Below, in pieces: positions 1 to 64,000 of a stretch of 64,000 nucleotides of DNA (position 1 is the first letter of the stretch; the number at the start of each line of letters is the position of its first letter). This DNA is from Myxococcota bacterium (lineage in GTDB: Bacteria; Myxococcota; Kuafuiibacteriia; Kuafuiibacteriales; Kuafuiibacteriaceae), in NCBI GenBank assembly GCA_028289325.1, contig JANQQN010000055.1:8452-72451 (forward strand), given 5' to 3'. Made by a program: the position numbers and the translations under genes. The notes under the pieces are model-generated. The model was not told where the DNA came from. It saw only the letters and a list, made by a program, of their open reading frames with translations, and ran no database searches.

Positions 1-1200
1 GTAGGCGGTATCCACATCGGCGTTGGGATGCAGCTCGGGGCGCTCCCAGCTGAAGATCTTCACGACGTCACCCGCGGTGACGTCGGTCGCCTCTTGGCCC
101 AGATCGATGATCATGTGATTGTAGTTTCGACCATCCGTCGCGTCATAGAGGCGACCACGGATGTCGACCTTCTTGGTCTTCCCACGAGCGGGGTTGTAGC
201 GAAGACCGTCGTGGACCCCGATCCCGATGGTGGCATAGTAACGGGGCGCGGCCAGCTCGATAGGAAGCCCCGCGATCGAGCCATGACCGGGCGCGAGTTG
301 CTCCACCCGGAGGACACGGGTCATCAGCCGGTGCGCGACTCTCAGATCGAGCTGACTTGCTGCCTTTCGGCTCGCGCTCGGATAGACGCCGTAAATGATC
401 AGTCCCGGACGGGTCGCGTTGCAGCCTTTCAACGTCTCCGGCCGGCCGAGGATCGGGTTCGAGTGCGGGGCGTGAATGACAGATGGACGAAGGCCCGCCT
501 CCCTGAACCGCTCAAGGGCGGTCGTGAACCGCTCGACTTGGGCTGCCGTCACCGCGTCGTCGTCGACATAGTAGGTCGAAAGCCCCTCCACGAGGAGGTG
601 CTTCGCTGCGGCGAGGGCACGTGCCCACTCTTCGGCCCGAGAGAACAGCGCGCCCATGCGCCCGTACCCAGTGTCGATCTCCAGATGAACGGGGACCGGG
701 CGACCCAGCGTCCGCGCGACGGGGGCCAGCATCGCGATCTCGTCGAGCGAAGTGAGCGACAGCCGCACACCTCGGAGGACCAGAGTTTGGGCGGTGGGTC
801 GATCGACCCGCGCGCCCATGAGTAGGATAGGCTTACGCACCCCGCCATTCGTCAATCGAAGTGCCTCAGCCGGTCGCACGACCATGGTTCCCCAAACCGC
901 GGGCACATCATCCAGCGCCTTGGCGACCTCGACATCCCCCAGGCCATAGCCATTCGTTTTGACCACCGCGACCACACGCCGCCCACCCGTAGCGGCGGAG
1001 ATCACCGAGGCGTTGTGGCGAAGGGCATCGGCCCGGGCCTCGATCCAAGGAAGATAGTGATCGGTCGGCGGCTCGCCGGCAGGTGTCGGCCGACACGCGG
1101 CGCCTGCGGTTCCCAACAACACAGGCGATGCCAACGCCGCTTGAGTCAGTCGGCGTCGGCGCAGATCCACCTCGTCTGATTCCGTGGCCTCGCCGTTCAT
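1..1200 (-). CDS. Alanine racemase-family (fold-type III PLP) enzyme, divergent, with Tat/lipoprotein-like signal; runs off left window edge
   Basis: Not in the ORF track (no stop in window). Manual translation from ATG 1200: MNGEATESDEVDLRRRRLTQAALASPVLLGTAGAAC...PWIEARADALRHN...VVAVVKTNGYGLG (PLP Lys motif)...VHLEIDTGYGRMG...TRPGLIIYG...ATIGIGVHDG. Confidence 0.85.
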   Translation of the reverse strand, partial: MNGEATESDEVDLRRRRLTQAALASPVLLGTAGAACRPTPAGEPPTDHYLPWIEARADALRHNASVISAATGGRRVVAVVKTNGYGLGDVEVAKALDDVPAVWGTMVVRPAEALRLTNGGVRKPILLMGARVDRPTAQTLVLRGVRLSLTSLDEIAMLAPVARTLGRPVPVHLEIDTGYGRMGALFSRAEEWARALAAAKHLLVEGLSTYYVDDDAVTAAQVERFTTALERFREAGLRPSVIHAPHSNPILGRPETLKGCNATRPGLIIYGVYPSASRKAASQLDLRVAHRLMTRVLRVEQLAPGHGSIAGLPIELAAPRYYATIGIGVHDGLRYNPARGKTKKVDIRGRLYDATDGRNYNHMIIDLGQEATDVTAGDVVKIFSWERPELHPNADVDTAY

Positions 1201-1404
1201 GGACTCTGCTTAGAGCTATATATATGTATTTGCAATAGACATGCATAAAAGACTACGTTCTCGGTCGCGACGCAAGACGCGTTACCGACGCGCACAGGTC
1301 TACCGCAAAGAGCTGCGTCTTTGTTGGCGCGAAGCCACAGCGACCCGCCAGCTGAAGCCATCTATTGCGTGGGCGGCTGAGGGTCGGCCAAGTGGGTGGC
1401 GGCG

Positions 1405-1548
1405 TTATAAACGTCTCTTCGTCAACGCCTCCAAGAACGCGACGACCGCGTCGATCTCGGCTTCAGTGGCTTCGAATGGTCGAACCAATCCCGACTTGAG
1501 TGGGCTCAGTCGGCCGTCGCTGGCGTCGGGGCCTGATTCGATCGTTAT
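1405..1548 (-). pseudogene. C-terminal remnant of a di-heme cytochrome c peroxidase (MbnH/MauG-like)
   Basis: Manual translation ITIESGPDASDGRLSPLKSGLVRPFEATEAEIDAVVAFLEALT resembles the family C-terminus (LVAFLESLTD). No start codon and no heme motifs upstream; the tail appears frameshifted. Confidence 0.5.
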
Positions 1549-1787
1549 CGGTCGATGAACTCTTCGAACCACCGCGAGTAGAACTCAAATGTATTAAGCC
1601 GTTTGACGATCTCAGTCATGACCTCCAAAGCGTCACCATCAGGCGATACCATGAAAATAAGGAGGAGGTCGGCCCGTTGCGGCTCGACCGTCAAGTTGAC
1701 GTCGGTCTCCAACTGCACGCAGCGCGGTCGACGCTCGTCGATGAGCGCCGCGGCCAGCAGGCACCAGACGGTTCGGTACCGGCCCAT
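1545..1787 (-). pseudogene. Probable gene fragment (LTVEPQRADLLLI motif, resembling N-termini of myxobacterial PD-(D/E)xK-like hypotheticals)
   Basis: 80-aa ORF; recognition rests on one short motif; lies among other fragments. Confidence 0.25.
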
Positions 1788-1955
1788 CGCCCCGCAGTCT
1801 TGGCCGATTCACCGCCCGGCACCAGGGCAACGTTCGAGGATCACTGATCAATCCACGCCATCAGCCGCTGGATCACGTCGCGAGCGCCATCGACGTCGTC
1901 CTCCTCGATACACTCCAGAGCATCGCGCAATGACCCCGCGATGTGATTCACAATC

Positions 1956-2077
1956 AGGGCGCTCAAGGGCGCTAAACAGCCATCGCCGACCTGATTATCG
2001 CCGTCCGGAGCCACAAAGGGCGCTCAACGGCCATCAACGGCGCTGAAATAGGCGTATTTCGATTCCCGCCGGCTCCA
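1956..2077 (+). mobile_element. Putative attachment-site remnant: tmRNA/tRNA 3'-end fragment preceded by 10-bp arm-like repeats
   Basis: TTCGATTCCCGCCGGCTCCA at 2058-2077 (T-loop plus 3' acceptor strand, no 5' half). Repeats AGGGCGCTCA/AGGGCGCTAA at 1956-1975 and AGGGCGCTCA-ACGGCCATCA-ACGGCGCTGA at 2017-2046. Confidence 0.5.
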
Positions 2078-2706
2078 ATCCAGCCAATGACTTCAATGAC
2101 TTAGACAAAACCCATCGACTCAAAGTTACCCGCCGGTCCTCTGACATTCTTTGTTTCGAACTCAACCTTTCGCGCCATCGACGCTCAGGTAGCCTCGACA
2201 CAACCTGTTCCGAGCTGCTGGCCACAGCTGACACCGGCTCCATCAAAGGAACGAACCAATGAAGGAAACGAGGTCCGCTAACGGCGCTTCGAGCCGTAGC
2301 CACCGCGCAGCTGGGTGATCGTGAAGTAGCGCAGCAGCATCGAAACTTGAGCTACGCCAAGCGTACTTGCCAACGTCGTACGGGACCGAGCGTCGCGACT
2401 TCATCTCACCGGCCGGTCATCGACCAACCCTTGACCGCGCGACGTGAGTCTTGGAGGCCTTCGCTTGCCGGGCGACTCACGAAGAACCTCGACGAGCGTG
2501 CTTGAACTCGAGCGATTCCGTCGATACTACAACGGCGTGCGGGCTATCGCGCACTGGACGGACACCGAGTGATCTAGCCGAATCGACGAAACCTACCCGC
2601 GCCATGGCCGACAGATCCTCACGGCAGAGGCCTCATCCATCTTCCCATGGAGGCGCAAGTAAGGTTTCGCCCCGGACGGCGGTTCGACCGAAACCGCTTC
2701 CTCGCG

Positions 2707-5139
2707 ATGAAAAAACTCAACGCTGGACCCTGGTACGGCGCAGGGCTCGCACGCGTGTGGTACGGGGTTTTCGTGCAAGGAGTCTTAGGGCATCAGGCCG
2801 TCGCCATTGGTCTAGCTTCAGCATTGGCCGGGTGCGTCGCCTCGGGAGCGGCAGGTTCGGGCGCCACCCAGAGTCTTCGCGAGGTCAAGCCTTACGAGTT
2901 GGGCTCTCGATACACTACAGTTTATGGGGAAACCAAAGCCAACGACGTGGAGATCGTTCCATCGATCCGCCGGGTTGAACCTATCTATCCAAGGCGGGCG
3001 GCCGAACGGTCTATCCAAGGCTGGGTCGTCATGCGTTTTCGACTCGACCCTGCGGGATGGCCACAGGCCGTCCGAGTGATCGACTCGGCGCCGGCGAAGA
3101 CATTCGACAAGGCAGCGGTCTCGGCCGTATCGAAGTGGCGGTACCGGCCAGCGACACGGAACGGTCGGCCCGTTCATCGTCTGGGCATCTCCGCCAAGCT
3201 GACGTTCAGATTGGACTGGTCGGATTCGGATGCTAATCTGGAGATGGACGATGGTACCAGGTGGTCGCCGGAGTCCACGGACCAGCATCCAGGTGGCAAT
3301 GAGATCGTCGGGGCGCCATACTTCGCTCAGACCAAAGCTTGCGCCCAGGTCAAGCTCTCACCAGACGGACGCCGAGTCAGCGCGGTGCTCAACAAAGGAG
3401 GCGAAGCCTACTTGAGGATCATCGATGCGATGACCCTGGAGGCCGACAGCACTTACCACCTGAAGTCTGGCGGCGAAATCATCACCTATGGCTGGTCTGG
3501 CAATAACGTCATCTTGATGGAAAGTTCGCGAGACACGATACGTGTCGACGTCGAGAGGCGTTCGACGGAACTCCTCGATGGGCGCCGATGGATCGCTCGC
3601 CCCGTAAACGACCACGGCCCGATCGTCAGCATCGGCGCCCCATCCGGCGTCGCGATCGGCCTGCAGGGAATACGCTCTTCGATCTACCGATTCAACAGCG
3701 CTCGCGCCGAGTTTGAAGAAGTCCCAACGCCATATCGGCTCAAGCAGGTCGTCCTCAGGAAGAACGGCGAAGTCCGGTGGGCACTCAGCATCAGCGACCA
3801 GCGTCCGCGACTCGTCACACACGAGGACGGCGGCTGGAAGCAGCACGCATCTCTTTCTGGCGATACCCGACTGATCGGCTACACCAGCGTCGATGACGTC
3901 GTATACCTCGTCGACGAAGACGCGGCCGGGCAGCCGGCGGTGTTCGGTATTGGCTCCGACGGTGAGAAGCGCAAACTCGCCCAAAATGGTCGGCATACGC
4001 CCTCTGGCTTCGTCTTCGACCAGGATGACCGCCTGGTGGCGGTCGCCTTCGAGGAGGAGACTCCCAAGCTCGTGGTCTTGCAGCCCGATAGCCGAGTGGC
4101 TAGGTTCAACCTCCGACTCGAACAGCAGCTCACGAGCCAGCATGTTCTCATTCGGAGCGTTGCGGACGACGGGCGGCATGCGATCGCCGCCGTTTACTCC
4201 GACCGCCGGCCGCTGCGGTATCTGTTGCTCGACCTCCATCAAGGACAGGCCCGAGAGCTCTGCTCGGCCTTTGCTGAGCTCGACGAAAGAATGGAAGCGC
4301 CCACCGAAGTGGTGCGAATCGACGCGAGCGACGGTTTGGCGCTTCACGGCCGGGTGACTCGGGGCCTGCGAAGGGATGGCGACACCCAAGCTTCAGCCGA
4401 CTCCGCGCCCAAGGCGCGACCGGTCCGAGGCCTGGTGGTCGTGCCCGCTGACGACAAGTCCTGGGTATTCGATCGAGACGCGCAGTTCCTGGCCGCCAAT
4501 GGTTTTTCGGTCTTGCGGGTCAGTTACCGAGGTACGCCTGGCTTCGGACCAGCTTACGACACCACCAACCGGCGACGGTGGAATCGACGAATCCTCCAGG
4601 ATGTCGTCGAAGCGACGCGGTGGGCCATCGACAAGGGCGTCGCTTCGGAGGGCCGGCCGATCTGCGTCATGGGGCGAGGCTACGGTGCGTATGTCGCGGC
4701 CATGGCCGCGATCATCGCGCCGAAACTCTATACGTGCATGGTGGGCATCTCGGGCTTTTATAACGTTCCGCAAGCCGTCGACGATGCTGATGCCCCCGCC
4801 TCCTATGTAGGCAACCTGCTCTTCGAGTCGTGGCTCGAGGAAGCAGATCCCACCGTTCGCGAAGTCTCACCTTTCCATCGGGCGAACGAGCTCCGTACGG
4901 CAACGCTCCTGGTTCACGGTCAGAAAAGTAGGGATGTGCTGGCGAGCCAGTCGGAAACCATGGCGAGGGCGCTCGAGAAGTACGGGACCACGGTCGAACG
5001 ATTCATGCCACCCACGCAAAAGTTTGACAGACCTGGCCCGCGGACCGCGCTCTACCGCCGGATGGCCCATTTCCTGAATCGGCAGAGCGCGGCCGCAGAC
5101 AAATCGCCGCCGATATCGACAAGTCCTGTCATTAGATAG
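2707..5139 (+). CDS. TonB C-terminal domain fused to an S9 prolyl-oligopeptidase-like module with degenerate catalytic motifs; probable lipoprotein
   Basis: LASALAGC lipobox; PIYPRRAAERSIQGWVVMRF...FDKAAVSAVSKWRYRPA (TonB_C); propeller-like middle; AQFLAANGFSVLRVSYRGTPGFG and ICVMGRGYGAY (S9 fold). Start uncertain (2647 or 2707). Confidence 0.85.
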   Translation: MKKLNAGPWYGAGLARVWYGVFVQGVLGHQAVAIGLASALAGCVASGAAGSGATQSLREVKPYELGSRYTTVYGETKANDVEIVPSIRRVEPIYPRRAAERSIQGWVVMRFRLDPAGWPQAVRVIDSAPAKTFDKAAVSAVSKWRYRPATRNGRPVHRLGISAKLTFRLDWSDSDANLEMDDGTRWSPESTDQHPGGNEIVGAPYFAQTKACAQVKLSPDGRRVSAVLNKGGEAYLRIIDAMTLEADSTYHLKSGGEIITYGWSGNNVILMESSRDTIRVDVERRSTELLDGRRWIARPVNDHGPIVSIGAPSGVAIGLQGIRSSIYRFNSARAEFEEVPTPYRLKQVVLRKNGEVRWALSISDQRPRLVTHEDGGWKQHASLSGDTRLIGYTSVDDVVYLVDEDAAGQPAVFGIGSDGEKRKLAQNGRHTPSGFVFDQDDRLVAVAFEEETPKLVVLQPDSRVARFNLRLEQQLTSQHVLIRSVADDGRHAIAAVYSDRRPLRYLLLDLHQGQARELCSAFAELDERMEAPTEVVRIDASDGLALHGRVTRGLRRDGDTQASADSAPKARPVRGLVVVPADDKSWVFDRDAQFLAANGFSVLRVSYRGTPGFGPAYDTTNRRRWNRRILQDVVEATRWAIDKGVASEGRPICVMGRGYGAYVAAMAAIIAPKLYTCMVGISGFYNVPQAVDDADAPASYVGNLLFESWLEEADPTVREVSPFHRANELRTATLLVHGQKSRDVLASQSETMARALEKYGTTVERFMPPTQKFDRPGPRTALYRRMAHFLNRQSAAADKSPPISTSPVIR

Positions 5140-5297
5140 TCTTTGCTCGGGGCCGATTGGATTAGACGGCCTGGCAATGGCGGGCTGAGCTCGCGAGCCA
5201 CGCAAAAAGAAACGGAGCGGGAGAGTGTCAGAAGGCTCTGTGTAAAGGGATTGCGCTCCGATCCCGTTTCTGTTCTGAACTGGAAAGAGGCAGCAAG

Positions 5298-6692
5298 ATG
5301 GCCGAAAACGAGCACGAATCCAAGATCGAGGACCCAGTGGAACTTGGCTACGTCACGTCGCCGTCGGGCATGTTGGTCGTTGTCGACTGTGGGTTGTTGA
5401 ACCTGTGGGCTCACAGCGCCGCTCCATCGCTCCCCGAAGGGACGTTAGATGATCCGGAAGCAGAAATAGAGGCCAACAACGCCCAAGACCTCTTCCTGGA
5501 AGGCCCCGATGCACGAGCGGCGGGACTCGCATACGATCGTGGCTGCCATCCCCTTTTCATTTACGACGTGCCGAGAAAGGCAGTCGCGAACCTCGTCCAA
5601 CACTTCAGCGACTTTGCGAAAGACAACAGCTACGAGGCCGTGCTGACTCCGCTCTCCGAACGGATCTCTCACCGAGAGAGAATCGCTCTTCACCTGGCAA
5701 GCGGTGAACCAAAGAATGGGATCTCTTTCCACGGTATCTCAGCCGCTGTCGTTTCCGGCATCCCACCCACAAAAAGGCTCAGGGTACTTGGCCGACGGCG
5801 TTCGGTGGGCTCGGAGTTTGAGAGCCGGTGGCACGACGTCTACCTAGAGCTTCAAACCGACGCTAAAGTAGTACGGTCCGAACTCCGGGGTTATGCCGCC
5901 GTTGACAAGGCACGGCTGATCTTCGCGGACGCGGACGGACTTGGCGACTGGATTCACGAGGATCCCATCGATGGTCGGGCTGACTTCGTCTTCTGGGGCG
6001 CAGATGCAGAACTTGCAGCCACCCAGGCGAACGCTCCTAAGTTAGATGAACAGAACTTCGGATGGCAAGACCTCGAGGTCAGGAAGGTGATCGAGCTTGG
6101 TACAAAAGTCGAGGCGCTGCGCTCCGAAAAAGGCTGGCGATTCGCTACTGATTTCCGTCCGCATTCACACCATTGGCAGGCAATGGAAGAAATCAGGCTA
6201 CGGGAGACTGAATCAGCGACGGTCGTAGTCGGCTGCAGCGAGATGTGCGTCTTCATGACTTCTTGGGGAGATGGCCTGTTCGAGGTGTATGCCGACTATG
6301 ACGCGCAGGATCGTCTTGCTCGCGTCCGGATAGCGTTAGGAACCGACCGGACCCTGAAGCGAGTGCAAGCCGTCGAGGAGCGATACTTTGGGGATTTCGC
6401 GAAGATGGCATTCGTCAGTAAGAAGGTGGTCGAAGATGGCGGGTGCGTGCGCTTTCTCTACCGAGAAGAACCTGACCGCGAGCAGGACAGTGGCTGGAGA
6501 GCTTTTGCAGGAGGGGAGACAGACGATTACGCAAACGATGCGTCAAACGTCCTGCCCATGCCTCTGCGTGATCTGCTGGAGCGCGACGCGAGCATTGAAG
6601 AAACGCTCAGAGCGCCGGTTGGGAGCATGTTCGAGCGCGAGTCCTGCGACGCTCTGTTCACACTCGTAACAGACTGGGAGCTGGACAGCTAA
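5298..6692 (+). CDS. DUF2185/Imm33-like domain protein (putative immunity protein)
   Basis: C-terminal VRFLYREEPDREQDSGWRAFAGGETDDYANDASN is the typical DUF2185 signature; acidic 464-aa ORF with GAGG RBS. Confidence 0.75.
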   Translation: MAENEHESKIEDPVELGYVTSPSGMLVVVDCGLLNLWAHSAAPSLPEGTLDDPEAEIEANNAQDLFLEGPDARAAGLAYDRGCHPLFIYDVPRKAVANLVQHFSDFAKDNSYEAVLTPLSERISHRERIALHLASGEPKNGISFHGISAAVVSGIPPTKRLRVLGRRRSVGSEFESRWHDVYLELQTDAKVVRSELRGYAAVDKARLIFADADGLGDWIHEDPIDGRADFVFWGADAELAATQANAPKLDEQNFGWQDLEVRKVIELGTKVEALRSEKGWRFATDFRPHSHHWQAMEEIRLRETESATVVVGCSEMCVFMTSWGDGLFEVYADYDAQDRLARVRIALGTDRTLKRVQAVEERYFGDFAKMAFVSKKVVEDGGCVRFLYREEPDREQDSGWRAFAGGETDDYANDASNVLPMPLRDLLERDASIEETLRAPVGSMFERESCDALFTLVTDWELDS

Positions 6693-6726
6693 ATTCGGAC
6701 GCCGCTCTGAAGCCAATGAAGCGATT

Positions 6727-7251
6727 ATGTCCGCATTCACAGCCGAAGCCATTTCTGAGCCTGACGACCTGAACTGGTGCTACGGTCCTGAGGTTCCCGT
6801 TCCCGCGATGGGCGGAGACTCGATCACCTTCGTCTTCGAATCCTATGCGGAGTCCACGCAGAGGGATGCGCTGGTACGTGTCGCCAACACCTTCGCGGCC
6901 GCCCCCAAGACTCTCCTAGAAGCCGCGGAACCTTTCCTTGCAGAATACTTGCGTGACTGTAACTCAGACTGGGCCCTGACAGACGATGAATACATTCATG
7001 TCGCCACCCCGTCGGACGTCTGGAGTCATGTTCACCTCCCCGAGGAGGTTCACGTTACGGAACGCGACGAGACAGTCTATCTGGTCATCGAGGCCAATTG
7101 CGACTGGGAACCTGAACACGGACTCATGCTCGTATTTGACGAAAACCTGCAGTTGGTGAAGCTTGGCCCCTACGATGGCCATGTGACTAATGAGCATGCC
7201 TTTGCTGACCCTAGCCTTCGCGGTGTCGTCTACCGAAGACGATCGAGCTGA
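6727..7251 (+). CDS. DUF6985-like acidic hypothetical protein (putative immunity protein)
   Basis: ANCDWEPEHGLMLVF...LGPYDGHVTN motif; 34 bp downstream of the previous gene. Confidence 0.65.
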   Translation: MSAFTAEAISEPDDLNWCYGPEVPVPAMGGDSITFVFESYAESTQRDALVRVANTFAAAPKTLLEAAEPFLAEYLRDCNSDWALTDDEYIHVATPSDVWSHVHLPEEVHVTERDETVYLVIEANCDWEPEHGLMLVFDENLQLVKLGPYDGHVTNEHAFADPSLRGVVYRRRSS

Positions 7252-7631
7252 AGCCATCCAACAAACTGACTCGCCCCGAGTTCACCAGAGACGCGCGTGA
7301 GTCAGTGGCATTACCTCGACCAGTGAACACCGGATATGTGGAGAGAAACACGTGTTGAAGACGGCGAAGCGCGACGTAGGGTCAGCAACCGTTCAAGTCG
7401 GAAACCGTGAAGCTGGATCTTAGAGGACAGCGCTCGGCCCCTGATACCATCGCGCAGTATCAGTTGCACGAAGCACTCGTATACGATCTGTGGCTACATA
7501 TCAGCGGCGATTCGCTGCTAAACAGACATCGTCCACCTTTGAGGCAAGGTCAAAGCTCCGTACCCGATCTTCTGAGACGCCTTCCTCAGGCATCATCGAC
7601 ACATCGGCTTCTCCCGCCCTATCCTCGCTCA

Positions 7632-8171
7632 GTGCCCGCTTGAATCGCTTGCCCGAGCTGCAGTCTGAAACACACCGCGCGCCCCGACGGGCGCTGTCCT
7701 CGGTGCGGTGAATTTGCAACAGTCGAAGCCGGGCTGGTCTCAGGCGGGGCGGCGCCCGCGTCCTTCACCCGACCCTCCCACGACGTCGAGACGGACGACC
7801 CTGACCTGGGTGGATTCCACGAGGCCCTGCGTGCCCACCCGTGCATCGTCGGTGTCGTCTCGCTCTTCATCGGATTCGCGTTCAGCCACTGGCTGATCCT
7901 CGGCCCGATGCGGGAAGCCGACCTGCAGGCCGAGGAGGTCATGATCAGCGCGAAAGGCGTGCTCGTGGGGGTCGCCTTCACCTGCCTCGGTGTCCTTCTG
8001 ACTGTCTTCGGCCCCTATGTCGCGAGCGCGCTGTGGCCCCGAGAGAACGAGTCGAGGACCCCCGGCCACGCGATGGGCGTGGGCATCGCCCTCCTCGCGT
8101 TCATCACTTATCTGGGCGTCGAATCCTACATTCAGAGCCTCGGCTATCGGCTCGAGCCGTTTTGGAAATAG
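7632..8171 (+). pseudogene. Zinc-ribbon plus 3-TM membrane protein with an in-frame TGA at codon 4
   Basis: GTG 7632 VPA*IACPSCSLKHTARPDGRCPRCGE... reads in frame into the listed 7908-8171 ORF and includes an extra TM segment (CIVGVVSLFIGFAFSHWLIL). Confidence 0.5.
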
Positions 8172-8197
8172 GCGATCGGAAGGCTCCTTGAGTTATC

Positions 8198-8866
8198 ATG
8201 CAGTGGCCCATGTTTGCACCGTCCGCAAGATCAATGGCGGCGCTCGAGCTCGCACTCTTTGTTGGCATTGTCGCCGGCCATACCGTCGGTATTCTGCCGA
8301 TATCTTCCACGCCGTTGTTGGTGGTGCTCGTCTGGTGGTCCCTTCACCGGCGGCACATGACATGGGCTTCCATCGGGCTTCTGTGGCCGAACAAGGTGGT
8401 GGTCTGGGTGCTCACCGGCGTAGTTGCGGCAGTGGTGCTGCAGTTGTGGGGTACATGGGTTCAAGAACCCTTCTTCGATAGACTGACCGGACAAACGCAG
8501 GATCTGTCTCAGTTCTCGCAGATGAAGGACAACTTGGGATTTCTTGTTGTCATGCTCATCCTCAATTGGCTCTTGGCGGCCTTCGGTGAGGAGACCGCCT
8601 ATCGCGGCTATCTTCTTAATCGGCTCGCCGACCTTTTCGGCCGGACCAAGCTCGGATGGACCGCGGCGGTCGTGTTCGGATCTGCAGCTTTCGGGGTGGC
8701 CCATTTGTGGCAAGGCACATCCGGGGTGCTCGATGCTTCGGTGATGGGGGTTTGGTATGCGCTGCTCTATCTCGGAGCCAATCGCAACCTATTGGTCCCG
8801 GCGGTCGCTCATGGGGTCAACAACACGAACGGACTCTGTCTCATCTATCTGGGATACGGCTTATAG
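8198..8866 (+). CDS. CPBP (Abi/CAAX) intramembrane glutamic endopeptidase
   Basis: FGEETAYRGYLL (EExxxR), FGVAH, AHGVNN motifs; multiple TM helices. Confidence 0.9.
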   Translation: MQWPMFAPSARSMAALELALFVGIVAGHTVGILPISSTPLLVVLVWWSLHRRHMTWASIGLLWPNKVVVWVLTGVVAAVVLQLWGTWVQEPFFDRLTGQTQDLSQFSQMKDNLGFLVVMLILNWLLAAFGEETAYRGYLLNRLADLFGRTKLGWTAAVVFGSAAFGVAHLWQGTSGVLDASVMGVWYALLYLGANRNLLVPAVAHGVNNTNGLCLIYLGYGL

Positions 8867-9222
8867 GCGGTATTCGCGAGACGCGACGATCGATACGCCG
8901 TTCGTGGAGTCGATGTACCTCGGTATCTTCTTCAACCGCGGTGTCCTTCGGAGGGGCGTGAAGATCCGTGCGTCCGGTCGAGTGCGGCGTAGACTCGCGC
9001 CCTGCGACTTCTTGATTCGCGCGACCCCCGAGATCCCGCTGCTCAAGCCTCCGGCAAAACCCGAATCGCCGACAGAGGATGAACCTCTCGGATCCCGTCC
9101 CCTCCCGGGCAACACCGGGGCATCCACAGTGCTCGAAGCGCAAGTCCTGCACAACATACTCCTCTCGTGGCACGAGCCCCCTTGCGCAGATGCCCTACGG
9201 CTCAAGGGCCGGCCGAGCGACC

Positions 9223-9237
9223 AGGCACGGAACTTGC
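9223..9237 (+). promoter_or_regulatory. Putative sigma54 -24/-12 promoter
   Basis: AGGCACGGAACTTGC with GG at 9224-9225 and GC at 9236-9237 (canonical spacing), ending 12 nt before ATG 9250. Confidence 0.55.
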
Positions 9238-9249
9238 CGACATCATGCT

Positions 9250-12200
9250 ATGGCCGCGCATCTAGATCGTCGGAAGATCGAGTCGACCTTCTCCTCCGGT
9301 CTAAACATCAGACAGATCTCGGAAAATGGTCGGGAATACCTGCGGTCTGAATTCAATATCTCGGACGCCGACCTTCAGGACTTCGCGCAGGCAGGCGATC
9401 CCGAAGACGGGGTTGACGTGGTTTCGGGCGACGTCGAGTTGCGGGAGTTCGGCACCCTGATTCTCGGCGATGAGAACCTGGTCGATACGTCGTCGCTTCC
9501 GCCACAAAAGGCGGAGCGAATTCGGGACCTGTTCGATTTCTTCGCCCAAGAGATGGCCAAACAGACGGCGCTCGCCTCACGCCAGGGCGACACCGACGTA
9601 TCCTTCGACGTTCGCCCCCCGGCGCCCGTCGGCATTCGAGGCACGGGGCAGACATCGGTCCTGGCCCCGCAGGCCGCAGATCAACGCCCGCCGCTCACCC
9701 CCGATGAAGTCATCCTCAGCGCTCCGGTATCGACGCCCGGCGTGCTGCTGGTGAACGTCAGCGCTACCCGCGAAGAGATCGCCACGGCTTTGTACGGCGA
9801 TCCGACGCGCACCGACGATTTCGATATCGTCACGCCGCAGCGGGACGGAGGCGACGACGCGCTGGGCTCCGAGGACGCGGTGGCGGTGATGCCACGTGAT
9901 CCGGCCGATTTGACGAAGTTTGCCCTCGCCAAGCTCCGGCCTGCGTTGGAAGCCGCCGTCGTCCTCGACGCCGCGAGGACGGCCGACAAGCTTCGAACAG
10001 ACTACTACCTCGTACCGGGCGAAGTGAACGAGCTCGTTTTCCGGAGTCTGAAGTGGTCGCAGCTGTCGGAGTTCACCGACGCTCGCGGCAACAGCTATTT
10101 CGACCGATACTTGCTGGCGCTCAAGGGTGAGAAGATCGGCAGGTCGAATGCCCTCGAGCGGCTGCAGGCTCGGACGGACTCCGAGCAGCTCGAAAAGGCG
10201 ATCAAGCTTCGCTCAGACGCCGTGAACGTCCGCTACAAGGTCCGGGATACCGACCGAAGCGGGAAGTTCAGCCCGGGAGCGGTCATCGGTCGGTTCTATT
10301 GGGCGGGCGAAGGCGGCGAAGGGAGCTTGCAGCTTCGTGTCGGTCCGGAGCTCGCGGTGGCCCATACTCGCGAAGAAGCCGAGATCCTCACCCGCAACTC
10401 GCCTTTCCAGGCCATGCGGGCCGTGGTCGAACAAGAGGTCAACGGAGAAAGGAAGTACGTCGGCTACGGCATCGTGCACGCCAATCTGGACCTATTGGTG
10501 CAGGGGCCTGCGGAAGGCGCCGAGGGGCGCTTCTTTTGGTACCACCGCACCACCATCTTCATTCCTGAAGGCAACAGTCCAGGCGACCTCTTCCGCGACT
10601 CCCCGACCGTGCAGGCGACGCAGCAGCGTCTCCTCGACGAGGCTATCCGTCAGGCCGGAACCGGTGATTTGCACAAGCTCTACGCGCTCCAGCTAGACGT
10701 CCTGGCCCGCGCCTCGATAGACGAGCGCCTCCGGATCGTGAAGCTCGTAGTCCAACGCGATAGTTTTGACAGCGAAAAGGCCAACCAACTTCTGGCTCGA
10801 GTTATCCTCAGCGTTCAAAACGATGACTTCCCTGCCTTCGAACGAAAGCTCTCGACGACCGGACTCTATCGGGCATTACTGCGCAACGACCGCGGGCTTC
10901 GCCCATTGGCCCGCGTATTCACCTTAAAGACGTTGAGTTCAATTCCGATCGGAGGCGAGGCGCTCGACAATATGCCCGTACTGCGGATCGGGAGCGCGGA
11001 CTGGACCAAACGATGGGCCTTCGGCGTCCCGGTTACCGTCAAGTCGCAGCTCGTACCGCCCTCCCAGTGGGCTCCGGAGGACGCTCCGTCGTTCGATCCA
11101 TCCCGACCGATCCCCGGCCGAGAGCCAGCCCTCCCTGGTGAAGCGGCGGGAACCGTCGACCGGGCCGCGATCCGATTCGACTTACAGTCCCAGTACCGAC
11201 TCACGCCCGCGGACGTTAAGACCGAAGGGAGTTCCGGTCCCTACCTGCCCACTCAGCTGGTCATGGTCCAAGTCGACACCGATGACGGCCCCCAGTTCCG
11301 GATCGTGACCGCTCTCGAGGCGGCGGCGATGACCTCCGGTCCCGGCTACGAGGCCATCGTACAATCGGGAACCGATGCCGTAACCGTCGCCCTCATGGCG
11401 CAGGCGGGCATGAGTTTGGCCGCGACGTTTGGCCCCGCTTTCGTCAACGGCGCCGCTCGGGGCGGCATGAGCGCCGGTCTTCGGGCCATGGCCGCACACG
11501 CTGCCACTGAGGCCGGAAAGCAGGCGCTTCGCCAGTTCGCTTTCGATGCGGGCCTGTTGGCCACCGTTCTTGTCGTCGAAGAAAACCGCAGCGCCCTCGA
11601 AAAGACCGAAGCCGGCCGAAAGTTCCTCGCCGCCTACGACGTCGCGATGGTTGGTCTGCTCGCGTATGGCGGATATCGGCTGCTGAACTCCGGGATGGTC
11701 GAGCGGCTCGCTCGTTTGGGAAATGCCGCCGTCAAGTCGCTATCAGGTCGGGCGCAGGCCGCCGCGCGACGGATCGAGGTCGAGCTCCAGGCCCTTCAAA
11801 AGACCTTCAAGACGATGAGCGAGGCCGACGAGCTCGTCGCCGTCACCACCAATGGCACGCGGGTCATGGTCCCCGGTAGCGAACAGCGCTTCGGCCATCT
11901 GTTGATGATGGCGCGGGGCGATGTAGCGACGAAGGCCTTGGTCGGTCGCCTGCCCGCCGGCGCGGGGAAGACCACGGCCCAAGAGACTCTGGCCTGGCTC
12001 CAGGGTGGGGCGACCACTCGGGAGGCCCGACGCGCGTACGCCGCCATCGCCAATCACGCGAACGCCCTTCCGACCGCCAAAGAAGCCGAGGCCTTTCTCG
12101 GCCGAATCGCCAGGATTCGCAGCGCCGGCAAGCCACCCGCGGTCGTCGCCGACCTCCTCGTGACGGCGACTAAGCAAGGCAGCTTGGCCCAGCAGCTTCA

Positions 12201-12951
12201 GTACCTGGAAGCGGTCCAGGCACTGGTCTCCAAGAGTGCACTCACGCAGGAAGCGCTGAAGGTCCTGGGTCAGAAGGCCCGCCAGGGCAAGCTGGACGTC
12301 GTCTGGCTGATGAAGGAGACCAACCTGTCGGCGGAGACGATCAACTTTCTCGGCAAGGACTCTCAGACGCCGTGGAGGCTCCTGCAGCGCGCCTCCGCCA
12401 CATCACCCATGCCCAGCAAGTCGGTGATGATGGACTTTCAGCGGCGCGTCCGCGGTATGGCCGGCGAAAAGGCCGCTGAAGCCGCCGTCAAGGAATGGCG
12501 AAGAACCGTCGGTGCGCCGGCCTATAGAATTGATCGAAGGCAAGTCCCGGCCGGCAACAGCAAGCTCGACTACCGGTTGGTGTCGACGGGCGACGGCCCC
12601 AGGGCGACCGCCCTCATGGAGGTCAAGGGCTGGAACAGGACCGCTTGGACCAACGCCATCGAAGCCGGGAACGCCAAGATCGCCGGCGAGACGCTGAAAG
12701 GCAAAGCGAGGGACGCGTATCGCAAGATGCAGCACCTGATCAAGCAGCTGAAAGACGCAACCGCCCACGGCACGGACGCGCCATTCCTGATGGTCACGGA
12801 CGATATTGCGCACCTTGTGCCCGACCTTAGGAATATCCTCAGCTACCACGGGCTCGGCAATGTCAGGATCGTCTATATGGCCGAGGGTCAGATTGCGGCG
12901 GCGAGCGCACAGATTCGCGGAGGACTAGGGTTGCCGGTGAAGAAGAGATGA
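9250..12951 (+). CDS. Large putative polymorphic toxin with C-terminal PD-(D/E)xK (restriction-endonuclease-fold) domain
   Basis: Acidic N-terminus, Ala/Gly-rich hydrophobic helices mid-protein, basic C-terminus with GMAGEKAA...KLDY...LMEVKGW. ORF opens at 9079; ATG 9250 preferred. Confidence 0.65.
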   Translation: MAAHLDRRKIESTFSSGLNIRQISENGREYLRSEFNISDADLQDFAQAGDPEDGVDVVSGDVELREFGTLILGDENLVDTSSLPPQKAERIRDLFDFFAQEMAKQTALASRQGDTDVSFDVRPPAPVGIRGTGQTSVLAPQAADQRPPLTPDEVILSAPVSTPGVLLVNVSATREEIATALYGDPTRTDDFDIVTPQRDGGDDALGSEDAVAVMPRDPADLTKFALAKLRPALEAAVVLDAARTADKLRTDYYLVPGEVNELVFRSLKWSQLSEFTDARGNSYFDRYLLALKGEKIGRSNALERLQARTDSEQLEKAIKLRSDAVNVRYKVRDTDRSGKFSPGAVIGRFYWAGEGGEGSLQLRVGPELAVAHTREEAEILTRNSPFQAMRAVVEQEVNGERKYVGYGIVHANLDLLVQGPAEGAEGRFFWYHRTTIFIPEGNSPGDLFRDSPTVQATQQRLLDEAIRQAGTGDLHKLYALQLDVLARASIDERLRIVKLVVQRDSFDSEKANQLLARVILSVQNDDFPAFERKLSTTGLYRALLRNDRGLRPLARVFTLKTLSSIPIGGEALDNMPVLRIGSADWTKRWAFGVPVTVKSQLVPPSQWAPEDAPSFDPSRPIPGREPALPGEAAGTVDRAAIRFDLQSQYRLTPADVKTEGSSGPYLPTQLVMVQVDTDDGPQFRIVTALEAAAMTSGPGYEAIVQSGTDAVTVALMAQAGMSLAATFGPAFVNGAARGGMSAGLRAMAAHAATEAGKQALRQFAFDAGLLATVLVVEENRSALEKTEAGRKFLAAYDVAMVGLLAYGGYRLLNSGMVERLARLGNAAVKSLSGRAQAAARRIEVELQALQKTFKTMSEADELVAVTTNGTRVMVPGSEQRFGHLLMMARGDVATKALVGRLPAGAGKTTAQETLAWLQGGATTREARRAYAAIANHANALPTAKEAEAFLGRIARIRSAGKPPAVVADLLVTATKQGSLAQQLQYLEAVQALVSKSALTQEALKVLGQKARQGKLDVVWLMKETNLSAETINFLGKDSQTPWRLLQRASATSPMPSKSVMMDFQRRVRGMAGEKAAEAAVKEWRRTVGAPAYRIDRRQVPAGNSKLDYRLVSTGDGPRATALMEVKGWNRTAWTNAIEAGNAKIAGETLKGKARDAYRKMQHLIKQLKDATAHGTDAPFLMVTDDIAHLVPDLRNILSYHGLGNVRIVYMAEGQIAAASAQIRGGLGLPVKKR

Positions 12952-13682
12952 GTGAGTCGATTTCTACTGCGGTGTGGGTGATCTTCAGTGGTCGTCCGGC
13001 ATCCGAGACGAAGCCAGAGGCAAAGGCGTACTTCGCCCCCTTTCCATCCGAGGAAGTCGAACCGTGGCGATCGGTCACGACCCCCGGCGGCAGCGCACTT
13101 TTCTCTCACGAGCCGGGCAGCGAAGGGCATCACGACATGCCCCTCGCCGAGAAGCTGTCCCACAAGGGCGTCGTCGCGTTGTGGTGGACGGCGACCGACA
13201 CCCTGCTGGAGTTCGACAACGGTCGAGAGCGTTCCGAACCTCAGCGAGCGCTCGTCGATTGGTTGCGAGAACACGGCGTCGAAGAAGAAGACGACGACGA
13301 ACTTTTGCCGACACCCGACGTCACCTCGGTCGCCGTCTTCGTCGGTATGGAGGCCGAAGCGGTCGCCAAACTCTTCACACAAGACGGCATCGAAGTCAGC
13401 TCGGGGCCGGTCGGCGCCATCGTTCGGCACACCAAGGGCCAAGCGTCGTTCGCCGCGAAGCTTGTTTCCAAGAAAGTTGGTCGTACCGCTCACGTCATTA
13501 CGATCACTCGCACACCCCAGGAGCCTTTTTTAGTCGAGATCATTCAGGGCGATAAGTCGCTCGGCTTCTTCGGCGACGTGCTCGGCTCATGGCCGGGAAT
13601 GGTCATTCTCGACGACGTCTTGGGCGAGCGCGAGCCCCGTCGAATTCTCTCTAAACTCGGCTTGTCGGACTTGGCGAAGTAG
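12948..13682 (+). CDS. Hypothetical protein, putative cognate immunity protein
   Basis: 244 aa, acidic, ATGA overlap with the stop of the upstream toxin-like gene. Confidence 0.6.
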   Translation: MSESISTAVWVIFSGRPASETKPEAKAYFAPFPSEEVEPWRSVTTPGGSALFSHEPGSEGHHDMPLAEKLSHKGVVALWWTATDTLLEFDNGRERSEPQRALVDWLREHGVEEEDDDELLPTPDVTSVAVFVGMEAEAVAKLFTQDGIEVSSGPVGAIVRHTKGQASFAAKLVSKKVGRTAHVITITRTPQEPFLVEIIQGDKSLGFFGDVLGSWPGMVILDDVLGEREPRRILSKLGLSDLAK

Positions 13683-13733
13683 ATTCTTAGCGACGCGATC
13701 CGCCCCTGCCAGGTCCGTCGAGGTGGACAAGCG

Positions 13734-15329
13734 TCAGGCGGCGCCCACGGGGGCGGTCACGGTGGAGCGCTCCAGCGCCGCGGCCGCGAAGGCGGGGCCG
13801 GCATCGGCGAGCTTGTGGAAGGCGACATCAACGCCGTGGGCGCGAAGCTCATCGACTTCGTCATCGTAGCTGGCGGTCGCGGCAATGGTGCCGCGGTAGC
13901 CGGCGCCGCGGAGTTGGGCGACGGCCGCCATGTTCTCCTCGTGGCTATCGATCGCCAACATGACCAGCTCCACCCGTTGTGGATCGATCTCCAGCCTCGC
14001 CCAAAAATCGGCGTCGGTGGCGCTGGCCTCGAAAACGCGGCGCCCCTCGCTGGCCATGGTCTTCACCACCTGCTCGTCAACGTCGAAACCGACCAGGTCT
14101 TGGTCGCCCACCAACCCCCTTGCTCGTTCGTAGGCGTAGGCTCCCACTTCGCCCAGGCCGAACACGAGCACGCGGGCCGAGCCCACGCGGACGGGCTGCT
14201 CCTCGGGGATAGGCGTCTGTCGTTCGAGTCGCGTGAACCACTCTCGGTAGGCAGCGTACAGCTCGAAGGCGCGGCGATTGAGCAGCGACAGGGGCACGAA
14301 GCTTACGCCCATGGCCAGCGCGAGGGTGACCAGCCACGTGGGTTCCAACCAGCCCTTGGTTACCGCTACCGAGCAGACGATGAGCCCGAACTCACTGTAA
14401 GGCGTGAGGCCGAGTGAGGCCAACCACGCGCTACGTGAACGCAGTCCGAAGCGGGTGAAGAGCACCATGTACAGCACGCCCTTGACGGGAAGCAGCAGCG
14501 CGAGGCCGGCCGCGACGCCAAGGTCGGCGAGGCTCGGCGCACCGGTCAGACCGATAGTGACGAAGAAGCCCACCAGGAGGAGGTCCTTGATGCTGAGGAG
14601 CGCCGCCGACAGCTCCTTGGCCTTCGGCATGCCGCCGACGATGGCGCCGGCAACCAGAGGGCCGAGGTCTTCCTTGACCCCCACGAGGCCGAACAGCTGG
14701 GCGCCGCCGAGGGTCAGCGCGAGACCGGCGAGCACGAGGAGCTCGCGGTGACCCGCCCAGGTGAGCAGTCGGCCGAACACCGGCCGAAGCAGCGGCAGCC
14801 CGAAGAGCCCCAGCGCCCACGGGCTCGGCACCGTGCCTTTGGTGACGGCGAGAAAAGCGACCGCCACCAGGTCTTGGACGACGAGGATACCGATGAGGAC
14901 ACGCCCATAGAGGGCATTCATGTTCTCGCGGTCCTCTAGAATCTTCACCGAGAAGAGAGTGCTGGAGAAACAGCCCACGAAGGCGATCGCCACGACGCCG
15001 ATGGGTGCGAGCGCGGCGAAGGGGGCCACCCCCAGGGCCATCGGCGCCGCGAGCGCGACCGCGCTGATCGCCGTGAACAGGACCGTATGCAGCAGCGACG
15101 TCCCGAGCACGTGCGGCCGTAGAAGCGAAGGCAGGTCGAGCTTGAGGCCGATGGCGAAGAGCAGGAGCTGGACACCGATGTTCGAGAGCGTGGTGAGCGA
15201 AGGGTCAACCTTGAGCCCCAGCTGCTTCATGAGGAAGCCTGCGGCCAGAAAGCCGAGGAGGGGGGCCTGTCCAAGCTGCTTCACCGCGAGGCCGAAGAAG
15301 AAGGCGATACCGATCCAGGTCAGATCCAT
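13734..15329 (-). CDS. CPA2-family cation:proton antiporter (KefB/KefC-like) with TrkA-N domain
   Basis: GVQLLLFAIGLKLD, FSST, GILVVQD, YSEFGLI motifs; C-terminal VLVFGLGEVG Rossmann domain; GAGGT RBS before MDLTWIG. Confidence 0.92.
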   Translation of the reverse strand: MDLTWIGIAFFFGLAVKQLGQAPLLGFLAAGFLMKQLGLKVDPSLTTLSNIGVQLLLFAIGLKLDLPSLLRPHVLGTSLLHTVLFTAISAVALAAPMALGVAPFAALAPIGVVAIAFVGCFSSTLFSVKILEDRENMNALYGRVLIGILVVQDLVAVAFLAVTKGTVPSPWALGLFGLPLLRPVFGRLLTWAGHRELLVLAGLALTLGGAQLFGLVGVKEDLGPLVAGAIVGGMPKAKELSAALLSIKDLLLVGFFVTIGLTGAPSLADLGVAAGLALLLPVKGVLYMVLFTRFGLRSRSAWLASLGLTPYSEFGLIVCSVAVTKGWLEPTWLVTLALAMGVSFVPLSLLNRRAFELYAAYREWFTRLERQTPIPEEQPVRVGSARVLVFGLGEVGAYAYERARGLVGDQDLVGFDVDEQVVKTMASEGRRVFEASATDADFWARLEIDPQRVELVMLAIDSHEENMAAVAQLRGAGYRGTIAATASYDDEVDELRAHGVDVAFHKLADAGPAFAAAALERSTVTAPVGAA

Positions 15330-15562
15330 GACGCCTACCTCTTTCCGTAGCCTCAACCCGTCGTCCACCCCCGAGCGGACGAGACCCTCGATTCCCCCCA
15401 CCGGACCGTATCGGGCGTTCCGTGCCCCACCTCACCGGGGGCGCGCCGGTCTGCAGATCGCCTGACACGCGCAGTGGACGGAACCGTGAAGACCCGCAGT
15501 CACTCGTCGTGCGCCTCGTCCCGCCAGTGATCGTGCTGGTCTGCCGCTGCCTGTCGGGCGGC

Positions 15563-16567
15563 CTACGAAGAACCTCGGCGAGCGAGCTTGAACTCTCGGC
15601 TGAAGATCGTCCACAGCCTGCTGCGTCCATGCTGCTCGTTCAACCGCGCGAACAGGTCGTCTCTGGTCATGCCGAGCATGCCGGTCAAGACCTGGCCGTA
15701 CCACGCCAAGTTCTCGCGGGCCTCGGAAACCGACTTGCTCCTAAGGAGGTTTTTGAACTCGTCGAACACGCGGTCGCGGCTCAGGTTGCGGACCTTGGTC
15801 CCGCCGTGTGCGGACTCTAAGACGAAGCCGATGAATGCGGTGGGCACACCATGCCGGTTGGCGAGGAACTGCTCCCAGTCTCGGTGGCCGCGAACAGAGG
15901 CCACATTCTCGTCGAGTTGTTCGACGAGGTCGAAACGGCTTCGCGGGCCGCGGAACGCCTCCATCGGGGATTCGGAGTCGAAACGCCCCAGTAGAAAGTC
16001 GATGGCTTCGAGCTTCATCCCGGACCTCTTGGCGAGATAGCGACGTTTGCCTAGGTCCGTTCGGACCTCGCCCACCGTATGGTGGCCCTCGACTTCGTCG
16101 CGACCCAACAGATCTTTGATCTGCTCCACGAGCTCCTGGACGTCATCTCGGAAGTGAGGATCCCAATTGATTCGAATCGAATGGCATCCCAGAAGTGGCC
16201 GGATCTCGTCCGGAACCTCATCGCGGCGAGGCAGCTCCGCATCCTGCAGCAGCAAAGGGATGACAGGGATGGAGCGGCTCAATAACGTCTGCACCTCGAA
16301 ACGAACAGTGTCGTCCTCGCCATAGATCCGCACGCCGTTCCGATCCTCGGCGGATGCCCAGCTCGGTCCGATGGCGACGATGCCCGCTTCGCAGTTGGCA
16401 AGCTTGGTTCCAAGGACCTCACGAAAAGGGAGCCCGGCGGGAATGGACCCGACGTCATGAAAGACGGTGCCTTCTCCGAAAGCGTCGAGTAAGTGGTCGA
16501 CGACTCGCCCGACCGAATACTTGGTGTCATCGCGACGGTAAGAAACAAAGAGAAATGGTTCAGTCAT
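15563..16567 (-). CDS. TIR-domain protein with unrecognised C-terminal repeat region
   Basis: FVSYRRDD...VFHDVGSIPAG...IGPSW...DDTVRFEV...VIPLLL is a TIR_2 pattern that retains the catalytic Glu. Confidence 0.85.
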   Translation of the reverse strand: MTEPFLFVSYRRDDTKYSVGRVVDHLLDAFGEGTVFHDVGSIPAGLPFREVLGTKLANCEAGIVAIGPSWASAEDRNGVRIYGEDDTVRFEVQTLLSRSIPVIPLLLQDAELPRRDEVPDEIRPLLGCHSIRINWDPHFRDDVQELVEQIKDLLGRDEVEGHHTVGEVRTDLGKRRYLAKRSGMKLEAIDFLLGRFDSESPMEAFRGPRSRFDLVEQLDENVASVRGHRDWEQFLANRHGVPTAFIGFVLESAHGGTKVRNLSRDRVFDEFKNLLRSKSVSEARENLAWYGQVLTGMLGMTRDDLFARLNEQHGRSRLWTIFSREFKLARRGSS

Positions 16568-16770
16568 CAGCAGTTCCGAGACGGCCCGGCGACAAGTTAG
16601 TTCCTCGACGCACGGTAGTCAGCAACCAATATGGTATCTGATCATGTAGGCGGCTGCCAAGTATCGTTCCAACAAACCGATTGCGGTGACGTCGCTCTGC
16701 GGAGCTGGGTTGCCTCACGAACTTTATGGCACTATCTGAGCCCTCTCTCCCTTAGGGAAGATGCGCCGAT

Positions 16771-17610
16771 TCAGAAGTCTCTCTTCGGCGCTTCGATGAT
16801 GTCATCGGTAGTGGTGGCCCCCTCGAAATCGTCGAAGGTATCGACCTCGATCGGAGAATCATCGAGGTTGTCCTTATCCACGTAACGTGTGAACGCTCCC
16901 CGAACACACCAGAACTCGATTCCATCGAACGAAGCGAAGCGGGCGGACTCCGGCTTGAATCCACCGCTCGCGCGAAGACACGCCCACGTCCCGCCTTCCG
17001 GAGTGCGGAAAACTTGCGCGCCACTACTCTGGCGTCGCGGTGGTGTGTTGAACGACTCCGGCCGACGTGGAGCATCGCGCCCTGGCCGCGGACGGGCGGT
17101 GGCGATGGGCGCCGAAGAGCCGCGATCCGTCGGTGCTCGACGGATGAAAGCGACGAAGTCGGCCACCTTCTGTCCCTGGGGCCCGGCCGATCGCGCCGCC
17201 ACCTCGATGAGCGTAAGGACCTCGGCGAATCCGTCTGGTCCGTTAGCTGCCGCCGCGCGGCCCGCATATCGAGCTGCCGCTGGTCTCTTGCCGGCGACGA
17301 ATCGTTCGAATGCCGCGCCCATGTCGTCGCACCCTTCGAGCTTCGCTTCTTCGCAGGAATTCTCGACGATTATCCGACCAGCGGCACCGGCCACCGCCGA
17401 GCCGGCAAGCTTAGCTGCGCCGCCGAGACGTCCATTCACGCCCGCGCAGCCAACCACGAGCAGCAACGCCGCCGTGGCACAGGACCGGCGATAAGCAATG
17501 CTGATATTTGCGTGGAAGTATCCCCGTCGTGAGGGATACTGAGAAACTTTCGCACGCCCGAAGACATTAAGCCCCACCGCGAGGATACTGGCACAGGGTC
17601 CGGCGCCCAC
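16771..17610 (-). CDS. Hypothetical lipoprotein
   Basis: ATAALLLVVGC lipobox-like segment, helical domain, Pro/Arg linker, small Cys-containing C-terminal domain; start uncertain. Confidence 0.5.
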   Translation of the reverse strand: MGAGPCASILAVGLNVFGRAKVSQYPSRRGYFHANISIAYRRSCATAALLLVVGCAGVNGRLGGAAKLAGSAVAGAAGRIIVENSCEEAKLEGCDDMGAAFERFVAGKRPAAARYAGRAAAANGPDGFAEVLTLIEVAARSAGPQGQKVADFVAFIRRAPTDRGSSAPIATARPRPGRDAPRRPESFNTPPRRQSSGAQVFRTPEGGTWACLRASGGFKPESARFASFDGIEFWCVRGAFTRYVDKDNLDDSPIEVDTFDDFEGATTTDDIIEAPKRDF

Positions 17611-18147
17611 GCGATACGCTGATGCAAACCGGTTCGGCGGTTGACTCGCCCGGATGCATTCCGGTGGATGTACGAGCGCCGAGCCAGGCTATCACCGGCC
17701 CGGCTGTAATTCTTTCTTCTGCAGATTGCGCTTCGGGGAGATTCGGAGCGAAGCGCCGCCGGCACGCACGACGCTGTCAATAGACTGCATCGAACCGAGT
17801 GCAACCTCCTCACTAAGAAGACGCGGCCTCGATTCTGTCTTTTGAACTCCGGCGTCAATCGACACCCATGATCGAACACCCAACATAATCCATTTAAACG
17901 AACTCCACCTTAACAAAGCCAGCAAAACGCCGAGATCGATCAACTTGGATCGTACGACCGCGGGCGCCACACCCAAGTCAGCCTCCACGTAGCGTGTTTG
18001 CATTTATGACGATGTAAAAACTATGACGATAACCAGGACCCGATATCACGAACCTACAGGTGCCCAGAGTTCTGCCCCCGGAATGCGCAGACAATCGCCG
18101 GGCCCGGGTTGCGTCAGCCAGGCAAACTCGTGAAGCTAACCGCGCTC

Positions 18148-18840
18148 ATGGCGGATCGAGATTCCAGCAAAGCACTCCACAAGAACGTCGACTCGGTGAC
18201 TTCCGAGGCTCATGGCCTGTCCCGGCGCGCCTTCCTCAGAGGCACGGGCCAGACCGCCGCTGGGGCCGCGGTCCTCCAGGCTGCGCTGACGCAGTGCGCC
18301 CCGTCGACCAAGCCCAAGATGGCCGCGAAGACCATCGGTCCGGGGGCTGTCCAGGTCACGATGCGCGTGAACGGCGCGAACCGTCAGCTCGAGGTCGAGC
18401 CGCGAACGACGCTGGCCGATGCGCTGCGGACCGAGCTGGGCATGACCGGCACCAAGGTGGCGTGCGATCGCGGCGCCTGCTCCGCCTGCACGGTCTGGAT
18501 CGACAAGGCGCCGGTGAGCGCATGCATGACCTTGGCCGTCGACATCGGCGGTCGTGAAGTCACTACGGTCGAGGGACTCAAGAAGGCGGGTGAGCTTCAT
18601 CCGGTGCAAGCGGCCTTCATCAAACATGACGCCATGCAGTGCGGCTTCTGCACACCGGGAATGGTCATGAGCTGCGCGGCGCTTCTGGAGAAGAAGTCGA
18701 ATCCGTCCCTCGACGACGTGAAGCGCGCGGTCAGCGGCAATCTCTGTCGCTGCGGAACCTACAACCACGTGTTCGACGCGACGCTGGACGCGGCCAAGCA
18801 AACGATCGCGCGCCGGACCCACGGTCAGCGTGAAGGCTAA
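18148..18840 (+). CDS. Xanthine dehydrogenase-family 2x[2Fe-2S] subunit with Tat signal (PaoA/YagT-like)
   Basis: SRRAFLRG; GTKVACDRGACSACTV; QCGFCTPG; GNLCRCGTY. Confidence 0.95.
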   Translation: MADRDSSKALHKNVDSVTSEAHGLSRRAFLRGTGQTAAGAAVLQAALTQCAPSTKPKMAAKTIGPGAVQVTMRVNGANRQLEVEPRTTLADALRTELGMTGTKVACDRGACSACTVWIDKAPVSACMTLAVDIGGREVTTVEGLKKAGELHPVQAAFIKHDAMQCGFCTPGMVMSCAALLEKKSNPSLDDVKRAVSGNLCRCGTYNHVFDATLDAAKQTIARRTHGQREG

Positions 18841-18860
18841 GCCCGGGAGGAGACGACGAA

Positions 18861-21278
18861 ATGGCCAAGCCCAATAAACGCAACGACCAGAAACTCCGCT
18901 CGGTCACGCTGCCGCACGGCATTCCGGAAGACGGGATCGGCGCCGTGCGCCGCCAGATTCCCGCCGACGAGCCTCCGCCCTGGCCGGTGAACGCCGAGCT
19001 GGCCGTGGTCGGAAAGCCGACGCCCCGTCTGGACGGAGAGCTCAAGGTCACCGGCGGCGCTCGCTACACCGCGGACATTCAGCTTCCCGGCATGCTGTAC
19101 GCGCGGCGCATCGTGTCGCCCCACCCTCACGCCCGCATACGCTCGGTCGACACCACCGAGTGCGAAAAGCATTCTGGCGTCAAGGCCGTTCACATCATGA
19201 AGCGTGAGCTGAAGACGGCGAAGCTCGAGGATGCGAGTAAGGAGCTGAAAAGCGACTTTCCGATTGTTCGTTACGCCGGGCAGCCGATCGGAGCCGTGGC
19301 CGCCGTCAGCCAGGCCGCCGCCGACGAGGCGGCCGCGCTCGTGAAGGTCGAATACGAGATCCTCCCGTTCGTGGTGGACATGGAAGTCGCCGAGAAACCC
19401 GGTGCGCCAAGCGTGTATCCGGCGCCCGCGAGCCAGGCGGGCACCGCCGGCGGCGGTGGCGGCCCGAGCGGTATTCCGCTGAACGGAAACGTCCGCGGTC
19501 CAGTGAGAAATCGGCGGAACCAAGGCACGCCGGAAGGAGACGTCAAGCAAGGTTTCGCCGATGCCGACGTGGTCGTAGAGGCCGAGTTCCGGACTCAGGT
19601 GCAGACCCACAGCCCCATGGAGACCCACGGTGTCGTGGCCGATTACAAGCCCGACGGACTGACGGTCTACGCATCCACGCAAGGCACCAAGTCCGTGCGC
19701 AAGGAGATCGCCGACCTGTTCGAGCTCCCGTTGAGCAAGATTCGCGTCGTCACCGAATTCATGGGGGGCGGCTTCGGCGCCAAATTCGGCATCGGCAACT
19801 ACGGGATGCTCGCCGTGCACCTATCCAAGAAGACCGGCGCCCCGGTGCGGTTGATGCTCGATCGAAAAGAAGAGCACCTTTCGGTGGGCAATCGACCGAG
19901 CTCCCGACAGAAGCTCAAGATCGGCGCCAAAAAGGACGGGACCCTCACCGCGGTGGCCCTGGACTCCGTGGGCACCGCCGGCACCGGTACCGGGTCGGGG
20001 ACCGGCGCGCCGGCGTTCTTGATGTACAAGTGCGTGAACACCGAAATCTCCGAGGCCGACGTGTTCATCAACGCGGGACCCGCCGCTGCCTTCCGCGCCC
20101 CTGGCCATCCCCAGGGATGCTTTGCGCTGGAGCAGGTGATCGACGAGATCGCCGAAAAACTCGGCATGGATCCGCTGGCGCTCCGAGACAAGATCGACGT
20201 CGACGAGAAGACGACCATCGACAGCCAAGCACGCCGGGTAGAGCGCAAGCTGGGCGCCGACATGTTCGGATGGAGCAAGCGTCGGCCTCCTGCCAGCGAC
20301 ACCGGCCCCATCAAGCGAGGCGTCGGCATGGCGCAGGCCATCTGGTACCGCTTCGTAGACCTCGACTCGGGATGCACTCTCCGGCTCGGCCAGGACGGCT
20401 CGGTGGAGCTAATGTCGGCGGTGCAAGACATCGGCACGGGGATCCGTACCGCCCTTGGCCAGGTCGCGGCCGAGGAGCTCGGCCTTCGGCCCGAAGACGT
20501 CGCCGTGCGAATCGGCGACACGGCGTTCCCCAACGGCCCCAACTCCGGGGGAAGTCAAACCACCGGCGGTCTCACCCCTGCCGTCCGCGACGCGGCTCAT
20601 CAAATCAAGAACAAGCTGATCGACGCGGTCGCCAATGCGACCGACGCCGAAGCCAAAGACCTCACCGTCACCGAAGGGCGCGTTCGCTCCCAAGACGGGA
20701 AGATCGACCTGCCGTTCCGAAACGCCTGCAAGGCACTACCCACCGAGTTCGTCGAGGTCACGGCGACCCGAAAGCCCGACTACGGCGGGTTCGAGCGTGA
20801 TTTCGGCGGTCGTGGGGGCCTCGGCGTCGGCGGGATGGGGGGCGTTCAGTTCGTGGAGGTCGAAGTCGACACGGAGACCGGCATCATCAACGTCGAGCGG
20901 ATCGTCGCCGTCCATGACTGCGGACGACCGATCAACCCTCTCGGGGTCGAAAGTCAGATTCAGGGCGGCATCCTGCAAGGGATCAGCTACGCGTTATTCG
21001 AGAACCGCATCCTGGATTCGCAGTCCGGCCACATGGTGAATCCGACCCTGGACACCTACAAGATCCTCGGCTCGCGCGAGACGCCCCAGATCAATGTGCG
21101 GATCATCGAGCAGTACCACGGCCGCAGCAACACCGACGCCGGTGGAATCGGCGAGCCGGCTACGGTGCCCACGGCAGCGGCGATCGCCAACGCCTTCTAC
21201 AACGCGACCGGCAAACGGGTCCGTGAGCTGCCGATGACGCCGGACGTCGTCCTCAACGCTCTCGGCGTGCTGGGCTGA
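18861..21278 (+). CDS. Xanthine dehydrogenase-family molybdopterin-binding subunit (PaoC/YagR-like)
   Basis: KVTGGARY, MGGGFGAK, FRAPG, DIGTG, HDCGRPINP, GGIGEP motifs; GGAGG RBS. Confidence 0.95.
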   Translation: MAKPNKRNDQKLRSVTLPHGIPEDGIGAVRRQIPADEPPPWPVNAELAVVGKPTPRLDGELKVTGGARYTADIQLPGMLYARRIVSPHPHARIRSVDTTECEKHSGVKAVHIMKRELKTAKLEDASKELKSDFPIVRYAGQPIGAVAAVSQAAADEAAALVKVEYEILPFVVDMEVAEKPGAPSVYPAPASQAGTAGGGGGPSGIPLNGNVRGPVRNRRNQGTPEGDVKQGFADADVVVEAEFRTQVQTHSPMETHGVVADYKPDGLTVYASTQGTKSVRKEIADLFELPLSKIRVVTEFMGGGFGAKFGIGNYGMLAVHLSKKTGAPVRLMLDRKEEHLSVGNRPSSRQKLKIGAKKDGTLTAVALDSVGTAGTGTGSGTGAPAFLMYKCVNTEISEADVFINAGPAAAFRAPGHPQGCFALEQVIDEIAEKLGMDPLALRDKIDVDEKTTIDSQARRVERKLGADMFGWSKRRPPASDTGPIKRGVGMAQAIWYRFVDLDSGCTLRLGQDGSVELMSAVQDIGTGIRTALGQVAAEELGLRPEDVAVRIGDTAFPNGPNSGGSQTTGGLTPAVRDAAHQIKNKLIDAVANATDAEAKDLTVTEGRVRSQDGKIDLPFRNACKALPTEFVEVTATRKPDYGGFERDFGGRGGLGVGGMGGVQFVEVEVDTETGIINVERIVAVHDCGRPINPLGVESQIQGGILQGISYALFENRILDSQSGHMVNPTLDTYKILGSRETPQINVRIIEQYHGRSNTDAGGIGEPATVPTAAAIANAFYNATGKRVRELPMTPDVVLNALGVLG

Positions 21279-21308
21279 GGCCGGACGAAGGCCTGGAGAT
21301 CAACGACG

Positions 21309-22289
21309 ATGAAATCGATGAACGCTTTCGCCTGGACCGAAGCCCCCTCCGTGGATGCAGCCCTGGCCCAGCTGGATGGCCGCGCGGTTGTCAAGGCGGG
21401 AGGATTGGACCTCCTCGACCTCATGAAGGAAGGCATCGTAGCCCCTGACCGCCTGGTCAATATCAGAAACATCAAAGGCCTCTCGCAGATCGAAGACGAC
21501 GATCGAGGCGGGCTGCGTCTGGGTGCGCTGGTTACCCTCGCTGAACTGGACGCCCATCCCGCCGTGCGAGAGCGTTACGGCGTGCTGGCCGACGCCGCCG
21601 GTCACGCCGCCACCCCCAACATCCGCAACACGGCTTCACTGGGCGGTAATCTGCTCCAGCGCCCGCGCTGCTGGTACTTCAGGTCCGCCGACTTCAACTG
21701 CAAGAAGAAGGGCGGCGTGAAATGCTTCGCGATGGAAGGCGAAAACCAGTTCCACGCCATCTTCGACAACCGTACCTGCGCGATGGTGCATCCGTCGTCC
21801 ACCGCCACCGCGCTCTTGGCGCTGAACGCTTCGGTGGTCCTCAAGAGCGCCAAGACCGAACGGACCCTGCCCCTCGCCGAGTTCTTCGCCCGCCCCGAGC
21901 AGAATCTCGAGCAAGAGACGGTGATCGGCGCCGACGAGATCCTCACTGAGGTTCGTATCCCTGCGCTCAGCAATAAGACGAAACAGGCCTTCATCAAACA
22001 AGGACACCGCGAGTCGTACGACTGGCCGCTGGCCAGCGTGGCCGCCGTGCTGGAGATCGACGGCGGCGTCTGCAAGAAGGCGTCGATCGTGCTCGGCGCC
22101 GCGGCCGCAGTCCCCTATCGGACCGAAGCCGCGGAAAGAGCGCTGGTGGGCGTCCCCATCGACGAACAGACCGCCCGCCGCGCGGCGAGCGAAGCCTTAA
22201 CAAAGGCGACCCCGCTCGCACACAACGCGTACAAGGTCCCGCTGTTCGAGACCGTCATCCGTCGGGCCCTTCTGAAGGCCGCCGCTTGA
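21309..22289 (+). CDS. Xanthine dehydrogenase-family FAD subunit with [4Fe-4S] insertion (PaoB/YagS-like)
   Basis: AGGLDLLDLMK, IRNTASLGGNLLQRPRCWYFR..C..KGG..C...CAMVHPS, NAYKV. Confidence 0.95.
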   Translation: MKSMNAFAWTEAPSVDAALAQLDGRAVVKAGGLDLLDLMKEGIVAPDRLVNIRNIKGLSQIEDDDRGGLRLGALVTLAELDAHPAVRERYGVLADAAGHAATPNIRNTASLGGNLLQRPRCWYFRSADFNCKKKGGVKCFAMEGENQFHAIFDNRTCAMVHPSSTATALLALNASVVLKSAKTERTLPLAEFFARPEQNLEQETVIGADEILTEVRIPALSNKTKQAFIKQGHRESYDWPLASVAAVLEIDGGVCKKASIVLGAAAAVPYRTEAAERALVGVPIDEQTARRAASEALTKATPLAHNAYKVPLFETVIRRALLKAAA

Positions 22290-22299
22290 AGGAAAAGAA

Positions 22300-22527
22300 A
22301 TGAATAAGCCCTTGTCGATCCTCGACGAGCCAACGCTCTGCCGTTACCTCCAAACCAAACCGGTCTTCGGACTCGAAGAGCAAGCAGGACTGCCGTGGGG
22401 CGAAGGAGCAGCCACCAACCAGAGCTTTCGGTGCCTACAGACCACCGAGGCCGCCGGACCCGATGAGCAGCTCGCTCACCCCGAGTCTTGTCGATCCGCC
22501 CGCGCCTGCTTCACGAAGAAACGGTAA
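22300..22527 (+). CDS. Small Cys-containing protein at the end of the molybdoenzyme operon
   Basis: 75 aa, AAGGA RBS, 10 bp after the FAD subunit; four Cys (CRYL, CLQT, ESC, ACF) around a GPD motif. Confidence 0.7.
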   Translation: MNKPLSILDEPTLCRYLQTKPVFGLEEQAGLPWGEGAATNQSFRCLQTTEAAGPDEQLAHPESCRSARACFTKKR

Positions 22528-22558
22528 CCAGGCGGCGACAAAGACTCAGCGCGCTCGT

Positions 22559-24235
22559 TCACCGCCGCTGAACCTGCAGCGGCACCGGCTGACTCACCCA
22601 TCGCCCCGCCACGACCCGGGCCTCGCGTTTGTTGACCAGCGCGACGGGGATCTCGACCTCCACCGAGAACTTGCTGATGCGACGGCCGGTCGACCGATCC
22701 TCACGAACCATGGCCGGTCGCCAACGCCCCGCCGGAAGCTCCTGATCGTCCAACAGCAGCTTGAACTCGGGCGTGGGCGCTGTGCCTTTGAGCGAGCTCA
22801 CCAGCACGAACTCGACGGCGACGATATGTCGGGCGGGCCGAGAGCGCCTGAATCGGGTATACGGCGGCTGTTCGACCCTTCGAGTGGCCTTGCGCAAAGT
22901 GATGCCCTCCCCGTCCGGATCTTGCGGCGCCGCCGGAACGCCCGCGGACGGGCCCGACCGGCCTCGCCCTCGCTTCGAGGGGGGCGGCGGGCGGCCACCG
23001 ATGGGGACCGCCGTCCGCGCTCGGACCAACATGGCGTCGAAGCCGGGCGGGAAGTGGCGATTCGACTCGGGGCTGACGTCTTTCAGGATCGCGAAGTTGC
23101 CGAACAGCGCATACTCGATGGGCAGCGCAAAGGCGATGCCTTCGGCCTGCATGATCTTCGCCGTTACCACCCCAACGACTCGGCCGTCACGGCTCACCAT
23201 CGGCCCGCCACTGTTGCCAGGATTCACGGCGAGATCCGTCTGCAGGTACATCGTCTTATGGAACATCCGCCCGCCGTGACTGAGAATGCCCCGGGTCAAC
23301 GTGAGATCGAGACCGCCGGGGGAGCCGACGGCTGAAACTTCGTCGCCCACCACCAGGTCACTCGCCCGCCCCAGGGGCAAAACCGGGCGGCTGCAGACAT
23401 GGCTGGGTCCACACTCAATGAGCGCCAGGTCGAGGTCCACGCCCTGCCGAATGACCTTTCCTTCCGCCCTCTGGCCTTGAAAGACCAAAGTCACCCTTCG
23501 CTCGGTCGCGACATGGCGGTTGGTCAGAAAGAGTCCGGGTCGAATCACGGCGAAGGCGGTGCCTGCCCCTCCGGACGGGGACTGCACCATCACCACCGAG
23601 TCGATCAAGCTTGCGGCGCTCCGCGGCGGCGCTTGCTCGATGGGGGGAGGAGGCGGCGGAGTCACGTCGCGGTCCGAGATGTCCGACGACAGTCGGACCG
23701 CGGTCAGCTGCGGCGTCATTCGTCGCAGAAGCAGATCCGCCCCCACGACGAATGCGATCACTAGCGCGAGCGAGAGCGCCAGTAACGTCATCGCGGTACG
23801 CACCGCCGACGACCGGCCGCGCCCGGGGCTCCGGGGCGCGGCCACCGAACGACGTGCCCCGTTTGGGCGACGATCTCGAGGGGAGGCCACAGATCGCGGT
23901 GAGGCCGGGGTCGACGCCGACTCGACCATCGCGGACACACCGTGTTGATCGAGGAACGTCTTGACCTCGCGAAGCCTGACCAGCGGCATCTGTTTGGCCA
24001 CGTACGCTGGGCCGCGTCGGAGCGCGTCGGCGAATTCGCCCGCCCCCGTCGGCAACGGCAGTCCCGCGTTGTGAAGGAGCATCCCGATCGCATCGGCGTG
24101 CTCCGGTGCGGCGCTGACGGCAAGGTGCCCGAGCAGCGCCTGGCCGCACGATGGGCAAGCGATCATCGAAGCGGTGGTGGGCGCTCCGCAGCTCGGACAA
24201 ACGGAATTGTCGCTCACGGACGTCAAGGGTGACAC
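22559..24235 (-). CDS. Membrane-anchored trypsin-like (S1C) serine protease with N-terminal zinc ribbon, no PDZ
   Basis: CPSC..CPSC; TM helix; LTNRHV, DLALI, NPGNSGGP catalytic triad motifs. Confidence 0.9.
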   Translation of the reverse strand: MSPLTSVSDNSVCPSCGAPTTASMIACPSCGQALLGHLAVSAAPEHADAIGMLLHNAGLPLPTGAGEFADALRRGPAYVAKQMPLVRLREVKTFLDQHGVSAMVESASTPASPRSVASPRDRRPNGARRSVAAPRSPGRGRSSAVRTAMTLLALSLALVIAFVVGADLLLRRMTPQLTAVRLSSDISDRDVTPPPPPPIEQAPPRSAASLIDSVVMVQSPSGGAGTAFAVIRPGLFLTNRHVATERRVTLVFQGQRAEGKVIRQGVDLDLALIECGPSHVCSRPVLPLGRASDLVVGDEVSAVGSPGGLDLTLTRGILSHGGRMFHKTMYLQTDLAVNPGNSGGPMVSRDGRVVGVVTAKIMQAEGIAFALPIEYALFGNFAILKDVSPESNRHFPPGFDAMLVRARTAVPIGGRPPPPSKRGRGRSGPSAGVPAAPQDPDGEGITLRKATRRVEQPPYTRFRRSRPARHIVAVEFVLVSSLKGTAPTPEFKLLLDDQELPAGRWRPAMVREDRSTGRRISKFSVEVEIPVALVNKREARVVAGRWVSQPVPLQVQRR

Positions 24236-24337
24236 AGGGGTTCCCGCGCATCAACGGCAACCCGTTTGCAGCGCCAGGACCAGACCGCCCCGCTTCAGCC
24301 CCGGCAGGGCGACACACGCCCACGGTCGCGGCCCGTT

Positions 24338-26566
24338 CTACAGCGCGACTCGCCCCAGCCACGTCAACAGGCCATCGAAACGGTTCACGCTGATCGCTAC
24401 GTACGAAAACGGCCGGCGAAGATCCAGGTCATCCAACACCTGGGTTCGCCGTCCGAAGGACACCTCGAGCCACCCCCCGACCACGCGTACGTAGCCCTCA
24501 ATGCCCAGTCTGAACGGATTGTCTTGCGGGATCATCTCGGGATGGGAAAACACCAGGGTCCCGAAGCCACGCACGCCGATCTCGCCATTCAGGACTCGAC
24601 CGGCGAACCCTGGCAATTCGTATTGCAGTCCGAGCCCCAGCGATGGCCCCCATTGGATATCGTCATCGTCACGGTTCTGCCTACGCCACGTGAAAATGGA
24701 ACCCACGTAGAAGTGTAGCCACAACGGCTCGAGGGTCTCATCGGTCATCAAGCGCTCGCTGCCCGTCAGCAAACGCCATCTCACCTGCGACTCGCCGCGG
24801 ATGCTCCATCCGAACGATTCCGGGAGAATCAGAAGCGGCGCTTGAATCAACTTCGTCACCGGCGCGTGTCTCGAGCCAATGCTCCACCCTCGAGGCTGAT
24901 GGCGCTCCATCGACATCAGCAGGCTCATGCCGTCCAACGCCGCCTCTACCGTGCTGTCGTCGCCGAAGACCTCCGTCGCACGGGCCAATAGTCGAAGTCG
25001 CTCGCGGTGCCACCAATCGCGAAAGTCAGCGATCGCCGGCTCCCAGTCGTGATCCAGTTGATTCAGCTCGTCGGACAGAACCTTTACCCGTGTCAGCTCA
25101 TCAAAGAGCGGATCACGAGCCGCCTCCTCGAGCGCTCGATGCACTCTCGCCGGCCACATGTACCCCGCCGCCCGTATAAAGGCGAGCTGAAGTGTATACT
25201 CAGACGAAGCGCGGCACGTGCGATCGTCTGCGGCCACTCGCGCCAACACCAGCTCGATGTATAAACCGACCAGCTCCGGAGTATGCTCCGCGCCGAGCGT
25301 CTTGAGCAGGCCGTCCATCTTCTTGACCCGGTCTCGACACGTCTCGCCTTCTTTGGCGTCGCTCGCCGCCTTCCATTCCACCCAGGACAGAATGCCTCGG
25401 AAGAAATCATACTTACGCAAGCGTTCGCTCATGAACGCGCCGAAGTTGAAGAGCCGATCTCCGGCAATCAATCGCGGACGCGGAATCGATGTCAGAGGCA
25501 CGGGCCCTTCGCGCTCACCTTTCCTCAAGGCGATCCGGCCGTTTCGTTCGAGCGTCTGAAGCTCGGCATCTCTCGCGATGTTCAACAGCTCTGGGATCAA
25601 GGCGCCGTAAAAACGCGTACCGATCGCTCGTTCGAGCGCCCACTCACTCGATTCTGCCCTAGACCGCAGCGACACGGGCACGATCAGCGCCTCGCCGGCC
25701 TCTTTGCCTGTCCCTCGCCCAAGGAGAAACAAGGCGCCGGACACGGGAACCTGATCGAAGAGCCCACCGTCCGAAAGCCGCTCGGTGCGCAAGCTCTGTC
25801 CGGCAGGACAGCCACGAACGGGCGCGGATGACTCCGTGTCGGCGTAACAGACCTGGACCCGCTGCGGATCCATCAAGTGGGGCGCCGACGCGCTCGCTGC
25901 CACGAGGGTTAGGACATCGGAGAACGATATCTCGGGCGCACCTTCTTCGAGAAGACGAGAAATAGGATATCGCAAGACCGGAATATGCTGTTCATTACGC
26001 TCATCCTTGGGATACATCGAGTAGAAGCGGACCCCCTCCTCCTGTACTTCCATTCTGATGTACGCCGCGCGTCGATAAGTTGAAATCCTATCCGCCCCCA
26101 AGTTGTAGGTATGCGGAGTATCAGACAGCAACGAAATCGCTATCCACGCCGTGCATCCCCGTACGAACCCCTTCCCCTCTCTCACCAACGTCATCAGCTC
26201 ATCGACGCTGGCTCTGACCGGCTCGAAGCTCATCAATGAGCTGCCTTCGTCGGGAAAGGTATCTCTCCATTGAAAACCTGCCCATGCCTTCCACAAGCGG
26301 CTGTCAAGGGGGCTCTTCGCCGTCGGTGGCGGTTCCAGGCACGACTCGATGGCCCCCAAGAGGCCATTGAGCGCGCCCGACGACACCGTCGACACGCGAA
26401 GAAAGCGCTCTTTGGACGCGACGATATCTCCATGAACGTGAGCGTAGGTCACCCCGGCTTGATAGGCCCCTCGCGACACACCAGCCCCGATCACCAAGAC
26501 TTCCGGCGCCTGCGCGGTCGTACTCGTCAGACTGGCCAAAGCCACGGCCACCACGGCGCTCGTCAC
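24338..26566 (-). CDS. Secreted patatin-like phospholipase (variant nucleophile motif) with beta-rich C-terminus
   Basis: GTG 26566 overlaps the upstream TGA; signal peptide ending AQA; GAGVSRGAYQAG, TVSSG, DGGLFDQVP. Confidence 0.8.
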   Translation of the reverse strand: MTSAVVAVALASLTSTTAQAPEVLVIGAGVSRGAYQAGVTYAHVHGDIVASKERFLRVSTVSSGALNGLLGAIESCLEPPPTAKSPLDSRLWKAWAGFQWRDTFPDEGSSLMSFEPVRASVDELMTLVREGKGFVRGCTAWIAISLLSDTPHTYNLGADRISTYRRAAYIRMEVQEEGVRFYSMYPKDERNEQHIPVLRYPISRLLEEGAPEISFSDVLTLVAASASAPHLMDPQRVQVCYADTESSAPVRGCPAGQSLRTERLSDGGLFDQVPVSGALFLLGRGTGKEAGEALIVPVSLRSRAESSEWALERAIGTRFYGALIPELLNIARDAELQTLERNGRIALRKGEREGPVPLTSIPRPRLIAGDRLFNFGAFMSERLRKYDFFRGILSWVEWKAASDAKEGETCRDRVKKMDGLLKTLGAEHTPELVGLYIELVLARVAADDRTCRASSEYTLQLAFIRAAGYMWPARVHRALEEAARDPLFDELTRVKVLSDELNQLDHDWEPAIADFRDWWHRERLRLLARATEVFGDDSTVEAALDGMSLLMSMERHQPRGWSIGSRHAPVTKLIQAPLLILPESFGWSIRGESQVRWRLLTGSERLMTDETLEPLWLHFYVGSIFTWRRQNRDDDDIQWGPSLGLGLQYELPGFAGRVLNGEIGVRGFGTLVFSHPEMIPQDNPFRLGIEGYVRVVGGWLEVSFGRRTQVLDDLDLRRPFSYVAISVNRFDGLLTWLGRVAL

Positions 26567-29136
26567 AACGGGCCCCCGAACATGTATCGACTGACCCCGA
26601 GCCAAATCCCCGGAATGTTGGTGATGCCGAGCATCAGGTAGATGCTGTCCGTGCGCTCGATACCGGGCCTCGGGACAATCAGATCCCGATACCCGCCGCT
26701 TATGCGAAGAATGCCGAGCGTTTCAAAGCTCAGGTCCGCGCCGACCGGTCCGGTGTCACCCTCGAAGTTTGGTTCCCAGATCGCGTTCGCTTCGATCCGC
26801 TGCAGAAACAGACTACCGGGCGCGAACCCCAGCCCTGCCCGCACTCGGGCCGCGGTCCGCCGATCGAGTTCATCTTCGCGGCGAACGGTCAGCCCCAGCC
26901 CTACCGGGACGACAACGCCCGAGTCGCTCTGTATCCCAAGCTCCCACTCCAGCAGCGGGCCGCCATAGGTCATATCCCAAGCAAAGGTCTGCGGTAGGAG
27001 CAGAAAACTCTTGGACCAAAAGCCGCCGGGTGACTCGGTGACGAGCTTTGAGCCGAAGTACGGCCCGCTTCGCTTCGCAAGAAGGAGGGCAACCGCGGGC
27101 TCGATGGCCCCGAAGACCTTGGTGGCGGAAATGCCGGCCTGACGATGGGCGGACTCCAGACCCGCGTCTGCGGCCCCTTGGTCGTCGTCGAGCTCATTCT
27201 CGAGCAGCCGCCGCACGATATCCCTAATAGCGGCGTGTTGGAACTCGACCCAGGTCACCGCGCCCAGCTCGGACCCGACCGCGGTCTTTTTCAACCGATC
27301 GATGATCCGTGGCACGGCCGCATCGAAGCACACCTCGCTCTCATCCCGGGTGCCACACTTCTTCTCGAGCGAATCGACGTCCTGCTCGCCGGCCAGCGGC
27401 TGCAGGGCCAGGTGTAGAGCGAGGGTTCGGGGAAGCTCCGATCGCTGCCAGGACTTCAGATCATCATCAGGGCTGTAGCAATGAAGAAGGGGGCCGGGTT
27501 CGGGAGCCGAACGCTTCAAGCCGATCGCCTCACAGGCGTCGTGACCTCGGACCCTCTGCACTTCGGCAAGCTCACGATCCCTGAGAAAGTCGATGAACCG
27601 GCGTGGGCTGAGATCTGGATAGATCTCGTCCCATACTTTTGGAACGACGAGGTCTGCCAGCGATGCGAAGTCGTTGACGAACTTGTCAGGATCCTTCTCC
27701 GAGCCCGTCGACGTGGTGGTCAGCGCTCTCAGCCCATCGTATACGCCGGTCAGGTAGTCGGTGATTCGTAGATCGCGATGAAAGAACGCCCCGAATGCGA
27801 GGTATGCGTCGCCGTATAGCTCAAAGTACCGGCTCGTCATGTGGAGGCGAGACTTGGAGGCGTCGTTGGCCGAGCCGTCGTATAAGCCCAGGTCCTCGGT
27901 GCGAAAGCGGGCGAGTCCCTGCAGCTCGTAGTTGCGAGCTTCATCGACCAGCTTGCCAATGACCGCCGCCAGTCCACCGGTCCGAGACGGCGTTCTTGTG
28001 TCCGCGGGGGCGGTCGGTCGCCTGACGAGCTCAGGATTGACAAAAACAATTTGGTTTAACTTTAGCCTGTCTTTCGATCTTGGCGAGAGAGGACCCGCAC
28101 CATCCTCGTCTCTACAACCGCCGGCGTTCCGCTGAAAGCGGGCCTTCTGTAGCTCCAGCGCCCGGCCGATGGGAATGTTGTCGAAGAACCCGCCGTCGAT
28201 GAATTGGTCATCAGGGTCATTGAGCGGGATCGGCGCAAAGGCGATGGGAAACGCCGACGACGCCAGCGCAATATCCGTCACCTCCTTACCCGACATCGTC
28301 TTGCCGGGTGACGTCGATACGATGAACCGCGAGTCGAGACACTGCTGCAGGTTGGCAGCGAGGCGCGTCGTCGAGAGCGCACACGGCTCCTGCTGACACG
28401 ACGACGTCGAGAAGGTCATGGGGGCCATGAAGTTCATCCGGCGGACGTCAAAGCCCGGCCGGATCCGGGTCGACTTCGTGTGGGTCACCGTAATGGCAAT
28501 GTCGACGTTGCAGCCCTTTCGATAGCGCTTCTCCTTGAGCCGCGCACACACTTCCGCGAGCATCGGATTGTAGGCCCGCCGAATGGCCGCCCCTTCCCGC
28601 GAATCGGGCTCCCGCGTGCACGGAAGCTGGGCCCCCCTCGAGAGCGCCAGCGCGGTCTTCACGTAATCCGAGCTCCCGATATGGTCCCGATAGCGCCGAA
28701 TGTAGCGATCGTTGGGCTTGTCGTCGTCACTCGGGAAAAGCGTATCCCAGCCGATGTTCACCCACGTATCGAAGAAGAGATTGGAGAACAGCGCGACCCG
28801 CCCTTCCTCGAGCTCGCAGTCGCTCAAGGTCGCGAGGATGGTGTTGACGTTGCCTGCCGAAGCCCCCGTCGCGGTATCGAAGGGCGGCTTGAACCAGCTC
28901 GGGGCCGTCTTCTCGACGGTCTTGTACTGCCGCTGGAAACGCTTAGCTTTGATCAGCGCGAACGAGACACCCGCCTGATATGCGCCGAGGCTTAGCCCCC
29001 CTTTGACGACGAGGGCCAAAGAGTCGGATTCAGCACCATAAGCCGGTGAGACGAGACCCACGGCAATAGTCGCGACCGTCACCATCCTCGCGCGCATCCG
29101 CCGCGATGGGTCAAAAAGCATGACCGAGAACCTCAT
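26563..29136 (-). CDS. Secreted patatin-like phospholipase with beta-rich C-terminus
   Basis: Signal peptide; GGLSLGAYQAG, GASAG, ASSAFP, DGGFFDNIP. Confidence 0.9.
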   Translation of the reverse strand: MRFSVMLFDPSRRMRARMVTVATIAVGLVSPAYGAESDSLALVVKGGLSLGAYQAGVSFALIKAKRFQRQYKTVEKTAPSWFKPPFDTATGASAGNVNTILATLSDCELEEGRVALFSNLFFDTWVNIGWDTLFPSDDDKPNDRYIRRYRDHIGSSDYVKTALALSRGAQLPCTREPDSREGAAIRRAYNPMLAEVCARLKEKRYRKGCNVDIAITVTHTKSTRIRPGFDVRRMNFMAPMTFSTSSCQQEPCALSTTRLAANLQQCLDSRFIVSTSPGKTMSGKEVTDIALASSAFPIAFAPIPLNDPDDQFIDGGFFDNIPIGRALELQKARFQRNAGGCRDEDGAGPLSPRSKDRLKLNQIVFVNPELVRRPTAPADTRTPSRTGGLAAVIGKLVDEARNYELQGLARFRTEDLGLYDGSANDASKSRLHMTSRYFELYGDAYLAFGAFFHRDLRITDYLTGVYDGLRALTTTSTGSEKDPDKFVNDFASLADLVVPKVWDEIYPDLSPRRFIDFLRDRELAEVQRVRGHDACEAIGLKRSAPEPGPLLHCYSPDDDLKSWQRSELPRTLALHLALQPLAGEQDVDSLEKKCGTRDESEVCFDAAVPRIIDRLKKTAVGSELGAVTWVEFQHAAIRDIVRRLLENELDDDQGAADAGLESAHRQAGISATKVFGAIEPAVALLLAKRSGPYFGSKLVTESPGGFWSKSFLLLPQTFAWDMTYGGPLLEWELGIQSDSGVVVPVGLGLTVRREDELDRRTAARVRAGLGFAPGSLFLQRIEANAIWEPNFEGDTGPVGADLSFETLGILRISGGYRDLIVPRPGIERTDSIYLMLGITNIPGIWLGVSRYMFGGPL

Positions 29137-29873
29137 TTTCCACCCAGCAAGGTCTTGCCGTCGACGCCCAGTCCGATGACGAGAAAGAGGCTGTCGTCGG
29201 CAAAACGCTCGAAGTTCGGCTCGTTGCTAGCAAACTTCCAGCCAAATCCGAGCGAGAAATGCTCAACGAAGCTCACCGAAAAAAGCGCGGACAACGTCTG
29301 CGCCGCGTCGGCATCCTCCGATTCGTCATCACTTTGCGATACCGCCACGTTTGGCTCGAAATACAGGCCCAGCCCCAGCCCCAAAACCTCGATGGTTCTG
29401 TTGTCTCCGGTCAACGCCTGACGACGAAACTTGATACCCGTCCCTACCCCCGAAAATGCGCTGAACTGGTCTGTCTGCCCGTCTTCGGTCGCAAACTGAA
29501 CGCGAACGAGCCCGGTGTACACCGGAACGGTGATCGACCAGTGCTCGCTGATCGGAATGTCCGGCGCCGTCTCCTCCAGGCGCTCCTTCGCCCGCTCGAC
29601 CTCATCGAGCCTTCCCACCGACGTCGAAGTGAGCGTGCCGTTGCTCATGGAGATCGTCTCCTTGATCAGACGAATGGCCTCGTCACACTTGCGAATCGCA
29701 TTCCGAAGCTCGAGCGGGTTCGCTCGGTCGTTGAGACAGTCCACAATGGGTCTCTGCAGTACAGCCTCCGTCGCCTCCGCGCGGACGTCAGCCGGGGTAG
29801 GCTCTGATCCATCCGCCTGTGACGCGGCGAAAACCCACAGGATAGCGAGACCAAGGGCCGGGACGATACGCAT
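29133..29873 (-). CDS. Secreted hypothetical protein, helical N-domain plus amphipathic beta-strand C-domain
   Basis: Signal peptide ending ASQA; ATGA overlap with patatin gene; alternating hydrophobic strands. Confidence 0.7.
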   Translation of the reverse strand: MRIVPALGLAILWVFAASQADGSEPTPADVRAEATEAVLQRPIVDCLNDRANPLELRNAIRKCDEAIRLIKETISMSNGTLTSTSVGRLDEVERAKERLEETAPDIPISEHWSITVPVYTGLVRVQFATEDGQTDQFSAFSGVGTGIKFRRQALTGDNRTIEVLGLGLGLYFEPNVAVSQSDDESEDADAAQTLSALFSVSFVEHFSLGFGWKFASNEPNFERFADDSLFLVIGLGVDGKTLLGGK

Positions 29874-30233
29874 GAAGCGCAGGTCCCACAGATTCCCAAG
29901 CCTGTAAAGGTGACCTGCGGCCGGTGGTCAGCCGCTCCAGGCGGGCCGGACGACATGACTTCGGACGAAGGAAGTCGATACGCCCCGAACCTCATTTCAA
30001 ACGCGGAGTCATGATGTTACTCCGGCATCACGCAGACAAGTTCGCGCCCAAACCCGCGGCCTGAAGGGTCCAGGTGCTGGTGACAGCCGTGCGACCGTGG
30101 CGATGAATGGAGAGCGGGTAGAGCCATCCGGGCCGAATCCCGACCGTCATCACTCCGCGGGGCCGCGGCGATCGATACTATTCCGATGCGAGGACGACTT
30201 CGCTACCAGTGGGCAGACTTCGGACAGCTGACG

Positions 30234-31775
30234 TCATCGGCACCTTCCCTTTGATGCGCCGAAGCCACGTCCCACGCGACACTTGCGTCCGAGGCGACGA
30301 GGTACACCTCGCGGACATCGCCCCAAGTCCCGAACGCCCACCACGAAGTCCTGCACGTCCACCACCCCATCCCCGTTCAGGTCGGCGGGACCACCGTTTT
30401 GACCAAAGGCCTTGCGGATCCTGAGGATGTCGAAGGGACCGACGAATCGATTGCCGTTGAGGTCGGCCGGGCACGGCAACCTTGTCCCCTCGATAAGATA
30501 TGCGCGGCCAACGTCCACACCTGCAAAACTCCGACCTACCGCGGTGACCAGAAAGTCAGGTATGCGGTCGCCATTCACGTCGCCGACGGAAAGCGCGTCG
30601 ACGCCGAAAAAATCTCCGCCAACATCGGCAGTGATTCGACGGAGCAACGCGCCGCTGCGGCCCGAGAATATGTAGGCGGCGCCGGCCTGTGGGGCACCGC
30701 TACTATTCAGGTAGGCGGCGACGATCACGTCGTTGTATCGGTCGCCATTGACGTCAGCGATACCACGGCCAGGTCCCAGGCCATCCCCGGGGGAGAATCC
30801 GGTGAAGACATGGACCAGGTCACCGGTTCGCCCAGAGAAGATGTAAGCGCGTCCGGTCCCCGCCCGCGCATCAACCCCCTCGGCATAGTCGCCAACGAAG
30901 ACGTCGGGAACCCGGTCGCCGTCGACGTCGCCGGCTCCGGAGGCGAAGAACTCGCCGAAGACCGAGGCTTCCGCGGGATCGATGGGTTCGAGTCGATGGA
31001 TTGTCGATCCATCATGACCGTTGACCACGTAGGCTTCCCCGCCCCCCGATGGTCCCGCACCCGCGGCGCCGATGGACAGGTCGACGATCCCATCGTCGTT
31101 GACGTCGCCCACGAGCCCCAGGGCAGAGCCGAAACGATGTCCTTCCCCCGCCCCGTCTTGCGTCCACAGGACAGATCCATCGAGCCCCGAAAATGCAAAG
31201 ACGCGCCCCGCACCGGAAAACGCGGATGAATTGGTCTGCGAGCCCACGATGATGTCGTCGTGGCCGTCGTGGTTGACGTCTCCCGCGCCGCTGACCGAGC
31301 TACCGAAACCGGTCGTCGCCGAAACGTCGAAGATCACGGAATGGTCCTTGCCCGAGTACACGCGAACGGCGCCGCCCCCGATCACGTAGTCCGCAACGCC
31401 GTCACCGTTCACGTCCCCGGCGTACGCAACGCTGTAGCCGAGTGCCTGCCCCGGACTGCCGATAATGTCGTTGATTACCGCGCCCGTGGCGCCCGAGTAC
31501 AGCGTCGCTCGACCCGAGAAGCCGCTGTAAGCGATGGCGGGGATCAGGACCTCGTGAACATGGTCTCCATCGAGGTCCGGGATGCTCGCGCCGACCCATC
31601 CGAAGTAGTCACCGACCTGTTCCCCTTCGAGCTGCCGCAGCACCCGAACGTCTTCTTCGACGAACTGAGCCGCCGCGGGCCCCGGCCCCATCGCCAACGT
31701 GGCAAGGAAGGTCGCCCCCGCGATAGCGCGGCGCGTCTTTTGAAGCATCCTCGGGCGTGTCTCATTCTCTCGCAT
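30234..31775 (-). CDS. Secreted FG-GAP/integrin-alpha beta-propeller protein with dockerin-like C-terminal domain
   Basis: Repeated FG..V..AGDVNGDG..D units; CPADLNGN and ADLNGDGVVD; signal peptide; GGAG RBS. Confidence 0.9.
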   Translation of the reverse strand: MRENETRPRMLQKTRRAIAGATFLATLAMGPGPAAAQFVEEDVRVLRQLEGEQVGDYFGWVGASIPDLDGDHVHEVLIPAIAYSGFSGRATLYSGATGAVINDIIGSPGQALGYSVAYAGDVNGDGVADYVIGGGAVRVYSGKDHSVIFDVSATTGFGSSVSGAGDVNHDGHDDIIVGSQTNSSAFSGAGRVFAFSGLDGSVLWTQDGAGEGHRFGSALGLVGDVNDDGIVDLSIGAAGAGPSGGGEAYVVNGHDGSTIHRLEPIDPAEASVFGEFFASGAGDVDGDRVPDVFVGDYAEGVDARAGTGRAYIFSGRTGDLVHVFTGFSPGDGLGPGRGIADVNGDRYNDVIVAAYLNSSGAPQAGAAYIFSGRSGALLRRITADVGGDFFGVDALSVGDVNGDRIPDFLVTAVGRSFAGVDVGRAYLIEGTRLPCPADLNGNRFVGPFDILRIRKAFGQNGGPADLNGDGVVDVQDFVVGVRDLGRCPRGVPRRLGRKCRVGRGFGASKGRCR

Positions 31776-31925
31776 CCATCTCCTCCTCGGAGGCCTTTTG
31801 GCCGCCTCCTACGCATCGGGACCGAGGGATGCCACAGCGCCCAAAACCGGCGCTGTCAAATTCCTGCTCGTTGCGCCGAGACTACCGCGCCCTCGGGCAT
31901 GGACACGGAGGCGGCGAAGGCCGCC

Positions 31926-32918
31926 TTACGCCGAACTTCGGGCCAACGTGACGAGGCGCTCTTCGAGCGCGCGGATGCGTCTCGTCGTCAGGTCTTCGCG
32001 AATCCTCGACGGCGGTACACCAAACGTCCGTCGGAAGTTGTGAGCGAAATGGCTGTGGCTCGCAAAGCCGAGGTCCAGTGCGATCTCCGTGAGGTCACAG
32101 TCTCGCTCAGTAAGCCGGTGGAGCGACGCGCGAAGCCGGAGCTGGTTCAGGTACTGATGTATGGACGCGCCGATATGGCTGCGGAATATGCGGCTGAGAT
32201 GAAACGGCGAGGTGTGGATCCGCTCGGCGAGCGCCGATACCGTCAGCCGTTCCTGATAGGACGAACCGAGCTCCGCTCGGGCCGCTTCGGCCAGCTCCGC
32301 GTGGACTCGCACTGCGCGCGAGACTCGACGAGTCGGACGGCGGCCGTCACGGACGCGAAAAGCGCTGGCCAGCGTCTCCCGAAGAAGCGTGAGCACCAGG
32401 TCTTCCACCCGCATGGGGTCCGGCGCCTCCGTCGAACTGAGGTACGCCGTGAGCGTCCGCTGAGCCAGATACACGTGGGTGGCGCACGGACCCGAAACGA
32501 ACGGAAAAGGGGTGCTTGGGCGATCGTGAACCGTCGGATCGTATTCCGAGACCGCTTCGATAGCCGTTGCCTCGGTGATCACGAAGAAGTCGCAGTGGTC
32601 CCCGTCTCGGCTGATCGCGTCGCGGCGGTACTGTTGCCCACGGTTGTAGAACATGACGGTGCCGCTGTCGGCCACGACCGGCGCCGCCGCAGCGTGGGTG
32701 ATGCGAACGCTGGTGCGCGGGAAAACGAACAGGTGCGCGGCGATGGGGCCGGTGTCCGAGAAATCCGGGTTGTCAGGCCGCACCCGAAACCGGGCCGCCC
32801 GAACCAAGTCCGTGCCGAATAGATGCTGCTCGAGACGTACCCCTCGGCCGGCTCGGCGAATGTTCCAGCCAAGAGGGTCAGCGTCGGCGCGACGTTCGGG
32901 ACGGTCGGAGGGCGGCAA
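31926..32918 (-). CDS. AraC-family transcriptional regulator
   Basis: SPFHLSRIFR...LTEIALDLGFASHSHFAHNFRRTFGVPPS; start uncertain (TTG 32918 chosen; ORF open to 33206 but overlaps the next gene). Confidence 0.9.
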   Translation of the reverse strand: MPPSDRPERRADADPLGWNIRRAGRGVRLEQHLFGTDLVRAARFRVRPDNPDFSDTGPIAAHLFVFPRTSVRITHAAAAPVVADSGTVMFYNRGQQYRRDAISRDGDHCDFFVITEATAIEAVSEYDPTVHDRPSTPFPFVSGPCATHVYLAQRTLTAYLSSTEAPDPMRVEDLVLTLLRETLASAFRVRDGRRPTRRVSRAVRVHAELAEAARAELGSSYQERLTVSALAERIHTSPFHLSRIFRSHIGASIHQYLNQLRLRASLHRLTERDCDLTEIALDLGFASHSHFAHNFRRTFGVPPSRIREDLTTRRIRALEERLVTLARSSA

Positions 32919-33087
32919 CCCATGAATAGTGAAACCGATGCACGCCCGGATCAAGGGCAAGCGCTTCGAAGCGTCGGCCCGCCCAAGGACGGCCTGTCGG
33001 CCATCGCGGCCGCTGGTCGTGCAAAAAGCCGTCGACCGGGTCCAGCTACGGAAGCTTCTCGCCGCCGCGACCAAACACTGCACCAAG

Positions 33088-33774
33088 TCACGACCCCACG
33101 ATCGGTAAGTGGGCCCCGCAAACCTCTCGCACGTCCCGCGTCCGGCCATAGAGCCAAACGCTTTCGCCTTCTCGAAGCACCCGACCGGGCCCCGGAGCGC
33201 CCTCATACCGGCCGCGAGGCGACTGGATGCCCAACACTACGATGCCTTCCCTCGCCAGGTGGGCGCACTCGAGCGCCCGGTTTGCGAGGCCGGATCCGAC
33301 CTGAACCTCGAGCACCCCGTATCCGTCCGAAAGGTGCAGTAGATGGCTATAGTCTCGCGCGTCGAGGTCCGTCCATCTGGTGAGGGCCCAAGTTATGACG
33401 CGCCCAAAAACTCGATCGATCGCGTCGCTGCAGGCGATAAGGGCGAGCATCAGCAAGCCCGCGCCCATCACCAGCCACCCTCGCCACGGCTGCGCATGGT
33501 CGGCGATGGTCACGACGGAGAGGGTCAAAGAGCCGAGCACCGAGACGATGCCGGCATTGCCGGTGAGCATGAGCATCATGATGATCCGGCGGCGGACCGG
33601 ATGATTCACGATCCACTCCGATTCGGCGGTGGTGAAGCCCGCGCCGGTAAGCGCCGACCGCGTCTGAAACCGCGCCGTTTCGCGGGACAGCCCCGTCAAC
33701 TGAAGGGCCACCGTCGCGATTCGGCCGATGAGCATGGTGATGGCGAGGATGACGATGAGGGAGGCAGCAGCCAT
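33088..33774 (-). CDS. Membrane protein with TrkA-C (RCK_C) domain, K+ channel-like
   Basis: LTGLSRETARFQTRSALTGAGFTTAESE family signature; C-terminal GIVVLGI..G.Y RCK_C. Confidence 0.85.
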   Translation of the reverse strand: MAAASLIVILAITMLIGRIATVALQLTGLSRETARFQTRSALTGAGFTTAESEWIVNHPVRRRIIMMLMLTGNAGIVSVLGSLTLSVVTIADHAQPWRGWLVMGAGLLMLALIACSDAIDRVFGRVITWALTRWTDLDARDYSHLLHLSDGYGVLEVQVGSGLANRALECAHLAREGIVVLGIQSPRGRYEGAPGPGRVLREGESVWLYGRTRDVREVCGAHLPIVGS

Positions 33775-33837
33775 CGCTTCCTGGATGCCGCGCGATCGGT
33801 CCGGGTTACGGAACGAGACACACAGCCGCCGACGATC

Positions 33838-35106
33838 TCAGCCGGCCGTCGACCGGCGCGTGGGATGCTGCGTCACCAGGGTCATTTCTGCCGACCGCCG
33901 GTCGCTTCGCTGCATCAGGCGGCCGTACATGGCCGCGCCCGGAACCGCGGTCCATCCGTGCAGGAAGACGCTGAAGAAGGCGGTCACCACGACGGCGTCG
34001 AACAGTCGCTCACCGTGAGGAACAGACGCTTCGGAGAGGATGAGAATACCGTACAGAATCGATGCCAGGCCTCGGGGTCCGAACCACCCCACAAAAACAT
34101 AGCTAGGCCACCGTAGGCCGCTGCCGAGGAGTGAAAGCGCGACCGGTATCATCCGAACGATCGTCAGGCTGACCAACGCGTAGACCAGGACGGCCGGGCT
34201 CGCCGCGCTCAGCGACGGCGTCGCGAACATGGCGCCGAAACCCAGAAACACAGCCAGCATCAGCAGCTGTCCCTCTGTCTCGAGAAACGTGAGCATCCAC
34301 TCGCACTGATGTCGATGCATGTTGCCCAAAGTCATGCCGCCCACGAACGCGGCAATAAACCCATTGCCGCCGACAAGCTCCGCACCCCCGAAGCACATCA
34401 ACGCCAGTACCAACCCGCTGAGCCGCTTGAAGCTTACGGCCATGAGCCCAGCGTCGCTGGCCCGCCGGACCAACCATCCCCCAATCCAAACGACGATGAA
34501 TCCCACGAGGGGGCCGAGGGTCAGTTGAAACACGCCGAACTGGATCCAGTCCTGTAGGGTGCGCATCTCGCCCTGGCCCGTGCTCGCCAATGATACGAAG
34601 ATCAGAACAAACGGGAGAGCAATCCCATCGTTGAGACCGCTCTCCACGTTTAGGGCCTGCCTGATGCGAAGCGGCACCTGTGGACTCGATACGACAGCCT
34701 GCCCGAGAGCGGCGTCGGTGGGCGCCAATACCGCCCCCAGGGCTGCGGCCTCCCACCAGCCCAGCTCGGGCAAAAACACCTTCGCCAGGACCGCGCCCAG
34801 AGCGATGGATAACGGAAGTCCTATCCCGAGCAGACGCGCGGGAAGCCCCAGCTCCTTGCGGAGCGCGGCCAGATCGATGCGGGTCGCGTCCCCGAACAGG
34901 ACCAACACCAAGGTCAGCTCGGCCAGAATATCGAGCGCACCCTCCTCGAAGTCAAAATGCAGAGCGCCCAACACCGTCGGGCCCACCAGCAGTCCCAGGA
35001 GAACAAAGACCATCGGCGGCGTGAGCACCGTCGCCTCCAGCCGCTTGGAAAGAAGACCGAAGCCCAACACCAATCCAGCGAGAAGCAATACGTCGGCGGG
35101 ATTCAT
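33838..35106 (-). CDS. CPA1/NhaP-type cation:proton antiporter
   Basis: LAPTDAALG, NVESGLNDG, RMIPV, GWFGPRGLAS motifs. Confidence 0.93.
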   Translation of the reverse strand: MNPADVLLLAGLVLGFGLLSKRLEATVLTPPMVFVLLGLLVGPTVLGALHFDFEEGALDILAELTLVLVLFGDATRIDLAALRKELGLPARLLGIGLPLSIALGAVLAKVFLPELGWWEAAALGAVLAPTDAALGQAVVSSPQVPLRIRQALNVESGLNDGIALPFVLIFVSLASTGQGEMRTLQDWIQFGVFQLTLGPLVGFIVVWIGGWLVRRASDAGLMAVSFKRLSGLVLALMCFGGAELVGGNGFIAAFVGGMTLGNMHRHQCEWMLTFLETEGQLLMLAVFLGFGAMFATPSLSAASPAVLVYALVSLTIVRMIPVALSLLGSGLRWPSYVFVGWFGPRGLASILYGILILSEASVPHGERLFDAVVVTAFFSVFLHGWTAVPGAAMYGRLMQRSDRRSAEMTLVTQHPTRRSTAG

Positions 35107-35220
35107 CGGTGATGCATCGACCTCTAGGCCTAGATGCACGTCGAGCCGTTGGGTTACACGGAATCGAAGCCGGCGACTCCCGGTCGCGGTCGGGGCGCAA
35201 ACCGTTCATCCATCGACAGC

Positions 35221-35808
35221 CTACGGGTCGGAATCTCCACCCCGCAGGCTGTTGATGGCTCGAGTCACGATGACCCCCCGCATACGATCCATGAGAGGCG
35301 CGCTCAGGCCGACGCGCTCCATGCCACCTACGATTCCGCTGGTGTACCCTTCCGCAATGATCGCGCCGACCGTATCCATGATCCGCGAGAACGAGGTGGA
35401 CACACGAAGCGCCAGGTCGGGCTCAAAAGTCTCTCGACACTTAGCCGCGAAAGCGTCTTTGACGGAAGTCACCATACCCAACATGTAGAAGTTGGGAACT
35501 CCGGCCCGAATATGGATCAAACCGACGATCCACGCGTCTAGCCAGAACGAGTCGCCGGGCTCACCGGACACCAGCTTCTCGTACCAGTCGAGCAATGACT
35601 TCTCCCTCGTTTCGCGCTCGTGCGCCTGGAGGATCTCCGCCGTCGGCTCATACGTATAGAGCTGGTCGTAGAATCGCTTGGCGATCGCGGGCCCCCAATC
35701 CTTGGTTGTTGCGACCACCTCTTTGAGGACCTGCCAGTCCTGTTCCGTGAGCTCGTTGAGCTTGGTGACTCCTTCGAATGTTTCAGAGAAATCCGCTTTC
35801 ATGGACAT
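35221..35808 (-). CDS. Stand-alone protoglobin/sensor-globin domain protein
   Basis: IAKRFYDQL (B10 Tyr), PTAEIL, VGLIHIRAGV (proximal His) match the sensor-globin pattern; GAGG RBS. Confidence 0.85.
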   Translation of the reverse strand: MSMKADFSETFEGVTKLNELTEQDWQVLKEVVATTKDWGPAIAKRFYDQLYTYEPTAEILQAHERETREKSLLDWYEKLVSGEPGDSFWLDAWIVGLIHIRAGVPNFYMLGMVTSVKDAFAAKCRETFEPDLALRVSTSFSRIMDTVGAIIAEGYTSGIVGGMERVGLSAPLMDRMRGVIVTRAINSLRGGDSDP

Positions 35809-35824
35809 GACTTTACCCTCGAGG

Positions 35825-36901
35825 TCACCGCTCTCCCACGCTGCTGACGCCCTCTCCAACCGCGGTCAATGCGTTCGCCGCATCGAACACAACCCGCCGG
35901 AGCAGCGGAGTCGGGAGCCCAGGCCCCTCGGTCAGCGTCGCGAGTGCGATGTGGACCTCATCTTCGTTGATGGTGCATGCGCTGACCGTGAGGCCTCCGT
36001 CGCCTTCGAGGGTCACCCGCTTTATCGATCCCAGAGGGAGGAGGTAACCGACCCGCTCTTGCAGCTCGATCAGTAGACCACAAAGCGCAGCCAGAGGCTC
36101 CTGCTGCTCCCCCGATCCTCCGATGGGAAAGCCCAACTCGTCGGCGACGACACTCGATCGATGGCCAGTGGCCCCCGCAAGAGGGCGCATGATGGCCTCG
36201 AGGGTGCGGTGCGAGTCGCGACCGGGACGCTCGAGGCTCGGCGGCACCAGGCCCCAGCCTCGAATCTTCTTCAGCTCCCGTATCGCCTGCACCAGCCGAC
36301 GTTCGAGCTGCTCATTGAGACCTCGGAGCGCTTCCGCGCGCTTCGCTCGCTCCTTGAGCGCCCCGAGCTCCTGAAGACTACGTTTGGTGAGATCGAGATC
36401 GAGAAGGAGTGCATCTCGCTCGGACGCCGCCTTCCGGAGCTTCGGAACTTCAGCCAGGGCACGTTTGGCCGCGCCGAGCGTGTTCCGAAGGTGGGCGACC
36501 TCCTGCTCCAAGGCCGCGGCACGCTCAACCCCCGAGCGTAACCGCTCCAATTCGCGCTCATTCCGCTCTTCATCGCGCTCTTTGGATGCCAGCTGAACCT
36601 TGATCTGTTCCGCCTGCTGGCGAGCTGCTGCCTCCTGATCCCTCACGCTCTGTTCAAGGCTCGCCATTCGGCTCAAGGCCGCGTCACGATCTTTGGCCAC
36701 CGCGTCCCGCTCTCGAATCAGTTGATTTCGCTCGTTCTGCAGCCGCTCGCGGGCCTCGATGACCGTACGGTGATCTCGAAGATCCGCTTCGTGCTGGGCG
36801 GTGACGATGGACAGTCTCCGCGAACCCCAAAGGTAGCCGGCGATCAGCAAGCTCGCCGCGCCCAGAGCCGAAAGGCACCATATCCAGTGAAGAACCGTCA
36901 T
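35825..36901 (-). CDS. N-terminally membrane-anchored coiled-coil protein with C-terminal roadblock/LC7-like domain
   Basis: TM helix, ~180-aa E/R/L/A heptad region, then SSVVADELGFPIG...EPLAAL roadblock-like pattern. Confidence 0.7.
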   Translation of the reverse strand: MTVLHWIWCLSALGAASLLIAGYLWGSRRLSIVTAQHEADLRDHRTVIEARERLQNERNQLIRERDAVAKDRDAALSRMASLEQSVRDQEAAARQQAEQIKVQLASKERDEERNERELERLRSGVERAAALEQEVAHLRNTLGAAKRALAEVPKLRKAASERDALLLDLDLTKRSLQELGALKERAKRAEALRGLNEQLERRLVQAIRELKKIRGWGLVPPSLERPGRDSHRTLEAIMRPLAGATGHRSSVVADELGFPIGGSGEQQEPLAALCGLLIELQERVGYLLPLGSIKRVTLEGDGGLTVSACTINEDEVHIALATLTEGPGLPTPLLRRVVFDAANALTAVGEGVSSVGER

Positions 36902-37452
36902 CGTGGCTCCAGCCGGATCTCTACGCGTCTATTCAGTCGGTTGGCCGCTCGGCCGCTCCCCGACCGCTTAGGCTGCTGTTCGCCGAACGCTCGCACCCGG
37001 ATGCTCGACGCCGGAAGTCCGCGGTCGACCAACCAACGTTTCACGGCCTCGGTTCGTTTGCGACTCAAGACCTGATTGAACCGGGCCGACCCCACGGCGT
37101 CCGTGTGGCCTGAAAGTTCGACGTCTCCGGGAGAACGTTCAAAACCGTCCACCACCGATTCGAGCTCGCGAGTCGCCGCCGAGCGCAGGTCGGTGCTGCC
37201 ATTGCCAAAGTACACGACCCAGGTCTCGGGCTGCGGGGGCGGAGGCGGCTTCGGCTTCGCAACGTCTTCGACCTTGGGCTCGCGAAGTCGGACCGCTAGC
37301 GGAGGCATGCTCGGCTCCACCTTTCGCGGCGCATCAGCTTTCGCGCCAAGGCCGTAGTGGCTTGGAATCAACACGAGGTCCACGTACGCGAGGTTTCCCA
37401 GTCCGACGGCACAAGCCACGACAGCACCCACCGACCGCCACCCGGCGATCAC
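36898..37452 (-). CDS. OmpA/MotB-type peptidoglycan-binding protein with N-terminal membrane anchor
   Basis: VYFGNGS, GHTDAVGS, NQVLSRKRTEAV, FGEQQP, NRRVEI. Confidence 0.92.
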   Translation of the reverse strand: MIAGWRSVGAVVACAVGLGNLAYVDLVLIPSHYGLGAKADAPRKVEPSMPPLAVRLREPKVEDVAKPKPPPPPQPETWVVYFGNGSTDLRSAATRELESVVDGFERSPGDVELSGHTDAVGSARFNQVLSRKRTEAVKRWLVDRGLPASSIRVRAFGEQQPKRSGSGRAANRLNRRVEIRLEPR

Positions 37453-37868
37453 AGAAGCGCCCGAGCGAACTCGCCCAAGGCTCGTTTTAACTCCAAGAAG
37501 ATGAGACCCAGTTTTGCCTCGCGGGTAACGAGAAGAAGGACGGCGGTATCATCATTGATGGCATTCACGATGACGTAGCCATTGGGCGACCGCACGTACA
37601 CTTGTTCCATCACCTGATCCATCAGATCCTTTGAAATGCGCTCAGAGACGCCTAGCAGCGACGCCGCCATCCCGCCGATCACCTCCTCGTCGACCTCGGC
37701 GGGAAGCATGCTGGACACGATGAACCCGTCCATCGTCACGAGCGCGGCCCCAATGATGTCGGTGGACACCATCCGCAAGGATCGCAATGCAGATTTCACC
37801 ATTTCGGTCCGAGAGGTCGGCACGGCCTCCGGACGCCGCGTGGGGCGTTCTGGTCCAGTGTTAGCCAT
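37449..37868 (-). CDS. Roadblock/LC7 (MglB-like) protein
   Basis: IIGAALVTMDGFIVSS...IGGMAASLL...QVYVRSPNGYVIV...AKLGLIFLE. Confidence 0.92.
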   Translation of the reverse strand: MANTGPERPTRRPEAVPTSRTEMVKSALRSLRMVSTDIIGAALVTMDGFIVSSMLPAEVDEEVIGGMAASLLGVSERISKDLMDQVMEQVYVRSPNGYVIVNAINDDTAVLLLVTREAKLGLIFLELKRALGEFARALL

Positions 37869-37872
37869 CGAT

Positions 37873-39282
37873 TCACTCCATTTTCTGCCGTAGTCGGCGC
37901 ACATTCGTCAGCAACGTTTGGTTGCCGGGATCCAGTTTGGACGCCACTTCCCATTCCGCCAGCGCCGCCTCGAGTCGACCGTCCCGACGAAGCTCGAGTC
38001 CGCGCTCGAAGTGGAGCAAGGCATCCTGCGTAGGTTCGTCGGATTCCTCGGGAGACTCCGAGGCCTGCTCGGCGTTACCCGTCGACACATCGCTGGTGCG
38101 TCTATACAACGCAAACACATTGGCCGCATTGTCGGACGGCGCGGGTCGCGGCGATGAAGAGAACAACGCCCCTGGGCTAACGCTGGAAGTCGGCGCTTGC
38201 GGGATATGGGTCTTCGAGAACGCCGCCGCCACCCCCGCTTGCTCCGAAGCATCCCGTCGCATGACAGGCTCGGACCGGATGCTGAGGGAGGCCTCCGGAT
38301 CGTCCTCGTGGGCCGCCGCTGCGCCCGCGGGAACGGGCGCGTCGGCACCTGATTCGATGAACAACATTCGCATGAGCCCGGCCAGCATATCGCGCGGCGC
38401 GGGCTCATCGATGAGAGCCCTCAAACTCCGCCCCAGCGCCGCGACGTCACCACCGCATCGTGACGAAGGTTCGCGCGACAACGCCGCTACGATCTGCCGG
38501 TCCACTTCTGGCGGAAGGTCGTGTCGAATCTGAATGGGAGGAACCAACGGGGCATTGGTGATCTGGAACATCAGCTCCGCTTCGCTTCGGCCCGTGAAAG
38601 GTCGCCGACCCGTCAAGAGTTCGTAGAGCGTCGCGCCAAGGGCGTAGATATCCCAACCTGCGTCGGCCGAGGCCCCAGCCAGAGCTTCGGGAGCCACGTA
38701 CGGCAGCTTTCCTTTCAGTTCCCCGCTGACGGTCAGCGCGGACAGCTGGGTGGTCGCAACACCCATATCCAGGAGCTTGGTGGCCCCCTCGAACCCCACC
38801 ATGATGTTCTCGGGGCTGACGTCTCGATGCACCAGCCCAAGCCTACGTCCCGACGCATCGCGATGATCGTGGATATGGGCCAGGGCATCACAACACTCTG
38901 CGCCGACGGCGAGGGCGACCGGCCAAGGTACGGAGGCGCCGATACCATCGAGGCGCTGGAGCACCTGGCGCAGGGTGCGCCCCCTGACGAACTCCATCTC
39001 AATGAAGAAGCGTTCGTGCAGAACTCCGAAGTCGTAAACGTGGATCAGATTCGGATGTGATAGCCCCGCGCCGAACGCGGCTTCTCGAACAAATAGTTCG
39101 ATGAACTGCGGTTGACGGCAGACGTGAGGCAAGATCACCTTCAGCGCGACGGGGTGATGGCTGTGGTCGTCGTGGTGGCGGCCTCGCCATACGACAGCGG
39201 TCCCGCCGATCCCCAACTCTTCGTCCACGACGTAGGGGCCAAAGATCTGTCCAGGCCCCAGCTCAAGACTCGATCTGCTCAC
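37873..39282 (-). CDS. Hanks-type Ser/Thr protein kinase with C-terminal TPR
   Basis: GIGGTAVV, VALK, HRDVSPEN, DMG, GKLPYVAPE, DIYALG; HFERGL..AALAEWE..LDP TPR; GTG 39282 overlaps the upstream TGA. Confidence 0.92.
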   Translation of the reverse strand: MSRSSLELGPGQIFGPYVVDEELGIGGTAVVWRGRHHDDHSHHPVALKVILPHVCRQPQFIELFVREAAFGAGLSHPNLIHVYDFGVLHERFFIEMEFVRGRTLRQVLQRLDGIGASVPWPVALAVGAECCDALAHIHDHRDASGRRLGLVHRDVSPENIMVGFEGATKLLDMGVATTQLSALTVSGELKGKLPYVAPEALAGASADAGWDIYALGATLYELLTGRRPFTGRSEAELMFQITNAPLVPPIQIRHDLPPEVDRQIVAALSREPSSRCGGDVAALGRSLRALIDEPAPRDMLAGLMRMLFIESGADAPVPAGAAAAHEDDPEASLSIRSEPVMRRDASEQAGVAAAFSKTHIPQAPTSSVSPGALFSSSPRPAPSDNAANVFALYRRTSDVSTGNAEQASESPEESDEPTQDALLHFERGLELRRDGRLEAALAEWEVASKLDPGNQTLLTNVRRLRQKME

Positions 39283-40562
39283 TGCCGCATCGCCTCTTGC
39301 GTATCGAGCTCGACATAAGCCTCCAGAAGCGCTGCCGTCACTTCGAAAGCAACCTGACCTGCGACAGGGGGATACAACGCCTCGCGGAGCCGAACGAACC
39401 AGAATCGCCCTGAACGCCACGCCACCATCTCCCGCAGCGCAGACTGCAGCCGCCGCCACGCGGCGGGGCGAAGCTCATTTGGTGGGTGAGCGTCCTCCAG
39501 CTCGACTAAACACCTGTTCGGCGACGACTCGACGTCCGATTCCTGTAGCGTGGCGGATGCCGCATCACGTCGCGTGGACCTCGCGAAGACCAGCTGTCCT
39601 CGCCACAAGTGAATGACCCCGTGCCCGTGCGGGGAATCGGCAACCAGGGTTCCCGTGGCCCGAGACTGACCGAGAGTTGCGAGCAGGTCCGGTAACGCGA
39701 TGATCGAAAAATCGCCGGCGAGACCGGTGTCCTGCACAAAGCCGCGCGGTTCGAGCCGAGAGGCCACCAACTGTCGCAAGTCGACATCGGACGCGACGGA
39801 GGGGCTCGACGACACCAGCTCGTTCTCCGCCTGGTGTAGATGACCACAAAGCGCGAGGGCTGCGACATGGTTCCATTGAACATAGGGCAGCTCGCCCCAC
39901 TCGGCCTTCATCGCCAAGAAGTGTTTCAAGGCGTCATCGAGCTTTCCGGATCCCCACAGCGTCGCGGCAAGCTCAATGCGCAAGTTCAGCGAGCGCGGCC
40001 ACGTTTCCAACGCCAGCCCCAGGAGTTCTTCGGCGCTTCGAAAGTGGTGAAGAGAGCGTAGGAACGCGGCCTTGCAGTCCAGGAACCGCTCTGAGCCCTT
40101 CGCCTCCGCGGCAAGCGCATCCAATCTGCGCCCGGCATCGATGGTGGCGCCCGCCTCGATTCCCAGGCGAATCGAATCGAGCTCGATCTCCGCGAAGAGC
40201 TCGCCGGAGAACGGCCGACAGGACTGAAGTACCTCGGTCCCTTTCGAGACCTCGTCTGCGATCATGTAGGCCGTGCCGAGAATGCGTCGAGGGAGCCACG
40301 CGGTGGGGTGGCTATGGATCGCCCGCTGTGCATGCGCTTCGATCCGCCTCACGGCCATCGCGGCATGGCGGTTGGGCGGGTGCCGGACAAGCTTGCCCAA
40401 CAGTAACTTGGCGATGTGGGTATGGCCTTCGGGCGACAGGTCGGACCGTTCGAGAACCGATGAGCGAATCGACTGAGCTAATTCGTCCGCGGAGTAGCTC
40501 GAAGCTATCCAATCGCACCCCGGCCGAGTCGCCCTCCTGAACGAGACCGCATCCCCCTTCAC
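39279..40562 (-). CDS. TPR-repeat protein with C-terminal DUF4388 (PATAN-like) domain
   Basis: GLAGDFSIIALPDLLATLGQSRATGTL...GVIHLWRGQLVFA...WRSGRFWF...ALLEA..ELD. Confidence 0.88.
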   Translation of the reverse strand: MKGDAVSFRRATRPGCDWIASSYSADELAQSIRSSVLERSDLSPEGHTHIAKLLLGKLVRHPPNRHAAMAVRRIEAHAQRAIHSHPTAWLPRRILGTAYMIADEVSKGTEVLQSCRPFSGELFAEIELDSIRLGIEAGATIDAGRRLDALAAEAKGSERFLDCKAAFLRSLHHFRSAEELLGLALETWPRSLNLRIELAATLWGSGKLDDALKHFLAMKAEWGELPYVQWNHVAALALCGHLHQAENELVSSSPSVASDVDLRQLVASRLEPRGFVQDTGLAGDFSIIALPDLLATLGQSRATGTLVADSPHGHGVIHLWRGQLVFARSTRRDAASATLQESDVESSPNRCLVELEDAHPPNELRPAAWRRLQSALREMVAWRSGRFWFVRLREALYPPVAGQVAFEVTAALLEAYVELDTQEAMRQ

Positions 40563-40675
40563 CCCACAATAGCCCTCTAGGGCGGGAGATATATCCCATC
40601 AATCCGGTGAAGAAAAGGGACGCCCAACCGCGGGGTCTCCTCGACCACCGTTGGGTTCCCCGCGGGAGCGAGCGA

Positions 40676-42868
40676 TCAAGCGGTCTTGGCCGTGCCTCCG
40701 CGAGGGGCCCAGTGCGCCAGCTTATCCTGTAGCGATCGACGGTCGATGGGCTTCGTCAGATAGTCGTCCATGCCCGCCTGCAAACACTCGTCGCGCACCC
40801 CCGGCAACGCGTTCGCGGTCAGGGCGATGATCGGGGTCCGGAAGCCGTGACGGTCGCGCAAGCGGCGAGTCGCGGCGAGACCGTCCAATACCGGCATCTG
40901 CACATCCATGAGCACGGCGGCATACGTCTCTTGTCGAGCCGCTTCAACGGCCTCTTCACCGTTGTCGACGGTCTCCGGCTCGTAGCCCAGACGACGCAAC
41001 AGATGAACCGCGAGCTTTCGGTTCACGGGGTTGTCTTCAGCGACCAGGATTCGGGGATGGTCATGCGACGCGATCGCTGGCGCCGTCTCGGCGATCGAGA
41101 CCGGGGTCTCCTCGTCCGCCGATTTCTCGACCAGAGTCGGCCATAAGCTCCCGTGCCGCAGTGGCTTCAGCAGAAGTCGAGGCTTACATCCACCGGGCCA
41201 CTCGGCGCGAAACGCGAGCCGATGCCGGATCAGGGTGACCTCTGGTCGTCGAAGAAGGTCATCGAGGTCCTCACCAGCCAGGCTTTCGTCGACGAGTGCA
41301 CGCCACACCTCGTCGCCGTCGAGGACGCTCCGCACGGCGGACATGTCGTCCGCGAAAAGGCAGTCTACGTCTTTTCCGCCGAGCTCGGTCGCGAGTTGGG
41401 CTCGCAGGCCTGAACTCGGAACCGCAACCACGATCCGGCCCGGCAGCGGCGACGGCACCGAACGTTTATCCCCGCCGAACGTCGGCATCGGGTCACTGAC
41501 GTCGAGCGGCACCTCGGCCGTAAAGCATGAGCCCCGCCCGAGGTCGCTGCGCACGGAGATTTGGCCGCCCATCAACTCGATGAGCTGCCGGCTGATCGCA
41601 AGACCGAGCCCCGTTCCGCCGTGCCGTCGGGTCGCGGACTCATCGACCTGAGAGAAGGCATGGAAAAGCCTCGGCAGCTTGTCGGGCGGAATTCCAGGCC
41701 CGGTATCGGTCACGGAGAATCGGAAAGCACCCGACGCCGTGCGTTCGAGTCGAGCGACCACCTCGCCGCTGTCGGTGAACTTCACCGCATTGCCGAGCAG
41801 ATTCACCAGCACTTGGCGAAGCCGGCCGGCGTCACTGATGACGTACCTCGGCGTCGACGGATGGACGACGAGGGCGAGCTCGAGCCCTTTTTCGTAGGCG
41901 CGGGCTGACAAAAGGTCGATGACGCGGTCCATGACCTCCGCCAAGTCCACGGGGGCTTCGTTGATTCGCAGCTTGCCAGCCTCGACCTTGGAGAAGTCGA
42001 GAATGTCGTTGATGATAGTAAGAAGCGAATCGCTACTATTTCGGATGGTCTGCGCGAAGTCCTTTTGCTCCTCGGTCATCGGCGTTTCGAGCAGCAGTTC
42101 GGTCATTCCGACGACGCCGTTCATCGGCGTGCGGATCTCGTGACTCATCGTGGCGAGAAACGTACTCTTGGCCTCGCTGGCCAGCTCCGCGGCCCGTTTG
42201 GCGCTCGCCAGCGACCGCTGGGCTTGTTCGAGCTCCGACACCTTCTGAGCGAGTTCTTGGTTGCGGCCTTCGAGCTGCCGCTCGAAGTGGTCGCGCCCAA
42301 CCTCGAACATGCACCCAAACGCGAGTAGAGCGCCGTACACCAACGCCAGTCGCAGCAGAACAGGAGACGCGTGCGGCACCACCGCGCCGGGGCTGTCGAG
42401 CCAGGCTGCGCCGATGATGTTGACCGCCAGCAACGCGACGGCCAAGATCGCCCCTAAGCGGGCGCCGAGAAAGAACACTGCGACCAGCGGGAAGGAACAC
42501 AACCAGATGATCCCCGTACCGTTGGCTCCCCCCCAAAAGACAAGACAAGTGAAGAACACCGATACGCCGGTCAGGCCGATGTAGCTGACGATCCGCTCGT
42601 CGAGGCCGCTTCGCAGTCCGAGCAGCAACCCGACCAACACGGTGCCGAAGCCGAAATCGATGGTGGCGAGAAACCGGTCCCCGCAATAACTATTGTAGGC
42701 GCCCATGAAGACCAGGTAGCCGACGGCGACGTACAAGATGAACTTGATCACTTTTCGGCGTCGACGACGCAAGTGATCCTCTTGGCACGGCCGCGCGAGC
42801 AGGTCGCTCGTGCGCACGCCTCGCCCCGGTCGGCTCGACCGGCGCGCAACCGCGACAAGATGGTCCAT
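40676..42868 (-). CDS. Membrane-bound hybrid sensor histidine kinase/response regulator
   Basis: About 6 TM helices; FLATMSHEIRTPMNG; NAVKFT, DTGPG, GGTGLGL; degenerate receiver then EDN...MDVQMP...KP receiver. Confidence 0.95.
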   Translation of the reverse strand: MDHLVAVARRSSRPGRGVRTSDLLARPCQEDHLRRRRRKVIKFILYVAVGYLVFMGAYNSYCGDRFLATIDFGFGTVLVGLLLGLRSGLDERIVSYIGLTGVSVFFTCLVFWGGANGTGIIWLCSFPLVAVFFLGARLGAILAVALLAVNIIGAAWLDSPGAVVPHASPVLLRLALVYGALLAFGCMFEVGRDHFERQLEGRNQELAQKVSELEQAQRSLASAKRAAELASEAKSTFLATMSHEIRTPMNGVVGMTELLLETPMTEEQKDFAQTIRNSSDSLLTIINDILDFSKVEAGKLRINEAPVDLAEVMDRVIDLLSARAYEKGLELALVVHPSTPRYVISDAGRLRQVLVNLLGNAVKFTDSGEVVARLERTASGAFRFSVTDTGPGIPPDKLPRLFHAFSQVDESATRRHGGTGLGLAISRQLIELMGGQISVRSDLGRGSCFTAEVPLDVSDPMPTFGGDKRSVPSPLPGRIVVAVPSSGLRAQLATELGGKDVDCLFADDMSAVRSVLDGDEVWRALVDESLAGEDLDDLLRRPEVTLIRHRLAFRAEWPGGCKPRLLLKPLRHGSLWPTLVEKSADEETPVSIAETAPAIASHDHPRILVAEDNPVNRKLAVHLLRRLGYEPETVDNGEEAVEAARQETYAAVLMDVQMPVLDGLAATRRLRDRHGFRTPIIALTANALPGVRDECLQAGMDDYLTKPIDRRSLQDKLAHWAPRGGTAKTA

Positions 42869-42972
42869 AGCCCCAACGTACGGGTTCGGCCCAGTCTAAA
42901 CGGTCTTGAGGATGTCTCGGAGCCGCGGCAAACAACACGCCGCTTCAAGGCGCGCATGATACACCTTGGGCC

Positions 42973-43644
42973 GTGACGACATTCTGCAATGAAGCATGGC
43001 TGCGAAACGCCGGCCTCATCGAATCCATCGAACAGCACGCCTTCAATCGGGAGCTGGCCGCCAGCGATCTCGCGCCGGACCGCTTTCAACGCTATGTGAT
43101 TCAGGACAGCCTATACCTCAAGCGCTATGGTCAAGTGTTGGCGCTTTGCGGCGCGAAGGCCTCGACGCAAGAAGACCTCGCCTTCTTTACCGCGTCCGCT
43201 GGCGAAGCGATCCGGGTCGAGCAGTCGATGCACGGCGACTTCCTCGATCAGTTCGGGGTGTCCGCAGCCGAGCTCGCTGACGCAAAACCGTCCCCGGTTT
43301 GCCGAGCGTATACCGATTTCTTGCTCGCGAGCGCGTGGGGCGAGCCGTATCCCGTCGCGGTCGCGGCCACCCTGCCGTGCTTTTGGGTCTACGGGCACAT
43401 CGGCCGCAACATCGCTCGCCGCACCGTCGACAACAATCGCTATCGTGCTTGGATCGATACCTACTCTGACCCCGGCTTCGCCCAAGCCGTCGAGCAGATC
43501 AAGACGATCACCGATCGCGTCGCGGCCGAAGCGGACCAAGCCACCATCGTCGCCATGCACGAAGCTTTTCGACTCTCGACCCTATACGAGTACATGTTTT
43601 GGGACTCCGCCTACGCGGGGGCCGACTGGCCGCTCATGGGCTGA
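42973..43644 (+). CDS. tenA: TenA/thiaminase II family protein
   Basis: YVIQDSLYL, LPCFWVY (catalytic Cys), YRAWIDTY, YEYMFWDSAY. Confidence 0.9.
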   Translation: MTTFCNEAWLRNAGLIESIEQHAFNRELAASDLAPDRFQRYVIQDSLYLKRYGQVLALCGAKASTQEDLAFFTASAGEAIRVEQSMHGDFLDQFGVSAAELADAKPSPVCRAYTDFLLASAWGEPYPVAVAATLPCFWVYGHIGRNIARRTVDNNRYRAWIDTYSDPGFAQAVEQIKTITDRVAAEADQATIVAMHEAFRLSTLYEYMFWDSAYAGADWPLMG

Positions 43645-43688
43645 TGCTCGGCCCTCTCGCTCGCTCGTATCGAACGAGAGGCGCGAGT

Positions 43689-45404
43689 CTAGGCGGCGGG
43701 AGCTTCGCTATCCAACCCGTGAGATGGAAGCCGGTTCAAGACGAACGATGGCTTCGGGATCTCGACCTGCAGATCGGGATAGAAATCCTCGAAGTCTGGG
43801 CGTGATTTGGCCTCCAGCTGCCGTCCAACATACTGCGCCGGCGCGAGATCGAAGGTCAGCCCATGAGCTTTGAAGTCTCCGCTGAGGCGGTGTTGCAGCT
43901 GCTCCAATCGAACCAATGTGGACAGATATGCGCTTCGCCACACTTCGAGAAACAGCCGGTGATCCATCGGGTTGTTGGCGAGCAGCCTACGCTGCCGATT
44001 GGAAGGCAAGAACGTGAACACGCTGACTTCCGGATAGCGACGAAGCACCCAGTTGCGAGCGTTCTCGAAGCGGGTATACGAGATGGTTCGAACGCTTTGA
44101 TCCAGGTGGTAGAGCAGGCCGCGAGACCGGGCATAACCAGGTTCTTTTGAAACGTAAGGAACAAAAGGATCGATCACAACCACCAACGTGGCCTCGCGCC
44201 GGATCGCTTCCACGAAGTTCGACGTCCGCGTCACCGCGCCGTCTTCGTAGTATCGACCTTCGATCTCTACCGACGGAAACACCGGAGCGAAACTCAAGGA
44301 AGCCTGCGCAGCTTTGCTGATCGGAACGTGGTTGTGCATCTCCGCCCCAAACAGCACGTGTTGCCGAGCGTCTTGATCCGACGCACCGATGTATAGCTCG
44401 GATACGAGCTCACGGAAGTCATTGGTCGTACCCGGCACCTCCAGCGCCAGGCGGAGCATCTCTTCGAAGGCATCGGATCGAAACAGAGGCTGAACGAAGT
44501 CGCTGTACTCGAGAAAGAAGTCGTCGAGAGAGCGACGCGCGCTCCTACGCACTATGCTCACCAGCCATTTCACCGCGGCTTGGAGCGCTCTCTTCGACCG
44601 GGACAGCGCGTGACGATAGTTGAGATGACCGATCTTCAGCAGCCGAAGGTTGAGCGGGGGCATTCGGGTGTCGCGATGACCGACCAGGCTGGCCATGAAT
44701 TCGTCGACCGAATACCCGACCGCGAGCGTGCTTGCGACCACGGCGCCCGCGCTGATCCCAAACAGCATCTGCATCCGATTCAGCGCCCCGGGCGGCAGGC
44801 AATCGCTCAAGCACTTGAGAACGCCGAGCTCGAAGTAGATGCCCGTGATACCCCCACCCGACAGGCAAAGCGCCGTCTTGTCGACCCGCCGGGTCTGGAT
44901 CATCCGGCAAGACTCCACCAAGGCACGCACCGAAAATGGCATCCCGTCCCTAGGCGCGCCGCCATCGCGGAGGACCTGACGAACCCCGTGTGCCCCGAGC
45001 TGCAACAGGAAAGCGTCGACGGCGGGGCCGTCAACGTCGGAGACGAGGGCGACGATGCGATGAAAACCATACCGAGCCTCGACATCTTCGCGGTGGTCGA
45101 GCTGCTTAAGAAGCTCGATGCTCTCCTCCGCCCGTAGACTGAACCGGGTACCGTCGCTCAAGGGACGAACGTCGACCAGCACGAGATTCGCATACTCGTG
45201 CTCGAGGCGTTGGCGGACGGCCACGGGCGTTCGCTCGTGAGCGAGCGTCACCGTAAGCTCATCGATGCTCACCCGAACCGCCCCCGGCATCCAGGTCACG
45301 TCGTGTCCCGATTCCTCAAGCTCGCACGCGAATACGCGAAGCGCATCGCGGGACGGCGCGAAGTAGATGATGTGGCGCTCACCTATGCAGCTGGGAGAAT
45401 TCAT
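43689..45404 (-). CDS. Cytoplasmic patatin-like esterase with N-terminal receiver-like region
   Basis: LSGGGITG, GISAG, EDGA motifs; no signal peptide. Confidence 0.88.
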   Translation of the reverse strand: MNSPSCIGERHIIYFAPSRDALRVFACELEESGHDVTWMPGAVRVSIDELTVTLAHERTPVAVRQRLEHEYANLVLVDVRPLSDGTRFSLRAEESIELLKQLDHREDVEARYGFHRIVALVSDVDGPAVDAFLLQLGAHGVRQVLRDGGAPRDGMPFSVRALVESCRMIQTRRVDKTALCLSGGGITGIYFELGVLKCLSDCLPPGALNRMQMLFGISAGAVVASTLAVGYSVDEFMASLVGHRDTRMPPLNLRLLKIGHLNYRHALSRSKRALQAAVKWLVSIVRRSARRSLDDFFLEYSDFVQPLFRSDAFEEMLRLALEVPGTTNDFRELVSELYIGASDQDARQHVLFGAEMHNHVPISKAAQASLSFAPVFPSVEIEGRYYEDGAVTRTSNFVEAIRREATLVVVIDPFVPYVSKEPGYARSRGLLYHLDQSVRTISYTRFENARNWVLRRYPEVSVFTFLPSNRQRRLLANNPMDHRLFLEVWRSAYLSTLVRLEQLQHRLSGDFKAHGLTFDLAPAQYVGRQLEAKSRPDFEDFYPDLQVEIPKPSFVLNRLPSHGLDSEAPAA

Positions 45405-45740
45405 TAGGGTCGCCTCACGAAAAGAAGTCTACCGCGCCACGTCATAACGCACTAGCTCAACGCGGCCGAGACCTCGCCGATCCGCGCGATGGACGGCCCT
45501 CGTATTCTTCTCCGCGATTTTCATGATCCGCACCGGTTCCCGCTCATCACTTCGCGAAGACGGTGCCGCCGAAGCGCAACGACGCCTAGGTCTGCCTCCC
45601 ATGTCGGTGACCGAACGTCCCTCATTGACCGGCGAGCAAGCACGAAACTCGGCGCGGCGCCGGCTCGGCAGTCTGGTGTCAGCTCTCTTGTCCACGTTTT
45701 GCGATCGATCTGCCCCGCCGGATCGGATCAGTATTCGCGC

Positions 45741-46274
45741 GTGGCGAGATACCGAATGCTCTGCGGGGCACTAACACTTCTGTTGGCATGCGGCGGGTCC
45801 GACGGCCCCGACACGGGATCGAACAGCGGTCTGCCGCTCACCCAGCTGGAAGAGTCGATGCTTGGCACCTGGATTCGAAGTGCTTCGAATGAGACGGAGT
45901 ACTATATCTTCGAAGAAGGCCGGCTGGCCTGCCGCTTTACCCGCCTCGGCGACAACTTCACTTCCCGAGCATTCGAAGTGAAGATCACCGACTAGGCCCT
46001 GGACGAAGAGAACCCCGAGACCGATGAGAACAGCGCGTTGATTCCGGAAGGAAGCACACTCATTCCATTGAGCTATCAGGCGGTCGGTGGAGACTTCTTT
46101 GACTTCGATAGATACGTCGTCGAGACCGATGCATTCGTCACGAACTACGTACCCGAAAGAATCGCCCGACGGGTGAGCATCTTCTCTTGGAATAGCGCGC
46201 GAATCGCCTGCGACGACCGCGCAATCGGGAGCACCGGAACCAACGAACGACGCGGAACCAGGGCCGATGACTGA
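45741..46274 (+). pseudogene. Lipoprotein gene interrupted by an in-frame TAG
   Basis: LTLLLAC lipobox; ...VKITD*ALDEENP... TAG 45993-45995 reads in frame into the listed 46038-46274 ORF. Confidence 0.65.
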
Positions 46275-46726
46275 ACCGTCGACGCGCTCGTAACGATGAA
46301 CAGACGTATCCTACGAGGCGCCGATGCGTCTATATTGAGTGGATACATTGCCGAACCACGGCCACCCGCCTTCCCTCGAGACGGGCCGGCCACCTCGGCG
46401 TGGGGAGCCGTGGGGAGCGGAGCAGAATGAGCGACGCATTCCGCCACCGTGCTCAGGAATCGGATACCCTCTTACCTCTTGGCGCCCTTAGTCCGACCGG
46501 ACCGGCGGCTAAGACTTCCACGGAGTCGCGCTGAAGGCCGCCCGCAGGAGCGCGTCTGATAGACCTTGCGAACAAGATGTCAACGCGCACTGCGACGCCC
46601 GATAACGCGTTGCGCTGCATTGAATGCCCGCCAGGTACCGGACGTCGGTCGCCGGTCGATTGCTCTCGCGAATGAGTCCGCCTAGCATCGGCGAGTCACC
46701 CTCGAAACAAGGACGGATAGTGGAGT

Positions 46727-52294
<5,568 letters not shown>

Positions 52295-52375
52295 ATCACT
52301 TGCGCCTCGGCGTTAGCCTCATGAATGGCGCCTTGACCGCGTTCGTGCTCAAGGCGCCGTACGACCCGCTCCGCA

Positions 52376-52580
52376 CTAGAACAGCTTGGTGACCGTCACC
52401 TGGCCGCCGAGAGAGAAGACCGACGACACGGTGGGCGACAAGCCAGGATTCTCCAGCGATACCAGGTACATCCGAGGCCCACGCCAAGCCCGACGCCCCA
52501 GCCGGCAGCAAGAGCGAACTCCAGACCCCGTGCAGGGATGCATGGTTGTCCATGGAACCCGCGAAGCCCACCATTTGGGC
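52376..52580 (-). pseudogene. Possible frameshifted remnant of an outer-membrane beta-barrel C-terminus
   Basis: GLEFALAAGWGVGLGVG in one frame and PRMYLVSL...VFSLGGQVTVTKLF* (terminal Phe) in another. Confidence 0.25.
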
Positions 52581-52653
52581 ACAGACTCGGTGAATTGATC
52601 GGATGTCTGAACCGAGACCTCCGGCTCTCACGACAACGACGCGGCGCCGGGGG

Positions 52654-54957
52654 TCACCACAGCTCGGCGTCGGTGCCTACGGACGCCGAGCCCGCCGCGT
52701 CCGCGACGTACGCGGCATCTTCGGGCGACGGCTCCAACGGCGACTCGACCGGCTGCAACGCAACGCACCGATGAAGAACATCCAGCACGGATTCGACGGA
52801 CAGGGGCTTGGGCAGGAACTCGTTCATGCCCGCGTCTTCGCAGCGCTTGCGATCCGCCGACGAGACATAGGCAGTTGCGGCGACGATCGGCAGGCGGGAA
52901 CCGATAGTCCGCCGGATGGTTCGCGTCGCTTCCCAGCCGTCCATGCGGGGCATCTCGCAATCCATGAATACGAGGTCGTATTGGTTCTCCTCGACCATCG
53001 CCACCGCCTCTACTCCGTCCTCGGCGAGATCGACCGCGTAGCCTTGTTTCGAGACGATTCGCCGCAGGAGGAGTCGATTGATCCGATCGTCATCGACGAC
53101 CAATACTCTGCCGCTCCGAGGGGCCATCAATGGTGGCTCGACCGGCTCGACGGCAAAGCAACGCTGGAGAACATCCAGCACGGATTCGACGGACAGGGGC
53201 TTGGGCAGAAACTCGTTCATGCCCGCGTCTTCGCAGCGCTTGCGATCCGACGACGAGACATAGGCGGTAGCGGCGATGATCGGCAGGCGGGAACCAATGG
53301 TCCGCCGGATGGTTCGCGTCGCTTCCCAGCCGTCCATGCGGGGCATCTCGCAATCCATGAATACGAGGCCGTATTGATTCTCTTCGACCATCGCCACCGC
53401 CTCTACCCCGTCCTCCGCGAGATCGACCGCGTAGCCTTGCTTCGAGACGATTCGCCGCAAGAGCATTCGATTGATCCGATCGTCATCGACCACCAACACT
53501 CTTCCGCTCCGAGGAGCCATCGACTCTCCGTACGTTCGAACGCTGCCGCCCAGCCGCGCCGGAACCCGGATGATGAATCGACTCCCTTTCCCGAGCGCGC
53601 TTTCCAACCGAATGTCGCCCTCGAGCAGGGTTACGACTTTGCGCACGATGGCCAACCCGACCCCGGTACCTCCTATCCTCCGGGTCGATGAATCGTCACC
53701 TTGCGTGAACATCTCGAAGATGCGTTCGTGGTCGGCGGCCGCAATACCGGGACCGGTATCCGCCACTTCGACCTCTACCGTTCCCATCTGTCCGCCGTTG
53801 GGCTCGAATCGAAGGCCGAGCGTCACCCGCCCGCAATCGGTAAACTTCACGGCATTATCGAGCAGACGCTGGGCCGCCTGTACCAGCCTCGGGCCATCGA
53901 TCACGATCCGGCGCGGGAATCCGCTCGCGACGTCGGTCCGTAGCTCTAGGCCCTTTCGTTTCGCATCCTCGGCCACGGTAACCATGGACAGACGAAACTC
54001 ATCGACGAGATCGACGTTCGACGGCGTTGCCTTGGTCTCGTCATCCGTGACGGCGACGAAGTCCAGTACCTCTCCAAGGATGCCGGTAAGTCGGCTGGAC
54101 GAGCGCTGCAGGACATCTATGAGCGCGTCGAAGTCCTCCGGATGGCGTTCCGCGCGCAGCGCCGAACTCGCGCCGGTAATCCCGTTTAGCGGCGTTCGGA
54201 TTTCATGACTGATCACCCGCAAGAAGCGCTGGCGAACCTCGAGCGCAGCTGAGACCTGGTCATAGGCCGCCTTGAGCTCCTGATGTTTGAAGTTGAGCTC
54301 TTTCTGTTGAAGTACCAACTCTTGCAGCGCGCTCCGGGAAGCGAACACGCTTCGGTACATTCGACCCAACCGGCTCCACATCGTCGTCGATTGCGGCGGG
54401 GTCACGACGTAGGTCGCCTGCCGACCGGTCATTGACCACGCGACATCCGCTAGCTCCAACCCGAGGATGAGAGGCAGTCCCTGCAACACACCCGAAGTAA
54501 ATCGAAAAAACTCCGGCGACACTTCGTAGGGTTCGGGGATCTCGATCTCTATCCAAATCTGGCCGCCAGGCAGACTCTTCTGCGCCACATTTAGGTGGGA
54601 GAAAGTTCGCTCCAGCCCGAAACGATTGCCCAAGGTGTAGAGTAGTTGGGGACTCGCAACGACAGACAGCGCTTTCCCGACTGCGCCACCGAGCGGCAGT
54701 CTGCGCGGATCTTTTGCCCAGTCTTCGAGTCTTACTCCTATTGAAAGCATCATCGACTCTGCGCGTCGATAGAGCTCGCAGATATCTCTCCATGCGAATC
54801 GTCCGCGATATCCGATGAGATGCTCCAACCCTTCGCGGAATATGACGTCTTCGTCACCTACCGCCGCTTTGGACACAGACCGAAAGTCTTCAAGGGATTC
54901 CGCGGCTACCTCTTTACCGCGCGCGAGTCCATCTATGTCCTCAGCATTCAATTTCAC
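52654..54957 (-). CDS. Soluble hybrid histidine kinase with H-NOX/V4R-like N-terminal region and two near-identical receiver domains
   Basis: ISHEIRTPLNG, NAVKFT, DTGPG, GGTGVGL; two DDD...MDCEMP...KP receivers; sensor fold assignment tentative. Confidence 0.92.
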   Translation of the reverse strand: MKLNAEDIDGLARGKEVAAESLEDFRSVSKAAVGDEDVIFREGLEHLIGYRGRFAWRDICELYRRAESMMLSIGVRLEDWAKDPRRLPLGGAVGKALSVVASPQLLYTLGNRFGLERTFSHLNVAQKSLPGGQIWIEIEIPEPYEVSPEFFRFTSGVLQGLPLILGLELADVAWSMTGRQATYVVTPPQSTTMWSRLGRMYRSVFASRSALQELVLQQKELNFKHQELKAAYDQVSAALEVRQRFLRVISHEIRTPLNGITGASSALRAERHPEDFDALIDVLQRSSSRLTGILGEVLDFVAVTDDETKATPSNVDLVDEFRLSMVTVAEDAKRKGLELRTDVASGFPRRIVIDGPRLVQAAQRLLDNAVKFTDCGRVTLGLRFEPNGGQMGTVEVEVADTGPGIAAADHERIFEMFTQGDDSSTRRIGGTGVGLAIVRKVVTLLEGDIRLESALGKGSRFIIRVPARLGGSVRTYGESMAPRSGRVLVVDDDRINRMLLRRIVSKQGYAVDLAEDGVEAVAMVEENQYGLVFMDCEMPRMDGWEATRTIRRTIGSRLPIIAATAYVSSSDRKRCEDAGMNEFLPKPLSVESVLDVLQRCFAVEPVEPPLMAPRSGRVLVVDDDRINRLLLRRIVSKQGYAVDLAEDGVEAVAMVEENQYDLVFMDCEMPRMDGWEATRTIRRTIGSRLPIVAATAYVSSADRKRCEDAGMNEFLPKPLSVESVLDVLHRCVALQPVESPLEPSPEDAAYVADAAGSASVGTDAELW
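52735..53520. repeat. Tandem duplication, two copies of a 393-bp unit (receiver domain)
   Basis: ACATCCAGCACGGATTCGACGGACAGGGGCTTGGGCAG occurs at 52778 and 53171; the match continues with scattered substitutions to GCCAT ending at 53127 and 53520. Confidence 0.95.
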
Positions 54958-55008
54958 CCTCTGTCGCGTGTAGGTTTCGGATGCGCGTGATGGCAGGAGG
55001 CCACGTCA

Positions 55009-56688
55009 ATGCATGCGAGCGAAACCAGGGATGGACACCAATCTTCCGCACCGACGCCGGCGGAGCAGAAGGACGCGGAACGAGTACGCATCGAAAGCAC
55101 GACGGCCCGCGATCGAATCCTCCGGACGATCGTGAAGGCCAAGCTGCCGTGGATTCACCGCGACGCGGATGGCGGAACCTTTTCGGTCGGCGCATCGAGA
55201 CCCGCCCGAGACACCCTGGATCTTCTTCCGCAGTCCGAAGAGATATCGATACCGTCCTCAGCTCGGGCCTCCTTCTCGGTTCGTGTCGGCCGAGCGCAGT
55301 TCGAACTAGACGGCGCCATCGACCGAACCGGACCACATCTGGAGTTCGGAAAGAACTGCGACGTATATAGCCTGGCCCGACGTCGTTCGCCCCGAATCCC
55401 ATGGATGCATGAGATCGCGTTTCAAACCCGACGCGGTGCTCATCGCCACGGCTCGATTCTCGATATTGGACCGGGTGGCGTCGCGATGTCTACGCGAGGG
55501 ACGTTGGACGTCGGCGACGAAGTACACTTCTTCGGCCTCATGGGCATCGACCCGCCGTTGTCCAACGCCGTGGTTCGATGGCGTCGAGCGTCTGCAACCG
55601 GGGTGACGGCCGGGCTCGAGTTCATCTTTCCTTTGGGAGGCCAGGCCCTGGAGGTCTTAGTCAGAGAGTACTTTCCGAGGTTGTTCTCCAGGTCCGAGTT
55701 TTCGGAGACCGCCGTACACACCCTGCTCGCAGACTCCGGATACCTTGGCCTCGACCCCGACGTCCGCATGACCCAAGCGTGGTTGCGGCTCGACGACCAT
55801 GAGATCGGGCGAGACATGGTCTACATCGACGAAGACGGTCACCTGGTAGGACACATGTCGCTGACTCGCGCCTATCGGCATACGTGGACTGCCCACCAGC
55901 TAGCGAGCGTATCCAATCACCACGAAGTCGGGACCTGCTGGCGCGAGCTCTATCGATTCGCCTCTATCTGGCCCCGTCTCGCCGATCCACGGCCCGGAGC
56001 GCTCGCCGCGATCTTTCCGCTCAGCCCGTGGAATCGTCGGATGCTGTATGGGTTTTCCGAATGGCTAGACCAGCCTGACAACATCGTGGTCACGAGACTC
56101 GAGCGTTTTCTCCTTCCCGAGGTGCTCGACGACAGCGACCACGACCCCGCCGTCGTCCATCCCGCCGGCCTACATGAGTTGGGGGAAGTCGAGGCGGCGT
56201 TGCCTCGCTATCTGCCGGCGTTGGCCATCGAGAACATGGACCTCACCGAAGGCCATCTTCGCTCCTCGGCCCTTCACCCCAACTACGCCAAGCGAAACAT
56301 CATCCGGCGGCGGGATGTCCTGGTTCTTAAGCGCGGCGACCAGACGATCGCCACCGCGCTCTGCGAGTTGGCGGACCCCGCCCTATCCCTGTTCAACCTG
56401 TTTAACGCGACGTACGTCTTCCCCGTCGATGCGGCCCTCACCCCAACCTCCGACGAGATTCTGCAGCTCCTCTTGGGGATAGACCACGTCTACCGGAAGA
56501 ACGTCTTGCAGCTGTCCATGCTCCTCGTCCCCGAAGAGTGGAAAGAACGAATGGAGCAAGCGAAGTGTCGCTATATCGAGAACGTCGGACTCGTGAACTG
56601 GTCACCGCTCGGGCTTCGTCACTTCGAAAATTACATCGAGCTGATGTTCGAACGCACGGCTCGCAAGAAGTCCAAAAGCTCGGCCTAA
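55009..56688 (+). CDS. PilZ-domain protein with C-terminal GNAT-like acyltransferase region
   Basis: RRSPR and DIGPGG PilZ motifs, AVVRW...GLEF; LVGHMSLTRAYRHTWTAHQLA GNAT-like strand pattern (tentative); GGAGG RBS. Confidence 0.7.
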   Translation: MHASETRDGHQSSAPTPAEQKDAERVRIESTTARDRILRTIVKAKLPWIHRDADGGTFSVGASRPARDTLDLLPQSEEISIPSSARASFSVRVGRAQFELDGAIDRTGPHLEFGKNCDVYSLARRRSPRIPWMHEIAFQTRRGAHRHGSILDIGPGGVAMSTRGTLDVGDEVHFFGLMGIDPPLSNAVVRWRRASATGVTAGLEFIFPLGGQALEVLVREYFPRLFSRSEFSETAVHTLLADSGYLGLDPDVRMTQAWLRLDDHEIGRDMVYIDEDGHLVGHMSLTRAYRHTWTAHQLASVSNHHEVGTCWRELYRFASIWPRLADPRPGALAAIFPLSPWNRRMLYGFSEWLDQPDNIVVTRLERFLLPEVLDDSDHDPAVVHPAGLHELGEVEAALPRYLPALAIENMDLTEGHLRSSALHPNYAKRNIIRRRDVLVLKRGDQTIATALCELADPALSLFNLFNATYVFPVDAALTPTSDEILQLLLGIDHVYRKNVLQLSMLLVPEEWKERMEQAKCRYIENVGLVNWSPLGLRHFENYIELMFERTARKKSKSSA

Positions 56689-56743
56689 CTGCGGCCGCTC
56701 CGTTCGGAGTCGGCCGCCAACGATGCAGGAAAGAAGGTGAACT

Positions 56744-58429
56744 ATGAGTACGCACGCCGTCCTAGTTACAATGTCGGGTTACCCGGTCGTCCCGTCGAAC
56801 TTCATGCCCGATAATGGGCTGGCCCAGCTCGCCGCGTGCCTGGTGGCCGAGGGGCACGATGTCACGATCCTCGACTTCAACACGCCGGAGATGACTGACC
56901 GCTTGTTCCCAAAGGACCTGCGACAGAAGGTATCGCCGCTCGTCCGAACGAAGCTGGAACGACCTCTCGATCCCGATGAAGCGTCCAAGCTTGCTGATCT
57001 GGAGCGCGAGCTCGATGCCCATCGCGACGCGACCTTCGACGCCTTAGGCGTGGAGCTAGCGCGCACCCTCCGCGAGCTCGGCGCCGGCTTCGTCGGCTTC
57101 AAACTGTGGAACGGGGACGGCTTTTCGGGGTCGGAGCGAATGGCCCGACAGGTAAAGAATCAATGGCCCGACCTGCCCGTACTGGGCGGCGGCTCTCACG
57201 CCGACTTCTTCGCCGAGTATCTTCCGACGATCGACAGCGCGTTCGACTACTTCGGCATCCAGGAGGGCGAAGCGACCATCATCGAGTTCGCGCGCTACGC
57301 CAGCGGAGAAGTCTCGATCGACTCGGTCCCTAATCTCGTGTGGCGTACGCGCCTGGGACCGCAGCGCACGGCCACCGACAGGATCGACGACCTCGACGGC
57401 CTACCGGCGCCGCTGTATGATCCGGCGATCTACCCCGCCATTCACGATGCGGGGAAGCTTCGAGCCGGCGTCGTCGAGGAGACCCGCGGTTGTCCGCATC
57501 ATTGCGCGTTCTGTAACCATCCCCTCAAAGCCGGGCACAAACTACGGGTACGAAAGCCCGAGCACGTCGTCGATCTCATGGCAGATATGCGGTCGAGCCA
57601 CGGCATCAGCGCGTTCAAGCTCGGTGGTTCGTACACGCCGACCGGCTACCTCAAGAAGCTCGCGAACTGCCTGATCGATCGGAATCTAGGGGTGACGTTT
57701 TGCGGCTACGGACGCATCAGTGACGCTCGGCGCGCCGACTTCGAGCACTACTATCGAGCTGGATGTCGAAGTCTGTTCTTCGGCGTCGAGTCGGGCAGCC
57801 AGATGCTGCTCGATGAGGCGATCGACAAGGGTTATCAGACCGAACACGCCGAGATTGTCCTGAAGGCGGCAAAGGCGGCCGGAATCTACACCATCGCGAG
57901 CCTCGTGTACCCGAACCCCGGCGAGACCGCAGACAGCCGGCAGGCAACACTGCGCCTTCTGGAGCGCGTCAAGCCTGACGGAGTTCCCGTCCACTTCCCG
58001 TTGCTGTTGCCCGGCAGCACGTGGTGGACGAGCCCACAAAAGTTCGGCTTTGACGTTCCCGATCGCGAACGATTCTTGTCGTGCATGCTCCGTTACAAGG
58101 CCCGCCTTCTCTTCCCGCCCCAGTTCTGGCCGGAAATTCCGTACCGGATCGACGGCCGGGAGTTTGCCGAGTTCGCTCACATGACCGCCGAACTCACCCG
58201 GGACATCGACGCGCTCGGATGCACGACCCTCATCTCCGACGAAACGGCATTGCTCGGTCTCCACTCGGGTCTCGGGATCCGCGAATTTCGAGATGAATTC
58301 CGGACCGCCGTCGCCCTCGGGGACGCAGACGCCCAACAAACGTTGGTCGACCGCGTGAACCGGAATCTCTTGGCCGCGCAACAAACGCCGGAGCCACCGC
58401 CTCGAGCGCAACGTGGAGTCCACGCCTAG
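56744..58429 (+). CDS. Cobalamin-binding radical SAM enzyme
   Basis: GLAQLAACL, LGGGSHA, QEGE (B12 domain); TRGCPHHCAFC; FGVESGS; PGET. Confidence 0.93.
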   Translation: MSTHAVLVTMSGYPVVPSNFMPDNGLAQLAACLVAEGHDVTILDFNTPEMTDRLFPKDLRQKVSPLVRTKLERPLDPDEASKLADLERELDAHRDATFDALGVELARTLRELGAGFVGFKLWNGDGFSGSERMARQVKNQWPDLPVLGGGSHADFFAEYLPTIDSAFDYFGIQEGEATIIEFARYASGEVSIDSVPNLVWRTRLGPQRTATDRIDDLDGLPAPLYDPAIYPAIHDAGKLRAGVVEETRGCPHHCAFCNHPLKAGHKLRVRKPEHVVDLMADMRSSHGISAFKLGGSYTPTGYLKKLANCLIDRNLGVTFCGYGRISDARRADFEHYYRAGCRSLFFGVESGSQMLLDEAIDKGYQTEHAEIVLKAAKAAGIYTIASLVYPNPGETADSRQATLRLLERVKPDGVPVHFPLLLPGSTWWTSPQKFGFDVPDRERFLSCMLRYKARLLFPPQFWPEIPYRIDGREFAEFAHMTAELTRDIDALGCTTLISDETALLGLHSGLGIREFRDEFRTAVALGDADAQQTLVDRVNRNLLAAQQTPEPPPRAQRGVHA

Positions 58430-58479
58430 TACTCGGCGGCTGGCGTTCCGACGCCGGTCGGGAACCCGGCGCGGAGTAC
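58429..58479. terminator. GC-rich hairpin after the radical SAM gene, between convergent genes
   Basis: GTACTC...GAGTAC outer stem and GTTCCGAC-GCCG-GTCGGGAAC inner stem; no U-tract. Confidence 0.3.
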
Positions 58480-58690
58480 GCAAGCGGAGCCTGCGGAGCG
58501 ATTTAAGGCCGTCTCATAGGTAGGTCCTTAAGGCGGCCTGATCCGGTGGATCGGGGAAGTCTGGGGTGCGCGTGCGAGGAAGGGTTTGGGGTAAACGTCG
58601 AGGGTTGAGCGAGCTCCAAACTCCTCCCTCCTACGCTCACCGGGGTTCCGAGCAGAACGAAGTTCGGTAAGGAATCCACGAGATAGGTGA

Positions 58691-59986
58691 CTAGAAGATG
58701 TGGTTGATGCTGATGTAGAGGCCGGTAGTGTCATCGGTGGGGGAGATTCCGTAGTCGGCCCGAATAATGAACGTGTCGCCCCAACGAAGCCGCAGACCTC
58801 CACCGAGCCCTACTTGCATCTCGCCGAGCCCACCGTCGAGGCGCTCGTCTCCGACAGACCGGGAGCGAATGTCGGCCCACACTTGGCCGGCGTCGCTGAA
58901 CACCAGGGCGCCCAGCGTAAAGGGGGAGTCGAACGCCCGAAAATGCAGGAACTCGGTCCGTAGCTCGAGGTTGGCGACGATCTTGGCCTTGCCGTGAAAG
59001 CGGCGAAGCAGCAACCCGCGCACCGAGTCGGCGCCCCCCGGCCCCTCCGTCGTCTGAAAAGAACCGAAGGTAGCGAGGTCGTAAAACGGCGCATCACCAA
59101 CGATGAGGTCTCCGGCCACGCGGGTCGCCACGACCAAATAGCCGGGGATCACTTGAAAGAACCAGGCCGTCGACGCCGACAAGCCAAGATAGTCCAACGA
59201 TGCGTCTACGCCAGGAGACCAGCGCAGTCCGATCGTGGACAGGCTGCCCGTCTCCGGATGGAACTCGTTGTCGCGAAGATCCAAGAGCAGACCTGCTCTC
59301 GCCAAGATCAGAAAGTGATCTTGCGTACCGTGGATCAGGTCTTGAAAGACCTCGTCGTCCGGATTCTGGGGAGACGCCGCTCGCGCGGCGTGGTCGCGCA
59401 GCAACGAGTCTCGCAGGAGCTGGAGCTTGGAGTACGAGGCATCAAGGCCACCAAACAACTCCAGTCGACCCAGGCGCAGTCGGCGCCGAGGAAAGCCGAC
59501 TAGCCGATATCGCAAGAGCCCACTCAGAGATGGACTCATCCGCTCATACTGATGGAATTCCTCGGGAGAGTCTTCAAATCGGGTCGATCGGTTGCCCAGG
59601 CCGAAGTAGTTGACGTTCTCTTGGAGAAAGAATCCGACGCGAGCGCGGGCTCTCAGCCGAGGCGCGATCTCCGGCAAATCGAGGTCGACGCTGTAAGACT
59701 GAACGGGGACTTGCAGGTCGCCGTCGCCAGTCGCGCGAACGGACACCAAGGCCAGGGCTTGCAGGCGCCATCGGTGCGGTTCGTGGTCCGGATCGAACTG
59801 GGTCAGCGCTACGAGGGCGCCCAGGCCGAGGCCCAGGTTGCTGTCGTAGGAGATGATCGGCACCATCCCTGCCTCCAGCCGATTCGCATCGAGTGTCTCC
59901 CCGGCCTGGGCCACCGACGCCCCCTCCGTCGCCGACATCGCAGCGCCGAGGACCAGGTAGAGGCTGAGGCTTGCGTAGCTCACCAT
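58691..59986 (-). CDS. Omp85/BamA-TamA superfamily beta-barrel lacking POTRA domains
   Basis: Signal peptide; PIISYDSNLGLG, DLRDNEFHP, VRGLLLRRFHG, NLELR, FSDAGQVW, terminal Phe. Confidence 0.88.
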   Translation of the reverse strand: MVSYASLSLYLVLGAAMSATEGASVAQAGETLDANRLEAGMVPIISYDSNLGLGLGALVALTQFDPDHEPHRWRLQALALVSVRATGDGDLQVPVQSYSVDLDLPEIAPRLRARARVGFFLQENVNYFGLGNRSTRFEDSPEEFHQYERMSPSLSGLLRYRLVGFPRRRLRLGRLELFGGLDASYSKLQLLRDSLLRDHAARAASPQNPDDEVFQDLIHGTQDHFLILARAGLLLDLRDNEFHPETGSLSTIGLRWSPGVDASLDYLGLSASTAWFFQVIPGYLVVATRVAGDLIVGDAPFYDLATFGSFQTTEGPGGADSVRGLLLRRFHGKAKIVANLELRTEFLHFRAFDSPFTLGALVFSDAGQVWADIRSRSVGDERLDGGLGEMQVGLGGGLRLRWGDTFIIRADYGISPTDDTTGLYISINHIF

Positions 59987-60810
59987 CGTCGCTTCTCCCC
60001 GGCGGATCTCGACCACATCGCGGCTGCAGCCAGTAGCGAGGCGATCATGATTCCGGCGGCGAAGGTCGGGTCGTATGACGCACCGTGGTCCGGAAACGTG
60101 AACACGGCGAGATTCATGCAAGCGTGGGCCACGGTGGTGTTAACCAGCCCCGCCGAGAAGCGATCATAGAGAACGACGAGGCCTACTCGAAAGCCGACAG
60201 TGAATACGCATTGGGCCACGACCCAGGCCGGTCCTTTCCCCATCTGAAGATAGGGCACGACGTGCCACAGCGCCCATATGACGCCGACCCCGAACGCCAC
60301 GCCGAGGTCATACCGGCGTTTCGCCCAGTGCTCGTATAATAGACTCGACCATCCCAGCTCCTCCAATCCCCCGAATACGACGAACGCGAAGGCCAGCAGA
60401 ACCACCCGCTCGACGTCAACCCTTAACGGCGGAAGCGGCGACGCCAGTGCCTGCAGAAGCAGCTGAAGGCCGGCAAGGCCAAGCGGGGCGGCGATCGCGA
60501 TGGCCAGCCCCGTAGTGTCGATACGGCGGTTCGTTAGGTAGATCGACCGCCAAAACGCGCGTTGGCGTTGCGACCCGGTCATCCGAACGACGAGGGCCGC
60601 GACAAGGCCCGGCAGCGCCGCCATGAGCGCGCTCACGGGAACCGGAATCGGCGACGGTTCCGGTCGCCACATCGCAAGCACGGGCTCCAGCCCCCACAGA
60701 AGCCCCGACCCCGTGAGGATCAGACCTAGGTACAGCGTAGTCTCGGTCACGATCCCGGTTCGGGGCTCGATTTCGGACGGCAAGGGTTCGTTCTCTGATC
60801 GCGCAGTCAT
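59980..60810 (-). CDS. CPBP (Abi/CAAX) intramembrane glutamic endopeptidase
   Basis: LEELGWS, WALWH, AHACMN; multiple TM helices. Confidence 0.88.
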   Translation of the reverse strand: MTARSENEPLPSEIEPRTGIVTETTLYLGLILTGSGLLWGLEPVLAMWRPEPSPIPVPVSALMAALPGLVAALVVRMTGSQRQRAFWRSIYLTNRRIDTTGLAIAIAAPLGLAGLQLLLQALASPLPPLRVDVERVVLLAFAFVVFGGLEELGWSSLLYEHWAKRRYDLGVAFGVGVIWALWHVVPYLQMGKGPAWVVAQCVFTVGFRVGLVVLYDRFSAGLVNTTVAHACMNLAVFTFPDHGASYDPTFAAGIMIASLLAAAAMWSRSAGEKRRW

Positions 60811-60955
60811 CCTCTCTTCCTTTCCGTGCCCAGGCTCCGGACCAGTCGGAGCCCGCGTCGGCAACGGCATCTTGCGTCGCGGAGGATGAGCGCTTGAATG
60901 ATGGGCGCGGACAGTCCCTTGTCATTTGCGGTCACGCGGGAAACGGTGAGGAGGG

Positions 60956-62080
60956 ATGGGGGCGCCTCATGTCATCTGCCACACTCGCCGGGCCGCGCCC
61001 CGTCGCACGGCCAACATCCTCATTGGCCCTCTTGAATACTTTCGCGTTCCCGACCACGCGAAGATATCGCTCCTGACCGAATGTGGTCTGCCCGCCAACG
61101 CCCTCGAGGAGCCGGACACACCGATCACGCAGCGACAACAACTCATGGTGATAGCGCGCCTGCTGGAGCGCATGGATTTCGGGCGCTCCGTGCCCCACCA
61201 CGCGCTCGAGGTGGCGCACGCGTATCGGCTGACCCACAACATCTGCGGCCTCACCCTGATGTATGCGAGCAGTTTGAAGGACTGCTTGCGGTTCATCGAC
61301 GCCTACCCGGAGCTGAACTGGGCCCACTCGAGTCGCACTGTGGCCATCGAAGCCGAACGAGCATACGTCGGCTATTCGTTGGCCGAGGATCTGGCCGGGA
61401 GCAACCCATCGCTTCGTCGGTACTGCGAAACGAATGATCTCGCGGGAACGATACGCACTCTCCGAGACTTGGTGGGTCCTGCCTGCCCTCCCTTGGAAGT
61501 CTGGTTGCCCTTCCCGCCTCCGCCCGACCACCGCGAGATACGTAGCAAGCTGGATTGTCCGGTCCTTTTCGACGCACCGCAGGCGCGGGCTTACTTCACG
61601 AGCGGTATCCTCGATGCGCCGCCCCTACTCGCAAACCCGACCGTCTTTCGCACCTACGAGAAACTCGCGGCCCAGATCGCCGAAGGCCTGCGATGGGACA
61701 TTCCGATCTCCGAACAGGTGCGACGCATTCTGACGGTGTCATCGTTTCCGGGTCGCGACGCTGTTGCGGCCATGTTGGCCCTGTCCCCTCGCACCCTCGC
61801 CCGAAGGCTCGACGCCGAAGGCACGAGCTACGGCGAACTCCAGCGCGAAGTTCGTCTTGGTCGAGCCCGCGAGCTCCTACGAGATTCCAGGCGGCCGATG
61901 GCCGAGATTGCCGATGATCTCGGCTTCTCGGACGCCGCCGCCTTCTCCCGCGCGTTTCGAAGCTGGACCGGCCAAACGCCGTCCGGGTGGCGCGTCACGA
62001 CCGAACCGGGCGACGACGACGACCAGCCCGCACCCGAGGATTCGGGAAAGCGGCTTCACCCCGTAGAGTCCGGACCATGA
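60956..62080 (+). CDS. AraC-family regulator with OruR/VqsM-type N-terminal ligand-binding domain
   Basis: LSPRTLARRL..EGTSY, IADDLGFSDAAAFSRAFRSWTGQTP; GAGG RBS. Confidence 0.93.
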   Translation: MGAPHVICHTRRAAPRRTANILIGPLEYFRVPDHAKISLLTECGLPANALEEPDTPITQRQQLMVIARLLERMDFGRSVPHHALEVAHAYRLTHNICGLTLMYASSLKDCLRFIDAYPELNWAHSSRTVAIEAERAYVGYSLAEDLAGSNPSLRRYCETNDLAGTIRTLRDLVGPACPPLEVWLPFPPPPDHREIRSKLDCPVLFDAPQARAYFTSGILDAPPLLANPTVFRTYEKLAAQIAEGLRWDIPISEQVRRILTVSSFPGRDAVAAMLALSPRTLARRLDAEGTSYGELQREVRLGRARELLRDSRRPMAEIADDLGFSDAAAFSRAFRSWTGQTPSGWRVTTEPGDDDDQPAPEDSGKRLHPVESGP

Positions 62081-63948
62081 AGCAAGACGACGTATCGGGG
62101 ATGGTCGAGGCCCTGTACCGCGACCTGTCGCGCCTTCGTCAGGATCTGCTGGAAGCCGAGCACCAGCGCGCCGACGAGCTCGCCGCCGTACCGTTGTCAT
62201 GGAGGGACAGCGCCCGAAACCTCACCCACTACCTGGCGCTCCGTCGTCACGACGTTCGTGCGCTGCAGGTCGACCTCAGCGCGTTGGGCCTGAGCTCCAT
62301 CGGTCGCTTGGAAGCCCACGTCTTGGCCGGGATCGAATCGGTGCTCTTTGCGCTGTCGCGTATCTCCGACGCTCCGCTCGGCCCCGTTCCCCCTCGACCA
62401 CCCCGCCGGACCTTTACCGAAGGCGACACGGCCCTGTTCCGACACACGGAGCAGCTGCTCGGCCCCCCCAGCCCAGAACGCCACGTGAGGGTCATGGTCA
62501 CCCTACCGTCGGCGGCAGCCACAGACTACGAACTGATCCGCAACCTCGTGGCGACGGGGATGAACGTGGCGCGCATCAACAGCGCCCACGACGACCGATC
62601 GGCGTGGACAGCGATGGTCAGCCACACCCGACGCGCAGAGCGGGAGCTCGGCCGAACGTGTCGAATCCTCTTCGACCTCTGCGGGCCCAAGCTCCGCACC
62701 GGGCCCCTGGAGACGGGTCCGGCCATCGTGCATTTCGCGCCCCGGCGCGATGAGCGAGGAACGGTGGTGCGACCAGCGCTGGTGTGGCTCGGCACCGGCC
62801 CCCGGCCCGAGGATTCCGAGCCGACGTCGGCGGTCGTCCCCGTCGACGAGAACCTGGCCCACGCCTTCCAACCCGGCGACGGGATCGAGTTCGTGGATCT
62901 GCCGGGACGAAAGCGCAAGATGCAGGTGGTCCGGCTGGGCCCCGGGGGCGCATGGGCTGAATCTCGGCAGGCCACCTACCTGGAACCTTCGGTTCCGCTT
63001 CGCCTCGTTCGTAGCGGCGTGGTGATCGCCACCGGAGAAGTCGGAGCGATGGATCCGCTCGAGTCGTCCGTCCGCCTGGCCGCCGGCGATCGTTTGATCC
63101 TCACCGCGAGCGAAACACTCGGACGAGCGGGAAGCCGAGAGCCGGACGGTCGATGGCGAGACTGGCCTCGGTTCCCATGCACGCTCGATGCCGCGCTGAC
63201 CCAGGCCAGACCCGGCGACCCGATCTCGTTCGACGATGGCAAGTTCTGGGGGACCATCACCGCGACGACATCGGAGGGTCTGGAGGTCCTCATCGAGAGG
63301 GCACCGCCGGGAGGGGCCAAGCTGCGCGCGGACAAAGGCATCAATCTGCCCGAAACCGCATTGTCGGTCCCCGCGTTGTCGGATGACGATCTTCGAAACT
63401 TAGATTTTGCATCCGAACAGGTCGACATCATCGGCCTATCCTTTGTCCGCGAGCCGGCCGACCTATTCGATCTGCAGCGGAACATCAGCGAACGAACCCG
63501 CCGGCAGTTGGGCGTCATCCTGAAGATCGAAACCCGAACCGCATTCGAGAACCTCCCCCGTCTTCTGTTCGCCGGGCTTCGGCGGCCGCCGTTCGGCGTG
63601 ATGGTGGCTCGCGGTGACCTCGGCGTCGAAGTGGGCTTCGAGCGCCTGGCGGAGGTGCAGGAAGAGATCCTTTGGTTGTGCGAGGCGGCCCACGTTCCCG
63701 TGGTGTGGGCGACTCAGGTGTTGGAAGGGCTGGCCAAAAAGGGCGTACCATCGAGAGCGGAGGTCACCGATGCCGCGATGAGTGGCCGCGCGGAGTGCGT
63801 CATGCTCAATAAAGGCCCTTTCGTGCTCGATGCGGTTAGCTTCCTCAATCGCGTCCTGCTTCGGATGCGCGAACACCACCACAAGAAAACGCCGATGTTG
63901 CGCCGGCTCAAAGTATCCGAAGGCCGATACGAACAACCCATAGACTGA
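62077..63948 (+). CDS. pyk: Pyruvate kinase (long type with N-terminal extension)
   Basis: GMNVARINSAH, DLCGPKLRT, KGINLP, LKIET, MVARGDLGVE, WATQVLE, SRAEVTDA, CVMLNKG; ATG 62077 overlaps the AraC stop. Confidence 0.93.
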   Translation: MKQDDVSGMVEALYRDLSRLRQDLLEAEHQRADELAAVPLSWRDSARNLTHYLALRRHDVRALQVDLSALGLSSIGRLEAHVLAGIESVLFALSRISDAPLGPVPPRPPRRTFTEGDTALFRHTEQLLGPPSPERHVRVMVTLPSAAATDYELIRNLVATGMNVARINSAHDDRSAWTAMVSHTRRAERELGRTCRILFDLCGPKLRTGPLETGPAIVHFAPRRDERGTVVRPALVWLGTGPRPEDSEPTSAVVPVDENLAHAFQPGDGIEFVDLPGRKRKMQVVRLGPGGAWAESRQATYLEPSVPLRLVRSGVVIATGEVGAMDPLESSVRLAAGDRLILTASETLGRAGSREPDGRWRDWPRFPCTLDAALTQARPGDPISFDDGKFWGTITATTSEGLEVLIERAPPGGAKLRADKGINLPETALSVPALSDDDLRNLDFASEQVDIIGLSFVREPADLFDLQRNISERTRRQLGVILKIETRTAFENLPRLLFAGLRRPPFGVMVARGDLGVEVGFERLAEVQEEILWLCEAAHVPVVWATQVLEGLAKKGVPSRAEVTDAAMSGRAECVMLNKGPFVLDAVSFLNRVLLRMREHHHKKTPMLRRLKVSEGRYEQPID

Positions 63949-64000
63949 ACGCTCGCGATGACGAGCCGAAGGTGTGGCACGTTCTGCTGGACCACGGAGC

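Follow-up and report, generated by a model that had tools for sequence, protein, structure and literature searches.

A GTPase-less Roadblock-kinase gene cluster with an exchangeable sensor position, held by a putative haem globin in an uncultured myxobacterium

We analysed a 64,000-nucleotide stretch of the genome of an uncultured myxobacterium (the window), in which six minus-strand genes are packed into positions 35221-40562. With roughly even confidence, we assign this operon to a conserved type of "orphan MglB" cluster that lacks a GTPase, and propose that in it a haem-based gas or redox sensor would feed a membrane- and wall-anchored Roadblock platform controlling a Hanks-type kinase. No description of such a cluster was found in the literature searched, in agreement with the initial annotation of the window, which had called it a candidate undescribed system.

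Read 5' to 3' on the minus strand, the operon encodes a DUF4388 protein, a Ser/Thr kinase, a Roadblock protein, an OmpA-like anchor, a protein combining a transmembrane (TM) helix, a coiled coil and a Roadblock domain (TMCC-Roadblock), and a sensor globin (Table 1). All six open reading frames of the initial annotation were present on that strand, and its 4-bp overlaps and 4- and 16-nt gaps were borne out by direct reading of the junction letters. The GAGGG ahead of the globin start is ribosome-binding-like. The stop codon of an upstream hybrid kinase gene lies 113 bp from the operon. The domain identities assigned earlier also stood; the sole correction needed concerned both "TPR" labels, which correspond to sub-threshold Pfam matches (TPR_19 in the DUF4388 protein, E 0.0023, 18.7 bits against a cut-off of 25; TPR_2 at the C terminus of the kinase, E 0.0017). 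Hydropathy analysis placed a single TM segment in the OmpA-like protein (residues 8-30) and in the TMCC-Roadblock protein (residues 2-25); the remaining proteins of the operon had none. The genome is a MAG of 587 contigs with 5.9% contamination.

Table 1 Features of the operon and its upstream neighbour in the window.
Feature	Position	Strand	Description
Hybrid histidine kinase	40676..42868	minus	MASE6-HisKA-HATPase-REC (Pfam); upstream neighbour of the operon
DUF4388 protein, 427 aa	39279..40562	minus	N-terminal helical TPR-like region (sub-threshold); C-terminal DUF4388/PATAN-type domain, residues 282-422
DUF4388 gene/kinase junction	39279-82	minus	GTGA overlap, 4 bp
Hanks-type Ser/Thr protein kinase, 469 aa	37873..39282	minus	GTG start; C-terminal TPR-like tail
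Kinase/Roadblock junction		minus	4-nt gap past kinase stop
Roadblock/LC7 (MglB-type) protein, 139 aa	37449..37868	minus	Robl_LC7, E 8.4e-10 (Pfam)
Roadblock/OmpA-like junction	37449-52	minus	GTGA overlap, 4 bp
OmpA-like protein, 184 aa	36898..37452	minus	Single-pass inner-membrane protein; periplasmic OmpA/MotB-type peptidoglycan-binding domain (predicted)
OmpA-like/TMCC-Roadblock junction	36898-901	minus	ATGA overlap, 4 bp
TMCC-Roadblock protein, 358 aa	35825..36901	minus	N-terminal TM helix; ~190-residue continuous coiled-coil-like helix; C-terminal Roadblock-fold domain (~228-345)
TMCC-Roadblock/globin junction		minus	16-nt gap; GAGGG ahead of globin ATG
Stand-alone sensor globin, 195 aa	35221..35808	minus	Protoglobin/globin-coupled-sensor family; conserved C-terminal extension

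The core of the operon (kinase, Roadblock, OmpA-like and TMCC-Roadblock genes) is a recurrent one, mapped at 42 loci across Myxococcota, Thermodesulfobacteriota and Fibrobacterota. In 37 of these loci the TMCC-Roadblock gene came after the Roadblock gene; the other five were cut by contig ends. A kinase was identified in 36 loci, 34 by HMM and two by phmmer; it was absent from three, and three were indeterminate at contig starts. The six-gene set was not conserved as such: the core recurs, the globin replaces a V4R gene, and the DUF4388 gene was seen in one family. Within the cluster, conservation is highest for the gene of the small Roadblock protein: 22 orthologues drawn from three phyla gave a mean column identity of 61%, and the protein is 77-80% identical in the three nearest relatives (G002, G016 and G007), where the core is syntenic. 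The cluster is sporadic and dispensable. A Roadblock orthologue at E ≤ 1e-25 was present in 12 of 401 evenly drawn Myxococcota genomes, including that of the window itself, and the same-genus genome G001 (91% complete) contained none of the Roadblock, TMCC-Roadblock and globin genes. Further redox or gas proteins were recurrent neighbours of the cluster: maps and Pfam searches located a multihaem cytochrome c in nine loci, DUF3050 in two, and a Prismane/CO-dehydrogenase-family protein in one.

The DUF4388 protein (Pfam E 7.8e-13, 49 bits against a cut-off of 25) had syntenic homologues, at 26-27% identity, only in the same-family genomes G002 and G016; in G007 the homologue lies ~10 kb from the cluster on the opposite strand. 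Across the 42 mapped loci, the occurrence of this gene at the cluster was confined to the window's own family. The upstream hybrid kinase, earlier suggested as an additional input, is not conserved: the nearest relative, G002, has DUF3050 and HtpG genes instead of a homologue at the equivalent position, and the gene probably lies outside the unit.

The last position of the operon varied among the loci, with assignments backed by Pfam checks. A V4R gene alone occupied it in 23 of the 42 loci, and V4R together with genes for the small and large subunits of a [NiFe] hydrogenase and a 4Fe-4S protein in eight. A globin-hemerythrin fusion was found in two loci and a plain globin in one, the window operon. 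The remaining eight had no recognised sensor, and three of them (L039, L041 and L058) had full flanks. V4R is described in the accessible text of PMC10933270 as a ligand-binding fold of the Bet3/TRAPPC3 type. The V4R proteins of the cluster are Cys-rich, and the hydrogenase, which is cytoplasmic, is often linked to the cluster in anaerobes. In the three nearest relatives, V4R sits exactly at the position of the globin and in two of them shares 4 bp with the gene before it. The Roadblock tree grouped the window with three V4R-type loci (support 100/97), and the two globin-hemerythrin loci formed a separate clade (100/100). These separate positions point to at least two independent recruitments of globins into the slot. 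On this sequence evidence, the globin is a lineage-specific replacement of the V4R gene. A role in sensory input, as originally proposed, fits with the other ligand or redox sensors that hold the same slot elsewhere. Other globin-bearing clusters (L051 and L111) have no kinase, L111 carrying a winged-helix protein instead, so the window operon is the one locus that ties a globin to the kinase.

The globin matched Protoglobin (PF11563) over residues 10-157 (E 6.2e-14, 52.7 bits against a cut-off of 25). Its nearest solved sequences were the globin-coupled histidine kinase AfGcHK (5OHE, E 3.5e-10) and the stand-alone globin Tlr1989 (8H17, E 9.4e-9). The motif around His99, which is invariant in all eight subfamily sequences, aligns with RIGRVHVRIG of the AfGcHK globin domain, whose His is the proximal (F8) haem ligand there. 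The FYD motif (Tyr B10) aligns with FYD of both AfGcHK and Tlr1989; the distal Tyr is present in six of eight subfamily sequences and is Gly in both globin-hemerythrin fusions. Retention of the proximal His and FY(B10), together with an O2-sensing globin-coupled kinase as nearest solved relative, argues for the haem gas sensor predicted by the initial annotation. At 195 aa, with Protoglobin as its sole Pfam domain and with flanking stop and start codons, the protein is of the stand-alone sensor type and not a globin-coupled sensor. Globin-coupled sensors carry the transmitter in the same chain, whereas this globin has none, and any signalling would run via separately encoded partners. To our knowledge, no output route is known for stand-alone sensor globins.

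A single domain without a transmitter would also suit a globin that is not the sensor of the module at all. It could instead detoxify NO, or scavenge or deliver O2, as an enzyme or buffer that came to lie at the operon end, or serve the downstream Na+/H+ exchanger genes, the first of which follows on the same strand after 82 bp; its absence from the three closest sister clusters is compatible with this. We consider such a role quite unlikely, however, as the gene sits precisely at the V4R position, 16 nt behind the preceding gene and with a ribosome-binding-like GAGGG of its own, and the slot took up globins at least twice. The protein belongs to the sensor (protoglobin/globin-coupled-sensor) lineage, with the domain of an O2-sensor kinase as best solved match, and both Protoglobin-family genes of the genome adjoin Roadblock genes. 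The GC3 of the globin gene resembles that of its neighbours, so nothing suggests a recent insertion.

The TMCC-Roadblock protein matched Robl_LC7 only below threshold (E 0.0088). A model of its last 144 residues, built from a 26-row alignment, reached a pLDDT of 87.3, and its best Foldseek matches were MglB structures (6izw_C, E 9e-7, probability 1.0), with Ragulator chains also among the matches. Residues 2-212 were modelled by AF2 as one continuous helix. The TM helix carries a GAxLFFxAG-type motif that is kept in most orthologues. The OmpA-like protein matched OmpA with E 9.1e-18 (64.9 bits against a cut-off of 27.2). In its TM segment, an Asp is kept in most orthologues and a Cys is not conserved; we therefore read it as a TM anchor and rejected a lipoprotein. 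These predictions and models favour an envelope-anchored Roadblock scaffold, as proposed in the initial annotation, with anchoring of the Roadblock pair together with the OmpA-like protein.

The same anchor proteins could alternatively form an envelope machine, a unit fixed to the cell wall with a structural or stator-like role, for example in surface motility, envelope integrity or secretion; the Roadblock, kinase and sensor proteins would then do no more than regulate it. The conservation of the TM Asp and of the GAxLFFxAG-type motif fits this, as do the MotB, TssL, Pal and ZorB-type matches of the periplasmic domain (NCBIfam, PADLOC); pairs of coiled-coil and TM-OmpA proteins also accompany Group 1 Rup GTPases, according to the accessible text of PMC4316618. 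This alternative nevertheless appears improbable: conservation is highest in the soluble Roadblock protein, motility or secretion genes do not recur beside the cluster, and an unsystematic look at the locus maps revealed no multi-pass partner of the MotA/ExbB/TolQ type.

The kinase matched Pkinase with E 1.6e-32 and has the Gly-rich loop, the VAxK Lys, the alpha-C Glu, HRD, N and APE motifs, with DFG reading DMG. Its catalytic-loop Lys is replaced by Ser (HRDVSPEN), as it is in all aligned cluster kinases with the catalytic Asp, all of which are from Myxococcota. Three cluster kinases from Fibrobacterota align without the catalytic Asp. These substitutions suggest that the cluster kinase may act as a scaffold instead of by phosphorylation. 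The kinase domain also matches PADLOC models PD-T4-6 (best E 1.5e-62) and mad6, there is a weak ZorB match for the OmpA domain, and the distribution is sporadic, all of which would be expected of an anti-phage defence cassette built around a Ser/Thr kinase. Such a cassette is highly improbable, since the matches are generic kinase-domain and MotB-domain similarities, the other five proteins and V4R have no PADLOC match, and the cluster is flanked by redox and sensor genes instead of mobile or defence genes.

Neither phmmer with the GTPase of contig C25 nor a Walker-A/DxxG/NKxD scan detected a GTPase at any of the 42 loci, although a very divergent GTPase could escape both. Scored for GTPase versus kinase, as the initial annotation had suggested, the neighbourhoods thus gave 0/42 and 36/42, respectively. 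Its statement that no GTPase is encoded here also agreed with the motif scan of window positions 28000-48000, which gave no small-GTPase-like ORF and a lone Walker-A match without DxxG and NKxD. Its further proposals, that phosphorylation takes the place of a GTPase and that the system controls aerotactic reversal, are still speculative, since none of the loci examined had a motility or chemotaxis gene linked to the cluster.

The only other globin gene of the genome is on contig C25, assigned to the same organism by similar GC and GC3 alone, in a cluster of genes for a globin, a Roadblock protein, an unknown 261-aa protein, a PF03029-type GTPase and a second Roadblock protein. The Roadblock proteins of the operon could still serve a small GTPase whose gene lies elsewhere (MglA or the PF03029-type enzyme of C25), as its GAP/GEF-type regulators or as platforms, with the globin as modulator of that switch and the kinase as an accessory input or output. 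The accessible text of PMC4316618 describes the Roadblock proteins characterised so far as acting on GTPases and counts 421 of 749 MglB homologues as coupled to MglA; the C-terminal domain of the TMCC-Roadblock protein matches MglB best. Moreover, in Aquitalea, Chromobacterium and Xenophilus, a GTPase 42-43% identical to that of C25 is encoded ~700 bp away from Roadblock homologues (40-42% identity). On the other side stand the 0/42 count for GTPases against 36/42 for the kinase, and the remaining 328 of the 749 MglB homologues, which that text (2014) lists as orphans without an MglA-family GTPase within four genes, none of them characterised. The window Roadblock protein is just 26% identical (E 0.039) to those of C25, a similarity that does not suggest cross-talk with that cluster. 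We regard a GTPase switch in trans as rather unlikely, albeit less so than the enzymatic and envelope alternatives.

Among known systems, the operon shares with the MglA/MglB switch of Myxococcus xanthus and Thermus thermophilus the MglB fold of both its Roadblock domains. It differs in having a membrane-tethered Roadblock domain on a long helix, a conserved Hanks kinase and an OmpA-like anchor; moreover, the operon and the related loci (42) have no cognate GTPase within about four genes, the distance used for coupling in the accessible text of PMC4316618. In this they resemble the orphan MglB homologues of Wuichet and Sogaard-Andersen (2014, PMC4316618), likewise MglB-type Roadblock genes without an MglA-family GTPase within four genes. 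The accessible text of that survey describes no neighbourhood of kinase, OmpA, coiled-coil and V4R or globin genes, although its supplementary tables might list such loci. The C25 cluster matches the composition of the Group 3 MglA systems in the same text, whereas the window operon has neither the GTPase nor an unknown protein of the 261-aa type. With the actinobacterial conservons (CvnA, histidine-kinase-like; CvnB, Roadblock; CvnC, DUF742; CvnD, GTPase), the operon has only the Roadblock element in common.

A direct precedent for coupling a haem globin to a Roadblock/LC7 domain is HGbRL of Methylacidiphilum infernorum, for which the accessible text of PMC4476040 proposes that the Roadblock domain receives the movements that a ligand induces in the globin. 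HGbRL is a single fused polypeptide with a flavohaemoglobin-like globin, said in that text to be restricted to one genus, whereas the operon globin is a separate gene of the protoglobin/globin-coupled-sensor lineage in a kinase and envelope-anchor context. Here, two genes lie between the small Roadblock and globin genes, and a stop codon and a 16-nt gap follow the TMCC-Roadblock gene. A more distant likeness is to the eukaryotic Ragulator/MP1-p14 (LAMTOR) scaffold, in which a Roadblock heterodimer anchored to a membrane acts as a platform for protein-kinase signalling. The likeness is no more than an analogy, with evidence of homology limited to the Roadblock fold; the bacterial anchor would be a TM helix and a coiled coil, and its interaction with the kinase is a proposal. 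The L111 homologue gave a sub-threshold LAMTOR5 Pfam match.

In the working that we propose for the operon, the two Roadblock domains would pair into a platform that the coiled-coil protein holds at the inner membrane and the OmpA-like protein ties to peptidoglycan. The globin would bind O2 (or NO/CO) at its haem and dock on or leave the platform, which would alter the activity or location of the kinase; the kinase would phosphorylate targets, and the DUF4388/TPR-like protein may be a family-specific adaptor. More tentatively, as a possibility that we hold at clearly less than even confidence but above any of the alternatives, this would be a GTPase-independent Roadblock platform, a wall-tied membrane pair that acts as scaffold for a Hanks-type kinase and takes its input from interchangeable gas or redox sensors, with O2 read via the globin here. 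The sensors would be a V4R/Bet3-fold protein, a [NiFe] hydrogenase linked to V4R, a haem globin or a globin-hemerythrin fusion. If so, bacteria would have their own version of the Ragulator/MP1-p14 principle, a membrane Roadblock dimer organising a kinase, and V4R beside Roadblock would echo the Bet3-plus-longin/Roadblock core of TRAPP.

The operon brings a stand-alone sensor globin and an orphan Roadblock protein together in a conserved frame with an exchangeable sensor gene. It thereby offers a testable hypothesis for both, and for Hanks-type kinases reading O2, H2 or redox state, and is a candidate new route for gas or redox signals into bacterial signalling. The cluster also adds to the bacterial contexts that bring Roadblock together with V4R/Bet3-fold proteins and no GTPase, which bears on ideas about how the eukaryotic Ragulator and TRAPP cores arose.

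Six ORFs were read in succession on the minus strand, encoding a DUF4388 protein, a Ser/Thr kinase, a Roadblock protein, an OmpA-like protein, a protein with a transmembrane segment, a coiled coil and a Roadblock domain (TMCC), and a sensor globin. The junctions between them were, in order, a GTGA overlap, a 4-nt gap, a GTGA overlap, an ATGA overlap and a 16-nt gap, in agreement with the initial annotation, whose account of the ORFs and junctions was accurate. Its labels for the Pkinase, DUF4388, Roadblock, OmpA and globin domains were confirmed, whereas its two TPR labels were recovered only below threshold (E 0.0023 and 0.0017). It had also stated that no GTPase is encoded here, and no small-GTPase-like ORF was found in window 28000–48000. 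The six genes were alike in GC and GC3 and resembled the neighbouring genes in both. The source genome is a MAG of 587 contigs and 8.9 Mb (92% complete, 5.9% contaminated).

On its upstream side, the operon is separated by 113 bp from the end of a gene for a MASE6 hybrid histidine kinase. A structured element in this gap was unsupported (fold z-score −0.28), as was a terminator, promoter and terminator scans remaining at shuffle level (1 vs. 0.9; 8 vs. 5.5). Past the globin gene, after a spacer of 82 bp, come a gene for a Na+/H+ exchanger and then one for a membrane protein that matches TrkA_C weakly. In a Desulfobacteraceae locus (L063), an exchanger homologue of 25% identity is likewise encoded after TMCC, and this recurrence in 2/42 mapped loci may be chance.

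Features of the window operon and of related loci
Sequence	Feature	Coordinates	Strand	Length	Match or content
Window	Six-gene operon	35221–40562	minus		
Window	DUF4388 protein			427 aa	DUF4388, E 7.8e-13
Window	Kinase			469 aa	Pkinase, E 1.6e-32
Window	Roadblock protein	37449–37868	minus	139 aa	Robl_LC7, E 8.4e-10
Window	OmpA-like protein			184 aa	OmpA, E 9.1e-18
Window	TMCC protein			358 aa	Robl_LC7, E 0.0088 (sub-threshold)
Window	Globin			195 aa	Protoglobin, E 6.2e-14
Window	Na+/H+ exchanger	33838–35139	minus		
Window	Membrane protein	33088–33774	minus		TrkA_C (weak)
L063	Na+/H+ exchanger homologue	9642–11552			
C25 (L009)	Globin–GTPase cluster	126–3381	plus		Globin, Roadblock, 261-aa protein, PF03029-type P-loop GTPase, Roadblock
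C25	Convergent ORF	3415–3924		169 aa	No Pfam match
L113	Globin locus	73–2931	one strand		Globin, two 123-aa ORFs, globin, receiver protein
L064	Hydrogenase-type cluster	1818–9209			
L051	Globin–hemerythrin fusion	4372–5361			
L111	Globin–hemerythrin fusion	6968–7939			
L047	Multihaem cytochrome c	9188–9868			
L031	DUF3050	3498–4415			
L034	DUF3050	8837–9664			

Synteny was assessed by TMCC and DUF4388 searches in 40 relatives, followed by tblastn on the regions around matches, and was found in three genomes of the same family (G002, G016, where it extends over two contigs, and G007). Identity to the window proteins was 77–80% for Roadblock, 45–53% for the TMCC C-terminal domain, 35–38% for the kinase, 28–40% for the OmpA-like protein and 26–27% for DUF4388. 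The gene after TMCC in all three encodes not a globin but a V4R protein of ~165 aa (PF02830, E 4e-11 to 6e-13), and in two of them it shares 4 bp with TMCC. The interpretation offered in the initial annotation stands in part and is made more precise by this exchange of sensors.

The survey was widened with the Roadblock protein as seed against genome contigs, the best 80 of 343 relatives being kept. Alignment-built profiles were then used to map 42 loci, namely the window, L031–L068, and L111, L117 and L120, the last three from other searches; the remaining 42 of the 80, L069–L110 (Chloroflexota and beta-proteobacteria, 37–45% identity), without kinase, OmpA or TMCC genes, were left out. Among these 42 loci, which were chosen by Roadblock similarity and are mutually non-independent, a Roadblock gene followed by a TMCC-Roadblock gene occurred in 37, contig ends cutting the other five (best 80 of 343). 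The carriers were Myxococcota, Thermodesulfobacteriota and Fibrobacterota, and all 39 titled loci of the kinase/OmpA/TMCC type came from MAGs. In the comparison of GTPase with kinase presence that the initial annotation had suggested, none of the 42 loci (best 80 of 343) yielded a GTPase, and a kinase was present in 36 (34 by profile map and two more by phmmer), indeterminate at contig starts in three, and lacking despite upstream DNA in L051, L057 and L111. The conserved unit is a triad of Roadblock, OmpA-like and TMCC-Roadblock genes, with a kinase and a sensor gene in most loci. The window operon represents this unit, with a predicted haem globin in the sensor position and a family-specific DUF4388 protein in addition.

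The sensor slot was the variable part. Within the same sample (best 80 of 343), V4R stood alone in 23/42 loci; eight carried V4R with [NiFe]-hydrogenase small and large subunits and a 4Fe-4S protein, frequently accompanied by a HycI protease; two (L051, L111) had a Protoglobin–hemerythrin fusion by Pfam; the window alone had a plain globin; and no sensor was recognised in eight. The cluster V4R proteins shared 61–76% identity among Myxococcota, with C126 invariant and C112 and C152 nearly so, and matched the MsvR transcription factor model of NCBIfam over its V4R portion, below cut-off (E 2e-9). The hydrogenase was typed by Pfam, its large subunit being nearest VhuA (NCBIfam, E 1e-100, below cut-off). 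In the hydrogenase-type loci (L054, L055, L060, L061, L063, L064, L065 and L067), the kinase, HycI protease, V4R, hydrogenase subunits and 4Fe-4S protein are encoded ahead of the Roadblock(-OmpA)-TMCC core; the hosts are Thermodesulfobacteriota MAGs, MAGs titled Myxococcales or “delta proteobacterium” (L054, L055) and one Chitinivibrionales MAG. This cassette may supply an H2 or redox input to the proposed Roadblock platform.

The globin–hemerythrin fusions, with two types of O2-binding domain per chain, belong to kinase-less clusters; in L111 the upstream place of the kinase is taken by a Trans_reg_C winged-helix protein, and in both loci an unannotated ORF of ~340 aa follows the fusion gene. 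Multihaem cytochrome c genes lay near the cluster in 9/42 loci (Pfam). A gene for DUF3050, of a haem-oxygenase-like, iron-containing redox enzyme family, adjoined it in two Myxococcota loci (L031, L034), and a Prismane/CO-dehydrogenase-family gene immediately followed TMCC in one (L068).

The Roadblock protein had a mean column identity of 61% in a 22-orthologue alignment. When its profile was searched against 1.84 billion representatives, the matches fell from 2640 at E ≤ 1e-3 through 990 at ≤ 1e-10 to 11 at ≤ 1e-30; as this search carries no gene context, it shows just the compactness of the orthologue group. A second Roadblock domain was accepted in TMCC despite the doubtful Pfam match, because the AlphaFold2 model of the last 144 residues (pLDDT 87.3, 26-row alignment) had MglB chains as its best Foldseek matches (6izw_C, E 9e-7, probability 1.0). 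Residues 2–212 were modelled as one long helix with a single TM segment at 2–25 (hydropathy), and most TM helices of the orthologues contain a GAxLFFxAG-like motif. The ESM Atlas placed TMCC only in “hypothetical protein” clusters from Myxococcota, and none of the Roadblock, TMCC, globin and DUF4388 proteins is represented by a model in NCBIfam. The OmpA-like protein also has a single TM segment (8–30, hydropathy), with an Asp within the helix in most orthologues; its lipobox-like string (VVAC) was ruled out as a lipoprotein signal, the Cys not being conserved.

Among solved structures, the best sequence match of the window globin was 5OHE, from a globin-coupled histidine kinase (globin domain, E 3.5e-10), followed by Tlr1989 (8H17, E 9.4e-9) and the globin of a Geobacter GCS (2W31, E 2e-3), with which its His-containing F-helix and FYD motifs aligned. 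His99 was invariant in all eight aligned subfamily members and Tyr was present in six, and G167, L172 and R175 were invariant in the C-terminal extension past the Pfam domain. By analogy, O2 would be the most likely ligand, as the globin resembles O2-sensing globin kinases. Besides the globin itself, a homologue search returned two proteins, of 89% identity (encoded on a 2.7-kb contig) and 38% identity. No globin-related loci were found among genome contigs by single-protein search, three were found with a three-globin alignment as query, and metagenome contigs yielded none with either. An Anaerolinea MAG contig of 2931 bp (L113) encodes two globins, and one of its 123-aa ORFs was weakly Roadblock-like by tblastn, with no Pfam match. 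Complex prediction for the globin with the Roadblock protein and the TMCC C-terminal domain scored 0.00 and 0.02 against a mark of 0.32, which gives no verdict with alignments of 22 (Roadblock), 26 (TMCC domain) and 8 (globin) rows.

The genome contained exactly two Protoglobin matches, the second, 31% identical to the window globin, lying on contig C25 (4954 bp) in a cluster with the sole PF03029 match of the genome (E 1.7e-13). C25 has a window-like composition (GC 62.4%, GC3 0.69–0.75), and the membership of this short contig in the MAG is uncertain. The cluster has the same composition as the Group 3 MglA systems described in the available portion of PMC4316618. The window Roadblock shares only 26% identity with those of C25, indicating that the genome has two distinct Roadblock systems and that each includes a globin. 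The 261-aa C25 protein, DUF4388-like by eye, was not established as such (no Pfam match; BLASTP to the window DUF4388 E 0.13), nor was the convergent 169-aa ORF as V4R (25% identity). Seven Xenophilus and Aquitalea loci (L077, L081, L087, L092, L101, L106, L107) encode a Roadblock 40–42% identical to that of the window, ~700 bp downstream of a GTPase 42–43% identical to that of C25, without kinase, OmpA or TMCC genes; these are probably Group 3 MglA systems of beta-proteobacteria.

The most economical mechanism, to which we give roughly even credence, is that a ligand-dependent sensor would act on a Roadblock platform anchored in the membrane and the cell wall, which in turn would govern the Hanks-type kinase. 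The window kinase has all of the VAxK, HRD, Asn, DMG and APE motifs. Two observations count against this mechanism. The catalytic loop is unusual, Ser replacing Lys in the window kinase as it does in those aligned cluster kinases with a catalytic Asp, all from Myxococcota; and among the 42 mapped loci globin and kinase occur together only in the window operon. An alternative, considered less likely, is that the Roadblock pair works in trans with a GTPase encoded elsewhere. Judged from their motifs, the Fibrobacterota kinases of L062, L066 and L068 are probable pseudokinases, with no catalytic Asp (HGN/HGA for HRD) and altered DFG and APE. A role in anti-phage defence was rejected, PADLOC having returned just generic kinase and MotB matches.

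The Roadblock orthologue (E ≤ 1e-25) occurred in 12 of 401 evenly drawn Myxococcota genomes, the source genome included, and a genome of the same genus (G001, 91% complete) gave no match for the Roadblock orthologue, TMCC or globin; the cluster is thus sporadic and dispensable. The sensor at these 12 loci was V4R in seven, globin–hemerythrin in two and globin in one (the source genome), while one locus was cut by a contig end and one had no cluster. A maximum-likelihood Roadblock tree of 47 rows (the 42 loci and five Chloroflexota/Pseudomonadota outgroup rows) grouped the window with three V4R-type loci in one clade (support 100/97) and put the two globin–hemerythrin loci in a separate clade (100/100). 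This placement indicates at least two entries of globins into the slot, V4R having given way to a globin in the lineage of the window. The terminal branch of the window Roadblock (0.30) was four times the median (0.074), compared with 0.07–0.12 for its V4R-type sisters, possibly reflecting adaptation to a new partner or faster change after the sensor swap.

The component families are known, and the arrangement appears to be undescribed, as the initial annotation had suggested: no description of the cluster was found in the full text of the open-access literature searched, supplementary tables apart. The combination of LC7, OmpA, protein kinase and myxobacteria, and that of DUF4388 with roadblock, were likewise absent from it, and for globin with MglB only HGbRL was relevant. 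HGbRL, according to the accessible part of PMC4476040, is a Methylacidiphilum protein in which a flavohaemoglobin-like globin and a Roadblock domain are fused, and mechanical signal transfer from the former to the latter was proposed. The available sections of PMC4316618 (Wuichet and Sogaard-Andersen) count 328 of 749 MglB homologues as orphans, none then characterised, and report that Group 1 Rup GTPases are accompanied by coiled-coil and TM-OmpA proteins. V4R is presented as a Bet3/TRAPPC3-type ligand-binding fold structurally like H-NOX in the accessible text of PMC10933270, and as the likely ancestor of Bet3 in that of PMC2253512, where Roadblock goes unmentioned. Our data show a GTPase-less, kinase-linked, envelope-anchored form of the association of globin or V4R/hydrogenase with Roadblock genes.
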